DNA from: Eledone cirrhosa
Taxonomy: Eukaryota
Reading direction: 5' to 3'
Length of the DNA: 64,000 nt
Assembly: GCA_964016885.1 (NCBI GenBank)
Contig: OZ024743.1
Location: forward strand, 201,748,001 to 201,812,000
Shown here: in pieces, positions 1 to 64,000 of the stretch
How positions within the stretch are numbered: the first letter of the stretch is position 1
Layout of the letters: each line of letters opens with the position of its first letter
Made by a program: the position numbers and the translations under genes
The notes under the pieces: model-generated
Seen by the model: the letters and a program-made list of their open reading frames with translations, nothing else
Told to the model about the DNA's origin: nothing
The model's database searches: none

Positions 1-420
1 TGAGTGTGCGCATCTGTGTTTACTGCACTCCAACATTTCAGGAGGATTCTAGAATATCCATTCAACTCTCTCATGATTCTACCAATTCGGGATTCATGTC
101 TTTGTTTAGTTTCTATGTTTTGGGGAAGTGATTCTACTCATAACCTTTGCAGGTTCCCCCAATACCGATGGCATTGGTGTTGTTGTTGTTGCTCAGTTTA
201 AATGTTATTGTGTTAGTTTAAATGTAATCGACTCCTGCCAGAAAAAAAAAAAAACTTGCGCACCGAGAAATTTCTAGAGGAGTGACGTACAGTGAAGAAT
301 GACTGGTCGTAGTGATTAGTTAGGGACCTAGGGTTTGGGACACGATAAGGACACATTTGAATATGTTCACACATTAGATAAACACAAGCACGCACAAATA
401 TAAGTTCATTATATTTGTGA

Positions 421-620
421 GTGGATTGGGCGGTGGATTGGCAGTATAGGTAGAGAGTTGGACGCCATGCTTTCCAGCATAGAGTTTCGTCCCTTTACGG
501 ACTGGGTTTAAATCGCGCCGAGGGTAACTTTGCCTTTCATCCTTACGGGGTCGATAAAATAAAGTACCAGTAATGTACTGGGTAATTGCTGGCCTTGTGC
601 CAAAAGTAGAAATAATTATA
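421..620 (+). mobile_element. tRNA-derived SINE (family A)
   Basis: GGCGGTGGATTGGCAG A-box-like head, degenerate B box, conserved body TTTGCCTTTCATCCTTACGGGGTCGATAAAATAAAGTACC, tail GGCCTTGTGCCAAAAGTAGAAA. About 16 copies in the window. Confidence 0.85.
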
Positions 621-1569
621 ATTGTGAGTGTTTGTGTTAAGAACTGACCACACGAAGCTTTCACGTTCAGAGCTGACTTCTTTCCTTTCTCGTCCCAAAA
701 CTGATGTTAGCTAATCCTTAAATTTTCCCCACCAATCACCACATTTAAAAGTCCTGTGGGTATTTCTGATGCGGAAAACATTGGAAGTAATCCAACCAAT
801 CTCCATTTTTATTTTATTTATTCATTTAATTATTTATCTATTTACTTATTTATCTATTTATTTATTTTAGTATTTATGTGGTCATCTTCCTTTAATAATT
901 ACATTATCAAATAATCTGATTTGCCGGCGCCACTCGGTGTTTTTAACAAACAATCTATAAAGTTAACTAATGCCAGCCAGCAATGGCGATGGTTATCAAC
1001 CCTAATGGTTCAGTAAACACAGATGCGCACACTCACGCACACGCACATACATACATACATACATACATAAATACATACATACAAACATACAAACATACAT
1101 ACATAAATACATACATATAAACATACAAACATGCATACAAATATACATACATACATATAAACACATATACATACATGCACCCGCATATATACATTCATAT
1201 ATACATACACAGAGGCATATATACATATCTGTATACATACGTAGTACGTACATACATACACGTTTATATGTATATTTCTATGAATAGAAAATATAGATTT
1301 AACCAAAACACGAAATATAAAATAATTGATAAAGATTGTTATATTCTAAAATAAACATAGAATAGAAATATATATTCTCTAATTGCTGCTAACAAGTTAG
1401 ATTGATTGTGACAAGGGCGACTGTCAAGGCGAAGGTAGTGATGCAAGAAAAGGTTTCAATTTCGTGCGTCAAGAAATGTAGCTGGAAATGCGGTGAAATT
1501 TTATCACGCAGAAGTGAACACTACTTTCTACAGGCGACGGTGACGGAGCATATATGTATTTGTGAGTGA

Positions 1570-1850
1570 CAGCGTGTGGAGTAGTAGTTATGTTGTTTGG
1601 CTTAGAAATTCAAGGCAGTGTGTTCGATTCCCGATGACACGTTGTTTCCTTGAGCAACATATATTAATTCCTGTTTTTTCAGCCCTCTCAACCGACAGAA
1701 ATGATGTGTATCTGTAATTTAAACGGCCAGCCTTTTCCCACAATGTATCAAGCCGAATCTCCCTGAGGACTACGTTAATGATGCACGTTTCTATGTTACC
1801 CACAGTCATTTTAACATGAATTTCACGCGCAGTTTATTCTGTTGTTCCAA
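1570..1850 (+). mobile_element. Degenerate SINE of a second family (CORE-like)
   Basis: B-box GTTCGATTCCC followed by GTTTCCTTGAGCAA...AAATGA, resembling the CORE domain from memory. Confidence 0.5.
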
Positions 1851-2929
1851 ACCTTTAGAACACACGTCAGAAATGAAGGTGGTTCAACATACACACACAC
1901 ATATTGTGTGTGCGTGTATGTATGAGTATGTGTTTGTGTGCATGTGTGTATATGTGCGAGTGTATGTATGCATATATATAAGATGCGATGATTCAGGTAA
2001 ACTACGATTTCAACATTAAATGAGCTGGAAAGAAATTAAATTATGTTCTTGGTGTAGAACAAAATATTCTGTTCCATGGATGACAGAGAGTATAAAATAA
2101 TCTGCACTTCAACATTTCGGGAGGAGACTAGAATATCCACTACGCTGTGTGATTTTCATGACCATCGCTACCATTAGGCCAACTTGGCAGCCATCTAGGG
2201 CACAGACTACAGAGAGGTGCATTAATGAATCTTAAAGAATAATAGTTTTATATAAATTTGTAGAATTAAATTAAATATATAACATTTTCCTGCAATCAGT
2301 AAATAATTCACTAAATGCTAATGTCGAATAGCAGTGTTGCAGAAATATCCAAAGCACTGAATATAATTGTATGCCGTTATGAACTATGGCATATTTTAGC
2401 GAATATGACTGGACTGGGCAGTTGAACATTCAAGCCAAGTAATTTTTCAAGTCTAGTCAGAGCAAAAAGTGTCAAAAGCTAGAATTATCAGCCTACCAAA
2501 CTGAAAGTTGAAAATACTTTATTTGGGAAATTGATGCCCATAACAAGGAGAAGGTTGCACAACACTGTAGAGATAGCCTAAAGCACTAAATATCCAGAGG
2601 CCGGCTCTGGTAACTGTAAAATAGTGTTTCATATTTATAGGAAAAATTGATTTTAGTAGAAATCACCTCATATTAATTGCGCACTGAATTTATTTCATAT
2701 AAAAACTACACAGACGAAAAGAAGAGGAAATACCGATATATTTAGGGGTTGCACAGTTTGGTGATTTTTTAATGCTAGGCCAAAAATAAGAAAAATATTT
2801 ACTTCAATAAGTGTTGATTGTAGTCACATTGCATGTTTTATTCATTCCTGTCTGTGCATATGCAGGAGACATTTTTTATCGTAAATAGCAACCTAAATAA
2901 TTTTACATCGGTGATTTGTTTTCATTGTT

Positions 2930-3436
2930 CTTACAAAGAAGGATTTGGTATCACGTTGATGAGATGATCTTTTCAATATTTGTTTTGATAATTCAACAAG
3001 TTTCAATCAATTGTTAGTTTAGTACTGGTTTTGTTAGTGAGTAGTAAACACTCTGGATTTCATCAAGTTCTATTCGTTTTTATAAGTTATGAAATAATTT
3101 TCTTGTCTTACTTTTCATAACGTTAATGGGTTCCAGAAATGTAAGAACTTAAAGGCTTGTTAAAATAAATTTAGGCTAATTCCTTGGGGTTAGATTCCAT
3201 TGTGATTTGGATATTGTTGATTAATTTGCTTATCATATTCTAGAATTCAGTGAGTGTGTTTATGCTTTCCTGCCATAGTATAAAGCAATCGTTCAGGTAT
3301 CTTTTCTAGTTGTATTTAAGTCGTGTACGGAATAGTTGTAGTGATTGTCTGTAGATTTATTGTTCACCGAATCCCATGACTAAGTTGGCGTATGTAGGGT
3401 CTACAATTGTATCCATTGTAATCCCTGAGATTTGTC

Positions 3437-3437
<1 letters not shown>
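2930..3437 (-). pseudogene. Degenerate Penelope-like RT fragment
   Basis: Manual translation QISGITMDTIVDPTYANLVMG...RYLNDCFILW...IQITME matches the PLE RT motifs G.xMG...PxxANLxM and RYxDD, with stops. Confidence 0.7.
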
Positions 3438-3498
<61 letters not shown>

Positions 3499-3501
<3 letters not shown>

Positions 3502-3840
3502 ATAATATTAATAAATGGAAACTATATTTATAAAATCCATATTTATTCTATTATATATATTTCAAGGGTACCAAAACTTTGGTACGCTCTCATCAGATAA
3601 AATACAAAGTTTGTTTAATAAATATTGACATATCCAGGAACGAGATCTTAACGGTTGAAGTTTTACCTGGATAGTAAAACTTGAACCGTTAAGATCTCGT
3701 TCCTGGTTATGTCAATAGTTATAAAACAAACTTTGTATTTTATCTGATGAGAGCGTACCAAAGTTTTGGAACCGTTGAAATATATATAATAGAATAAATA
3801 TGGTTTTATAAATATAGTTTCCATTTATTAATAATATTGA
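3499..3840. mobile_element. About 340-bp fold-back element with a hammerhead motif in each arm, embedded in (TA)n
   Basis: 3499-3666 is the near reverse complement of 3673-3840. HHR at 3736-3796 (+) and 3544-3604 (-). Confidence 0.85.
3736..3796 (+). ncRNA. Type I hammerhead ribozyme motif
   Basis: TATTTTAT-CTGATGA-gagcgtaccaaagttttggaaccgtt-GAAA-tatata-TA-ATAGAATA, with 8-bp helix I. Confidence 0.75.
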
Positions 3841-3931
3841 TATTATACTCCAGAAAACCTGTCGAGCACTTCAAATCAACTATAAATATATATATATTTG
3901 TTGAATTACCAACAAATTGAATATCCCTTTG

Positions 3932-4038
<107 letters not shown>

Positions 4039-5092
4039 GGAATAGAATGAAACGAAATTTCATTTCTCACTCTTAGTACGGCACTTACTTAAATGTAAGT
4101 ATGTATGTATACGAACATACATATATGTATACAGACGTACAGTAGTATGTATATATATATACATACATGCACACATATATAAAGTATAGAAAGTATAGAA
4201 ATTGTTGTAGCAAGAAGCTAACAGTATTCCATAATATATAAGTGACAATAGCGTCAACATGGGAAAATAGTTAACATATGATATGGGAAAAATAATTCAA
4301 ACTTAATTCAAAAAAGAATCAGGATATAGATTTATCCAACAGAATTTAGAGAAATCCAGGGAAAAATCAATAGAGCCTTAACTCATGATAAAACAAAGTC
4401 TAAAGTACTCATCCTTCAATTTGGGATAACTTCAAATGCTCTGTATAGTCTTGAAAATACTATTTCACGAAAACTTTCAGTGGAGATGGTCACAGTTGGA
4501 TTTCGTTCATCAGCAGAGCTCAACATGGTAACCAAGGTCTCACTGATTAATATGCCTAAAAGTGAATTTAATATACATATATTCCAGAAAGAGAAAAAAT
4601 ACATATGTTTTATATATACAACCATATATATATATTCCGAGATATTTATTAATATGTGCATTGATTTATTTACATATATACACATACATGTTTTTATGTG
4701 TGTAAGTGTGTGTGAGTGTGTTTGTTTGTGCGTGCGTGCGTGTGTGTATAAGTGTGTATGTATATACACACCACGCACTCACATACACATATATAATTTT
4801 TCGTAGATCTAAAAGAATTAAATTTTTCATTCTTAATACTTATATTACATTATTTTGAACGGTAGGAAAATGTCGGCAAATCAATTGTATTTATGAAATG
4901 TATTGATTTTAGTGAAAAGGTAAAAGAAAACCTAATAGAATGTATGAAATACAAGAAATAAAATTGAATAAAACCTTTTAATCTATGAAATACTAATTTA
5001 TGTAGCTTAGTGGGAAAAAACAAAATATAGACATATTCAAAATGATAGATTAATAAAGAAGGAGAAACTGAGTGAAATGCGATTAAAATAGT

Positions 5093-5127
<35 letters not shown>

Positions 5128-5169
5128 CATAGTAGTACTGCTATTATTATTATTATTAGTAGTAGTAGT

Positions 5170-5703
5170 AGGGCGGTGGATTGGCAGTATCGGTAGAGGG
5201 TCGGACACCATGCTTTGCAGCATAGAGTTACGGCCCTTTATCATCTGAGTTCAAATCCTGCCGAGGTTAATTTTGCCTTTCATCCTTACGGGGTCGATAA
5301 AATAAAGTACCAGTCAGGCACTGGGATCGATTTAATCGACTTCCCCTTCCCTCAAATTACTGGCCTATATAAGAAACCATTAGAGTTACGGCCCTTGCCA
5401 TTCTGAGTTCAAATCCCGCCGAGGTTAACTTTGCCTTTCATCCCTACGGGATGCACTGGCTAATTGCTGGCCTTGTGCCAAAAGTAGAAACAATTATTAC
5501 TAGTAGTAGTAGTGGTGAATTGGCAGTATCAGTAGAGGGTCGGAAACCATGCTTTGCAGCATAGAGTTACGCCCCTTTATAGTGTGAGTTCAAATCCCAC
5601 CGAGGTTAACTTTGCCTTTCATGCTTACGGGGTCGATAAAATAAAGTACCAGTAATACACTGGGTTAATTGCTGGCCTTGTGCCAAAAGTAGAAACAATT
5701 ATT
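5170..5703 (+). mobile_element. Cluster of three head-to-tail family A SINE copies (one 5'-truncated)
   Basis: Family A motifs repeated at about 5170, 5382 and 5512, flanked by (TAG)n/(TAA)n. Confidence 0.8.
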
Positions 5704-5787
5704 ATTAGTAATAGTAATAGTACTAGAAATAGTTGTAGTAGTAGAAGTGGGGTGGTGATGGTGGTGTTAGTATATGTGGCAGTAGTG

Positions 5788-5826
<39 letters not shown>

Positions 5827-5937
5827 TCAGTGGAGGAGGAGGAGCATGAGAATTCATTGGTTTTGTAAGTAAACGATACACCAAATACATATTTTGCAAA
5901 CAGCAAATAATTAATTCTCTTATATGCTGAGATGAAG

Positions 5938-6012
<75 letters not shown>

Positions 6013-6081
6013 TAGATAATGAGTGACAAAGAAAATAGAGTAAAAGAAAGAGAAAGAAAATCTTTGCAATATGTATATATA

Positions 6082-6152
<71 letters not shown>

Positions 6153-6284
6153 TGGTGTGTGTGTATATATATATGTATATATGTATATATATATATATTT
6201 ATATATGTATATATATATATGTATATATATATGTATAAATATATATGCATAAATATAGATATATACATATACATACATAAATAC

Positions 6285-6315
<31 letters not shown>

Positions 6316-6359
6316 CATACATATATATATATATGTATATATATCTATATCTATATATA

Positions 6360-6393
<34 letters not shown>

Positions 6394-7042
6394 GATAGAT
6401 ATAGATAGATATATATATATACATTACATACAGAAATATTGAGGAATTGAAAGTAAACATGAAACAAATAACAAAAAGAAATACATTAATAAAAAATAAA
6501 ACCAAAAGACTCAAAAATAAACAAAATACAATTAAAATCACAAGAAATAATCTACAAGCCAAAATGGATGTCAATTGTGAAAGAAATGTATTTAATCTTT
6601 TTTCCTATTGAGTTTATGTTTATATTAAGTTGGAGCTGAATTCTAGAATACCTGAGATGTGTGTGGGTCACTTAGAAAAAAAAACATGATATACACACGC
6701 ACACATATATATGATCTAATTTATTCTTTGAGCCACGTGCCCACCTGCATATATTCCCACTGGATGTGTGAAGGCTTCTACATAACCCGGACACATTCTC
6801 CCAACTTGTAGAAAACTTATAATGAAACAATTGTTTGGAAAAGGAGATATATTTTAATTATGTCTCATATAAAATAATACTACTGGCCTTCCGCAAAATA
6901 CATATAGTTAGCACCCCAAACGTAAAATTGGGATTATACTAAGGTATATCCTAATATGTTTGTTGAGTGAGATGGAAGCCAGTCAGAGTATAGCTTAAAG
7001 CTTTCTCTGTTAATGTATTGTATCTATCTATCTATCTATCTA

Positions 7043-7134
<92 letters not shown>

Positions 7135-7340
7135 AAAGAATAGAGGTGTAACACACAAGTTATTATATATTGGTAAACGGAATAGAAAATGCTGACAAAT
7201 TGTTCACAGTTGAAAAATGGTTTAATTAGGAATAAAAGAGTATTAGTGATTGTATGGGTTAGTATTCAGTTGTGGTTTTAAGTTTTTAAGTTTTTACCGG
7301 TTGCGCATTTCTAAATGCTTTTCAAAAATAATTTTGAGAT

Positions 7341-7390
7341 AGAGTGTCCGTGCTGTTTGCTCTGATCAGAGCAAACAGCACGGACACTCT
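7341..7390. repeat. Perfect 50-bp palindrome
   Basis: AGAGTGTCCGTGCTGTTTGCTCTGA|TCAGAGCAAACAGCACGGACACTCT. Confidence 0.95.
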
Positions 7391-7704
7391 TATTCCTGAC
7401 GTCAGACGAATGAAATGGGTTTTCGTATTTCCCGCCCACCTTTTTCGTCGTTGTCGTCGTCGTCGTCGTGGAGAAATCTTGCACGCTTTGCACGTGATTT
7501 TTCTTTTCTGGCGTCGCTTGCGAAAGAGAAGGGAGGGAGAGAGACACATTTAGAGAAGGGAGAGAGAGAGACAATCTTCTCTCTGCTGTAGTGACGATTG
7601 AGGGAGAAGAAGACGGAATGAGTGGGAGTGACATATGAAAATTCTTTTTCGTAGCCATGTTTTTTTGTTTAAAATAAATATTGGGCACAAAAGCTACTGC
7701 AAAG

Positions 7705-10700
7705 AGACTCACAGCAGCAACACCACCAACACCATCACCACCCACACTAGCACCACCATCACCACCGGCGACAACCCCACCGCCAACAACAACAACACCT
7801 TCAACACCACCACCACAAGCACCAACATCGCAAACACAACAACAAAGCACACACACCCAGCAACAACGACAAGAAAATAGCAGAACAACACCCCACCCCA
7901 CCCCCAGAAAAACAAATGCACGGCAATAAATACACACAACAAGAAACTACTGACTTACATAATTGAACACACATACATTTCACAGCACGACTACATAATA
8001 CTAGCACCAATCAAAACGCCAACGAACATAAGACTGCTAAAAATAGCACAGAAACAATACGCAAACATTAAAACGAAATTCCCCAACGCAGTTGGTGATT
8101 TCAGAGACCTAGGAGGGACTCTCAACCGGAGAGTATATTCGGAAATACTCACAGAAGAGCCGACGACCAGCCGAAGGGACGATTCAACGGTCAATTCACC
8201 AGAAGATCAAGTGAAAAGGGATGGAAAAACCATCCTTCCTCTACGAAAAGTACGGTAAGTGGTCTTTCCCATCTTTTCCACTCTATTTTAAACATGACCT
8301 CACTCAGAATAGGCAGCATAAATGAGCGTGGCTTGGGGTCGTCATGGAAGCAGGGTCACCTGCTCAACGACCTCAGGTCACTAAACATAGATGTAGTGGC
8401 CATCAGCGAGACCAGAATCTCCGAAGCACGGGCCTTCGCACCGATCTTCGGCGGCTACGATGTGTACGCATCTCCCAGCCGTCCTGGATCGGGGGGAGGA
8501 GTTGCTGTGCTTTTTCGGATAGGTTTGGATCTCGCCATACGGGCCATCTTCCTGGACCCAGAGGGTAAGTTGGCGGTGCTAGACGTGACCAGCGGAGACA
8601 GGCAAGCTTTCAGGCTAGTGGCCGTCTATGCCCCGACAGGCGCAGGGCGGCCTGATTTCTTCCGGCGCCTGGAGACCTTTCTTGGAACGTCCCGCTCTTT
8701 AGTGTTAGTGGGCGACTGGAACGGGATCTTAGATGCACGCTGGGGCAGTGTGAGATTAGCGGATAGGGTGGGAAGGTGCAAGAGCCTCACCAACCTGCTC
8801 AGGCGTTTTGAACTGTCTGACAGCTACCGATTGGATTTCCCGAATGTGCCAATGTGGACTTGGACAAATCGCATAGGCTCATCCAGATCATATCTAGATA
8901 GAGTATTTTATAGGGAAATAGATAGGTTTAGCATAGGCTGTCCACAATTCAAGATTGTCAGTTACACGGACCACAAATTCGTGATCTGTGTGCTTGACTT
9001 AGATAGGCTTCATAGACGAGGACCCGGCTACTGGAAGCTAAACGCGTCCTTAACAGCGCGCAAGGCCTACAGAAACCGGATTAGCGAACTAGTTAAGCGG
9101 GCGTTGACGGGAGCCATCGTCAACAACAAGTGGTGATTTGCTCTGAAAAGAGCGATTAGAATAGAATCCATTAGGTTTAGTAAGGCTTTAGCAATAGAGA
9201 AAAATAGAGCAGAGGGAGAACTAGTTAGAAATTTAGACGAGGCGTTAGCAAAGGCATCGCGACCGACGTGCTTGCGGCGAAATTGGCCCTTGACCAATTC
9301 TTCAATGTAAAGCACGAAGGCTGCTTTGTCAGAGCTAGGGTGCGTGCTCTCAGACACGAGAGGACGAAAGCTGTTCAATGGGCCCGAGTGGCGGAGGTGC
9401 GTCGTGGCAACAAAGCCACAATCCGGTCTTTGGTGGACCTTGACGGGCGAATGCTACACGATCCCGGGAAAATGTGTGAAGCTTTTTAGCGACACTTCGC
9501 TCAGCTGTTCGGGGGCAGCGGCGGGCCGGGTTGAGGGATGGACTTTAGTGTCTACCACGACGGACTGCCGCGGCTCTCGGCCACTGAGGCGGAGAGTTGC
9601 GAAAAGCCGATAACAGCCGCTGAAGTACGGGAGGCAATGACTGGCTGCACAAGGGGTAAATCGCCTGGTTTGGATGGTCTGCCCTATGAACTTTACGTAC
9701 AGATGCCAGACTTGTTTGGAGGCCTCTTGGCGGACGTCTACTGCAACTGGCAACAGAACGGGAGAATTCCCAGCTCTGTGAGCCGAGGAGCGGTGGCGCT
9801 GCTGAGAAAGGAACCGAACAAGGGGGATAACATAGATAATTTTAGGCCCATAACTCTGCTAAACACAGAGTTCAAGATTTTGGACAAGGTGCTAGCAAAG
9901 AGGTTGGCGCTTGTCGTTGGTGGTCTGGTGGGAGAGGCGTAGACATGCGCCATTCTCGACAGATCCATCCACGAGAACCTCCACCTCATGCGATACATCG
10001 TAGAGAGGGTAGCTAGGGAACCTGGCACGGGTGGGTCTTTGATCAATTTAGATCAGTCGAAAGCTTTCGATAGGGTCGACCATCGTTACCTAACGGCAGT
10101 CCTGAGGGCGGCTGGCTTTGGGCCCGTCTTCAGAGGCTGGATCGCTGCCATGCACAGCGACATCTGCTCTGTGGTGAGAGTGAACGGGCACCTTTCAGAA
10201 CCGTTCAACATCATGCGCTCGGCCCGCCAAGGATGTCCCCTCTCGTCCCTCTTGTACGTATTGAGTCTTGAGCCATTACTGCACAAACTGGAGACGTTGA
10301 GGGGCGTCCCGCGCGAACTAGGATGCATATGCCAACGATGTCACCGTAGTGGTGACGAACGCCAAACACATCGAGGCGATCGGCACTACACTAAGAAAAT
10401 ACGAAGCGGTGACAGGAGCAATGATCAACCAGGAAAAGTCAGTGGGCCTGCAGCTCGGCACCTGGAGAGGCAGGTCCATGCCGTCCAACAGCGTCGTCGG
10501 ACGCTGGACGGACGGACCGGTTAAATTGTTAGGGGTCTGGTTCGGTCCGGACCTCCAGACGGACAAAAACTGGGACGAGGTGACGAGCAGGGTGGCTTCT
10601 CTCAGCCAGAAATGGGCGGAGAGGGAGCTATCCCTGAAAGGTCGAGCGGAGGTGGCTAACGCATACATCGCGTCTGTCATCTGCTACCGCCTGACCGTCG

Positions 10701-11943
10701 TACCCTGTCCTAAGCCTCGCCTGACTGCGCTGGAGCGTTTGCTCTTTCGTTTTTTGTGGAAGGGACGCGCTCCGATGGTCCGGCGGTCCATCTGTTGTCA
10801 ACACCCGCTACGTGGAGGGCTGGGCATGCCGTGGCTGATGATGCGCAGGCACGCGTTCAGGCTACGACATCTCCACCTCTTCCTCGACGGTGATCAGGTG
10901 TGGTCGCCGTTTGCTAGACACGTATTTCCCCAGCTCGTTTCCTTGACGGAGCTGCAGTCCTGGGTCAAGCTAAGACCAAGATGGAGCGCCTGGAGACTGG
11001 AATGTCTTCAGGCGTTCACAGCCCTCGACCATACAGGCAATGTGATCGGTGGAAACTCCACCTCGGCGTTCTATAGAGGATTAGTGGAGGGGAAGAGCGA
11101 CGACGTACTTGGGGAAACTCTAGGCGTCGACGAAAATCAACTAGCCAATCTCTTCGGAAGAACTTTCGGGCCGGGGCCTATGGACAACTTCCAGAAATCT
11201 CTGGCCTGGCAGTGTTACCGAGGAGCCTTGCCAGTTCAGGATAAACTCTACAGGCATGAAGGTGCCGTCAGCCGGGCATGCCCGAGATTCGCGCAGGGCG
11301 ACGAAACCATCCTGCACGCACTCGTCCAGTGTCCTAGCATTGCTGACTTGTGGATTTATGTCGAACACCTGCTGTCGCGTGTAGGACGGATCCGGCTATC
11401 ATCTGAGTCCATCGTGAGGATTGCCCCGCCCTCCTCCTTTAGCCGGGAAGGGCAGTAAGTTTTTATCTGTCTGGTGGCCATGTCGAAAGAGATAGTATGG
11501 TGGACACGTTTGAAAGGGCTGAAGACGAGCACTTACCTCTTCGGTGATGCCCTGATTGACTTTTTCAAATTTCATTTGAAAAGGAAAATCAGAGTAGAGA
11601 GGGAAGTGCTCTGTTCCCAGCATTTTGTTGAAAGATGGGTGAGAGAAGCAAGAATGGCCCGAGTGAATGGGCTTACTCTGAGTATATATCTGTAAATTAA
11701 AGGTGGAAAACTGGGAGAGGGCACTTGCCTTGGTGGTCAGGGTCACTGTGGCCTATTACTGGGCTTTCTCCACAAATGTCCCTCCGAAGTCTCCCCCCTA
11801 TTGGGGTATTTTTCATTGTTATTTTTTGTTACATCCTCTGTTTTTGTTTTTTACACGCAGAAATGCCCATTTGTTCCGCCCTGTATTGTCCTGCACTGTC
11901 CTTAATGTCTACTTTATGTAAACCCTTGTGGTTAATAAAGAAA
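7705..11943 (+). mobile_element. Tx1/L1-type non-LTR retrotransposon, 5'-truncated and inactivated
   Basis: ORF1 3' remnant (Thr/Pro/Gln-rich, open frame 7881-8258 ending LPLRKVR*), then ORF2, T-rich 3' UTR and AATAAA at about 11934. 5' boundary approximate. Confidence 0.85.
8294..11695 (+). pseudogene. ORF2: APE endonuclease + reverse transcriptase + C-terminal zinc-knuckle (zf-RVT-like), several stops and frameshifts
   Basis: SINERGL, AISET, VYAP, GDWN, SYLDR, TDHK (APE). KSPGLDG, FRPITLLN, DQSKAFDRV, RQGCPLS (RT). GGLG and CPR..DETILHALVQC at the C terminus. Confidence 0.92.
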
Positions 11944-11969
11944 TCATCATTATTATTATTATTATTATT

Positions 11970-12064
11970 GTTATTCCTTGAATCTCAGTCATTGATGTTG
12001 GTTAACTGGAAAGTCCGTTGGATTGAATATCAAGCCACTACCTGCAGCCTCAGATATTCAGGAC

Positions 12065-12066
<2 letters not shown>
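11970..12066 (-). mobile_element. Very short 5'-truncated copy of the R4/Dong-type element (3' end only)
   Basis: Reverse complement of about 13527-13624; both sides are (TTA)n. Confidence 0.9.
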
Positions 12067-12097
<31 letters not shown>

Positions 12098-12476
12098 GTA
12101 TTACTATTATTATTACTATGATTATTATTACTATATACATATATACATATATATATATATATATGCGTAGAAATATCCATTATCCCCAGCACACAACTGA
12201 TGAAGGAACATTTTTTCCCGTTCGTGCTTTGCTCTTATTTATAAGTACACCTTATCCAGCAACTACACAACCCCTGTTTCTTCTTATATATATATATATA
12301 TATATAACGGCGATGTATTAGTTATTAATTCTGGCAATATTAATACACAAATATGACCCTCCCCAAGTATAACAACCTATATATATATATATATATATAT
12401 GTATATAGTATTAATAATCATAGTAATAATAATAGTAATACTACTACTAATAATAATAATAATAATAATAATTATT

Positions 12477-13544
12477 AGGTACAGTGCGGGAATCCTGAGA
12501 TGGAATGTTGCTGAACAAAAAGAAATGGATAGGAAGACTAGGAAGCTATTGACTATCTACAACATGTTCCACAAGAGGAGTGATGTCGATAGACTCTACC
12601 TAAGGAGATCTGAGGGTGGAAGAGGTCTTATCAGCATAGAGGACTGTGTTCAGATGGAGAAAAACAACCTATACAAATACGTGACCTATAGTAAGGAGCC
12701 AATGCTCAGAGCTGTACTGAAGGAGGGGACAGTAGGCCAGGGGATACCCAAGGAGGAAATAACATCAAGGAGGAAGAGCAGCCTTAAGGGAAAATCCCTT
12801 CATAGTACCTTCTTTGAGAAAACTGAATTTAGAGATCCACAGACATGGAACTGGTTGAGAAGAGGAGACCTCAAAAAGGCTACAGAAGGAATGCTAATGG
12901 CTGCGCAGGAGCAGGCCCTCAAAACGAAGTGGTTGAAGCACCATATCTACAAGGAGGAGGCTAGCCCACTGTGCAGGATCTGTGGAGAGAGAGAGGAGAC
13001 TGTGGCTCACATTGTGTCCGAGTGTAAACACCTAGCCCAGACCCACTATAAGGGCTGGAGACACGATGTGATGGGCAGGGTGATCCACTGGCACCTATGC
13101 AAAGTAAACAATCTACCACATTCTGAGAAATGGTATGAGCATAGGCCAGAGGCGGTGATGGAGAACAGTCAGGTGAAGGTGCTGTGGGATTTTAGGATAC
13201 AGACGGACAAAAAACTGGAACACAATAGACCTGACCTGGTGGTTGTGGACAAAGAAAAAAGATCGTGCCTGATTGTGGATGTGGCCTGCCCGTTCGACAC
13301 GAGAGTGCAAGAGAAGGAGAGGGAGAAAATTAACCGATACCAGGACCTAAAGTGGGAGGTGAAAAGGATTTGGAACTGCCATGAAGTCAAAGTGATCCCG
13401 ATTGTCATAGGCGCACTGGGGACTATCTCCAAAGGTTTCCAGGGATGGTTAAAGAAAATCGGCCCCTTCACGCTTTTTGGAACGCTTCAAAAGGCATGCT
13501 TGCTTGGAACGGCAAGAACCCTCCGATACGTCCTGAATATCTGA
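12477..13544 (+). CDS. C-terminal part of R4/Dong ORF: RT thumb, CCHC zinc knuckle, restriction-like endonuclease
   Basis: RLYLRRSEGGRGL, CRICGEREETVAHIVSEC, RHD, RPDLVVVD...IVDVACPFD, KEREKINRY. Uninterrupted. The ORF-track start at 12399 is microsatellite-derived. Confidence 0.9.
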   Translation, partial: RYSAGILRWNVAEQKEMDRKTRKLLTIYNMFHKRSDVDRLYLRRSEGGRGLISIEDCVQMEKNNLYKYVTYSKEPMLRAVLKEGTVGQGIPKEEITSRRKSSLKGKSLHSTFFEKTEFRDPQTWNWLRRGDLKKATEGMLMAAQEQALKTKWLKHHIYKEEASPLCRICGEREETVAHIVSECKHLAQTHYKGWRHDVMGRVIHWHLCKVNNLPHSEKWYEHRPEAVMENSQVKVLWDFRIQTDKKLEHNRPDLVVVDKEKRSCLIVDVACPFDTRVQEKEREKINRYQDLKWEVKRIWNCHEVKVIPIVIGALGTISKGFQGWLKKIGPFTLFGTLQKACLLGTARTLRYVLNI

Positions 13545-13630
13545 GGCTGCAGGTAGTGGCTTGATATTCAATCCAACGGACTTTCCAGTTAACCAACATC
13601 AATGACTGAGATTCAAGGAATAACAGTAAC
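12477..13630 (+). mobile_element. 5'-truncated R4/Dong-type REL non-LTR retrotransposon in (TAA)n
   Basis: Flanked by (TAA)n on both sides, which matches the known Dong target preference. Short 3' UTR. Confidence 0.85.
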
Positions 13631-13677
<47 letters not shown>

Positions 13678-14871
13678 TTTCTATATATATATATATAGTA
13701 ATAATAATAAATTTGAAGACTAAAATCCAAAGAGGGCTCGATAAGTATAAATATGTATCAAATATATAAGAACCGTAGAGCAAATATTTATTAAAATAAC
13801 AGATTAAAGTTTAAGCAAAGAATCGCTGCTTTCATCCTTAACGGGATCTTCTGAAGCTAACAAAGTCAATCTGTGAACGCAGAAATGAATATTTCAAAAA
13901 ACGTTGCAACCGGAGGAAAACAGGAAGACGATACTTTCGTTTGTGGAAACGTTCCCTGGCAAAGAACGGGAATAAACGAATATAATACGTCATTATTTGG
14001 AGCGGTGAAAAACAATTACACGCAAAGACAAAACGACGTTTATGGTATAAAAGAAGTCGTAGACTAATATTCTATTAGGTGGTTCATAATGACGTTCTTT
14101 GCAATGAACGGAAAAAACGAAGTGGTGCGGGAGAACAATTGCACGCAAAGACAAAACCACGTAAATGGTATAATTGAAGTCGGAGACTAAAATTCTAACT
14201 AGGAAACCGAATGATTCTTGGCTTCAGAGTTAAGTGTAAAGTACATAAAATACAGAGGTAATTGAAATTAAATAAATACATACACGCATCCATATACGTA
14301 CATACACAAGCATACGCGAAAACACTCGCCATAGGTATACAAATACACGCACGTACACAAAAAAACCCCAAACCCCCCCAAAACCTCACGCACATACAGA
14401 ACCCACGCAACGCCTGTACCCGCACGCATACGAATGTATACACCAAATACACATAAAAATATATATAAAAAAAAATATATATATATGTGTGTGTGTGAGC
14501 GTGTATACATATAATTAAATAAAGGTATATAAATAAATAAATACGTATATAACAAGCGCACACACATACCTACATGTAAATACACATATGTTCGGAGACG
14601 TACGTCAACCAAAACACAAAATACACATACACACACACCCTACTTTAATCTGTTATTTTAATAAATGAATATATATTTATATATATATTTATCAAAATAA
14701 CAGATTAAAGTTTAAGCAAAGAATCGCTGCTTTCACCCTTAACTGGATCTTCTGAAACTAACAAAGTCAATCTGTAAACGCAGAACTGGATATTTCAAAA
14801 ACGTTGCAACCGGAGGAAGACAGGAAGACGATACTTTGGTTCGTGGAAACGTTCGCTGGCTAAGAACGGGA

Positions 14872-15828
14872 ACGAAGTCCGATTTAGGTAGACTTAGTAA
14901 GACGATTCTTGATAGAATTATACCTGAAATTAGAAGTTTGGCCCCTCTTGCACTGTGGAACAATTCCTTCGCGGTGATTGATTGGTTCAACGGCATATGT
15001 AACAAGGAACATTGCCGTTTTATCCAATTCGACATCAACAATTACTACTCCTCCATCACTTTACCACTTTTCCTTAGAGCTATCAATTTCGCTAAAACAC
15101 TCACAGTGGTTAAGGATTTTGAAGTTGATGTCATCCTCAATGCCCGAAAGTCGGTGATTAATTTCGACGACTCTATTTGGATTAAAAAATCCAATAGTAC
15201 CCCATTCGACGTGAGTATGGTCGCCAGTGATTCTGCGGAGGTTTCTGATCTTATCGGCCTTTTCCTTCTTTTCTCTATCAAGGACGAATTCCCCAACACG
15301 GGCGGTGGTTTGTACCGTGACGATGGTCTTTTGACCATGACTAAGTGCGGACCTCGTACTTGCGGCAGGTTCAGAAAAGAACTCACAGCCTTCTTTAAAG
15401 GCTTCAACCTCTCTATACAGGTTGAGGCCAATCTCTCGGTCGTTAATTACCTCGACGTTACCCTCAACTTATTGAATGGGTTGTATTACCCGTGTAGAAA
15501 GCCGAATGATACGCTTAATTACATAAGTAAGCATTCCAACCGTCCTGACAGCATAACCAAGAACCTGGTAAGAAACGTTTCGTTGAGGCTTTCCCGTCTT
15601 TCCACCAACGAGCGTATTTTCAACGACCATTCCACTTATTACAATGAAGCTCTTGCTCGGAGTGGATTTGTCGATAAGGTAGCATATACAGAGTACGAAT
15701 ATAGACCGAGAAGAAATAGATCCCGTCGCATTTGTTGGTATAATCCACCATATAATATGGAAGTGGCCACACCATTAGCTAAGATCCTTCTTTCCCCTAT
15801 TACGAATGATTTTCCCCCTACAGACAAA
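14872..15828 (+). pseudogene. Penelope-like reverse transcriptase fragment
   Basis: KSDLGRLSKTIL, FIQFDINNYYSSI, FDVSMVASDSAEVSDLIG, LYRDDGL, NYLDVTLNL, ICWYNPPY. Homologous to 35533-37116. Confidence 0.88.
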
Positions 15829-15895
15829 TCCTGTCTTCCTCCGGTTGCAACGTTTTTTGAAATATCCAGTTCTGCGTTTACAGATTGACTTTGTT

Positions 15896-15946
15896 AGTTT
15901 CAGAAGATCCCGTTAAGGGTGAAAGCAGCGATTCTTTGCTTAAACT
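15896..15946 (+). ncRNA. Variant type I hammerhead motif (CAGAAGA core) in PLE pLTR
   Basis: AGTTT-CAGAAGA-tCCCgttaaGGGt-GAAA-GCAg...tTGC-TT-AAACT. All three helices form. Related copies at about 13808, 14709, 16292 (-) and 24173 (+). Confidence 0.6.
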
Positions 15947-16053
15947 TTAATCTGTTATTTTAATAAATATTTGCTCTACGGTTCTTATATATTTGATATA
16001 TATTTATCCTTATCGAGCCCTCTTTGGATTTTAGTCTTCAAATTTATTATTAT

Positions 16054-16107
<54 letters not shown>

Positions 16108-16230
16108 TAGCAGAATGGCCCGGCGCTGCTCGGGGTTTGCTCCAGGGTTCATATATATTTGATATATATTTATCCTTATCGAGCCTCGTGAAATAAATAC
16201 GTTTGTTTATATTTTGTTATTGTGTATGCA

Positions 16231-16280
<50 letters not shown>

Positions 16281-16420
16281 TAACAGATTAAAGTTTAAGC
16301 AAAGAATCGCTGCTTTCACCCTTAACGCGATCTTCTGAAACTAAAAAAATAAATCTGTGAAAGCAGAAGTAAATATTTCGAAAAACGTTACACTATATAT
16401 ATTTATATATATATATATAT

Positions 16421-18314
16421 GTGAATATAGACACAGAATATTCGAAAATATTCCGTATGTTTATAATAAACATTTTGAAGACCTAATCGCTATAGAATAG
16501 AATACGTCACGTATTACAATTAGATTCTCGATAAAAGCAAGGGAAGTAAGTCTACGCGTTTCATTCTTGTTAGAATTCATCAGGACTACATATCCAGTGC
16601 TTTTATCGAGAATGACACAGCTAGAGACTTATAGAATACTTAGCTGTGTACAGGAACTGGTTTGAAAGAGCGGTTGCCGGTCCGGCAGAAATTAGAAATT
16701 GGAATAAATGCTCTGAAATAGCGATATATATGTGAATATAGACACAGAATATTCGAAAATATTCCGTATGTTTATAATAAACATTTTGAAGACCTAATCG
16801 CTATAGAATAGAATACGTCACGTATTACAATTAGATTCTCGATAAAAGCAAGGGAAGTAAGTCTACGCGTTTCATTCTTGTTAGAATTCATCAGGACTAC
16901 ATATCCAGTGCTTTTATCGAGAATGACACAGCTAGAGACTTATAGAATACTTAGCTGTGTACAGGAACTGGTTTGAAAGAGCGGTTGCCGGTCCGGCAGA
17001 AATTAGAAATTGGAATAAATGCTCTGAAATAGCGATATATATGTGAATATAGACACAGAATATTCGAAAATATTCCGTATGTTTATAATAAACATTTTGA
17101 AGACCTAATCGCTATAGAATAGAATACGTCACGTATTACAATTAGATTCTCGATAAAAGCAAGGGAAGTAAGTCTACGCGTTTCATTCTTGTTAGAATTC
17201 ATCAGGACTACATATCCAGTGCTTTTATCGAGAATGACACAGCTAGAGACTTATAGAATACTTAGCTGTGTACAGGAACTGGTTTGAAAGAGCGGTTGCC
17301 GGTCCGGCAGAAATTAGAAATTGGAATAAATGCTCTGAAATAGCGATATATATGTGAATATAGACACAGAATATTCGAAAATATTCCGTATGTTTATAAT
17401 AAACATTTTGAAGACCTAATCGCTATAGAATAGAATACGTCACGTATTACAATTAGATTCTCGATAAAAGCAAGGGAAGTAAGTCTACGCGTTTCATTCT
17501 TGTTAGAATTCATCAGGACTACATATCCAGTGCTTTTATCGAGAATGACACAGCTAGAGACTTATAGAATACTTAGCTGTGTACAGGAACTGGTTTGAAA
17601 GAGCGGTTGCCGGTCCGGCAGAAATTAGAAATTGGAATAAATGCTCTGAAATAGCGATATATATGTGAATATAGACACAGAATATTCGAAAATATTCCGT
17701 ATGTTTATAATAAACATTTTGAAGACCTAATCGCTATAGAATAGAATACGTCACGTATTACAATTAGATTCTCGATAAAAGCAAGGGAAGTAAGTCTACG
17801 CGTTTCATTCTTGTTAGAATTCATCAGGACTACATATCCAGTGCTTTTATCGAGAATGACACAGCTAGAGACTTATAGAATACTTAGCTGTGTACAGGAA
17901 CTGGTTTGAAAGAGCGGTTGCCGGTCCGGCAGAAATTAGAAATTGGAATAAATGCTCTGAAATAGCGATATATATGTGAATATAGACACAGAATATTCGA
18001 AAATATTCCGTATGTTTATAATAAACATTTTGAAGACCTAATCGCTATAGAATAGAATACGTCACGTATTACAATTAGATTCTCGATAAAAGCAAGGGAA
18101 GTAAGTCTACGCGTTTCATTCTTGTTAGAATTCATCAGGACTACATATCCAGTGCTTTTATCGAGAATGACACAGCTAGAGACTTATAGAATACTTAGCT
18201 GTGTACAGGAACTGGTTTGAAAGAGCGGTTGCCGGTCCGGCAGAAATTAGAAATTGGAATAAATGCTCTGAAATAGCGATATATATGTGAATATAGACAC
18301 AGAATATTCGAAAA
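16421..18314 (-). repeat. 311-bp tandem repeat, left arm (6 full copies + partial); each unit has a minus-strand hammerhead ribozyme; retrozyme-like
   Basis: Unit starts GTGAATATAGACACAG at 16421, 16732, 17043, 17354, 17665, 17976, 18287 (period 311). TCATCAG (reverse complement of CTGATGA) at 16577+311n. No ORF of 60 aa or more. Confidence 0.95.
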
Positions 18315-18327
18315 TGTACACAGAATA

Positions 18328-20151
18328 TTCCTGTACACAGCTAAGTATTCTATAAGTCTCTAGCTGTGTCATTCTCGATAAAAGCACTGGATATGTAGTC
18401 CTGATGAATTCTAACAAGAATGAAACGCGTAGACTTACTTCCCTTGCTTTTATCGAGAATCTAATTGTAATACGTGACGTATTCTATTCTATAGCGATTA
18501 GGTCTTCAAAATGTTTATTATAAACATACGGAATATTTTCGAATATTCTGTGTCTATATTCACATATATATCGCTATTTCAGAGCATTTATTCCAATTTC
18601 TAATTTCTGCCGGACCGGCAACCGCTCTTTCAAACCAGTTCCTGTACACAGCTAAGTATTCTATAAGTCTCTAGCTGTGTCATTCTCGATAAAAGCACTG
18701 GATATGTAGTCCTGATGAATTCTAACAAGAATGAAACGCGTAGACTTACTTCCCTTGCTTTTATCGAGAATCTAATTGTAATACGTGACGTATTCTATTC
18801 TATAGCGATTAGGTCTTCAAAATGTTTATTATAAACATACGGAATATTTTCGAATATTCTGTGTCTATATTCACATATATATCGCTATTTCAGAGCATTT
18901 ATTCCAATTTCTAATTTCTGCCGGACCGGCAACCGCTCTTTCAAACCAGTTCCTGTACACAGCTAAGTATTCTATAAGTCTCTAGCTGTGTCATTCTCGA
19001 TAAAAGCACTGGATATGTAGTCCTGATGAATTCTAACAAGAATGAAACGCGTAGACTTACTTCCCTTGCTTTTATCGAGAATCTAATTGTAATACGTGAC
19101 GTATTCTATTCTATAGCGATTAGGTCTTCAAAATGTTTATTATAAACATACGGAATATTTTCGAATATTCTGTGTCTATATTCACATATATATCGCTATT
19201 TCAGAGCATTTATTCCAATTTCTAATTTCTGCCGGACCGGCAACCGCTCCTTCAAACCAGTTCCTGTACACAGCTAAGTATTCTATAAGTCTCTAGCTGT
19301 GTCATTCTCGATAAAAGCACTGGATATGTAGTCCTGATGAATTCTAACAAGAATGAAACGCGTAGACTTACTTCCCTTGCTTTTATCGAGAATCTAATTG
19401 TAATACGTGACGTATTCTATTCTATAGCGATTAGGTCTTCAAAATGTTTATTATAAACATACGGAATATTTTCGAATATTCTGTGTCTATATTCACATAT
19501 ATATCGCTATTTCAGAGCATTTATTCCAATTTCTAATTTCTGCCGGACCGGCAACCGCTCTTTCAAACCAGTTCCTGTACACAGCTAAGTATTCTATAAG
19601 TCTCTAGCTGTGTCATTCTCGATAAAAGCACTGGATATGTAGTCCTGATGAATTCTAACAAGAATGAAACGCGTAGACTTACTTCCCTTGCTTTTATCGA
19701 GAATCTAATTGTAATACGTGACGTATTCTATTCTATAGCGATTAGGTCTTCAAAATGTTTATTATAAACATACGGAATATTTTCGAATATTCTGTGTCTA
19801 TATTCACATATATATCGCTATTTCAGAGCATTTATTCCAATTTCTAATTTCTGCCGGACCGGCAACCGCTCTTTCAAACCAGTTCCTGTACACAGCTAAG
19901 TATTCTATAAGTCTCTAGCTGTGTCATTCTCGATAAAAGCACTGGATATGTAGTCCTGATGAATTCTAACAAGAATGAAACGCGTAGACTTACTTCCCTT
20001 GCTTTTATCGAGAATCTAATTGTAATACGTGACGTATTCTATTCTATAGCGATTAGGTCTTCAAAATGTTTATTATAAACATACGGAATATTTTCGAATA
20101 TTCTGTGTCTATATTCACATATATATCGCTATTTCAGAGCATTTATTCCAA
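18328..20151 (+). repeat. 311-bp tandem repeat, right arm (about 5.9 copies), inverted relative to left arm; each unit has a plus-strand hammerhead ribozyme
   Basis: Reverse complement of the left-arm unit. CTGATGA at 18401, 18712, 19023, 19334, 19645, 19956. One substitution noticed (T>C at 19250). Confidence 0.95.
18395..18438 (+). ncRNA. Minimal type I hammerhead ribozyme (representative of 12 copies)
   Basis: gtAGTC-CTGATGA-ATTC taacaa GAAT-GAAA-CGCG-TA-GACT tac. Helix I AGTC/GACT, helix II ATTC/GAAT, palindromic helix III (ACGCGT), GUA cleavage triplet. Confidence 0.9.
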
Positions 20152-20286
20152 TATATATATATATATATACACGCACTATACATACATATATAGATACACA
20201 GACAGCGTCATAATGACGTAATGCAGACAGCCAGACATACAGACAGATATTATAAGGGCGCGACGTTATATCTATGTATCTATCTA

Positions 20287-20500
20287 AAAAGAAAGACTAA
20301 GAATTATAGAGAGAGAGATCGATAAGTCGCCTAATGCGGTGCCTAGGGCATTGAAAATTTGAAATTTCTTTTTCTCAAAACACTCACATGACCATAAGTA
20401 TTACATGTGAAAAGTTTGAAAACAATCGGTTGGGTGGTTCTTGAGTTTTAGTGAACTAACAGACAGACAGACATACATTCTCTGTTTTAGATATATAGAT
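20287..20500 (+). mobile_element. 3' part of a Helitron/HINE-like non-autonomous element; possible 5' end at 16106-16148
   Basis: AAGTTTGAAAACAATCGGTTG...(ACAG)n...TTTTAGATATATAGAT ending and ACTAGCAGAATGGCCCGGCG start resemble DINE-1/Lep1-type elements from memory. Confidence 0.45.
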
Positions 20501-20801
20501 ATATATTATATATATAAACATATATATTTGTGTGTGTGAGTGTGTATCTATATATGTGTGTATGTGTCTGCATATGTGCACGTGTGCGTGTGTTTGTATG
20601 TGTGTGAATATGTGTGCATAAACATTATTCAGTTGTGTTAAGCAAACAGAGGGCCAAGAAAGTGAAACACTGCATTAAGGTTCAATTTTGAAAAACCGTA
20701 ACAGCCGCCCTAACCACATACACACAAATGCATACCAATAATTTCCAGAAACTTGTAGCGTTGTAAATCCTCGAACGGTTTTTATATTTCTTCATGTCAT
20801 T

Positions 20802-20990
20802 GTGGATTGGCAGTATCGGTAGAGGATCGGACGTCATGCTGTGACGCATAGAGTGACGGCCCTTACATTCTGAGTTCAAATACCGCCGAGGTTAACTTTG
20901 CTTTTCATCCTTATGGGTCGATAAAATAAAGTACCAGTAATAATGCACTCGGTAATTGCTGGCCTTGTGCCAAAAGTAGAAACAATTATT
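20802..20990 (+). mobile_element. Family A SINE
   Basis: Full family A motif set. Confidence 0.85.
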
Positions 20991-21601
20991 TAACATACAT
21001 ATAGCTCCAAGGAACCTTGATGCATATTTTATATTCATACCTCACGTGTTGCATATTTCTGTTTCAGGAAAACTGTCATAACACCACATCCTCTTGTGAC
21101 AAGAACGAGAAAATGAGAAGGGGAAGAAAGTTATAAATTTGTAGTGGACAGCAGTAATAACAGCAAATAGTTTCAACCCAGACTTTGTAGAAATGAAAAC
21201 GTCTTCTAACCACCGGTCACAAAGAAAGACAATCGGCATTCTAAACTCCTCTTCCATGCCTCAAACAATAGTAGAATTCCACTATCTTGTGGCAAAGGAA
21301 ACACATAGATGGAATTGTTATAAGGGTTTGTCCACTACATAAAGCTTCGAATTTCATGTTTCGAAGAGATATACGCTTCCTGAATGGAAGTCTAAATAGA
21401 AATGAGACAGTGTTGTAAATATTTATTAACATTTAGTGTAATAGAGAGATGTGATCATTTTCACATGATATGGTGAAATGATTAGTAAACGAGTTATATG
21501 TAGAAGAGTGAATAAAAATAAAGATTATTTACAATATAATATTGGATGGAAATAGAAATAAAATGCTAGATATGAATACAAATTGGGCCATTTTGCTGTG
21601 A

Positions 21602-21671
21602 GCATTGGTGCTTCAGTGGTAGAAAGCTTGCCTGCCACCCGGGCGCCCCGGTTCTATAGACAGCAGATGCG
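21602..21671 (+). pseudogene. tRNA-Gly(GCC)-derived pseudogene
   Basis: GCATTGGTGCTTCAGTGGTAGAA...CCTGCCAC; T arm destroyed. Confidence 0.8.
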
Positions 21672-22138
21672 TTTAAGTAGGATTTAGCTCAGGTAATTCA
21701 TTAGAATTGTTTAGAAATTTCCATCGACAGTTTATTAATGCGATTTCAATGATTTTTTTGATTTTTTTTGTCTAGGTTAACATATTAACAATTATAGATT
21801 TATTTATTCTGGAAGAAGCGCAATTTGTTTTGCGAACGTCAATAATCACAGTACTTTGAGATTTTATGGCTAGACTTGCTCGCCGAACTGTTAGGCTCTC
21901 ACATAATCTCATATATTGTAGAAATGCTATATATTATTTTTGGCTCTAAAACGAAATATTTTGTCATTTTCATAAACAATTAACAGATAAAAACTGTTAA
22001 TTTATGATTATTCTTCTTACATATAGATTTGATTTATTCTTTATATCTGATTAGTTGTAGTAATTAGTCAATATCACTTTGAATGTGAAAAGTATTGAAT
22101 TCCATGATATGAATTCCATTTGAGCAACGTCAATGTGA

Positions 22139-22199
22139 GCATCAATGGGAGAATGCTCGTTTACTACGCGTGACTCGGGTTCGATTCCCGGCCGATGCA
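22139..22199 (+). pseudogene. tRNA-Gly-derived pseudogene
   Basis: D-arm deletion; intact GGGTTCGATTCCCGGCCGATGCA. Confidence 0.8.
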
Positions 22200-22351
22200 T
22201 TATTTCTAAATAATAAATACTTTTAGCTGTTGCAATTTCTTAGTTTTTTAGGTTTTTTCATGATTTGAATCCACAATTATTTATGTATATACGGTGGACG
22301 CATACACCAATTTCTCCTTTTCTCTCTCTCTCCCTCTTTCTCTCTCTCTCA

Positions 22352-22390
<39 letters not shown>

Positions 22391-22688
22391 CACACATTAT
22401 ATATATATATATATATATATATACGTAGCTCTGTCACATAGTGACTAATATTATACATTCCCATGATTACATAGATGGAGTTTTTATAAGGATTTCTCCA
22501 TTACATATATTTTCGAATTTCGTATTGTAAATGCCTAATATCATATGAATATATGTGCCCGGTGAAGAGATATACGCTTCCTGAATGGAAGTCTAAATAG
22601 AAATGAGATAATTTACAATATAATATTGAATGGAAATAAAAGTAAAATGCTTGATTTTAATTAAAAAAATTGGGCTCCAGCAATATGC

Positions 22689-22758
22689 GAATCGGTGGTT
22701 CAGTGTTAGAACTCTCCCATGCCACGCCTGCCGCACGGTTTCGATTCATGGCGTTACA
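22689..22758 (+). pseudogene. tRNA-Gly(GCC)-derived pseudogene
   Basis: GAATCGGTGGTTCAGTGTTAGAA...TGCCACG...TTCGATTC. Confidence 0.75.
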
Positions 22759-23180
22759 TCTTCTCAAGGTTTATCTCTGGCAATCCATTAGAATTGTTTG
22801 AAAGCTCGACTTACCAGTTTATCAATGTTATTCTTTTATTTCAATGATTACTTTTATAGGTTATATTTGTAATAATTAAAAAATAATTATTCTGGAAGAA
22901 GCACCATTTGTTTCGTATTGCGTGCATAAACAATCATACTATTTTCAACTTTTGTGTCTTAACTTACTCGTCGAATTGTTAGGCCCTCACATTATTTTGT
23001 CACTACTATAACAGGTTTAACTTTTCATTCCATAACTTCTTAGGTTACAATGTAACAATTATTTCATATATTTAAAAATGACATTATTTTTGGCCCTAAA
23101 ATGAAATATTTTGTATAACATTGAATGTTATAAAAATTGAATGCCATGATATGAATTCTATCTCAGCCATCTTAACGTGA

Positions 23181-23251
23181 GCATCGGTGGTTCAATGGTA
23201 GAATGCTCGCTTCCCAAGCATGTGATCCGGGTTCGATTCCCAGCCGATGCA
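23181..23251 (+). tRNA. tRNA-Gly(CCC), probably non-functional
   Basis: 71 nt, intact acceptor GCATCGG/CCGATGC and A/B boxes, loop TT-CCC-AA; anticodon- and T-stem mismatches. Confidence 0.7.
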
Positions 23252-23627
23252 TGATATCAATATACTTTTAGTTGTTGCAATCTTTTAGTTTTTTTCAAAA
23301 TCTAAATCAACCCGGTAGATGATGTTGCTCATGTATGATTTCTGAGAATTATTTTCATAAATACTCTTTTATTTTTGGAACAATTTTGTATTCCGCAAGA
23401 AAGTGTCACTAGTTTAGCGACATCAATCATACCATTTTAAATTGCTCTGGCTTTATGTGAACGGCTAATCCTTAGTTCCTTAAAATTAATCGGTTGTTAA
23501 ATATATAATTCTCTTATTCAGAACATATGCATATTCCGGTGTTCAAGGTTTTTTATACACATGATATATATTGTTTTTTTTCAACTTGAATGAAATACTT
23601 TGTCATTTCGAAACATAATTTATTTTG

Positions 23628-23701
<74 letters not shown>

Positions 23702-23714
23702 TATATATATATAT

Positions 23715-28757
<5,043 letters not shown>

Positions 28758-29007
28758 TGAAAATGACATATATTATTTTTGGCCCTAAAATGAAGGATTT
28801 TGTAATTTTCATACAGATTAAAGCTGGCAGTTTATGTTCATTTGTGTAACATACTGATTCAATATGTTTTTCTCTATATCTGATTAGTAGTAATAATTAG
28901 TAATTAATTGTATAAGATTGAACAAGAATCAAGACTCCAATATCACATCGAATGTTATAAAAATTGAATTCCATTACATGAATTCAAATTGATTGATGTA
29001 ACAGAGA

Positions 29008-29077
29008 GCGTCCGTGGTTCAATGGTAGAATGCTCGCTTCCCAAGCTCTGATCCGGGTTCGATTCCCAGCCGATGCA
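29008..29077 (+). pseudogene. tRNA-Gly(CCC)-derived pseudogene
   Basis: Near copy of 23181-23251, including downstream flank. Confidence 0.8.
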
Positions 29078-29492
29078 TGATATCAATATACTTTTAGTTG
29101 TTGCAATCTTTTAGTTTTTCTCAAAATCTAAATCAACCCGGTAGATGATGTTGCTCATGTATGATTTCTGAGAATTATTTTCATAAATACTCTTTTATTT
29201 TTGGAACAATTATGTATTCCGCAAGAAAGTGTCACTAGTTTAGCGACATCAATCATACCATTTTAAATTGCTCTGACATTATATGAGCGGCTAATCCTTA
29301 GTTCCTTAAAATTAATCGGTTGTTAAGTATATAATTCTCTTATTAAGAACATATGCATATTCCGGTGTTCAAGGTTTTTTATACACATGATATATATTAT
29401 TCAGTACATATGTATATTCCATGATATATATATATATATTTTTAACTTGGATGAAATATTTTGTCATTTCCAAAATTCATTTACCTATTATA

Positions 29493-29680
29493 ATTGTCTC
29501 TACATTTGGCACAAGGCCAGCAATTAACCAGTGCATTACTGGTACTTTATTTTATTGACCCCGTAAGGATGAAAGGCAAAGTTAACCTCGACGGGATTTG
29601 AACTCAGACCGTAAAGGGACATAACTATGCTGGAAAGCATGGCGTCCGACCCTCTACCGATACTGCCAATCCACCGCCCT
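29493..29680 (-). mobile_element. Family A SINE
   Basis: Reverse-complement family A motifs. Confidence 0.85.
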
Positions 29681-29740
29681 TATATATATAATGTACACCT
29701 ATACGATGTTCTGACACATAGTGACTGACATTATACTTTT

Positions 29741-29918
29741 GGTGGATTGGTAGTATCAGTAGAGAGTCGGACGCCATGCTTTGCAGCACAGTTACGTCCC
29801 TTTACGGACTGAGTTCAAATCCCGTCGAGGTTAACTTTGCCTTTCATCCTTACGGGGTCGATAAAATAAAGTACCAGTAACACATAATTGCTGGCCTTGT
29901 GCCAAAAGTAGAAACAAT
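29741..29918 (+). mobile_element. Family A SINE
   Basis: Family A motifs; ATTATACTT on both sides. Confidence 0.85.
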
Positions 29919-30071
29919 TATACTTCACCATGATCAAATAAATGGCATTTTTATAAGGATATGTCCATTACATGTAGTTTCAAATTTCCTATTCTAAATG
30001 TCTCATATCATATGAATGTATGTTGATCAAATCTTGAGATTGTCTTCGCCAAGTGTTCCTTGAAGAGACAC

Positions 30072-30375
30072 TTCCTGATTGGAAGTCTACGGTGGCCCGT
30101 CTGAGGAAGCTGGTGTGGCTATTGTAGCGGGTGTCGTTGGGCATTGTCTGCGGGAATGCTTTTGCGGTCTTTTACGCGAGGCGCAGCTCTTTACCGCCGT
30201 GCCATATCCCAATAACCCTCTCCTCCACCCTCCAATTTTTTGTGACACTTTTCCTCCTTTTTTCCGGATTTTTTAATTTTTTATTTTTTTTATTAAACTG
30301 TATTTACAAGATATATTCCATAAATAAATTATCTTTTATCCATCTCTATTAGATCGAACAACTGAGTTACAGAAA
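30072..30375 (+). mobile_element. CRE-like retrotransposon 3' fragment in tRNA array spacer
   Basis: Homologous to 44430-44725. Confidence 0.6.
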
Positions 30376-30602
30376 AAGATAGTAATTAGACAGTAGTGTG
30401 AATATTTATTTACATTTAGTGTAATAGAGAGATGTGATAATTTTCACATGAATTATGTTCTATACCTGATATGTTGTAATGATTAGTAAACGAGATATAT
30501 GTAGAAGAGTGAATAAAAACAAAGATAATTTACAATATAATATTAAATGGATATAGAAGTAAAAAGCTAGATCTGAATAAAATATTAGCTAATGCTCTTC
30601 GA

Positions 30603-30674
30603 GCATTGGTGGTTCATTGTTAGAATACTCGCTTCCCCCAGCGTGCGACTCGGGTTCGGTTCCCGGCCGATGCG
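30603..30674 (+). pseudogene. tRNA-Gly(CCC)-like pseudogene
   Basis: GCATTGGTGGTTCATTGTTAG...GGGTTCGGTTCCCGGCCGATGCG. Confidence 0.8.
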
Positions 30675-30835
30675 TAACATTTATATATTTCAGCTGTTGC
30701 AATTTCTTATTTTTTTTTGCTTAAAAAATTTGAATTTACTTCGGAGTTGATTTCCATAAATAATTTACGTATTTATGGTGGACCCCTACACGAATTTTTC
30801 TCTCGCCCTCCATCTCTCTCTCTCTCTCTCTCCCT

Positions 30836-31605
<770 letters not shown>

Positions 31606-31922
31606 TATTATATATATATATATATATTATTATTATGTAATAAACAACATAAGGCAATTATTCCATTTACCAGTGGTTTCTTAAAAGCAAAAGGTTTTGC
31701 TTTCAATCCTCAGAATGAAAAATCCTGGTTTGTTTATTGAATATGGATTCTAAAAACAAAAATGCAATCTATATGAAAGTGAGGCTGGAAAAGGGAGAAG
31801 GAAAGGAAAAATAAAATAAAATAAAACTACACATGCAAACACACACAAAAAAAACATAAAAGCATACTTACACACACACACATATATACACATATAATTT
31901 GCACGCACACATATATACACAT

Positions 31923-31979
<57 letters not shown>

Positions 31980-32036
31980 GAGCGTACACCTACACACACA
32001 TACACATATATGCACACATATACACATACATATATT

Positions 32037-32084
<48 letters not shown>

Positions 32085-32113
32085 CATATATATACACATG
32101 TACATATCCATAC

Positions 32114-32152
<39 letters not shown>

Positions 32153-32610
32153 CATACATATACACATATACAGACATATACATACACACACACACACACA
32201 CACGCACACATGTGTGTGTACAAGCCTACACATACACACACACATATATATACACACACATATACATACATTCACAAAAACATACAACGTACATACATAC
32301 ACATACATGAATGCACTCCACTACATATTAACACACGCAAATAAATATAAGAAAAAATATATATAAATAATATTAACAAATATTTGACAGCGATACATGC
32401 CCCAGCTAACAGGACAGACACGCGTGGTAAGTAATACACACATAAGCACATATACATACGTTCGAAATAGTAAACACATACACACACTCTCACACATAAA
32501 TATACATATGCAAATACATAAACACGTACATACACATACATACGCAAACACGTACACGTATACAATATAAACACACACATGTATATGTAATTATATACAC
32601 ACACACAAAC

Positions 32611-32679
<69 letters not shown>

Positions 32680-32932
32680 CAAAAATATAAAAATATAAAC
32701 GCAAACACACATATACATACATAGCTAAACAATTATACACATGCAAATACGTATATATCAAAAGAACGCACAACCAAATACAAACACACACATATATATA
32801 CACACACACACACCCCCACACACAAACCCACACATACATAAAAATAAATAAAAACACACGCAACATATACATACATACACATACATATACATATATACAT
32901 ACATACATATACACATACACATATACACACAC

Positions 32933-32980
<48 letters not shown>

Positions 32981-34345
32981 ACGTACACATACACACATGC
33001 ATACACATACACACACACATATACATGTGTGTATGTGTAAAGCTCAGTATTAGATAAGACAAATGAACCTTACATAAACGTATATATAGTAGTAAAGTAA
33101 TAAAGCCATACAAGGCAATTAATCCATTCACCAGAGGTTTCTTAAAAGCAAAAAAAGTTTCCTTCAATCTTCAGAATGAAAAAAAGCCCTGGTTTATCCA
33201 CATATACATACATATACACACACAAATATACAAATATATACACACATACAGACACGCACACACACACATATATATATATATATACACATACATATATATA
33301 CACATATATATATATATATATATATATACAGACATATATACATACACATATATACACATACATACATATACATACATACATACACATATATATACATACA
33401 CAAACATATACGTACACATATACATATATACACACACAAATACATACACATACACATAGGTATGTGAAGGGCAAAACAAAAAGAATATATGGGGGAGGGC
33501 TAAGAGGAGGTAAAAATATAAGGGGAGGTCAGGGAGAAAAAATTTTTTAAAAATACAAGAGTACAGAAGGTAGAAGCAGCAAAATAAAAGCCGTAGCAAA
33601 AGTAAAGAGCAGAGAAGGAGTTCAAGGCGGTTGATTTATCGTAGGAGTGTCAATCCAGTTACAGATCAGATGCGATTTCAGATGAGGACAGCATCTGAAG
33701 ATCTCAGTCTTAGAGTTAAGGCAAGCGGAAGTGTCTCTCAAGTTTAGCAAAATCCTATACTTTTCTGTGGTACACAAAGAACAATTCTTTGTGCCCCTTT
33801 GGTACTCCCTCGAATGGTCTAATGTAGACCAATCAATAGAGTACGGGATATTACTATCCTTGAGATCCCATACCTTACTTGCGAGGGCCGTTGATGTTCG
33901 TTTATCTGAGTGTTTAAAAGAAGCGACATGTGAGTAAAATCTGGTTTTAAACCTGTCCTGGGTCATACCGACTCGTCATATCGCTCGCTTCTGGCTGTCT
34001 GGTTGTTGATAGCTGGCGTTATTTTAGCCTCATAAACGACAGATTTTGTGTTACATTTACCCTGCAATGGGCATTCATCCGGCTTCCTGCAACTGCATCC
34101 TGGATTTATCCTCGTACGGTTTGAACTGGTGATTTTGGATTTCATGGATGGACAACAAGAGTAGCTGATCTTAACTACATTCCTATTAAAAATCTTATAA
34201 TATCTATGAATAGGAGGAAAATGTTTGTCTAATAGTTCAAGGAATTTCCTTCCTACATTAGTTTTGACATTTAGAGAGAAGGGGGGTGTGAACCAAATAA
34301 TCTTCCTTTTCCTGTTATTATGGTTAGTTTTAGTGTATATATATG

Positions 34346-34388
<43 letters not shown>

Positions 34389-34453
34389 ATGTATGAATAT
34401 ATGTATGTGTATATGTGTGCATATATGTGTATGTGTGTGTAGGTGTACGCTCT

Positions 34454-34511
<58 letters not shown>

Positions 34512-34713
34512 ATGTGTATATATGTGTGCGTGCAAATTATATGTGTATATATGTGTGTGTGTGTAAGTATGCTTTTATGTTTTTTTTGTGTGTGTTTGCA
34601 TGTGTAGTTTTATTTTATTTTATTTTTCCTTTCCTTCTCCCTTTTCCAGCCTCACTTTCATATAGATTGCATTTTTGTTTTTAGAATCCATATTCAATAA
34701 ACAAACCAGGATT

Positions 34714-34773
34714 TTTCATTCTGAGGATTGAAAGCAAAACCTTTTGCTTTTAAGAAACCACTGGTAAATGGAA
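34714..34773 (+). ncRNA. Type I hammerhead ribozyme in PLE pLTR (copies at 39009-39068 + and 31661-31720 -)
   Basis: TTTCATT-CTGAGGA-TTGAAAGCAAAA cc TTTTGCTTTTAA-GAAA-CC act GG-TA-AATGGAA. Confidence 0.9.
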
Positions 34774-34992
34774 TAATTGCCTTATGTTGTTTATTACATA
34801 ATAATAATAATTAAGCTCTGTTGCTTACATAGAGCACTCTTTTTTCCTGGACTTTTCCGATGGAATTACTTCATTTATACAGCTCCAACCGGGATTGATC
34901 GCAGCATATTCGATATTACATATACGATTGGCACTTTCCAGCCCGATTAGTTGAGCACTCTACAGTTTTCAGGAATTTAACCAACATACACC

Positions 34993-37116
34993 ATGGACCT
35001 TTATGATTTGGATTATTCTATCAAAAACATACCCACTCCTTCCAATACAACATACACCAAAATCCTCATTGATAAAATCGAGCAAGTCGTTAAAAGAATG
35101 AGATGGAAGGCAATGGTTTACGATGGACTATTCAGTGCTGATACTAAAGATAATTTTGACATTAAATCCCGTAAATATCCACCTAGAATTAAAGACATGG
35201 CCAACTTCGAATTAGACCTCGTTAATCTAATTAGTGATATCAAATTCGTAAGTACAATAATAATTTTCAAACTAAACTTTCTCACGATATCTCTAATTTT
35301 AGAAATTCTACAAACACTTTCGTTCTTTCTGATAAAACCAAAAACCTCTTTGAAGTTAATAGTAATTTGTATAACCAACTTTTAACTAATAGTATTACCA
35401 ATAAATATCAATTAACTAATAATAATAGCTACAATACTATCAATAAAGAAGCTAAAGAACTAGCTAGTTCTTTACAAATAGATAACCGGATTAGCTAAGC
35501 GTAAAGCATATATTACCCTTAAAGACCATAAATTGGACTTTACTAATCGACCTAGTTGTAGACTGATTAACCCGGCTAAATCCGAGGTTGGCCTTGCTAG
35601 TAAGAAAATCTTAAGAAAAATAATTCTCCAAATTAGAACTAACACTGACCTTTCACAGTGGCTAAATACTTCCTCTGTTATTTCTTGGTTCAATAATATA
35701 CAAGGTAAAAATAAGTGTAGATTTACGCAATTTGATATTGTCGATTTTTACCCTTCTATTACCGTTTCCTTATTAACTAAAGCCTTAGATTTTGCAAGAC
35801 CCTTCATTAATATCTCCAAATTAGAAGAGGACATTATCTTTCATGCCAGAAAAACTTTACTTTTTACTAATGATAATATTTGGGTTAAAAAGTCAAACCC
35901 TGAAAACTCTTTCGATGTTGCAATGGGTTCTTATGACAGTGCGGATGTGTGCGACTTAGTAGGATTATTCCTTCTCCACACACTCCAAGAGAAATTTCCG
36001 TCCCATAATATCGGTTTATACCGTGATGACGGATTAGCTGTTTCTCATACCACCAATGGCCATAATCTTGATAAATTCCGTAAAGATTTAATTAGTACCT
36101 TTGCTAATCTTAACCTTAAAATTACTATAGATACGAACCTTACTAATGCTAACTTTCTTGATATTAATCTTGATCTACTTACTGCCTCTTTTAAACCCTA
36201 TCATAAACCTAATGAAAATCTTAGGTATATACACAAAGAGTCTTGCCATCCCCCTATAGTTTTTAATAATCTTATTCCTAACATTAGCCGTAGGATTTCT
36301 ACTTTATCTTCGTCTATAGACATTTTTAATAAAGCCGCCCCTTATTATAATAAAGCCCTTAAGAACAGCGGTTTTACAGAAAATATTTCTTATTTACCTA
36401 CTCCTCCCCCTAAAACTAACCATAATAACAGGAAAAGGAAGATTATTTGGTTCACACCCCCCTTCTCTCTAAATGTCAAAACTAATGTAGGAAGGAAATT
36501 CCTTGAACTATTAGACAAACATTTTCCTCCTATTCATAGATATTATAAGATTTTTAATAGGAATGTAGTTAAGATCAGCTACTCTTGTTGTCCATCCATG
36601 AAATCCAAAATCACCAGTTCAAACCGTACGAGGATAAATCCAGGATGCAGTTGCAGGAAGCCGGATGAATGCCCATTGCAGGGTAAATGTAACAAAAAAT
36701 CTGTCGTTTATGAGGCTAAAATAACGCCAGTTATCAACAACCAGACAGCCAGAAGCGAGCGATATGTCGGTATGACCCAGGACAGGTTTAAAACCAGATT
36801 TTACTCACATGTCGCTTCTTTTAAACACTCAGATAAACGAACATCAACGGCCCTCGCAAGTAAGGTATGGGATCTCAAGGATAGTAATATCCCGTACTCT
36901 ATTGATTGGTCTATATTAGACCATTCGAGGGAGTACCAAAGGGGCAGAAAGAATTGTTCTTTGTGTACCACAGAAAAGTATAGGATTTTGCTAAACTTGA
37001 GAGACACTGCCGCTTGCCTTAACTCTAAGACTGAGATCTTCAGATGCTGTCCTCATCTGAAATCGCATCTGATCTGTAACTGGATTGACACTCCTACGAT
37101 AAATCAACCGCCTTGA
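34993..37116 (+). CDS. PLE RT + GIY-YIG endonuclease; frameshifts near 35255 and 35485; 35533-37116 open
   Basis: YSIKNIP..KRMRWKA; RLINPAKS, FDIVDFYPSI, MGSYDSADVCDLVG, LYRDDGL, IIWFTPPF, CSC..CPLQGKC..VVYEA..YVGMT..FKTR..H, CSLCTTEK, LNSKTE. Confidence 0.92.
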
Positions 37117-37560
37117 ACTCCTTCTCTGCTCTTTACTTTTGCTACGGCTTTTATTTTGCTGCTTCTACCTTCTGTACTCTTGTATTTTTAAAAATTTTTT
37201 TCTCCCTGACCTCCCCTTATATTTTTACCTCCTCTTAGCCCTCCCCCATATATTCTTTTTGTTTTGCCCTTCACATACCTATGTGTATGTGTATGTATTT
37301 GTGTGTGTATATATGTATATGTGTACGTATATGTTTGTGTATGTATATATATGTGTATGTATGTATGTATATGTATGTATGTATGTGTATATATGTGTAT
37401 GTATATATGTCTGTATATATATATATATATATATATATGTGTATATATATGTATGTGTATATATATATATATATGTGTGTGTGTGCGTGTCTGTATGTGT
37501 GTATATATTTGTATATTTGTGTGTGTATATGTATGTATATGTGGATAAACCAGGGCTTTT

Positions 37561-37619
37561 TTTCATTCTGAAGATTGAAGGAAACTTTTTTTGCTTTTAA
37601 GAAACCTCTGGTGAATGGA
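37561..37619 (+). ncRNA. Second, diverged pLTR hammerhead (copy at 33123-33181 -)
   Basis: TTTCATT-CTGAAGA-stem II-GAAA-CC tct GG-TG-AATGGA. The GUG triplet violates the NUH rule. Confidence 0.75.
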
Positions 37620-37770
37620 TTAATTGCCTTGTATGGCTTTATTACTTTACTACTATATATACGTTTATGTAAGGTTCATTTGTCTTATCTAATACTGAGC
37701 TTTACACATACACACATGTATATGTGTGTGTGTATGTGTATGCATGTGTGTATGTGTACGTGTATGTGTG

Positions 37771-37801
<31 letters not shown>

Positions 37802-38059
37802 GTGTGTGTATATGTGTATGTGTATATGTATGTATGTATATATGTATATGTATGTGTATGTATGTATATGTTGCGTGTGTTTTTATTTATTTTTATGTAT
37901 GTGTGGGTTTGTGTGTGGGGGTGTGTGTGTGTGTATATATATGTGTGTGTGTTTGTATTTGGTTGTGCGTTCTTTTGATATATACGTATTTGCATGTGTA
38001 TAATTGTTTAGCTATGTATGTATATGTGTGTTTGCGTTTATATTTTTATATTTTTGTAT

Positions 38060-38121
<62 letters not shown>

Positions 38122-38580
38122 GTTTGTGTGTGTGTATATAATTACATATACATGTGTGTGTTTATATTGTATACGTGTACGTGTTTGCGTATGTATGTGT
38201 ATGTACGTGTTTATGTATTTGTATATGTATATTTATGTGTGAGAGTGTGTGTATGTGTTTACTATTTCGAACGTATGTATATGTGCTTATGTGTGTATTA
38301 CTTACCACGCGTGTCTGTCCTGTTAGCTGGGGCATGTATCGCTGTCAAATATTTGTTAATATTATTTATATATATTTTTTTCTTATATTTATTTGCGTGT
38401 GTTAATATGTAGTGGAGTGCATTCATGTATGTGTATGTATGTACGTTGTATGTTTGTGTGAATGTATGTATATGTGTGTGTATATATATGTGTGTGTGTA
38501 TGTGTAGGCTTGTACACACACATGTGTGCGTGTGTGTGTGTGTGTGTGTATGTATATGTCTGTATATGTGTATATGTATG

Positions 38581-38612
<32 letters not shown>

Positions 38613-38646
38613 TATATGTATGGATACGTACATGTGTATATATATG

Positions 38647-38697
<51 letters not shown>

Positions 38698-38757
38698 ATG
38701 AATATATGTATGTGTATATGTGTGCATATATGTGTATGTGTGTGTAGGTGTACGCTC

Positions 38758-38806
<49 letters not shown>

Positions 38807-39430
38807 ATGTGTATATATGTGTGCGTGCAAATTATATGTGTATATATGTGTGTGTGTGTAAGTATGCTTTTATGTTTTTTTTGTGTGTGTTTGCATGTGT
38901 AGTTTTATTTTATTTTATTTTTCCTTTCCTTCTCCCTTTTCCAGCCTCACTTTCATATAGATTGCATTTTTGTTTTTAGAATCCATATTCAATAAACAAA
39001 CCAGGATTTTTCATTCTGAGGATTGAAAGCAAAACCTTTTGCTTTTAAGAAACCACTGGTAAATGGAATAATTGCCTTATGTTGTTTATTACATAATAAT
39101 AATAATTAAGCTCTGTTGCTTACATAGAGCACGCTTTTTTCCTGGACTTTTCCGATGGAATTACTTCATTTACACATATATATATATATATATATAGAAT
39201 AAGGAAAAGCGAAGTAGTTTTGGCTGAGAGGGTGAACTGACTAAGCGAATTTCGTTGAAATCTGCGGTGGCTAATGGTCAACTTCTTTCGGACATGCGCT
39301 TGCGCAGGCCGGTGGGGGTGAATAGGTACTCACAAGGGAGCGGATGAAAAACCCCAAAACACGCAATTCATCTGTTCCCATGTCGATCCAATTTGGAATG
39401 CCTCGGAAACATAACCTTATTATGTAACAA

Positions 39431-39504
39431 GCTGTCTGATGATGACACGACACTCGCACACAGAACAGTGTGGCCAGTGTCGTCACTGAAATATATATCA
39501 CAGC
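39431..39504 (+). ncRNA. Type I hammerhead ribozyme motif with long helix II
   Basis: GCTGT-CTGATGA-tgacACGACACT...AGTGTCGTcact-GAAA-tatata-TC-ACAGC. Lies inside an element with inverted repeats at about 39197-39222 and 39531-39556. Confidence 0.82.
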
Positions 39505-39627
39505 ATTATTATTAAAGGACTTGAACATCTCAAACTACTTCGCTTTTCCTTATTCGATATTTACTCCATCACTCCTATGTGGAAAAAGTACGTTGAGTGC
39601 TTGAATTGAATTGCATCAATGTTTACC

Positions 39628-39687
<60 letters not shown>

Positions 39688-40082
39688 GTGCACCTACTCC
39701 ATGCTCTGACCCATAACTGGCATTATACTTTCCAATGATTAGATGTAGTTTCGAATTTCATATTGTAAATGTCTCATATCATATGAATATATGTTGATAA
39801 CGTCATGAAACTGTCTTTACCAAGTGTCCCGTGACATACGCTTCCTGAATGGAAGTCTAAATAGAAATGAGACAGTGTTGTAAATATTTATTAACATTTA
39901 GTGCAATAGAGAGATGTGATAAATTTCACATGAATTATGTTGAATATCTGATATGGTGTATTGATTAGTAAACGAGATATATGTAGAAGAGTGAATAAAA
40001 ACAGATAATATACAATATAATATTGGATGGCAATAGAAGTAAAATGGTAGATATGAATACAAATTTGTTATCTTCAGCGTGA

Positions 40083-40153
40083 GCATCGGTGGTTCATTGG
40101 TAGAATGCTTGCTTCCCCCTGCGTGCGATTCTATTTCGATTCACGTCAAAGCA
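40083..40153 (+). pseudogene. tRNA-Gly-derived pseudogene
   Basis: 5' half recognisable, 3' half degraded. Confidence 0.75.
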
Positions 40154-40357
40154 TATTTTTAATTGTTGCAATATCTTAGTATTTTCTTTGACTTGGTAGT
40201 TCATTTCTACAAATTATTTAAGTATTTATGTTGGACACTTACACCAATTTCTTTTTCTATATATGTGTATATATATATATATACGTATGTATATATATAA
40301 TGTACACCTACACATAGCTCTGACACATAGTTACTCGCATTATACTTTGCCATGACT

Positions 40358-40540
40358 GGTGGATTGGCAGTATCGGTAGAGGGTCGGACGCCATGCTTTC
40401 CAGCATAGTTACGTCCCTTTACGATCTGAGTTCAAATCCCGCCGAGGTTGACTTTGCCTTTCATCCTTACGGGGTCGATAAAATAAAGTACCAGTAATGC
40501 ACTTGGTAATTGCTGGCCTTGTGCCTAAAGTAGAAACAAT
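40358..40540 (+). mobile_element. Family A SINE with target site duplication
   Basis: ATTATACTTTGCCATGA duplicated on both sides. Confidence 0.9.
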
Positions 40541-40922
40541 TATACTTTGCCATGATTACATAGATCTATTTATCATAAAGATATCTCCATTACATATAGT
40601 TTCAAATTTTGTACTGTAAATACCTCATATCATTTGAATGTATGTTGATAATGTCATGAAATTGTCTTTTCCAAGTGTTGAGTGAAGAGACATACGCTTG
40701 CTGAATGGAAGTCTAAATAGAAATGAGACAGTGTTGTAAATATTTATTAACATTTAGTGTAATAGAGAGATGTGATCATTTTCACATGATATGGTGAAAT
40801 GATTAGTAAACGAGTTATATGTAGAAGTGTGAATAAAAACAAAGATTATTTACAATATAATAGTGGATGGAAATAGAAGTAAAATGCTAGATATGAATAA
40901 AAATTGGGCCATTTTGCTGTGA

Positions 40923-40993
40923 GCATTGGTGCTTCACTGGTAGAAAGCTCGCCTGCCACCCGGGCGGCCCGGGTTAGATAACCAGCAGATGCT
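40923..40993 (+). pseudogene. tRNA-Gly(GCC)-derived pseudogene
   Basis: Paralog of 21602-21671. Confidence 0.8.
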
Positions 40994-41452
40994 TTTACGT
41001 AGGATTTAGCGCAGGTAATTCATTAGAATTGTTTTGAAATTTCCATCGACATTTTATTAATGCGATTTAAAGGATTTTTTTTTTGTCTAGGTTAACATAT
41101 TAATAATTATAGATTTATTTATTCTGGAAGAAGCGCAATTTGTTTTACGAGCGTCAATAATCACAGTACTTTGAGATTTTATGGCTAGACTTGATCGCCG
41201 AACTGTTAGGCTCTCACATTATCTCCTATATTGTAGAAATGATATATATTATTTTTGGCTCTAAAATGAAATATTTTGTCATTTTCATAAACAATTAACA
41301 GATAAAACTGTCAATTTATGATTAATTTTCTTACATACAGATTTGATTTCTTCTTTATATCTGATTAGTTGTAGTAATTAGTCAATATCACTTTGAATGT
41401 GAAAAGTATTGAATTCCATGATATGAATTCCATATGAGCGACGTCAATGTGA

Positions 41453-41521
41453 GCATCAATGGTTTAATAGTAGAATGCTCGTTTACCACGCGTGACTCGG
41501 GTTCGATTCCCGGCCGATGCA
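41453..41521 (+). pseudogene. tRNA-Gly-derived pseudogene
   Basis: Paralog of 22139-22199. Confidence 0.8.
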
Positions 41522-41674
41522 TTATTTCTAAATACTTTTAGCTGTTGCAATTTTTTAGTTTTTCTGTTTTTTTTTCATGATTTGAATCCACAAATTATTT
41601 ATATATATACGGTGGACGCTTACACCAATTTCTCTTTCTATATATGTATATATATATATATATATACTGTATAT

Positions 41675-42682
<1,008 letters not shown>

Positions 42683-43084
42683 ATACGTAGCTCTGTCACA
42701 TAGTGACTAATATTATACATTCCTATGATTACATAGATGGAGTTTTTATAAGGATTTCTCCATTACATATATTTTCGAATTTCGTATTGTAAATGCCTAA
42801 TATCATATGAATATATGTGCCCGGTGAAGAGATATACGCTTCCTGAATGGAAGTCTAAATAGAAATGAGACAGTGTTGTAATATTTATTAACATTTAGTG
42901 TAATAGAGAGATGTGATAATTTTCACATGAATTATGTGCTATACCTGATATGTTGTAATGACTAGTAAACAAGATATATGTAGAAGAGTGAATAAAAACA
43001 AAGATAATTTACAATATAATATTGAATGGAAATAAAAGTAAAATGCTTGATTTTAATAAAAGAAATTGGGCTCCAGCAATATGC

Positions 43085-43154
43085 GAATCGGTGGTTCAGT
43101 GTTAGAACTCTCCCATGCCACGCCTGCCATCCGGTTTCGATTCATGGCGTTGCA
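43085..43154 (+). pseudogene. tRNA-Gly(GCC)-derived pseudogene
   Basis: Paralog of 22689-22758. Confidence 0.75.
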
Positions 43155-43565
43155 TCTTCTCAAGGTTTATCTCTGGCAATCCATTAGAATTGTTTGAAAG
43201 TTCGACTTACCAGTTTATCAATGTTATTCTTTTATTTCAATCATTACCTTTTATAGGTTATATTTGTAATAATTAAAGAAATAATTATTCTGGAAGAAGC
43301 ATCATTTTTTTCGTCTTGTGTGCATAAACAATCATACTATTTTGAACATTTGTGTCTTAACTTGCTCGTCGAATTGTTAGGCCCTCACATTATTTTGTCA
43401 CTACTATAACAGGTTTAACTTTTCATTCCATAACTTCTTAGATTACAATGTAACAATTATTTCATATATTTAAAAATGACATATTATTTTTGGCCCTAAA
43501 ATGAATTATTTTGTATAAAAATTGAATGCGATGATATGAATTCTATCTGAGCCATTTTACCGTGA

Positions 43566-43633
43566 GCATCGGTAGAATGGTAGAATGCTCGCTTCCCAAG
43601 CATGTAATCCGGGTTCGATTCCCGACCCGTGCA
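43566..43633 (+). pseudogene. tRNA-Gly(CCC)-derived pseudogene
   Basis: Paralog of 23181-23251 with a D-arm deletion. Confidence 0.8.
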
Positions 43634-44024
43634 TGATATCAATATACTTTTAGCTGTTGCACTCTTTTAGTTTTTTTCAAAATCTAAATCAACCCGGTAG
43701 ATGATGATGCTAATGTATGATTTCTGAGAAATATTTTCATAAATACTCTTTTATTTTTGGAACAATTATGTATTAGTGAAAGTGTCACTAGTTTAGCGAC
43801 ATCAATCATGCCATTTTAAATTGCTCTGGCTTTATGTGAGTGAACAGCTATTCTTTAGTTCCTTAAAATTAATCGGCTGTTAAATATATAATTCTCTTAT
43901 TCAGTACATATATATATATATATTCCAGTGTAACAATGTTTTTTCCATTATACACATGATATATATTGTTTTTTTTTAACTTGGATGAAATATTTTGTCA
44001 TTTCCAAACATCATTTACCTATTT

Positions 44025-44063
<39 letters not shown>

Positions 44064-44079
44064 CATTGTATTTGTGTAC

Positions 44080-44116
<37 letters not shown>

Positions 44117-44136
44117 CATTGTATTTGTGTACATTA

Positions 44137-44228
<92 letters not shown>

Positions 44229-44429
44229 GTACACAAATACAATGCTGTGACACATAGCGACTGGCTGTGTACTTCACCATGATATTAAATAAATGGAATT
44301 TTTATAAGGATATGTCCATTATATGTAGTTTCAAATGCCATATTCTAAATGTCTCATAACATATGAATGTATGTCGATAAAATTTTGAATTTTTCTTCGC
44401 CAAGTGTTCTGTGACGAAGAGACATAAGC

Positions 44430-44725
44430 TTCCTGATTGGAAGTCTATGGCGGCCCGTCTGAGGAAGGAGCCCCTTAAGGTGGGATGGCTGTTGCAGCGG
44501 GTGTCGCTAGCCATTGTCCGCGGGAATGCTTTAGCGGTCTTTTCCACTGGGGGCAGTCCTTTATCACCACACCATAGGCAGGGCCCCAATCACCCCCTCC
44601 CCATTCTTCTGTGACACTAGAGTCCTTTGTTTATCTTTTTCTATTAAACTGTATTTACAAGATATATTCCATGAATACATTATCTTTTATCCATCTCTAT
44701 TAGGTAGAACCACTAAGTTACAGAA
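44430..44725 (+). mobile_element. CRE-like REL retrotransposon 3' fragment in tRNA array spacer
   Basis: Encodes ..GWLLQRVSLAIVRGNALAVFSTG*, matching the QRxSxAxxRGNA C terminus of CRE-clade ORFs. GC-rich island followed by a 3' UTR-like tract. Confidence 0.7.
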
Positions 44726-44949
44726 AAATAAGAAATGAGACAGCATTGTGATTATTTATTAACATTTAGTGTAATAGAGAGATGTGATAATTTTCACATG
44801 AATTATGTTCTATATCTGCTATATTGTAATAGGACATCAAGAAATATGAAGAAGAGTGAATAAAAACAAAGATAATTGACAATATAATATTGGATGGGTA
44901 TAGAAGTAAAATACTAGATAAGACAAAAGTATGTCGTATGTTACTGTGA

Positions 44950-45009
44950 ACATCGGTGGTTCACTGGTAAAATGCTCGCCTGTCACGCGGGCGGCCTGGC
45001 TTTGATGCT
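44950..45009 (+). pseudogene. tRNA-Gly(GCC)-derived pseudogene
   Basis: ACATCGGTGGTTCACTGG...CTCGCCTGTCACGCGGG; 3' deletion. Confidence 0.75.
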
Positions 45010-45422
45010 TGTTCTTAACTTTTAGGTAAAGTAATGTACTAGAATTGTTTTGAAATTTACATCAAATTGCCAGTTTATTAATGCGATTATTTCAATGATT
45101 TTTTTGTATAGGTTAAATTATAAATAATTAAAAGATATATTTATCACGGAAAACGTCTATTTGTTTTGCGAGCATCAGCAATCAGTATTTTGAACTTTTG
45201 TGGCTAGACATGGTCGTCAAATATTTTGTCAGTGCTATAACAGGTTTAAAGCATTTCTCTATAAAAAAAGAGGCTTCTTCAATACCTGATATGTTGCAAT
45301 GATTAGTAAACGAGATATATGTAGAAGAGTGAATAAAAATAAAGATAATTTATAATATAATATTGAGTGGATATAGCAGTAAAATGCTAGATATGAATAA
45401 AAATGTAACTATCTCACCGTGA

Positions 45423-45480
45423 GCATCGGTGGCTCAATGGTAGAATGCGCGCGAATCGGGTTCGGTCTCCGGCCGATGCG
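45423..45480 (+). pseudogene. tRNA-Gly-derived pseudogene lacking anticodon arm
   Basis: Intact acceptor GCATCGG/CCGATGC with internal deletion. Confidence 0.75.
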
Positions 45481-45620
45481 TAATATCTGTCTACTTTTAT
45501 CTATTGCAAATCTATATTTTTTTTTTGTTTTCAAAATTTGAATCTACTACGTAGTTGATTTCCACAAATTATTTACGTATTCATGGTTGACGCGTACACC
45601 AATTTCTCTTTTTATATATG

Positions 45621-45674
<54 letters not shown>

Positions 45675-45925
45675 CATGTACACCTACACTTAGCTCTGAC
45701 ACAAACGGACTGGTATTATACATTCCCATGATTACATAAATGGAGTTGTTATAAAGATTTGTTCATTACATAGTTTCGAATTTCGTATTGTTGTGGCCTC
45801 ATATGAATGTATGTTGAAAACGTCATGAAATTGTTTTCACCGAGTGTTCTGTGATATACGCTTCTTGAATGGAAGTCTAAATAGAAATGAGACATTGTTG
45901 TAAATATTCATTAACATTTAGTGTA

Positions 45926-45989
45926 GTGGTTCAGTGATAGTGTTCTCCTATGCCATGCGTGCTGCCCTGCTTCGATTCATGGCGGTGCA
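45926..45989 (+). pseudogene. 5'-deleted tRNA-Gly pseudogene
   Basis: GTGGTTCAGTGATAG...TGCCATGCG...TTCGATTCATGGCGGTGCA. Confidence 0.65.
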
Positions 45990-46242
45990 TTATTTCAAGG
46001 TTTAGCTATGGCAATGTATTAGAATTGTTTGAAAATTCGACTTGCAAGTTTATCAATTTTATTCTTTCAATTCAATGATTATTTTTATAGGTTATTTTTG
46101 TAATAATTAAAGAAATAATTATTCTGGAAGAAGCGTCATTTGTTTCGTCTTGCGTGCATCAACAATGATACTATTTTGAATATTTGAGTCTAAACTTGTT
46201 TGTCGAATTGTTAGACCCTCACATTATTTTGTCACTGCTATA

Positions 46243-46430
46243 GGGCGGTGGATTGGCAGTATTGGTAGAGGGTCGGACGCCATGCTTTGATGTATAAAGT
46301 TACAGCCCTTGCCATTCTGAGTTCAAATCCCGCCAAGGTTAACTTTGCCTTTCATGCTTACGGGGTCGATAAAATAAAGTACCAGTAATGCACTGGGTTA
46401 TTGCTGGCCTTGTGCCTAACGTAGAAACAA
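46243..46430 (+). mobile_element. Family A SINE with 20-bp target site duplication
   Basis: ATTATTTTGTCACT(G/A)CTATA on both sides. Confidence 0.9.
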
Positions 46431-46759
46431 TTATTTTGTCACTACTATAACTGGTTTAACATATCATTCCATAACTTCTTAGATTCCAATGTAACAATTA
46501 TTTCATATATTGTAAAAATGACATATTATTTTTTACCCTAAAATGAAATATTTTGTAATTTTCATACACCATTTACATATTAAAGATGGCAGTTTATGAT
46601 TATTTGTGTTACATACCGATTCTATTATGTTATTCTCTATATGTGATTAGTAGTAATAATTAGTAATTAATTGTATAAGATTGAATGAGAACTAAGATAT
46701 TTTACAACATCACATTGAAGGTTATAACAATTGAATGCCATGTTATGAATTCTATTTGA

Positions 46760-46830
46760 GCATCGGAGGTGCAGTGGTAGAATACTCGCTTCCCAAGCAT
46801 GTAATTCGGATTCGATTCCCGGCCAATACA
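46760..46830 (+). pseudogene. tRNA-Gly(CCC)-derived pseudogene
   Basis: CTCGCTTCCCAAGC anticodon arm; multiple stem mismatches. Confidence 0.8.
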
Positions 46831-47215
46831 TGATATCAATATACTTTTAGCTGTTGCAATCTCTTAGTTTGTTTCAAAATCTAAATCAACCCGTATATGA
46901 TGTTGCTCATGTGTGATTTCTGAGAATTATTGTCATAAATACACTTTTATTTTTGGAACAATTATGTATTCCGCAAGAAAGTGTCACTAGTTTAGCGACA
47001 TCAATCATACCATTTTAAATTGCTCTGGTTTTATGTGAGCGGCTAATCTTTAGTTCCTTAAAATTAATCGGCTGTTAAATATATAATTCTCTTATTCACT
47101 ACATATGTATATTCCAGTGTAACAATGTTTTTATCCATTGTACATATGATATATACTTTTTTTAACTTGAATAAAATATTTTGTCATTTCCCAAAAACAT
47201 TTAACTATTTAAGGT

Positions 47216-47275
<60 letters not shown>

Positions 47276-47710
47276 CAAAGGAAATGTGGTAAGGAATCAG
47301 GTGGACCATAACGCATCAAAGTACTCAATACTTAGGGTAGTAGAGTGGGTAATAGGAACGAGTAGGACCCCGACGGCTGAGCTCAAGCCGTTTAGACGGC
47401 TAATTCTGGACTTGTCCTACTCGTTCCTATATATATATAGAGAGAGAGTTGTCGACCCCGTATTGATGAAAGGCAAAGTTAACCTCGGCGGGATTTGAAC
47501 TCAGAATTGCAAGGGCCGTAACTCTAACCTAACACCTATACTATGTGCTGACATTATACTTTACCATGATTAAATAAATAGAATTTGTATAAAGATATGT
47601 CCATTACATGTAGTTTCAAATGCCATATTCTAAATGTCTCATAACATATGAATGTATGTTGATGAAGTCTTGAATTTCTCTACGCCAAGTGTTCCGCGAT
47701 GAGACATAAG

Positions 47711-48010
47711 CTTCCTAATTGGAAGTCTACGGCAACCCGTCTGAGGAAGGAACTCTGTGAGGTGGGGTGGCTATTCAGCGGGTGTCACTGTCCTTTGTCC
47801 GCAGGAATGCTTTTGTGGTCTTTTAGGCAGGGTGCAGTCCTTTACCACCGCGCCATAGGAAGGGATCCCAATTACCCCCTCTCATTCTTCTGTGACACTA
47901 GAGTCCTTTTTCATCTTTTTCTATTAAACTGTATTTACAAGATATATTCCATAAATAAATTATCTTTTACCCATCTATATTAGATGGAACCACTGAGTTA
48001 CAGAAAAAAA
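47711..48010 (+). mobile_element. CRE-like 3' fragment in tRNA array spacer
   Basis: Homologous to 44430-44725, frameshifted. Confidence 0.6.
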
Positions 48011-48456
48011 AACAATGATAGAGTGTTGTGAATATTTATCATTTAGTGAAATAGGGAGATGTGATAATTTTCACATTAATTATGTTGAATATCTGATATG
48101 TTGTAATGTGTTTTGTGAGCATCAACAATTATACTATTTTCAACTTTTCTGGCTAGACCTCATCGTCGAATTGTTAAGACCTCACATTATTTTGTCAGTA
48201 CTATAACATGTTTAAGGCCTTTATCTATAACTTCTTAGAATCCTGCCTAACGATTATTGTAGAAATATCTTACTTTCTGCTCTAAAATGACATATATTAC
48301 TTTTGGCCGTAAAATGAAATATTTTGTTATTTTCATAAATAATTTACAGATAAAACTGGCAGTTTATGATCATTTTTCCTACATAAACATTCAATTGAAT
48401 TATTCTTAATATCTGATTAGTTGTAATAATTATTAATTAATTATATATTATAATTA

Positions 48457-48610
48457 CGCCATGCTTTGACGCATGGAGTTACGGTTCTTGCCATTCTGAG
48501 TTCAAATCCCGCCGAGGTTAACTTTGCCTTTCATCCTGATGGGATCGATAAAATAAAGTACCAGTAATGCACTGGGTAATTGCTGGCCTTGTGCCAAAAG
48601 TAGAAACAAT
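48457..48610 (+). mobile_element. 5'-truncated family A SINE
   Basis: Body and tail motifs. Confidence 0.8.
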
Positions 48611-48721
48611 TAATTAATTATAAAAGATTGAATGAGAACTCAGACACTTTACAATATCACATTAAACGTTAAAAATATTGAATTCCATGATATGAATTCA
48701 ATTTGAACTCCGCAGGCATAA

Positions 48722-48792
48722 GCATCGGTGATTTAATGGTAGAATGCTCGCTTCCCATACGAGCGACTCAGGTTCGATCCCCGGCCGATACA
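48722..48792 (+). pseudogene. tRNA-Gly(CCC)-derived pseudogene
   Basis: 71 nt, TT-CCC-AT loop, GGTTCGATCCCC; several mismatches. Confidence 0.8.
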
Positions 48793-49392
48793 TAATTTCC
48801 ATATACTTTTAGCTGTTGCAATCACTTAAATTTTTTTTCAAAATTTCAATCCACTTCGTAGTTGGTTTCGAAAAATCACGTATTGATGGCGGAAGCTTCC
48901 ACCAATTTTTCATTTATACATGTATTTATGTGTAATGTACACCTACAATATGCTCTGACACATAGTGACTGGCATTATAATCTGCCATGATTACATAGAT
49001 GGAGTTTTTAAAGGATTGGCTCATTACATATAGTTTCGAATTTTGTACTGTAAATGCCTCATATCATATGAATGTATGTTAATAACGTCATGAACTTGTC
49101 TTTACCAAGTGTTGCGTGAAGAGACATACGCTTCCTGACTGGAAGTCTAAATAGAAATGAGACAGTGTTGTAAATATTTATTAATATTTAGTGTAATAGA
49201 AAGATGTGATAATTTTCACATGAATTATGTTCAATATGTGATATGGGGTAATGATTAGTAAACGAGATATATGTAGAAGAGTGAATAAAAACATAGATAA
49301 TTTACAATATAATATTGAATGGATATAGAATTAAGAAGCTAGATATGAATTTAAAAAATTGATTAGTCCCCCCCCCCAGTCCCCCCCCGTGA

Positions 49393-49463
49393 GCATCGGT
49401 GGTTCAGTGGTAGAATGCTCGCCTGCCACGCGGGCGGCCCGGGTTCGATTCCCAGCCAATGCA
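49393..49463 (+). tRNA. tRNA-Gly(GCC), best-preserved copy
   Basis: GCATCGGTGGTTCAGTGGTAGAATGCTCGCCTGCCACGCGGGCGGCCCGGGTTCGATTCCCAGCCAATGCA. One mismatch each in the T stem and acceptor stem. TTTT downstream. Confidence 0.88.
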
Positions 49464-49900
49464 AATTCTTAAGTTTTACTTTTGGCAATTCATTAGAATT
49501 ATTTTAAAATTTACATCGACTTAGCAGTTTGTTAATTGTATTCTTTTATGTCAATGATGAATTTTATAGGTTACTTTGGTAATAATTAAAGAATATATTT
49601 ATTCTGGAAGAAGTCCATTTGTTTTGAGAGCATCAGCAATCACAGTATTTTAAACTTTTATGGCTAGACTTGATCGCCGAATTGTTAGTCCCTCACATTA
49701 TTTTGTCAGGTTTAAGGCTTTTATCTTCTGTGATTCAAACGTAATATATTTACGTATATTTTTCATATCTGATTAATTGTAATAATTAGCAATTAATTAC
49801 ATAAGATTGAATGAAAACTAATATATTTTACTATATCACATTGAATATGAAAAGTATTTATTTCCATCATATGAATTCATTTTGAGCGATGTTAACCTGA

Positions 49901-49971
49901 GCATCGGTAGTTCAATGGTAGAATGCTCGCTTCCTACGCGTGCAACTTGGGTTCTGTTCTCGTCCGATGCG
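49901..49971 (+). pseudogene. tRNA-Gly-derived pseudogene
   Basis: Intact acceptor stem, damaged B box. Confidence 0.8.
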
Positions 49972-50137
49972 TAATATCTGTATACTTTTAGCTGTTGCAA
50001 TTTCTTATTTTTTTTTGTTTTCAACATTTGAATCTACCTGGTAGTTGATATCCACAAATTATTTACGGATTTATTGTGGACGCTTACACCAATTTTTCTC
50101 TCTCTCTCCATCTCACTCTCTCTCGCTCCTCATTCTT

Positions 50138-50173
50138 TCTTCTGATGAAGGACTAGCGTCCGAAACGTTAAGA
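50138..50173 (+). ncRNA. Minimal type I hammerhead ribozyme motif
   Basis: TCTT-CTGATGA-a-GGAC tagc GTCC-GAAA-CG-TT-AAGA; palindromic AACGTT helix III. Confidence 0.8.
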
Positions 50174-50284
50174 CCCTTTTCCAGCTATATCAAGCGTTAA
50201 CCTAATATATCCCTTCCATATACTATACCGATTGTGTTGTTATTTCTGTTTACCTTTTACACACACACGCACACACACGCACAC

Positions 50285-50443
<159 letters not shown>

Positions 50444-50883
50444 TATATATATATATATATATATATAATGTACACTTATACAATGCTCTGACACATAACT
50501 GGCATTATACTTTGCCATGATTATATAGATGAAATTTTATAAGGATTTGTTCATCACATTTGTAAGTGTCTCATAATATATGAATATATGTTGAAAACGT
50601 CATGAAATTGTCTTTGTCAAGTCTTCATTGAAGAGACAAACGCTTCCTGAATGGAAGTCTAAATAAAAATGAGACAGTGTTGTAAATATTTATTAACATT
50701 TAGTGTAATAGAGAGATGTGACAAATTTCACATGAATTATGTTCTATATCTGATATGTTGTAATGATTAGTAAACGAGATTTATGTAGAAGAGTGAATAA
50801 AACAGATTATTTACAATATAATATTAAATGGATATAGAAATAAAATGCTGGATATGAATAAAATTCGGACTCTGGCTTTCTGT

Positions 50884-50954
50884 GCGTTGGTGGTTTAGTG
50901 GTAGAATGCTCGCTTACTACGCGATCAGTGCGAGTGCGATTCCCGGTCGATACG
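50884..50954 (+). pseudogene. tRNA-Gly-derived pseudogene
   Basis: GCGTTGGTGGTTTAGTGGTAGAATGCTCGC...GATTCCCGGTCGATACG. Confidence 0.75.
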
Positions 50955-51511
50955 TTACCTTACGTTTTAGCTCAGGTAATTTATTGAGATTGTTTTAAAC
51001 TTTAAAACGACTTGCTAGGTTATCAATGTATTATTTCAATGATTTTTTCTTAGTTTACCTTGTTAATAATTAAAGAATATATTTATTCTGGAAGAGGCAC
51101 CATTTGTTTTGAGAGTATCGGCAATCATACTATTTTGAACTTTTGTGGCTAGACTTGATCGTAGAATTGTTAGTTCTTCACATTATTTTGCCACTGCTAT
51201 AGTTATAACAGGTTTAACGCCTTATTCCATAGCATCTCAGATTCCATCGTAACGATTATTTCATATATCGTGAAAATGACATATATTAATTTTGGCCCTA
51301 ATACAGCACTTACAGATTAATGTTGGCAGTTTATGATCATTTGTGTTACATACTGAATCAATTGAGTTATTTCTTATATCTGATTAGTTGTAATATTTAG
51401 TGATTTATTATATAAGATTGAATACGAACTAAAACATTTTACAATATCACATTGAATGCGAGCAGAATTGAATTCCATGATATGAATTCAATTTGAAATC
51501 TGTCGGCGTAA

Positions 51512-51582
51512 GCATCAGTTACTCAATGATAGAATTCTCGCTTCACACGCGGGCGCCCCAGGTTCTATACCAGGTTGATGCA
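51512..51582 (+). pseudogene. tRNA-Gly-derived pseudogene (last in array)
   Basis: GCATCAG...AGAATTCTCGCTTCACACGCGGG...GTTGATGCA. Confidence 0.75.
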
Positions 51583-51629
51583 TAATAACTATATATTTCT
51601 TTGCTGTTGTAAACTTTTAGTTTTGTTAG

Positions 51630-51836
51630 TTAGTATCGGTAGAGCGTCGGACCGTATACTTTGCAGCATATAATTATGGCTCTTCACATTTTCAGAACAC
51701 ATCACACTGATGTTAGCTTTGCCGTTCATCCTTACACGGTCGATAAAAGCAAGTACCGGTAACATTTTGGGGTCCACTTAATCGACCTCTCTCTTCTCTT
51801 CAAATTGCTGGCCTTGTGCCAAATGTAGAAACAATT
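51630..51836 (+). mobile_element. Diverged family A SINE
   Basis: Degenerate head, body and tail motifs. Confidence 0.7.
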
Positions 51837-52116
51837 AGTATTAGGAGTAGTGCTATTATGGATGTTGGTATTCTTGCTGATCTCTTGTGTGATTCGTATT
51901 CTTCTTGCCATTGTTGATATACTTGTATCATTCCTCACGTTTAATTGCTACTTTGGTGTTGTTCTCGCAGTTTTTCTGTTGGCGTTATAGATATATCTCC
52001 TATTCCAAAAACTTAATTGAATCAATAAACCTTCCTACACTTATATATATATATGTATATATATGTATGCACACACACATGTATATATATGTATATATAT
52101 GTATGCACACACACAC

Positions 52117-52152
<36 letters not shown>

Positions 52153-52165
52153 ATATCTATCTATG

Positions 52166-52285
<120 letters not shown>

Positions 52286-52290
52286 CATAC

Positions 52291-52348
<58 letters not shown>

Positions 52349-52473
52349 TTGTGTGTATTTTGTATATCTAATGATAAACATATACACACAAACATATCGA
52401 TCTATGTGAAAAAGATATTTCCCTTTCAACACATACATCCATTTTTTTCCGCGTAAACACAAGAAGGCGAATA

Positions 52474-52518
<45 letters not shown>

Positions 52519-52626
52519 GCTGCTGCTGTTGCTGCTGCTGCTGTTAAAATTAAAACGTAAGAAAACGATAACAAAGGCTTCAAATGCTATAAGAATAATC
52601 CTACCCTCCACCACCATGTCCACCAT

Positions 52627-52658
<32 letters not shown>

Positions 52659-52753
52659 GCATCAATAACAACAATAGCAGCAACCATAGGAAAATCACAA
52701 CAGAAATAACAACACCCAAAACAATACCAAATAAACTTACCATCAAATGATAT

Positions 52754-52823
<70 letters not shown>

Positions 52824-53243
52824 CCATAGCTTATAGAATATTGTCAAGTATTGTTTTCCTATGAGTTTTTCTCTCTATTCTCCCTTGTTATTTATATTTA
52901 TTACACATTTTCTGTTCATCATCTTTCATTAAGTTTTATTAAAATATCTTAAAACATACGTGGTTCGCACATGGTGCATAAATAAATGACTTCATATATA
53001 GCTCACGCACGCATGCACATGCACGCAACACCCGGAAATGTTCTGTTCATACAGGGATACAATCAGAAACTCACGTACAAATACAAAATATATATATACA
53101 CCCAAATATGTATGTATATACTAGAGTAAGTATGTATGAATATATAAATAAATATATATACACATACATACGCACATACATACATATACATATATATATA
53201 TATGTATATATGTGTGTGTATATAAAGTTCAAGTACATCTTCC

Positions 53244-53306
<63 letters not shown>

Positions 53307-54331
53307 GAACTCGCTGCAGAGGCAAGGCGTCGAGGCGCAATACGTTCAACTGCTCAGGGAGGCGGGTTTCGGATGCACCACCGACATAGCTCTGCTGTCA
53401 TCATCCGTACGAGTGCCAGTTGAGAAGGGAGTGAAGCAAGGAGATACGATCTTTCCAAAACTTTTCACCGCGTGTCTCGAGCAGATCATCAGAGGCATTG
53501 ACTGGCAAGGTGGTGTCAACATCAACGGCGAGATACTTACCCACCTCCGTTTCGCTGATGACATCGTACTCATCGCTGAAACACGGATCAGCTTCAGACC
53601 ATGCTGACGGAGCTCGACATCAAAAGCTCTGCAATAGGCTTCAAGATGAACCGCATGAAAACGAAGTTCATGCGGTCCGACAACGTACCAACAGGTCGAA
53701 TGGTGGTTGGCGGTTATGAAATAGAAGAGGTGGAGGAATACGTCTACCTGGGACAGGAAGTGAACATGCGCCGAGACATTGAGAGGGAGATCTCGCTGAG
53801 AGTAAGGGCCGGATGGAAGGCGTTCAACGGCATAAGTGATGTGCTCAAGGGGAGGGTAGACAAGACCACCCGCGCCAACCTCTTCAATAGCACAGTTTTA
53901 CCTGCAATGTTATATGGCAGTGAAACTTGGACTACAACGAAGAGAGAAGAGCAGAGGCTGGTAACGGCTCAAAGAGCCATGGAGAGATCAATGCTAGGAA
54001 TCTCGTTGAGAGAGCACATCGGGAGCGAAGTCATCAGACAGAAGTCCGGCGTGAGAGACGTCATCACGGAATATATGCGCAGCAAGTTGAGATGGGCTGG
54101 ACACGTCGCCCTGTACACTGATAATCGGTGGACCCGCGCAGTTGCCCAATGGTACCCGCGCGAGCAGAAACGACCACTCGGAAGGCCTCCACGAGGATGG
54201 AGTTACGATTTTAAGAATACGATTGGGAATACATAGATGAGGAGAGAACGATCCAGGGAGGAATGGACGGCATGCTGTCACCAGCGGCGCTGAATGGACG
54301 CCCGACAGACTGGTCGGTCAAGGTAATCAAG

Positions 54332-54335
<4 letters not shown>
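53307..54335 (+). mobile_element. 5'-truncated RTE-clade LINE (RT C-terminal half, frameshift near 53590)
   Basis: GVKQGDTIFPKLF, HLRFADDIVL, YVYLGQ, YGSETW, KLRWAGHV, KRPLGRPPRGW. Short 3' tandem repeat TCAAGGT(A/G)A. Inserted in (TA)n. Confidence 0.9.
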
Positions 54336-54377
<42 letters not shown>

Positions 54378-54418
54378 AAGATATTAATAAATGGAAACTA
54401 TATTTATAAAACCATATT

Positions 54419-54483
54419 TATTTTATTAAATTTATTTCAAGGGCGACCAAGCCAATCTTGGTGCGCTTTCATCAGATAAAATA
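54419..54483 (-). ncRNA. Type I hammerhead motif, same family as 3736-3796
   Basis: Reverse complement reads TATTTTAT-CTGATGA-aagcgcACCAAG attgg CTTGGTcgccctt-GAAA-taaatt-TA-ATAAAATA. Confidence 0.78.
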
Positions 54484-54566
54484 CGAAATTTGTTTTATAA
54501 ATAACGACATACCCATGGAAATCACACCTTAACGGTCGGAAATTCGCTGGAAGGTCGGAAAATTGC

Positions 54567-54693
54567 TTAAGGCAAACGAGGCCCCAGGACCCAGAAATTT
54601 TCAATACTCAATAATGTACACGTAGATATCAACTTTTCATAGACTTCTTAAATGGTTATAAACCCCACCTTGATTAGGTAGCACCACTAATGA

Positions 54694-54766
<73 letters not shown>

Positions 54767-54774
54767 CGGATGTA

Positions 54775-54812
<38 letters not shown>

Positions 54813-54940
54813 TCATTAGTGGTGCTACCTAATGAAGATGGGGTTTATAACCATTTAAGAAGTCTATGAAAAGATGATATCTACGTGTACATTGTTGAGT
54901 ATTGAAAAGTACTGGGTCCTGGAGCCTCGTTTGCCTTAAA
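54567..54940. repeat. About 130-bp inverted repeats around a (TA)n core
   Basis: 54567-54696 is the near reverse complement of 54810-54940. Confidence 0.85.
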
Positions 54941-55364
54941 AATGTGAGGGGGAGAAACTGACATTCGTTGGTCCTTAAAGGCATTTCCTGGACCCTATCA
55001 CATAAGTAACATTTTACAATAATTAGATTTTATATATTCAAATGAACTTCAGATATTAAAAAAATAAGTTTAAAAAGAATTTATTATATCAAATAAACAA
55101 AAAATAATACATAGACATTTGAAAAAGTGGGAGAGGGGACTTGTCCTCTGGTACCCCCCATCCCCCTTGAAACAAGGCCCTTGACTGGGTCATATACGTT
55201 CTTGAGGCTAGGGAGTAGAACGGATGTGTTTTGTCAAAGATCATATTATGGAGTAGCATAACTGGTAACGATTTGTCCGTATGTCAATGATTTTGTTCTC
55301 TGAAAGGATCGTAAACAATTGATTAAAAAAACTACATTACATTATCTTATTCCTTCATCGTTTA

Positions 55365-55416
<52 letters not shown>

Positions 55417-55550
55417 GTGGTCTGGATAACCAAAGATGTGGGTTCGACTCCCATGTACGTCAATACTCATCTTTTTCCATTTATCTGAGGGTTCTAAACC
55501 CCATTATCAGACTAAAATTTCTTTAGTCAAAAATACGGTGAAAGCTATTC

Positions 55551-55596
<46 letters not shown>

Positions 55597-55817
55597 AATG
55601 TAATTTCAGCAAGATCGAATTTCGGCAGTGTTCGAAAACAAAGCGAAACTCAATTTTCGGAGTTATGCGGCAAGCGCTCCATGGACTAAAAAAATACCAG
55701 AGCAATACACATAGGTTATATAGGCCAAACAAACTGAGCATGGCGGTCAAGAAGCCATCAGCCACCTAAGTAAAAAAAACGAAGCAAGCTAAACAGGTCA
55801 AACAAAAGAATATTTAC

Positions 55818-55851
<34 letters not shown>

Positions 55852-56143
55852 GTAAGTCCAAAGAATCATTAGAGAAAATATATACAGTATTTCCTCTCCC
55901 AATCAGTATAAATTAACCACACAAAAAATCATATAAACGAGGTTATAAGTTTAAAATGTACTTATGAAGAAATAATAGATAAATGATATAGATACTTTTT
56001 CCGGAACGTACAACTATATTACATCTACCTAGCATTTGTCCTAGCCTGTAGAAATTGACTAGACAAATAGTTAACTACACAGAATTAGGTACAATATTGA
56101 AGTTAGAAGAAAAAATGCACATAAACTTTACCAAAATTCTTAG

Positions 56144-56222
56144 TCTCAACCGGCGGTTTCGTTCCACTTTTTGATATATCCGGTCTTGGATAAATCCACG
56201 AGGCTCGGAACTCATCAGGAGA
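56144..56222 (-). ncRNA. Type I hammerhead motif with expanded helix II loop
   Basis: Reverse complement reads TCTC-CTGATGA-GTTCC...GGAAC-GAAA-CCGcCGG-TT-GAGA. Confidence 0.8.
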
Positions 56223-57008
56223 TACCTCAGACTGGACTATGATTCTTCTACCATGATCCCCAACAGAAATGAATTCAAAATGGCTAAGAACCATCATGTG
56301 TCCAGTTGTCAAGGCAGAAAGTTTGTGATTGGTGCCTGTCGGCGAGTAGGCTGGTTGCTAGTTATATATATATAGTTCAGATATTAAGGGCGTTTACCCG
56401 TGGAAGTTACGCTGTAACGCCCTAAGGATAAACCGGTTTAAGCAATCGAAAATAACTTCCCGTCAGTAATGTATCCTCAGCAAAATGTTGGTGATTAGGC
56501 GTGACGGAAATGTTCTTAAGACAAGGTTACATTTACATAATTGTTTCATAACATAATATATGTTTCAATGACATGGTTATGCAACGGTTTTCTAATTGAC
56601 AGTCTCCATGTGATATCATCAGATGCTCATACAATTATGAGATGTAGTTATGTAAGTAGGCTGATATGCCACTGGTAATGTATTATATATATATATTTAC
56701 GCATATTCATATATTATCAACTTCCGTCAGTCTCGAAAGACCAAGGATCTGCACTTGGAGAATATTTTTCCATCTTCTGATGGTGGTGAAGCGTCTGGTG
56801 TTGCTGTGCATGTCTGCTCGGGAGTCGCACTGAAGTCGGTCCAAGGTGTTACCCATAATTTTTTTCTTTTCTAGTAGCCTCTAGTTAGAAGTGTAAGCAG
56901 CCGGTTATCATAAGCTACATTGGTTACATTTGAAATTGCATTGTAGTCGTTGCAATTAACGCCTTCGCACAGCATCCCAAAGAAGCGGTATTTGATTCCT
57001 CGCAGGCA

Positions 57009-57062
<54 letters not shown>

Positions 57063-57069
<7 letters not shown>

Positions 57070-57236
57070 AAGAACACAAGAGCGTCTACAACATCAAAAG
57101 ATTTTTATTGGCTTACAATGTTTCTTCCTTACTTAACCGATAGCTCTGACGAATCCTACGGTTACGTAAGGAAGAAACATTGTAAGCCAATAAAAATCTT
57201 TTGATGTTGTAGACGCTCTTGTGTTCTTTTTCATAT
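57063..57236. mobile_element. Short fold-back element with hammerhead motif at 57143-57187 (+)
   Basis: About 70-bp inverted arms. GCT-CTGACGA-aTCCTACGgttaCGTaAGGAa-GAAA-CAtTG-TA-AGC. Confidence 0.8.
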
Positions 57237-57329
57237 ATACGGCTCTGCTCCAAAGCATAGAGCTAATTATTATGCTGCCAATACCTTAATGGGACACGGG
57301 TATACAATACCTAACTCCTATTAACCTAA

Positions 57330-57401
<72 letters not shown>

Positions 57402-58034
57402 TGGCTTTTGGCAATGTATTCTGTTTAGCTGTATCCTCGTTGACCGATTAATTTGAAGCTTGTGCAAGTTGCCACGAAGTGGGACTGAAACGTGTAGCAG
57501 TTGTTTGAAAATCAAATTCCGTAACGACATAGCCATGTCTGTGCCATTTATGTAGATATTGATTTTCTCATAACAACTGTTATTTTAATACTTTATTTAT
57601 TCATTCTTCTCCCAATTACATCGAGATGTTTAAACAACATGTCGGTTAATTTTGTTAGTGTTCTTAATTCTTCACTTTTCCTTTAAGTTCAGCATTCTCT
57701 GTTTGAATCGGTGTCAATCAAATAAACTTCAAACGTGAGATTTTAAATATCCGAATGTGTTAGAGGCTTTGCTCGATGCCCTTCTTCAATTTTAATCATT
57801 GCCTTTGATATACTGTCTTTATATTTAGCTATTATATTATTTTTTTCATTTTTTAATAGTGCCTATTATGTTTTGATGAGGTTACCATGTTTTTACCTTT
57901 TGATTTGATCTACTTATTAGCAGAACCATTAAAACGTAAGATAGAATGTTTAACAGTATTCATTTCAACCTTCAGCGCACTGGAAGAAAATTACTGTATT
58001 CAAACCTACAGCACAAAGGGCTTGGCATTACTTA

Positions 58035-58136
58035 AATCGAGGTTAACTTTGCCTTTCATCCTTACGGGGTCGATAAAATAAAGTACCAGTAATGTACTGG
58101 GTAATTTCTGGCCTTGTGCCAATAGTAGAAACAATT
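58035..58136 (+). mobile_element. 5'-truncated family A SINE
   Basis: Body and tail motifs. Confidence 0.8.
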
Positions 58137-58206
58137 ACTTAAATATATCCACAAAGAGCCATATATTACGATGGTGTCTCTGTATTTTTATTTTCATGGT
58201 TCACCC

Positions 58207-58240
<34 letters not shown>

Positions 58241-58283
58241 ATATATATATATATATATATACATTTGTCAGCATTTTCTTTTC

Positions 58284-58475
<192 letters not shown>

Positions 58476-58555
58476 ATGTATCTATATATCTGTGTGTGTC
58501 TTTGTTTGCATTCATATGTGCGTGTACACACAAAGCATATATGTAAGTGTATATC

Positions 58556-58589
<34 letters not shown>

Positions 58590-58960
58590 TGTATGTATGT
58601 ATGTATGTATGTATGTATGAATGAATCTACGTATGCATGCATGTATGTATGCATGTACGTATGTGTCTATGTATGTACCTCACACACATATCACCACACA
58701 AACACGAATCGATGTGCGTGTTTAGCTACGTGTGTTTATGATCCAGTATTTTTTATATCCTATACCAATCCTGTTATCTAGATCTTCGACAACATCATTA
58801 CAGATATATCGATCATTAGCATATCAACATTTCTATAGTTTACTGCATGATTCTAACATCACACGCACACTCATACGATCATGACAATAGGCGCATATAT
58901 ATGACACATACACATACAGGATACATACACACACACACAGACACACACACACACTTACAG

Positions 58961-59029
<69 letters not shown>

Positions 59030-59577
59030 ATATACCCCCCTCCCCCTCCACACACACATATATATATATATATATAGAGAGAGAGACTCATATCAACAAA
59101 GGCACGCCCATGACACACTCTCACATCACGTATGTACATACATACATACGTACAATCATACATTCATACATTCATATCCATACATACATACATAAATACA
59201 TATACACACACATGCATACACAGATACAGACAAACTCATATCAACAAAATTACACCCACAATACACTCACACATACAAACACATACACACATACACAAAG
59301 AGACTAATATCGAGAAAACCTGTCCATGAAATACTCACACACATATACACACACATACAAACATACACATCAATACACGCATATACAGACACTCACACAC
59401 ACACATACACATACACACTCATATCAACACATATACCCCCCTGACACTTTATCAATTCATGTAGACACATACACACATGCACATATCCATCCAGGTATGC
59501 GTATGACACGCCCATTCGTACACCTACAAATATACTAACATACTTAAACATACTCACATCCTCAGAAAAATTCACAG

Positions 59578-59617
<40 letters not shown>

Positions 59618-59854
59618 GAAAATTATGAACACAGAGAGGCACGCACAAACACAATTTCATATCCACATAAATTTGCACATGACCGTATAAATAAACCACA
59701 TACAGAAAGATACATACATCCACATAACAGTTACCCATTCACATGCAATCGTCTAAATACTAAAGTCTCACCGATGATACGAAATCATACTTGCACACTT
59801 GCATACTTGAATACTTGCATATTTCTGCACATACATCATACACAATTTAATGGT

Positions 59855-60035
59855 TTCTCATATAGGCACAAGGCCAGCAATTTGGGATGAGGAGAAAGTC
59901 AAATAAATCGACCCCAGTGCGTGACTGGTACTTTATTTTATCGACCCCATAAGGATGAAAGGCAATTTGATCATAAACGGCCGTAACTCTATGTTGCAAA
60001 GCATGGCGTCCGACGTTCTACCGATACTACCAAAT
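59855..60035 (-). mobile_element. Family A-related SINE
   Basis: Reverse-complement motifs GGCACAAGGCCAGCAA...GGTACTTTATTTTATCGACCCC. Confidence 0.8.
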
Positions 60036-60302
60036 CAGATTTTAATATACATTACACAGACGTATTGATATTCGTCCACCCACTGATTTTCATGCCTAAA
60101 TAAATATTCATGCAGCTATATTTGTATATAAACATGTATACATCCATATATAGATATATACTTGCACACCAACAGAAACTATAATTTATGCACCATGCTC
60201 ACACATATTCCAGCAGCATATTTGCTCATGCTCTTGATGAATATATGTATATATACATGTATACATATATATGTATGTATATAAATATATATATATATAT
60301 AT

Positions 60303-60393
<91 letters not shown>

Positions 60394-60411
60394 TATATAC
60401 ATATATATATA

Positions 60412-60486
<75 letters not shown>

Positions 60487-60503
60487 GTATATGTATATAT
60501 ATA

Positions 60504-60544
<41 letters not shown>

Positions 60545-60551
60545 GTATATA

Positions 60552-60602
<51 letters not shown>

Positions 60603-62150
60603 ATATATATATTTATATACATACATATATATGTATACATGTATATATATACATATATATATGTATGTATGTACATATATATATATGTATATATATAAGA
60701 TATATATATATTTATATACATATATATATATACTTACATACATACACACATATATCTGTTAGAACACGAAAAGTGTGAAACACAGAATGTTCACTTTTCG
60801 TGTTCTAACATATATGCCTAGCTTCTTTAAAAATTTTTCGGGGATAGCCGTGGTGGTGATCGTATGTCATTGGCTAATTTTCAACCAATCAGAGTACCTC
60901 TCTCTATATCTCTTCCACTGTTACTTACGCCTGTTTCTCTCTATCTGTTCCGTCTCTATTTATATCTCTTACTCTTTCGCTTTGCACTCCTCCCCTTCAA
61001 TACCATCTCTCCCCCTCTCTATATATTTGTTACTCTATCGCTGCACGCTCCTCTCCTTCAATATATCAATTACACACGCTTTAAACTCCTTTATCCCCAG
61101 CGCCCCTATATATACACCCCCCTCTCCCGCATCTATATTTTAATGTACCGTTGCACCGTGAATATATGTGTCTATATATATATACATATATATTGTATAT
61201 ACACATTCATGTATGTGTATACACATTCATGTATGTATATACACTGGTTTTATGTGTGTATTGTAAATTTGTACTGTTAAAACACGAAACTAACATTCGA
61301 TTGACACTTTGATTACCTGTACAGGCAATAGTTATTAGAATGCTGTTGAAGTGTGTATATATTTTTGGGGGACATCCTGTATATACACACATTATATATA
61401 ATACAATAAACAGATAAATACACACATATATATATGAGCTTATTTAATTATAAATATTGTGAATTTTTAACTCAGTTCAATTATATATATAAATGGCTTC
61501 TACAGGACTAGAACTGTTTCATTCGAAAGAAATCATCATAATATTGAGAGGGGGGACTAGATAAAATATTTCAAATCAAATGTGTATAAGTTATAAGTTA
61601 AAATGTATAAATAGAGACGATAGTGGAGGTATATCTGTTTAGTGGAACAGTAGACGATAGAATTAAATACAGACGATAATCTCCCTTTAATGAAACAGCA
61701 GACGATAGAATTAAGGCAATTTAAATTTTAAGCATTTGCATTTTTGCCTTTCATCGTTACGGGGTCGATAAAATAAAGTACCAGTAATACACTGTCACTA
61801 GACGACTTTCAAATTGAATTGTTGGTTCCATTTCTTTAGTATTTTCAATTGTAGTTATCTACTTAAAAAGCGTTACACGGTTAGAGACATAATTCGTAAG
61901 TTATATCTTCCCTATTAAACCATTGCATTATTTCGCCTACAATAGAACAAAAATGAAATGTTCTTTAAAGAAACAGGAATATAACTTTATAAAAAAAAAA
62001 GTTGCATCCGCTTCTTTTATCATTGATAATTTTTTCGTTTTAATATTAATTGTTTTTTGTAGTTGTTTATATTAAAAATCTTACTGTAATATTTACTTAA
62101 ACGAAGGCAAACATCTAAACTTATAGATTAATCTTGAGCGAAGGACTAGA

Positions 62151-62206
<56 letters not shown>

Positions 62207-62599
62207 AACGAAGAATGATAAAATTTCAAGCAAAGAGTTTAATTAGGTATATTTTGTAATATTATTAACTAATTATTATAATTAACGCGCATATTTTGCT
62301 ATCCTCAAACACGTTTACACATGGCATGAAATATAACTAATCCGGGATGGCTAGGTTTCATCTTCTAACTGGATAAACGAAATCCATTATGTCTTGACAA
62401 CAACATGAGGTAACATTATGTTATTCACAGACACACTTTGTACACTGTTCCATATCAGAATGTATTTCCTTCGTCACATTCACAAACAGTATTGAAAATA
62501 TGTTCTTCGGCAAATAAAAATGTTTTGTTCATAATATTTCAACTAGCGATTGCTCTACTTCACGCACGACCACCATAAATTAATGACCAGCTCAACACA

Positions 62600-62768
62600 A
62601 GTATTGGTAGAGCGTCAGACACCATGCTTTGCAGTATTGTTATGGTCCTTTGCATTCTAAGTTCAAATCCTGCCGAGGTTAACTTCGACTTTCATACTTA
62701 CTAATTCGATAAAATAAAGTACCAGTAATGGACTGCCGTAATGGATTTGTGCCGAAAAATAGAAACAC
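62600..62768 (+). mobile_element. Diverged family A SINE
   Basis: GTTCAAATCCTGCCGAGGTTAAC...GATAAAATAAAGTACCAG. Confidence 0.75.
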
Positions 62769-63941
62769 TATTAATGTGCAATAAGAGCAAAATATAACGA
62801 CATTGCTCAATTATTTTATCTAATGTTGTAATAACACAAGGAAATGTTGTTTGTGTATTTTTTTTTATATTTGCTCATAGGCTTTTACAATTTCGCTCAG
62901 CCAACAACTATTAAAAAGTGAGTTGCTTAAGATAACAATTTAATCACAAATTGTTGCTATCTTTTAATACACTCCAACAAGTCATCAAATTATGTACAAT
63001 AAAAACAAATCTTATTAATTTGCTCAGGGAATATAAAGAAAATGTATATACACTGATAATTGCAAATGTATGTAAATATTTTGTTTTTGTATTGTATATT
63101 TTATGTTTTCTATTATGTATAATATATTGATTTAATATTGATTGTTTTTTGTAATTGTTTATATTAAAAGTCTGAAAATATTTTTATACATCTTACACTA
63201 ATATTTATAAGATAATTTATAATAACAATTACATAATCTAATTACATTACAACGATAATTTATTATTAATATATATCCTGTTTAACTAGAGTTATTACAA
63301 GCGTTGCCTTAAAAAAATATTAAACTAGACATGAAAAATGCGCAAGCTCAAAAGTGCCACAGAATGTTATAATAAACCTTCAAAAGTGTGGGACTAGAGT
63401 TGTTGCTAAAAAATATTGTAATCATTATATATCGTACATTCTGTGGCATCCTTTATAAAAATAGCTTAAACCAACGAAGCCTTTATTTTTACGTTATTTC
63501 ACTTAGTTAATTCTTAGAGTGTAACATATAAAAATAAATACATCTATGTTTAATGTAATAACAGCTATAAATAATTACGTAATATTATTATCATATACTC
63601 ATAGTAACAAAATAATTGTGTTGAAACTTAATATGATGCTTATATGAACGATCAAATCTATAATGATAATTTCTTAAATATACTAATAGTAAAATAATTT
63701 AGTTATCTATTGTTACATTTTCATAGAACTATAATATTAACAATCGTATTGCATTATCAAATTTTTATCACTACAAACTTTCATATTGGAATTACCTTAA
63801 GCCACTTATTATTACTTCGCTTTCGTACTTTTACAGCTGTAGATATTGCGCTGTATCTTATATCTAATATCAATATCTCGTGGTAATTTGCATGAAGTGT
63901 AAAATAGGTTTATTAATAACTTGAATATGAAATGTATTATA

Positions 63942-64000
63942 CAGGGCTGCGGAGTCGGTCAAAAATTGACTGGCTCCAACTCAGGATCCGATACTCCATT
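63942..64000 (+). mobile_element. Possible terminus of a hAT-like DNA transposon or MITE
   Basis: CAGGGCTGCGGAGTCGG start resembles hAT-type TIRs from memory; partner end not in window. Confidence 0.35.

What the first reader, a model, noticed from the sequence alone, without database searches (positions are those of the whole stretch)
16421..20151. Back-to-back concatemer of a 311-nt hammerhead-ribozyme repeat: candidate retrozyme/circRNA system
Seen: 6 apparently identical 311-bp units, then about 5.9 units in the opposite orientation (one SNP noticed, 19250), non-coding, with (TA)n on both sides. Each unit has a minimal type I HHR (AGTC-CTGATGA-ATTC..GAAT-GAAA-CGCG-TA-GACT). Established: non-LTR retrozymes in animals are tandem 150-400 bp repeats with type I HHRs that self-cleave to monomers, circularise, and are thought to be mobilised by PLEs; palindromic helix III allows dimeric HHR folding. 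Inference: this is a very young integration of a rolling-circle cDNA from a 311-nt circRNA, with a PLE-style inverted 5' half. I do not know of this family or this 6+6 divergent layout being described, but cannot search.
Basis: partly seen in the sequence, partly recalled or inferred. Interest (0 to 1): 0.95.

Follow-up and report, generated by a model that had tools for sequence, protein, structure and literature searches.

The report
Back-to-back hammerhead RNA-circle retroposon
This is one copy of a young, non-coding mobile element, present at over a thousand sites in this animal genome, that looks like a small self-cleaving RNA circle copied into DNA in both directions at once, which gives a rare genomic record of how Penelope-type retrotransposons insert.

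Summary
Confirmed: 6.1 units on the minus strand and 5.9 on the plus strand of a 311-nt unit, each with a type I hammerhead, inserted in (TA)n. It is not unique. Junction patterns suggest about 1,400 insertions, and 55 of 59 chromosome-1 copies examined are back-to-back. All 55 two-armed loci with both ends in view (window included) have one end at unit 131-140 and the other at 164-171. That is the one-sided 30-40 nt tail of Penelope-like elements (PLEs), matching the two RT start sites shown in vitro (PMC11167929). Both arms share one haplotype in 42 of 44 loci against 15% between loci, and private variants run through every unit. Best reading: a non-LTR retrozyme; a PLE enzyme cuts both target strands and primes both on one circular RNA. 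Template-level variants are A>G-rich (9 of 20 against 5 of 67; post hoc), hinting at RNA editing written into DNA. Cleavage, circles and expression are untested, and no PLE partner was found by sequence. The class and the PLE layout are known; their union, the one-site-per-end rule and the single-template evidence were not found in six literature searches.

The parts
16394..16420 (.). left (TA)n target tract; the last 8 nt are shared with the element end (microhomology)
   Evidence: sequence; junction print
16413..18315 (-). left arm, 6.12 identical units; outer end at the short start site (unit 131-140), inner end at unit 104 (unit position 1 = window 18432)
16546..16589 (-). outermost hammerhead of the left arm (five more at 311-nt steps); predicted cleavage after 16553
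   Evidence: core positions; canonical hammerhead numbering (recalled)
18316..18327 (.). 12-nt central junction insert, explicable as two short templated pieces (unit 212-220 and the left-arm end) joined by microhomologies
   Evidence: read from the sequence, interpretation inferred
18328..20152 (+). right arm, 5.87 units; inner end at unit 208, outer end at the long start site (unit 166)
18395..18438 (+). type I hammerhead: stem I, CUGAUGA core (18401-18407), 5-bp stem II, GAAA, self-complementary 6-nt helix III (18425-18430), cleavage after A18431; five more at 311-nt steps
   Evidence: helix III intermolecular duplex -9.5 kcal/mol; two-sided changes against the sister family in stems I and II
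18370..18461 (+). long extension of stem I that closes the hammerhead
   Evidence: fold z -4.1; two-sided changes against the sister family
18432..18742 (+). one cleavage-to-cleavage monomer, the predicted 311-nt circular RNA
   Evidence: circularity inferred
18511..18602 (+). two hairpins followed by the short and long start sites (unit 80-171); among the best-conserved parts against the sister family, probable recognition element for the PLE enzyme
   Evidence: role inferred
19250..19250 (+). single difference T>C (unit 197) in one unit
20118..20152 (+). 35-nt 'tail' present at this end only (26 nt if the TA microhomology at the short site is counted as element)
   Evidence: the same rule at all 55 two-armed loci with both ends in view
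20153..20169 (.). right (TA)n target tract

Best explanation
A young non-autonomous, non-LTR retrozyme mobilised in trans by an endonuclease-bearing Penelope-like element. Proposed cycle: (1) read-through transcription of an array gives sense multimers [inferred]. (2) The hammerheads, probably as dimers through the palindromic helix III, cut them to 310-311-nt monomers that a host ligase circularises [established for other retrozymes, inferred here]. (3) A PLE RT-endonuclease, possibly a dimer, binds one circle and nicks both strands of a (TA)n tract. One DNA end primes at the short site (unit 131-140) and the other at the long site about 35 nt downstream (164-171) [end positions shown; enzyme inferred]. 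(4) Both cDNAs run round the same circle a random number of times [shared haplotype and roughly exponential lengths shown; circle inferred]. (5) The two free cDNA ends are joined at random unit positions by microhomology or short templated patches [junctions shown]. The product is the back-to-back array with a tail on one side. Confidence is about 0.9 that it is a PLE-mobilised retrozyme and about 0.7 for the single-circle, two-primer mechanism.
For: Dispersed family: 716 forward long-end/TA junctions, control 0, and 65 distinct ones in the first 130 Mb of C1, so about 1,400-1,500 insertions. Layout: 12 of 15 loci chosen by unit similarity and 55 of 59 chosen by long end are back-to-back. End rule: one short and one long end in 13 of 13 (window included; chosen without regard to ends) and in 55 of 55 (window included). 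There are 0 long-long pairs among 65 long ends and no true short-short pair among 78 short ends (the one candidate is two neighbouring elements, L058 and L059). The purified PLE PAc cuts and extends both strands at AT-rich DNA and starts RT at two internal sites that bound the tail (PMC11167929). One template: 42 of 44 loci have the same haplotype in both arms, 286 of 1,892 cross-locus pairs do, and the best of 10,000 permutations gave 16. 13 variants seen in at most 2 loci are fixed in every unit of both arms, in 9 loci. Repeated copying rather than drift: 66 single-unit, 9 low-frequency, 1 intermediate and 44 fixed variants. Arm lengths fit an exponential (KS p 0.16 and 0.62), reach 45 units and are not correlated (rho 0.20, p 0.15). 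Inner ends are not at the cleavage site (1 of 112 within 5 nt, 3.6 expected) and their offsets are uniform (p 0.23). RNA structure: all locus-wide variants inside the hammerhead fall at position 7, loop II, the first stem II pair, or keep stem I; 10 of 52 predicted pairs change on both sides against the sister family. Coding PLEs in the same genome show the same geometry, including the Hydra-type element at window 31624-39176 and Neptune-like families.
Against: Nothing here shows cleavage, circles or expression. No coding PLE sharing sequence with the unit was found among 30 Hydra-type loci and 46 GIY-YIG loci; all relatives followed up were non-coding. In vitro, PAc did not need hammerhead cleavage and used unprocessed RNA, and it showed no difference in start site between strands, whereas these loci show strictly one of each. 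Three single-unit variants occur once in each arm (L059, L073, L074; about 0.015 expected by chance) and L094 changes haplotype part-way through one arm, so some exchange between arms or templates happens. The whole-unit test that locus-wide variants spare base pairs more than minor ones was not significant (9 of 21 against 43 of 65 disruptive, p 0.074). The A-versus-B covariation is essentially one comparison of two lineages. Nine low-frequency multi-unit variants, seven of them within one long arm, suggest some later local duplication.
Confidence: 0.7

Rival explanations
1. Same PLE twin priming, but the template is a long linear, uncleaved read-through transcript of an existing array, not a circle.
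For: Unprocessed RNA was the dominant substrate for PAc in vitro and hammerhead mutants inserted normally. A source array that is itself homogeneous would also give identical arms.
Against: Variants private to one or two loci fill every unit of both arms (13 cases), so a monomer must have been multiplied at some recent step. Minor variants are rarely shared between loci (3 of 79 distinct ones recur, one an apparent end artefact). Arms reach 45 units. These points do not exclude it locus by locus.
Confidence: 0.12
2. One primed cDNA folds back or self-primes, and the inverted arm is a DNA-templated copy of the first arm. This is a variant of the self-priming idea for head-to-head PLE repeats in PMC3846280.
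For: It explains identical haplotypes. Three single-unit variants are mirrored in both arms, far above chance.
Against: Either arm can be the longer (long-end arm longer in 32 of 55), whereas a copy cannot exceed its template. Inner-end offsets are uniform, with 5 of 56 within 15 nt against 5.6 expected. Two of the three mirrored variants are not in mirror register. L094 (2 of 6 against 7 of 7) fits neither direction of copying.
Confidence: 0.1
3. Short PLE-type inverted insertions, or insertions from two different templates, later grew and were homogenised by unequal crossing over and arm-to-arm gene conversion, i.e. a dispersed minisatellite under concerted evolution.
For: L094 looks like a conversion tract spreading from the centre. 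There are mirrored variants and a few 2-3-unit variants in the longest arms. Local amplification is the model favoured for vertebrate retrozyme arrays in bioRxiv 2026.07.22.740005. The older sister family has mostly short arms.
Against: Only 1 variant lies between 25% and 99% frequency, against 66 singles and 44 fixed. Only 3 of 82 minor events are mirrored, too few exchanges to homogenise 42 of 44 loci, including arms of 1 against 13 and 3 against 19 units.
Confidence: 0.06
4. Assembly or library artefact (fold-back reads).
For: The arms are near-perfect inverted repeats.
Against: The flanks are different on the two sides. The same two end sites recur at about 1,400 loci, with 18 haplotypes among 44 loci. 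Contigs of public run X1 show loose ends into (TA)n at both end sites, 18571 and 18602 (X1 may not be independent of the assembly).
Confidence: 0.01

Closest known systems
Metazoan non-LTR retrozymes (Cervera and de la Pena 2020, PMC7229834; review PMC7761336; Li et al. bioRxiv 2026.07.22.740005)
   Same: Low-GC tandem units of 150-450 nt, one type I hammerhead per unit, non-coding, highly self-paired, up to dozens of units, co-existing with PLEs; a circRNA-templated tandem cDNA is their proposed route.
   Different: In the parts I read they are described as head-to-tail repeats. 'Inverted', 'orientation' and 'microsatellite' do not occur in the 2020 main text, and the review says the repeats show no conserved motif pointing to the mobilising element. 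Here there are fixed start sites, a one-sided tail, (TA)n targeting and a back-to-back layout at most loci. Supplements of these papers were not seen and might show such layouts.
EN+ Penelope-like elements: Neptune, Hydra, Naiad, Penelope/Poseidon (Craig et al. bioRxiv 2021.04.23.441226; Arkhipova 2013 PMC3846280)
   Same: Inverted 5'-truncated copy, tandem copies, a 30-40 bp tail on one end, (TA)n targeting and a hammerhead upstream of the ends.
   Different: No ORF; arms are many-unit concatemers of a 310-nt monomer; no sequence likeness to the PLE ends sampled here.
PAc Poseidon in vitro system (Frangieh et al. 2024, PMC11167929)
   Same: Two internal RT start sites downstream of the hammerhead that bound the tail; both target strands cut and extended; AT-rich target; predicted dimer.
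   Different: In vitro no strand preference for either site was seen and no circle was used. These loci indicate one site per end and one template for both.
LINE-1 twin priming (recalled, not looked up in detail)
   Same: Both target strands prime on one RNA and give a 5'-to-5' inversion joined by microhomology.
   Different: In L1 the second primer anneals at variable upstream sites of a linear RNA. Here both sites are fixed, about 35 nt apart, and both products are multi-unit.

Membership tests
non-LTR retrozyme | tandem units of 150-450 nt with GC below 50% | tested here: met
   311 nt, about 34-35% GC
non-LTR retrozyme | type I hammerhead motif in every unit | tested here: met
   12 of 12 cores intact with stems I-III; Rfam HH9 only 17.8 bits, under gathering; two-sided changes against the sister family
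non-LTR retrozyme | non-coding, no LTR-type organisation | tested here: met
   longest stop-free frame 59 aa; the element consists of unit sequence only; PBS/PPT were not searched for separately
non-LTR retrozyme | highly self-paired monomer | tested here: met
   z -5.5; circular fold -70.8 kcal/mol, hammerhead-constrained fold within 0.4 kcal/mol
non-LTR retrozyme | dispersed as a retroelement in a genome that holds PLEs | tested here: met
   PLE ORFs with open frames of 714 aa and 844-1,096 aa
non-LTR retrozyme | self-cleavage of the transcript | not testable with these tools
   needs in vitro transcription; only 1 of 9 predicted Xenopus dimers cleaved in Li et al., so prediction is no guarantee
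non-LTR retrozyme | expressed as linear and circular monomer RNA | tested here: inconclusive
   no RNA holder listed; six runs of unrecorded kind hold it
non-LTR retrozyme | target-site duplication longer than 4 bp when present | tested here: inconclusive
   both ends lie in (TA)n, so a duplication cannot be read
autonomous Penelope-like element | RT plus GIY-YIG ORF | tested here: not met
   no ORF in the window element; the 59 C1 elements mapped consist of unit sequence apart from short junction inserts and one 272-nt insert
autonomous Penelope-like element | tandem/inverted insertion with a 30-40 nt tail on one end | tested here: met
   55 of 55 two-armed loci with both ends in view; 13 of 13 in the set chosen by unit similarity
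autonomous Penelope-like element | AT-rich or microsatellite target | tested here: met
   all outer ends of the 16 loci printed abut TA-rich repeats
derivative of a known PLE pLTR | sequence homology to the pLTR of a coding PLE in the same genome | tested here: inconclusive
   none among 30 Hydra-type and 46 GIY-YIG loci, flanks of 1.3-1.5 kb only, out of 10,596 GIY-YIG candidates
classical satellite DNA | long head-to-tail arrays at few loci, homogenised by drift | tested here: not met
   about 1,400 dispersed loci, median 2.7 kb, fixed ends, bimodal variant spectrum

The most novel reading that the evidence does not exclude
A PLE enzyme dimer holds one circular RNA and both cut DNA strands, starts one strand at each of two fixed sites and runs two rolling-circle reverse transcriptions on the same circle. 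The circle population evolves at the RNA stage, largely by A-to-I editing, and each edited molecule is archived in the germ-line genome as a homogeneous palindrome. The roughly 1,400 loci would then be a natural single-molecule record of PLE transposition and of RNA editing becoming heritable DNA change. The A>G excess is 9 of 20 template-level against 5 of 67 minor substitutions (p 0.0003; 6 of 16, p 0.005, without polarised sites); sense A>G 9 against T>C 2 (p 0.03); 8 of the 9 sites lie in predicted helices. This test was thought of after seeing the variants, and wobble tolerance or RT bias could give the same pattern.
Probability: 0.35. Interest if true: 0.85.

Novelty: new variant of a known kind. 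Interest (0 to 1): 0.68.

Why it matters
Two questions are stated as open in the papers read: which element mobilises animal retrozymes and whether it copies a circle (PMC7229834, PMC7761336), and how PLEs form their inverted structures with a one-sided tail (Craig et al.; PMC11167929). This family links them. It carries the PLE-specific tail on a non-coding hammerhead repeat, and because each insertion holds many copies of a variable 310-nt unit, every locus is its own barcode. The barcodes say: one template, two primers, one start site each. That gives sharp predictions for an existing in vitro PLE system and a small natural RNA substrate. It also means about 4-5 Mb of young perfect palindromes (about 1,400 x 3.25 kb) that would form long double-stranded RNA on read-through, and it hints that RNA editing can be written back into the genome.

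Tried and rejected
Rfam at gathering score: no hammerhead. Expression: no RNA holder listed. Four runs of unrecorded kind were laid. X4, X5 and X6 each give one 340-nt contig that closes on itself as a 310-nt unit, which a tandem DNA array would give as well; X1 is very deep and diverse with TA junctions and is probably DNA. I use none of this as evidence on RNA. The depth dip near the cleavage site in X1 coincides with the 1-nt indel and was rejected as a signal. Partner hunt: PF26215 is not in the library. The Hydra-type PLE of the window (30 loci) has a different hammerhead and no likeness to the unit. The hit in GIY-YIG locus L137 (78% over 97 nt, E 7e-15) first looked like the parent pLTR but is a sister retrozyme nested in that PLE's TA end. 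16 long-ORF GIY-YIG 3' regions gave nothing. A pattern for other continuations after the GC hairpin gave 33 matches that look like point variants of families A and B (not fetched). Two weaker relatives from an nhmmer scan of 0.94 Mb were followed: L089/L232 is a roughly 330-nt non-coding relative and L141 belongs to a family with about 316-nt spacing. Two apparent right arms starting at the cleavage site (L069, L073) were BLAST splits at the indel; L073's 'different haplotype' comes from that mis-trim and is really a mirrored minor variant. The structure-selection test over the whole unit was not significant. A coding remnant or rolling-circle translation was rejected. No exact match to a 29-nt unit motif in metagenome or viral contigs. 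A first impression that the flanks are Helitron-like (recalled) was not tested. Earlier findings of the scan: none. Lunse et al. 2017 on dimeric PLE hammerheads is not held; only its title was seen in a reference list.
Full report
Observation. The finding is in the sequence as described. The left arm runs 16413-18315 on the minus strand (6.12 identical 311-nt units). A 12-nt insert follows, and the right arm runs 18328-20152 on the plus strand (5.87 units, one T>C at 19250). I number the unit from window 18432, the base after the predicted cleavage site. Each arm has six hammerhead cores. The monomer folds far better than shuffles (z -5.5), and as a circle the hammerhead-constrained fold costs only 0.4 kcal/mol. 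Helix III has a 2-nt loop as a monomer but is self-complementary, giving a -9.5 kcal/mol intermolecular duplex. That fits dimeric cleavage as described for amphibian retrozymes and PLE motifs (PMC7229834, passages; PMC7761336, passages). Rfam support is weak: HH9, 17.8 bits, gathering 52. The genome G000 is a 3.0-Gb animal assembly. Its repeat landscape gave me the impression of a cephalopod; that is recalled and untested.

A family, not a locus. The unit matched 407 times in 39 of 148 candidate regions scored. Of 15 loci fetched from that list, 12 were back-to-back and 3 single-armed. Outer ends fell at two places only, unit 131-140 (short) and 164-171 (long), and all 13 two-armed loci including the window had one of each. 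Patterns for these ends joined to TA gave 716 forward matches for the long end and 622 for the short end, with 0 for the reversed controls; reverse counts are inflated by overlapping matches. The first 130 Mb of C1 hold 65 distinct long ends. Both figures give about 1,400-1,500 insertions, a lower bound. I fetched 60 of those 65 (one only in part and left out; five not fetched). Of 59 elements, 55 are two-armed and 4 show one arm by BLAST. The 54 with both ends in view, plus the window, all have exactly one long end. No long-long pair exists among the 65 long ends, and the single short-short candidate among 78 short ends is two neighbouring elements. Mean size is 3.25 kb, range 0.23-15 kb. Minor variants occur at 82 per 171,796 aligned bases, so the family is very young; an age in years would need a mutation rate I do not have.

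The PLE signature. Craig et al. (bioRxiv 2021.04.23.441226; passages and section 11) describe PLE insertions as partial tandems with an inverted 5'-truncated copy, a 30-40 bp tail on only one end and a (TA)n bias, and call the mechanism undefined. Frangieh et al. (PMC11167929; parts 1-2 of 4) show that a purified Poseidon protein cuts and extends both strands at AT-rich DNA, is predicted to be a dimer, and starts reverse transcription at two internal sites that bound the tail, a signature they call unique to PLEs. The two end sites here are about 35 nt apart and lie 131-171 nt downstream of the hammerhead cut. A coding Hydra-type PLE in this same window (31624-39176; ORF 35482-37116 with the CxCX5C linker; many intact 714-aa copies) has the same geometry: inverted arm with a short end, direct arm with a roughly 70-nt tail, TA on both sides. 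Neptune-like families with open frames of up to 938 aa also show short and long ends in TA. I take the tail rule as strong evidence for PLE mobilisation. The actual partner was not found; only 76 PLE loci with short flanks were examined.

One template for both arms. Per-arm variants were called by alignment to the unit, with end regions 126-141 and 160-171 masked and arms over 6.5 kb cut to their outer 6.5 kb. In 44 of 56 loci both arms cover the whole unit; these carry 18 haplotypes. The arms agree in 42 of 44, against 286 of 1,892 cross-locus pairs, and the best of 10,000 permutations gave 16. One exception (L073) is a trimming error of mine and is really a mirrored minor variant; the other (L094) has A277G in the inner 2 of 6 left units and 7 of 7 right units. 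With the four commonest variants removed, the spectrum is 66 single-unit, 9 low-frequency, 1 intermediate and 44 fixed, 13 of the fixed ones being seen in at most two loci. Arm lengths fit an exponential and are not correlated; long-end arms are somewhat longer (means 6.3 against 3.9 units, p 0.02), but either can be the longer. Inner ends are spread round the unit (Rayleigh p 0.07), their offsets are uniform (p 0.23) and they are not enriched at the cleavage site. Most junctions show 0-4 nt of overlap, some have short templated inserts, and one holds a 272-nt foreign piece. This is what two cDNAs, each started at an outer end on one endless template and joined wherever they stopped, would leave.

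Results against. Three single-unit variants appear once in each arm (0.015 expected) and L094 is mixed, so some arm-to-arm exchange or template switching occurs. It is too rare (3 of 82 minor events) to explain 42 of 44. In vitro PAc did not need cleavage, used unprocessed RNA and showed no strand preference of start site, so a linear multimer template stays possible. The whole-unit test for structure selection was not significant (p 0.074). Li et al. (bioRxiv 2026.07.22.740005; parts 1-3 of 5) favour local amplification for vertebrate arrays and saw cleavage in only 1 of 9 dimers.

Relatives. An older sister family B (1,518 motif matches including a few family A variants; 2,618 candidates, best full-length copies 88-96% like the query) is collinear with the unit. 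It has its own hammerhead and the same two end sites, and mostly short arms. Ten of 52 predicted pairs change on both sides between A and B, including stems I and II, though this is in effect one lineage comparison. Further non-coding relatives exist, so circles of this kind have invaded the genome repeatedly.

An RNA-stage imprint. Substitutions fixed across a locus are A>G in 9 of 20 cases against 5 of 67 minor ones (p 0.0003; 6 of 16, p 0.005, without sites I had to polarise), and A>G outnumbers T>C 9 to 2 on the sense strand (p 0.03). Eight of nine sites lie in predicted helices, one opposite a C. This fits A-to-I editing of the template, but the test is post hoc, the numbers are small, and wobble tolerance or polymerase bias are alternatives.

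Comparison and novelty. It works like a non-LTR retrozyme and meets every sequence-level feature that could be read (a target-site duplication cannot be read in TA); cleavage and circular RNA could not be tested. It is not an autonomous PLE. Six literature searches found no description of this family, of back-to-back retrozyme arrays with a one-sided tail, or of haplotype evidence for a single template. The 2020 retrozyme paper (section 13 and passages) proposes circRNA-templated tandem cDNA and names PLEs as a candidate only. Arkhipova 2013 (PMC3846280, passages) explained head-to-head PLE repeats by self-priming, which the random junctions here do not favour. Subscription journals, Repbase entries and all supplements were not seen and may hold such a description.

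Verdict. Real, young and abundant; a new variant of a known kind. The class is known and a PLE link was already proposed, which caps surprise. But the family turns two open mechanistic questions into direct tests. Interest 0.68.

Noticed in passing
window 31624-39176: Young coding Hydra-type PLE (ORF 35482-37116, CxCX5C linker, own hammerhead at 31713 minus, 34721 and 39016 plus) with the same inverted, one-sided-tail layout in (TA)n; many intact 714-aa copies in the genome.
   Followed up: partly
window 14743-15888 and 25416-28564: Degenerate PLE coding fragments: one resembles the Hydra-type ORF just left of the array, the other (minus strand) has a weak RVT_1 match; a clade label of Nematis-like is recalled, not tested.
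   Followed up: no
window 3596-3744 and 41955: Further hammerhead-like motifs of other families, one as a divergent pair; similar ones in L031, L041, L043.
   Followed up: no
window 15830-16392 (also 13682-13925, 14642-14825, 23629-24441): A small TA-associated repeat in nested inverted copies forms the left flank and recurs beside many other loci, so TA tracts act as sinks for several such elements.
   Followed up: partly
window 23181, 29008, 41453, 46760, 48722, 49393, 49901, 50884, 51512: Dispersed tRNA-like copies, several Gly-like and all on the plus strand; probably tRNA-derived SINE heads or pseudogenes.
   Followed up: no
window 8099-11458, 12357-13544, 53152-54236: Broken non-LTR retrotransposon (endonuclease/RT) frames.
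   Followed up: no
L137:2440-2870 and L166-L215: Older sister retrozyme family B, collinear with the unit, with the same end sites, short arms and a non-palindromic helix III.
   Followed up: yes
L039:2153-3900 and 6400-9100; L167:190-1100: Two other hammerhead tandem families of about 468-480 nt with palindromic helix III, one nearly identical between copies; family A is inserted between copies of the first.
   Followed up: partly
L060:1398-1669: 272-nt GC-rich foreign sequence captured at the central junction; no Rfam match and no other copy among held loci.
   Followed up: partly
L034:3608-5472, L042:3787-5642: Single-armed arrays that begin at unit 133 directly after TA; L034 is exactly 6.0 units, suggesting the cDNA end can anneal to the target through the unit's own TA stretch.
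   Followed up: no
L094: Haplotype changes part-way along the left arm (inner 2 of 6 units share the right arm's A277G): template switch or conversion from the centre.
   Followed up: partly
L216-L231, L136-L165: Several Neptune-like PLE families with distinct 3' ends and hammerhead-like motifs, some with open frames of 844-1,096 aa; candidates for the mobilising partner.
   Followed up: partly

Follow-up and report, generated by a model that had tools for sequence, protein, structure and literature searches.

A templated filler at the inversion junction of a hammerhead retrozyme array in Eledone cirrhosa, likely a scar from the joining of two separately synthesized cDNAs

The window considered here, a stretch of 64,000 nt from Eledone cirrhosa (GCA_964016885.1, contig OZ024743.1, positions 201,748,001–201,812,000), contains two tandem arrays of the same 311-bp unit, placed head-to-head between (TA)n tracts (Table 1). 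To their left is a Penelope-like element (PLE), also head-to-head, belonging to a young family with many open frames of up to 943 aa in the genome and 126 scored matches; further end copies of it are found at 16244–16392 and 23629–24367. A second PLE-like element, with an asparagine-rich stretch, occupies 25416–28564 on the minus strand. No Pfam RT match was obtained for three PLE-like frames. Frameshifted LINE-like frames at 8099–11458 and 12357–13544 are of endonuclease/RT type by eye, with one weak zf-RVT match; large, older, microsatellite-rich inverted duplications extend over 31625–39104 (arms at 32352–34333 and 36410–38380, 82–99% alike), and a tRNA match scoring 55 bits, which exceeds the Rfam cut-off, is located at 23181–23251. 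The neighboring PLE family has no similarity to the 311-bp unit, and a pattern search found no hammerhead core in eight of nine of its loci; nor was a terminal sequence common to the retrozyme and an autonomous PLE found for the one PLE family compared.

Table 1. Positions, within the window, of the retrozyme arrays, their junction, their target tract, and the adjacent Penelope-like element.
Feature	Position	Strand	Remarks
Penelope-like element, head-to-head	13682-16072		Inverted ends of 244 bp, lying in AT tracts; RT-type frame of 381 aa (14743-15888)
(TA)n target tract, left side	16394-16420		Read from sequence
Left arm	16413-18315	- (ribozyme strand)	311-bp unit in 6.1 identical copies; ends at phases 131-140 (outer) and 104 (inner)
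Source of second filler tract (left-arm end)	18297-18309	+
12-nt filler	18316-18327	+	18315-18323 copies right-arm start; 18318-18330 copies left-arm end; 6-nt overlap
Right arm	18328-20152	+ (ribozyme strand)	311-bp unit in 5.9 copies; ends at phases 208 (inner) and 166 (outer)
Source of first filler tract (right-arm start)	18332-18340	+
Predicted type I hammerhead motif, first right-arm unit	18390-18442	+	One per unit; from sequence and fold (z -6.8)
Tail of ~35 nt	20118-20152	+	Only at right outer end of the window element
(TA)n target tract, right side	20151-20169		Read from sequence

The unit has a GC content of about 35% and folds well (z −5.3), and no reading frame of at least 100 aa was found in 16413–20152. 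Each copy carries a motif that we take, from the hammerhead consensus, to be a type I hammerhead. In the first right-arm unit its core is at 18401–18407 and 18422–18425, with stem II at 18408–18421, a short, palindromic stem III at 18425–18430, a predicted cut after 18431, and a 16-bp outer stem enclosing the whole motif. The core, stems I–III, and the GUA triplet were read from the sequence, and stems I and II are also present in the predicted fold; an Rfam scan of 12000–26000, at E values up to 1, listed no hammerhead family. As tandem, non-coding units within the 150–450 bp range, below 50% GC and each with a predicted type I hammerhead, the window arrays have the makeup of a non-LTR retrozyme, and would be classed as one inserted within a (TA)n tract. 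There are 1148 genome copies of the exact 35-nt hammerhead core and 990 occurrences of the tail end adjoining (TA)n. A search of public runs listed no RNA run.

The left and right arms of the window element measure 1903 and 1825 nt. A single substitution, at 19250 in the right arm, is the only one among all the unit copies, and the left arm matches the unit exactly. The final eight bases of the left (TA)n tract are identical to part of the AT tract within the unit, the putative priming site of the end without a tail, and the right flank of the array is a high-copy repeat.

The arrangement is not peculiar to this site. Among loci found by unit or core search, the window included, 20 of 23 have the head-to-head form, their ribozyme strands directed outward. 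A second sample was drawn by tail end, from the first 100 listed of the 990, all on contig C1 and chosen by 10 nt of AT after the tail; four of these were already in the locus set and one lay inside another stretch, leaving 95 stretches. An inverted arm is present in 89 of the 95, five are single-armed, and one runs off the stretch. No tail-to-tail arrangement was seen among the sampled insertions and the unit/core-search loci. Head-to-head inversion is the normal form of this retrozyme family. The outer ends fall at unit phase 164–173 or 131–140, two sites about 35 nt apart, and by a motif test 108 of 108 elements have one end with a tail and one without (three of the latter are truncated, by an N gap or by the limit of the retrieved stretch). 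A crude k-mer test gave two no-tail ends at one locus, the motif test at none, and the rule also holds in all 18 complete loci that were not picked by an end. Two features of the PLE type are seen in the insertions: an inverted 5′-truncated copy placed head-to-head and a 30–40-nt tail at one end only. (TA)n is present at both ends. Flanking duplications of 11–14 nt were seen at six loci and one of 28 nt at another; as a weak test of target-site duplication, seven of 19 informative loci were positive vs. 44 of 342 cross pairs.

Two loci (L034 and L042) are single-armed arrays of about six units, with both array ends at the unit's AT tract. They possibly result from excision between AT tracts or from a single-primed event, and may be one site on two contigs. 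An older related repeat family, with roughly 70–80% identity to the unit, occurs at L059, L087, L106, L109, L116, and L143, with the same two end sites and in head-to-head pieces.

At the window junction, the 12 bases between the arms (GTACACAGAATA) belong to neither. Together with T18315, shared with the left arm, and TTC at 18328–18330, shared with the right arm, they resolve into two overlapping tracts: TGTACACAG (9 nt) is found again at the right-arm start, and ACACAGAATATTC (13 nt) at the left-arm end, with ACACAG as their overlap. Templates for the entire filler lie at most 25 nt away. Among 50,000 random 12-nt fillers with the composition of the 311-bp unit, local tracts of at least 9 nt fully covered just six, as they do the window filler, and tracts of at least 7 nt covered 207. 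The original prediction had described a templated filler at the inversion junction, a chimera of the two arm ends joined at ACACAG; both tracts were indeed located in the adjoining arm ends, with the overlap as described, although one T is counted twice across its two strings. That the arms break at different phases of the monomer also holds, with breaks at 104 and 208 when numbered from the predicted ribozyme cut. The 30-nt string across the junction occurs once in the assembly.

Junctions elsewhere in the family were then counted. A duplicate element (the second copy in L084, identical to L083), L047 (duplicated and complex), and L144 (with a stutter) were dropped beforehand; L061 (a slip inside the arm) and L092 (an allele mismatch to the reference) were omitted from the templating test only. 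Twenty-four of the 108 resolved junctions have an insert; of the others, 17 are blunt, and the sequence shared by the two arm ends is 1 nt long in 18, 2 nt in 20, and 3–16 nt in 29. Microhomology of at least 3 nt is thus found at 29 of 84 insertion-free junctions, where random phase pairs give an expectation of 6.6% (p = 4e-14). Fillers of at least 3 nt are wholly templated within 60 nt in 11 of 17 cases vs. 1.18 expected, their sources being the left end, the right start, or the reverse complement of the right start, i.e., in both direct and inverse orientation. Inserts of at least 6 nt, the window's class, are a minority (nine, counting one slip and one allele mismatch). Comparison across the family, which had been called for in the original prediction, agrees with the view that this is not a mirror duplication: break phases are scattered, and seven of the 108 junctions are near-palindromic (within 10 nt) vs. 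7.3 expected.

The inner ends show no pile-up at the predicted ribozyme cut, with six of 148 within 3 nt of it; a mild excess at phases 1–25 (27 of 216, p = 0.015) is for a bin picked post hoc. L061, L126, and L144 have 5, 5, and 113 extra bases, respectively, no more than 70 nt away from the junction, and no other gain of more than 3 nt was found in 3534 landmark intervals inside the arms, pointing to unstable synthesis around the join. The longest, at L144, consists of 12 units of 11 or 9 nt, a telomerase-like stutter about 20 nt before the junction and some 2360–2230 bases in from the end of its stretch on the tail side; beyond the stutter the arm resumes normally. At L047 the junction is present twice (3343–3520), and its two copies are separated by a sense piece of 129 nt together with a slipped link of 16 nt.

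The two arms of an element are closely related in sequence. The commonest unit type is the same in both at 43 of 50 loci, vs. 118 of 2450 cross-locus pairs, and 459 of 509 unit copies equal the type of their locus (34 types among 68 loci). Since both arms carry one unit type in near-identical copies, a bottleneck through one unit, for instance an RNA circle, would be favored. At L098 and L082, certain variants (seven of 67 testable) occur in both arms but only in their outermost units. These are in register from the outer ends and not mirrored about the junction, which favors a common start of both arms; L098 itself favors either a multimer of mixed units as the template or a switch of template made jointly by the two arms. 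Variants confined to one arm are also seen, in outer units at L074 and L106, where one shared template does not account for them, and more generally at L074, L106, L072, and L065 in runs of neighboring units or, at L065, seven units apart. In length the arms correspond only loosely (Spearman 0.30; L090 and L129 left out of the set): the medians are 960 and 1296 nt, either arm can exceed the other, with the no-tail arm the longer at 36 of 87 loci, and they are within 10% of each other at nine of 87.

Scattered, non-palindromic break phases, together with microhomology and locally templated fillers, suggest that the arms were likely primed separately, from both ends of the target, and then joined. 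A Penelope-type enzyme would cut both strands of the (TA)n tract, and each 3′ end would prime reverse transcription on the same retrozyme RNA, one starting at the tail site and the other at the AT tract of the RNA, some 35 nt upstream. Both cDNAs would run through many units, of an RNA circle or a long multimer, and stop at arbitrary phases, their free 3′ ends meeting mid-element. At the window junction, where homology is poor, the left cDNA end would prime on the right cDNA via 1 nt and copy 8 nt, the right cDNA end would prime on the left via 3 nt and copy 10 nt, and the two new tails would anneal through the 6 nt now shared. The filler likely records failed attempts at joining two separately made DNA copies, and there is good reason to regard it as a scar of such joining during insertion of a hammerhead retrozyme.

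The order of the filler tracts bears on how the copies were made. All three fillers with two sources (the window, L080, and L114) have the right-arm copy first and the left-arm copy second, as read from the sequences; this is three cases, with a chance probability of 1 in 8. A cDNA that slipped back along its RNA template would show the opposite order, while the product of cross-priming also arises if one strand copies the other cDNA and the RNA by turns. We infer that, for the crossed order to form, an end of one cDNA must have copied the other cDNA at least once, and because that step is DNA-templated, a pure jump between RNA templates is not enough. Of the earlier proposal of microhomology-guided switching or second-strand priming at integration, then, templated synthesis with microhomology stands, and formation of the junction by such synthesis during integration is supported; switching between RNA templates is by itself insufficient. 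A DNA-templated step fits the second-strand priming proposed, and end joining by polymerase theta fits at least equally.

As to the enzyme, host polymerase theta is slightly favored for the joining, and the element's RT in a DNA-copying mode is the less probable candidate, at somewhat below an even chance. On C23 at 21.159–21.188 Mb, minus strand, HTH_61 (helicase-type) exons are followed by DNA_pol_A exons; from its domain architecture, this is presumably a POLQ-like gene. Insertions attributed to polymerase theta are described as 3–30 bp copies of flanking DNA, direct or inverse and often iterative (PMC7165422), and end joining has been credited with L1 inversion junctions (PMC11702581; 10.1101/2024.08.27.596794). 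Purified PLE protein is described as cutting and extending both strands, and the tail is defined by the two internal sites at which it starts (PMC11167929).

The closest alternative has the element's RT acting alone, the left cDNA priming on the right cDNA, slipping to the RNA via ACACAG, and annealing via TTC. It shares the geometry of cross-primed joining and differs in the enzyme, so that its probability is counted within that of the preferred reading; taken singly, it is rather unlikely. The window sequence allows such a path, and the PLE RT, a relative of telomerase, extends both strands (PMC8557442, PMC11167929). The stutters, confined to the neighborhood of three junctions, would also suit it, but they could equally come from second-strand synthesis right after joining. 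Against it, none of the 24 fillers is a long foreign or distant insert, though RT jumps can capture other RNAs (PMC11702581), and filler size, nearness of the sources, use of both orientations, and iteration make up the signature described for polymerase theta (PMC7165422).

Self-priming, in which one cDNA or antisense RNA folds back and is copied into the inverted arm, has been proposed for Penelope elements with palindromic junctions (PMC3846280). The unit is hairpin-rich, a 16-bp stem is used at two junctions (L051 and L059), seven junctions are near-palindromic, and the window arms are similar in length. Those seven are no more than expected, however; arm lengths across the family seldom match, the variants shared between arms are in register from the outer ends rather than mirrored about the junction, and the substitution at 19250 has no mirror image in the left arm. 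For this retrozyme family, with no excess of palindromes at its junctions, fold-back is largely refuted and very improbable at the window. The family's junctions speak for end-to-end joining of two cDNAs and against self-priming by fold-back.

An inversion after insertion, by breakage and repair within a pre-existing tandem array, would be in keeping with templated fillers and microhomology as general repair scars (PMC7165422), but it would need exactly one event at about 94% of loci, always head-to-head and each time leaving one tail and one no-tail 3′ end, and hardly merits consideration. An artifact of assembly or library preparation, from a fold-back or chimeric read, is equally remote: no contig from four public runs spans the window junction, so that the single site rests on the assembly, but the flanks differ on the two sides, and since the layout recurs on many contigs, in nearly all sampled loci, with fixed, asymmetric outer ends and distinct flanks, a single such read is an unlikely cause. 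Antisense-to-sense joints at other phases are present in contigs of public runs X2 (four joints) and X6 (one, with a 9-nt filler), weakly, as the short sides are 23–29 nt.

The preferred reading, of two cDNAs primed separately and then joined, can tentatively be taken further. Penelope-type integration might itself be an obligatory double priming, in which an enzyme dimer on a single small RNA circle initiates two reverse transcriptions, each from its own target strand and its own start site, and insertion is complete only once the cDNA ends have been stitched by reciprocal cross-priming; we would place this just short of an even chance. If true, the roughly 1,000 young junctions are a natural record of the last step, replacing the self-priming model. 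How PLEs finish integration, and why inverted repeats form, are stated to be open questions (PMC8557442, PMC11167929), and mobilization of animal retrozymes by PLEs has only been proposed.

Metazoan non-LTR retrozymes are described as non-coding tandem units of 150–450 bp and low GC, with one type I hammerhead each (PMC7229834; bioRxiv 10.64898/2026.07.22.740005). Like them, the window family is dispersed, has many copies, and coexists with PLEs (PMC7229834), and the short stem III of its predicted hammerhead resembles amphibian dimeric hammerheads (PMC7229834; bioRxiv 10.64898/2026.07.22.740005). The words "inverted", "opposite", and "orientation" are absent from the main text of PMC7229834, and the text consulted from the 2026 preprint (bioRxiv 10.64898/2026.07.22.740005) describes no head-to-head arrays or junctions. 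More generally, no inverted retrozyme arrays or junctions were found in the main texts of the literature searched, insertion schemes for retrozymes being something that may appear in supplements.

In insertion structure the family is closer to EN+ PLEs, whose insertions are described as having an inverted 5′-truncated copy head-to-head, a one-sided 30–40-nt tail, and (TA)n targets (PMC8557442, PMC3846280). The head-to-head form, tail at one end, (TA)n, and two start sites are common to both (PMC8557442, PMC3846280, PMC11167929); the window family differs in having no ORF, in that both arms are multi-unit arrays, and in junctions that are not palindromic. It also uses one start site per end, whereas with PLE protein in vitro both strands used both sites (PMC11167929).

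The window filler is a known kind of scar. As in polymerase-theta insertions, short tracts are copied from the flanks in direct or inverse orientation, in several rounds, with short microhomologies and in AT-rich sequence (PMC7165422); the templated fillers found here, copied from the near flanks in either orientation and accompanied by a bias to microhomology, agree with the described inserts of 3–30 bp. Unlike the polymerase-theta insertions described at nuclease cuts, the ends joined would be those of retroelement cDNAs (PMC7165422). In L1 twin priming, likewise, both target ends prime RT, and the product is head-to-head with microhomology or a short insert at the junction (PMC11702581; bioRxiv 10.1101/2024.08.27.596794). 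There it is described as a minority outcome, where in the window family it is the rule, and the second L1 primer is near the end of the first cDNA, such that the arms barely overlap (PMC11702581; bioRxiv 10.1101/2024.08.27.596794). In the window family, in contrast, the starting points of the two arms are about 35 nt from each other and both arms are repeated copies of the same units, without poly(A), so that L1-type twin priming as such does not describe them. Retrozymes, inverted PLE structures, twin priming, and templated scars are each already known; the new part is the junction statistics of head-to-head retrozyme arrays, for which this family offers about 1,000 near-identical recent events with countable junctions.

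What the first reader, a model, noticed from the sequence alone, without database searches (positions are those of the whole stretch)
18336..18560. Retrozyme monomer is highly self-complementary around the ribozyme
Seen: ATTCTCGATAAAAGCA (18371-18386) pairs perfectly over 16 bp with TGCTTTTATCGAGAAT (18445-18460), extending helix I across the cleavage site. There are also an ACAGCTA...TAGCTGT hairpin and a GAATATT..AATATTC palindrome. Inference: the clamp would hold the 5' and 3' ends of a cleaved monomer together for ligation and give a compact viroid-like circle.
Basis: partly seen in the sequence, partly recalled or inferred. Interest (0 to 1): 0.7.

Follow-up and report, generated by a model that had tools for sequence, protein, structure and literature searches.

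The report
Conserved helix clamp in hammerhead retrozyme
A perfect 16-base-pair stem flanks a hammerhead-ribozyme motif in a young, very abundant 311-base mobile repeat of a known kind (an animal retrozyme) and is kept with different letters in three sister families, so it likely folds the self-cutting RNA and would close one unit into a ring only when two neighbouring ribozymes pair up.

Summary
The 16-bp pairing is exact and maximal. It is the distal part of helix I of a type I hammerhead in a 311-nt non-LTR retrozyme with at least 13,732 cores genome-wide. Three sister families keep the stem with different sequence; against family B all 8 changed pairs are double-compensated. Variants fixed along arrays spare clamp and core (0 of 29, against 15 of 88 sporadic; p=0.01). 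The circle folds at z -4.7, but scrambling one clamp arm leaves z -1.7, so 'viroid-like' overstates a branched, 60%-paired fold. It closes a monomer on itself only in a double-hammerhead fold built on the palindromic helix III, which is the predicted minimum-energy fold. Arrays are head-to-head in (TA)n with Penelope-type ends (82 of 82 complete two-armed insertions); the scan found this architecture before on other DNA of this genome. No RNA, cleavage or circle was shown. New member of a known kind.

The parts
18371..18386 (+). Clamp 5' arm (distal helix I)
   Evidence: Exact complement of 18445-18460; covaries across families A-D
18445..18460 (+). Clamp 3' arm (distal helix I), unit positions 14-29
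18389..18442 (+). Proximal helix I with internal loops (18389-18391/18440-18442; 18395-18400/18432-18438), enclosing the core
   Evidence: Predicted fold; two proximal pairs covary
18401..18431 (+). Type I hammerhead core: CUGAUGA 18401-18407, helix II 18408-18421, GAAA, predicted cleavage after GUA at 18431
   Evidence: Sequence; Rfam Hammerhead_HH9 17.8 bits, below its gathering score of 52, E 0.11; C3-G8 becomes U3-A8 in family B and 4 of 4 helix II pairs covary
18425..18430 (+). Self-complementary helix III (ACGCGU), too short to close within one ribozyme; predicted to pair between two neighbouring ribozymes
   Evidence: palindromic with other letters in families B and C
18432..18742 (+). 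One 311-nt monomer, cleavage site to cleavage site
   Evidence: 10 full units in the window, one substitution among them
18335..18369 (+). ACACAGCTA/TAGCTGTGT 9-bp hairpin; family A only
   Evidence: absent from the A+B consensus structure
18528..18551 (+).
   Evidence: Kept with other letters and loops in families B, C and D
18562..18597 (+). About 35-nt 'tail' between the two fixed 3' end points of insertions (unit 131-140 and about 166)
   Evidence: 82 of 82 complete two-armed insertions; best-conserved of the stretches compared between A and B, 31 of 36 identical
16413..18315 (-). Left arm, 6.1 units, 3' end at unit 140 fused to (TA)n
18316..18327 (.). 12-nt junction insert between the two 5'-truncated arms; resembles the adjoining unit sequence
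18328..20152 (+). Right arm, 5.9 units, 3' end at unit 166 fused to (TA)n

Best explanation
The 16-bp stem is the conserved distal helix I of a type I hammerhead motif in a 311-nt animal retrozyme, and it likely both nucleates the ribozyme fold and, in a predicted double-hammerhead fold of the tandem transcript, would pair each monomer's 5' end with its own 3' region so that the excised unit leaves as a nicked ring ready for ligation. Shown: the stem, its covariation, the palindromic helix III, the tandem head-to-head arrays and their fixed ends in (TA)n. Predicted by folding: two neighbouring ribozymes pair through the helix III palindromes while the clamp arms swap partners; after both cuts only 6 bp hold the monomer to its neighbours, while about 25 bp hold it shut. 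Inferred from known retrozymes: transcription, self-cleavage, ligation by an RtcB-type ligase, and poor re-cleavage of the circle because helix III cannot close in a monomer. Inferred from insertion anatomy: a Penelope-like reverse transcriptase/endonuclease cuts (TA)n, primes from both DNA ends at two sites 35 nt apart on one RNA, likely the circle, and copies it round repeatedly, giving back-to-back arrays.
For: Covariation: 14 clamp pairs are 94.4% paired in 26 copies, 6 with double changes; slid controls give 39-52%. In a four-family table A/B have 8 of 8 changed pairs double-compensated, A/D 5 of 8, C/D 6 of 9. The clamp arms are only 8 of 16 identical between A and B. Selection during spread: 0 of 29 array-fixed variants disrupt clamp or core against 15 of 88 sporadic ones (Fisher p=0.010); both fixed clamp variants become G-U. 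Folding role: scrambling one arm drops proximal helix I from 0.93 to 0.10, and a compensated pair restores 0.93. Register: the unconstrained minimum-energy fold of a two-core segment is the swapped double hammerhead (-113.5; constrained double -112.4 against single -103.2). It is favoured by 4.8-6.5 kcal/mol in 5 of 5 family A haplotypes, 4.9-16.9 in 4 family B units (a fifth could not be set up) and 9.0 in family C. Helix III is palindromic with different letters in A, B and C, and two B variants change the loop while staying palindromic. Dimeric activity of such ribozymes, and RtcB circularisation, are published for other retrozymes (PMC7229834; PMC4209133). Single-unit template: 54 of 55 two-armed loci carry one haplotype in both arms, and rare variants are fixed through up to 21 units of both arms. 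5' ends do not pile up at the cleavage site (4 of 172 within 4 nt, about 5 expected). Penelope footprint: compared with PMC8557442 and PMC11167929.
Against: No RNA, cleavage or circle was observed for this family. The local clamp (a 90-nt hairpin, predicted -26 kcal/mol of binding) would form first during transcription and may be a kinetic trap. Non-palindromic loop controls still favour the swapped fold by 2.1-2.7 kcal/mol, so only about 4 kcal/mol comes from the palindrome, and multiloop energies are rough. The double changes mostly reflect a few family splits; on 'pairs with a change on both sides' 46 of 500 shuffles matched the observed 6. The clamp-only variant test is borderline (0 of 29 against 10 of 88, p=0.051), and sporadic variants may include assembly errors. 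Nine of 12 family B helix III variants carry 1-2 mismatches. Four loci are mosaics that one monomer circle cannot explain alone (L058, L067, L079, L167). In the anole Penelope-like element, ribozyme cleavage was not needed for insertion in vitro. In a Xenopus test 8 of 9 predicted retrozyme dimers did not cleave. No autonomous partner sharing the tail sequence was found.
Confidence: 0.5

Rival explanations
1. The clamp only stabilises a monomeric extended hammerhead for cleavage, as the internally looped helix I extension does in newt satellite 2. Circularisation then needs later strand exchange or proteins and does not depend on a double-hammerhead fold.
For: The local hairpin forms first. 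The clamp is predicted to be needed for the core fold. A review states that newt monomers can cleave given helix I extensions (PMC6155905 passages). All the covariation evidence fits this equally.
Against: Helix III here is one pair plus a CGCG loop and stays palindromic across families. The swapped fold is lower in predicted energy.
Confidence: 0.3
2. Arrays are copied from uncleaved linear multimer transcripts. The clamp belongs to the RNA's general fold or to reverse-transcriptase recognition, and circles are rare or irrelevant.
For: No RNA evidence for circles. Mosaic arrays and repeated sporadic variants exist. Ribozyme mutants did not affect insertion by the anole element in vitro.
Against: Rare variants are fixed through every unit of both arms, and only 5 of 88 sporadic variants recur in a second locus. 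Arms reach 25 units or more. Fixed variants spare the catalytic core.
Confidence: 0.15
3. The inverted repeat is a chance or DNA-level feature of a satellite, or a by-product of fold-back assembly errors.
For: The sequence is AT-rich, and one junction (L051) uses the whole clamp as microhomology. The window's own junction was not bridged in the laid runs, which is inconclusive.
Against: 1 of 1000 shuffles reaches 16 bp. The stem covaries together with helix II and the C3-G8 pair. The flanks are not mirror images, and junctions differ at every locus while outer ends are fixed.
Confidence: 0.03

Closest known systems
Animal non-LTR retrozymes of coral, mussel and axolotl (Cervera and de la Pena 2020, PMC7229834)
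   Same: 150-450 bp tandem units, type I hammerhead in each, low G+C, no coding frame, predicted highly self-paired circle with a free ribozyme. Axolotl HHR_Amex1 has a one-pair helix III with a palindromic tetraloop and cleaves as a dimer; HHR_Amex2 has a U-U at the base of helix II, like the common 288T variant here.
   Different: Expression, cleavage and circles were shown there, not here. The main text does not mention inverted arrays (0 hits for 'inverted' or 'head-to-head'), and the parts read do not assign a ring-closing role to distal helix I. The supplement could not be read.
Newt satellite 2 extended and double hammerheads (Forster 1988; Pabon-Pena 1991; seen only as cited in PMC6155905 and PMC4209133)
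   Same: Type I ribozyme in a roughly 330-bp tandem repeat, palindromic weak helix III, dimeric cleavage, internally looped helix I extension.
   Different: Unrelated sequence by recall (not compared). Here the extension ends in a perfect 16-bp stem with covariation across four families.
EN+ Penelope-like elements (PMC8557442; PMC3846280; anole Poseidon PAc, PMC11167929)
   Same: Inverted 5'-truncated copy, 30-40 bp tail at one end, microsatellite or AT-rich targets, two reverse-transcription start sites downstream of a hammerhead, U3-A8 core variants.
   Different: No open reading frame (longest stop-free stretch 59 aa). Metazoan Penelope minimal hammerheads have a short helix I of 4-5 bp, unlike this long clamp. 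No sequence link to the one coding family compared.
Vertebrate non-LTR retrozymes as Penelope derivatives (Li, Clavereau, Pollet 2026, bioRxiv 10.64898/2026.07.22.740005)
   Same: Proposes Penelope-like mobilisation of tandem type I hammerhead repeats.
   Different: Rests on co-occurrence and pLTR homology and favours local satellite-like amplification; it does not analyse insertion ends or helix I in the parts read.
Avsunviroidae viroids (recalled)
   Same: Small, self-paired, hammerhead-bearing circle is predicted.
   Different: Genome-encoded, ribozyme on one strand only, ribozyme not blocked by alternative pairing, no evidence of RNA-RNA replication.

Membership tests
Type I hammerhead ribozyme | CUGANGA / GAAA / NUH core with helices I-III, helix I open | tested here: met
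   Sequence and fold; covariation of helices I and II and of C3-G8. Rfam score is below the gathering threshold.
Type I hammerhead ribozyme | Self-cleavage at the predicted site | not testable with these tools
   Needs in vitro transcription.
Type I hammerhead ribozyme | Loop II to helix I tertiary contact | not tested
   Internal loops are present in helix I; the contact was not modelled.
Animal non-LTR retrozyme | Tandem 150-450 bp units, each with a type I hammerhead | tested here: met
   311-bp units, 12 cores in the window; 13,732 exact cores in the genome, control 0.
Animal non-LTR retrozyme | Non-coding, no LTR, G+C under 50% | tested here: met
   Longest stop-free stretch 59 aa; G+C about 0.33-0.35 over the array; arrays end directly in (TA)n.
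Animal non-LTR retrozyme | Dispersed copies (mobile) | tested here: met
   1,015 exact 3'-end junctions, control 0; many contigs.
Animal non-LTR retrozyme | Stable self-paired monomer fold | tested here: met
   z -4.7; family B z -5.4; mostly due to helix I.
Animal non-LTR retrozyme | Expressed as linear and circular monomers | not testable with these tools
   No run on record as RNA was offered.
Animal non-LTR retrozyme | Target-site duplication longer than 4 bp when present | tested here: inconclusive
   Both flanks are (TA)n, so a duplication cannot be delimited.
Penelope-like element insertion | Inverted 5'-truncated copy next to a direct copy | tested here: met
   13 of 16 loci chosen by identity; 38 two-armed blocks among 43 blocks in 40 test loci.
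Penelope-like element insertion | 30-40 bp tail at one end only | tested here: met
   82 of 82 complete two-armed insertions end at unit 128-142 and 163-170; the 166 end was the selection criterion for 80 of the 96 loci.
Penelope-like element (autonomous) | ORF with reverse transcriptase and GIY-YIG endonuclease | tested here: not met
   None in the unit; none upstream of 24 variant-tail loci.
Viroid-like RNA | Ribozymes in both polarities | tested here: not met
   No core pattern on the antisense strand.

The most novel reading that the evidence does not exclude
The clamp and the palindromic helix III form a ring-closing device: the double-hammerhead fold swaps clamp partners, so cleavage releases each monomer already shut on itself and unable to re-cleave. 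A Penelope-like enzyme then primes that one circle twice, 35 nt apart, from both ends of a (TA)n cut and rolls round it. That would explain how animal retrozyme circles form, why they survive with an unblocked ribozyme, and where Penelope tails and inverted copies come from.
Probability: 0.35. Interest if true: 0.7.

Novelty: new member of a known kind. Interest (0 to 1): 0.45.

Why it matters
Self-paired retrozyme circles are known, so the stem itself is not a surprise. What this family adds is a natural mutagenesis series: four families keep the clamp in structure but not sequence, and keep the insertion start region in sequence. That separates the ribozyme module from the likely enzyme-recognition module. 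Cervera and de la Pena left open how animal retrozyme circles avoid self-cleavage and which enzyme mobilises them. A 311-nt RNA with a predicted partner-swap fold and over a thousand fresh, uniformly built insertions makes both questions testable in vitro.

Tried and rejected
(1) Reverse transcriptase stalls in the clamp. Suggested by the first 56 loci (19 of 96 5' ends in clamp windows, p=0.007), written down before the test, and not confirmed in 40 new loci (9 of 76, p=0.45). Rejected. (2) Whole-unit viroid-like rod: 60% paired, and z falls to -1.7 without the clamp. (3) ACAGCTA hairpin as a conserved element: absent from the A+B consensus. (4) RNA evidence: no RNA holder listed, which is no evidence either way; the four laid runs of unknown kind show the same common variants. 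(5) The window's own junction was not bridged in four runs; inconclusive. (6) Autonomous partner: variant-core and variant-tail patterns found only more non-coding families. The coding element at 35482-37116 shares nothing with the unit beyond TA repeats. Its Penelope-like label rests on recalled motifs: Pfam and PDB gave no match and the protein atlas did not answer. (7) Rfam at gathering thresholds finds no ribozyme in the window. (8) The first variant extraction missed units with a deletion at position 3 and was redone with a rotated query. (9) The automatic four-family alignment misplaced the family C arm, so pairs were tabulated directly from one copy per family. (10) The two original newt papers were not held.

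Full report
Observation. The two 16-mers are exact reverse complements and the stem cannot be extended. They flank a type I hammerhead motif with predicted cleavage after 18431. The motif sits in a 311-bp unit repeated 6.1 times on the minus strand (16413-18315) and 5.9 times on the plus strand (18328-20152). Rfam gives only a sub-threshold hammerhead match (17.8 bits, E 0.11). The circular monomer folds at z -4.7 (0 of 100 shuffles), and 1 of 1000 shuffles holds an inverted repeat that long. The stability is local: with one clamp arm scrambled z is -1.7 +/- 0.4, against -3.2 and -4.4 for the other two hairpins (25 scrambles each).

Family. The genome (G000, 3.0 Gb, an animal by its repeats and elements; inference) holds 13,732 exact cores and 1,015 exact junctions of unit position 166 with (TA)n, both with control 0. 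Weak matches in flanks led to sister family B (320 nt, 195 of 311 positions identical to A), and a variant-tail pattern led to C and D.

Is the clamp selected? In 26 copies (4 A, 20 B, 2 others, chosen by me from 58 distinct domains) the 14 alignable clamp pairs are 94.4% paired and 6 show double changes; slid controls give 39-52%. On the count of pairs with double changes 46 of 500 shuffles did as well, and the changes mostly trace to the A/B split. One copy per family over 16 positions gives: A/B 8 changed pairs, all double-compensated; A/C 3 of 7; A/D 5 of 8; B/C 5 of 9; B/D 2 of 5; C/D 6 of 9; C has 15 and D 14 of 16 positions paired. Helix II (4 of 4 pairs) and the C3-G8 to U3-A8 core pair covary too; the U3-A8 variant is described in Penelope ribozymes. 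Among 71 family A loci with at least 3 full units (685 units), 0 of 29 array-fixed variants disrupt clamp or core, against 15 of 88 sporadic ones (p=0.010; clamp alone 0 against 10, p=0.051). The UUCG hairpin is also kept with other letters in B, C and D. The ACAGCTA hairpin is not in the A+B consensus.

What the clamp would do. Folding predicts two roles. First, it organises the ribozyme: scrambling one arm lowers proximal helix I from 0.93 to 0.10 and helix II from 0.93 to 0.29, and compensation restores both. Second, it holds cleavage products: -26.1 against -3.9 kcal/mol. In a tandem transcript, however, the local hairpin joins the end of unit n-1 to the start of unit n. Helix III is one pair plus a CGCG loop, the type reported to cleave as a dimer. 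In the dimer fold the palindromes of two cores pair and the clamp arms swap, so unit n closes on itself. That fold is the unconstrained minimum for a two-core segment and is favoured in all 10 natural units of families A, B and C that could be evaluated (4.8-16.9 kcal/mol). Non-palindromic controls are still favoured by 2.1-2.7, and co-transcriptional folding should favour the local hairpin, so this step is a prediction. Family B's commonest helix III is a perfect 12-nt palindrome (12 loci) with two perfectly palindromic variants; 9 other variants carry mismatches.

How the arrays arise. Of 16 loci chosen by identity, 13 are head-to-head. Over 96 loci (80 chosen by the position-166 end) there are 101 blocks: 82 complete two-armed insertions, 4 two-armed but cut, 1 complex, and 14 single-strand blocks including cut ones and fragments. 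All 82 have one outer end at unit 128-142 and the other at 163-170. Inner 5' ends are scattered, with microhomology in 46, blunt joins in 18 and inserts in 22 of 86 junctions. This matches the Penelope signature of an inverted truncated copy, a 30-40 bp tail and microsatellite targets (passages of PMC8557442; PMC3846280), and the two start sites and two-strand extension of the anole enzyme (PMC11167929 main text). The start region is the best-conserved stretch compared between A and B (31 of 36), the clamp arms among the weaker ones (8 of 16 each). Both arms share a haplotype in 54 of 55 loci, with 26 haplotypes among 71 loci and rare variants fixed through whole arrays. Only 4 of 172 5' ends lie within 4 nt of the cleavage site. 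A single-unit template continuous across the cut site, most simply a circle, fits best; four mosaic loci do not fit without template switching or later exchange. A pre-stated test that copying stalls in the clamp failed. No partner element was identified.

Comparison with print. Self-paired retrozyme circles, dimeric cleavage and RtcB ligation are in PMC7229834 (parts 2-4 of 6 read; supplement not readable, and it may show comparable helix I stems). Penelope origin is argued in bioRxiv 2026.07.22.740005 (parts 1-3 of 5). The dimer fold is described in PMC4209133 (parts 1-2 of 4). Helix I extensions in newts were seen only as review passages (PMC6155905). Five searches (listings only, except the papers named) showed no paper on head-to-head retrozyme arrays with Penelope tails or on a ring-closing role for distal helix I; subscription journals are largely missing. 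This scan had already noted the two-armed architecture on other DNA of this genome, after I had reached it. A word search for the clamp and double-hammerhead reading found nothing.

Verdict. Interest 0.45.

Noticed in passing
window 31625-39172 (ORF 35482-37116 +): Coding element with Penelope-like motifs (label recalled; Pfam and PDB gave no match), minimal hammerhead-like motifs at 31713(-), 34721 and 39016, and ends in (TA)n. Many copies elsewhere are 97-99% identical with 714-aa open frames, several head-to-head. No sequence link to the retrozyme.
   Followed up: partly
window 25416-28564 (-) and 14743-15888 (+): Further reverse-transcriptase-like frames. The first has an Asn-rich stretch and a weak RVT_1 match (E 0.0016); both look Penelope-like by recalled motifs.
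   Followed up: no
window 3440-3960: Short head-to-head pair of another hammerhead-like motif (3596 -, 3744 +) between (TA)n tracts.
   Followed up: no
L106-L135, L136-L159: Sister retrozyme families B (320 nt, U3-A8 core), C (315 nt) and D; older and more diverged, many also back-to-back and sharing the tail sequence.
   Followed up: partly
L090, L091, L100; L109:1830-1950; L110: Other hammerhead-like families in this genome, some with the same palindromic helix III.
   Followed up: no
L051 junction; L146:1624-1753 (-): Junctions made through the clamp: L051 uses all 16 bp as microhomology, and in L146 the 5' arm is replaced by the reverse complement of the 3' side.
   Followed up: no
L058, L067, L079, L167: Mosaic arrays: repeated sporadic variants (7 units apart in L058; 5 of 24 units in L079) or a haplotype switch within an arm; template switching, multimer templates or later exchange.
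   Followed up: partly
unit positions 1-3 (window 18432-18434): An indel and substitutions segregate right after the cleavage site; the common form is 310 nt with an unbulged proximal helix I, the window's form has one extra base.
   Followed up: no
window 23181, 29008, 41453, 46760, 48722, 49393, 49901, 50884: Eight dispersed tRNA-like copies of similar sequence, mostly degenerate; possibly a tRNA-derived repeat.
   Followed up: no
window 15849-15970 and 16275-16390: About 120-bp inverted repeats around a (TA)n-rich stretch just left of the array; similar sequence flanks other loci, so probably a separate small element.
   Followed up: no
window 8099-11458, 12357-13544, 53152-54236: Broken LINE-like frames; the first has an Exo_endo_phos match (E 2.4e-14).
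   Followed up: no
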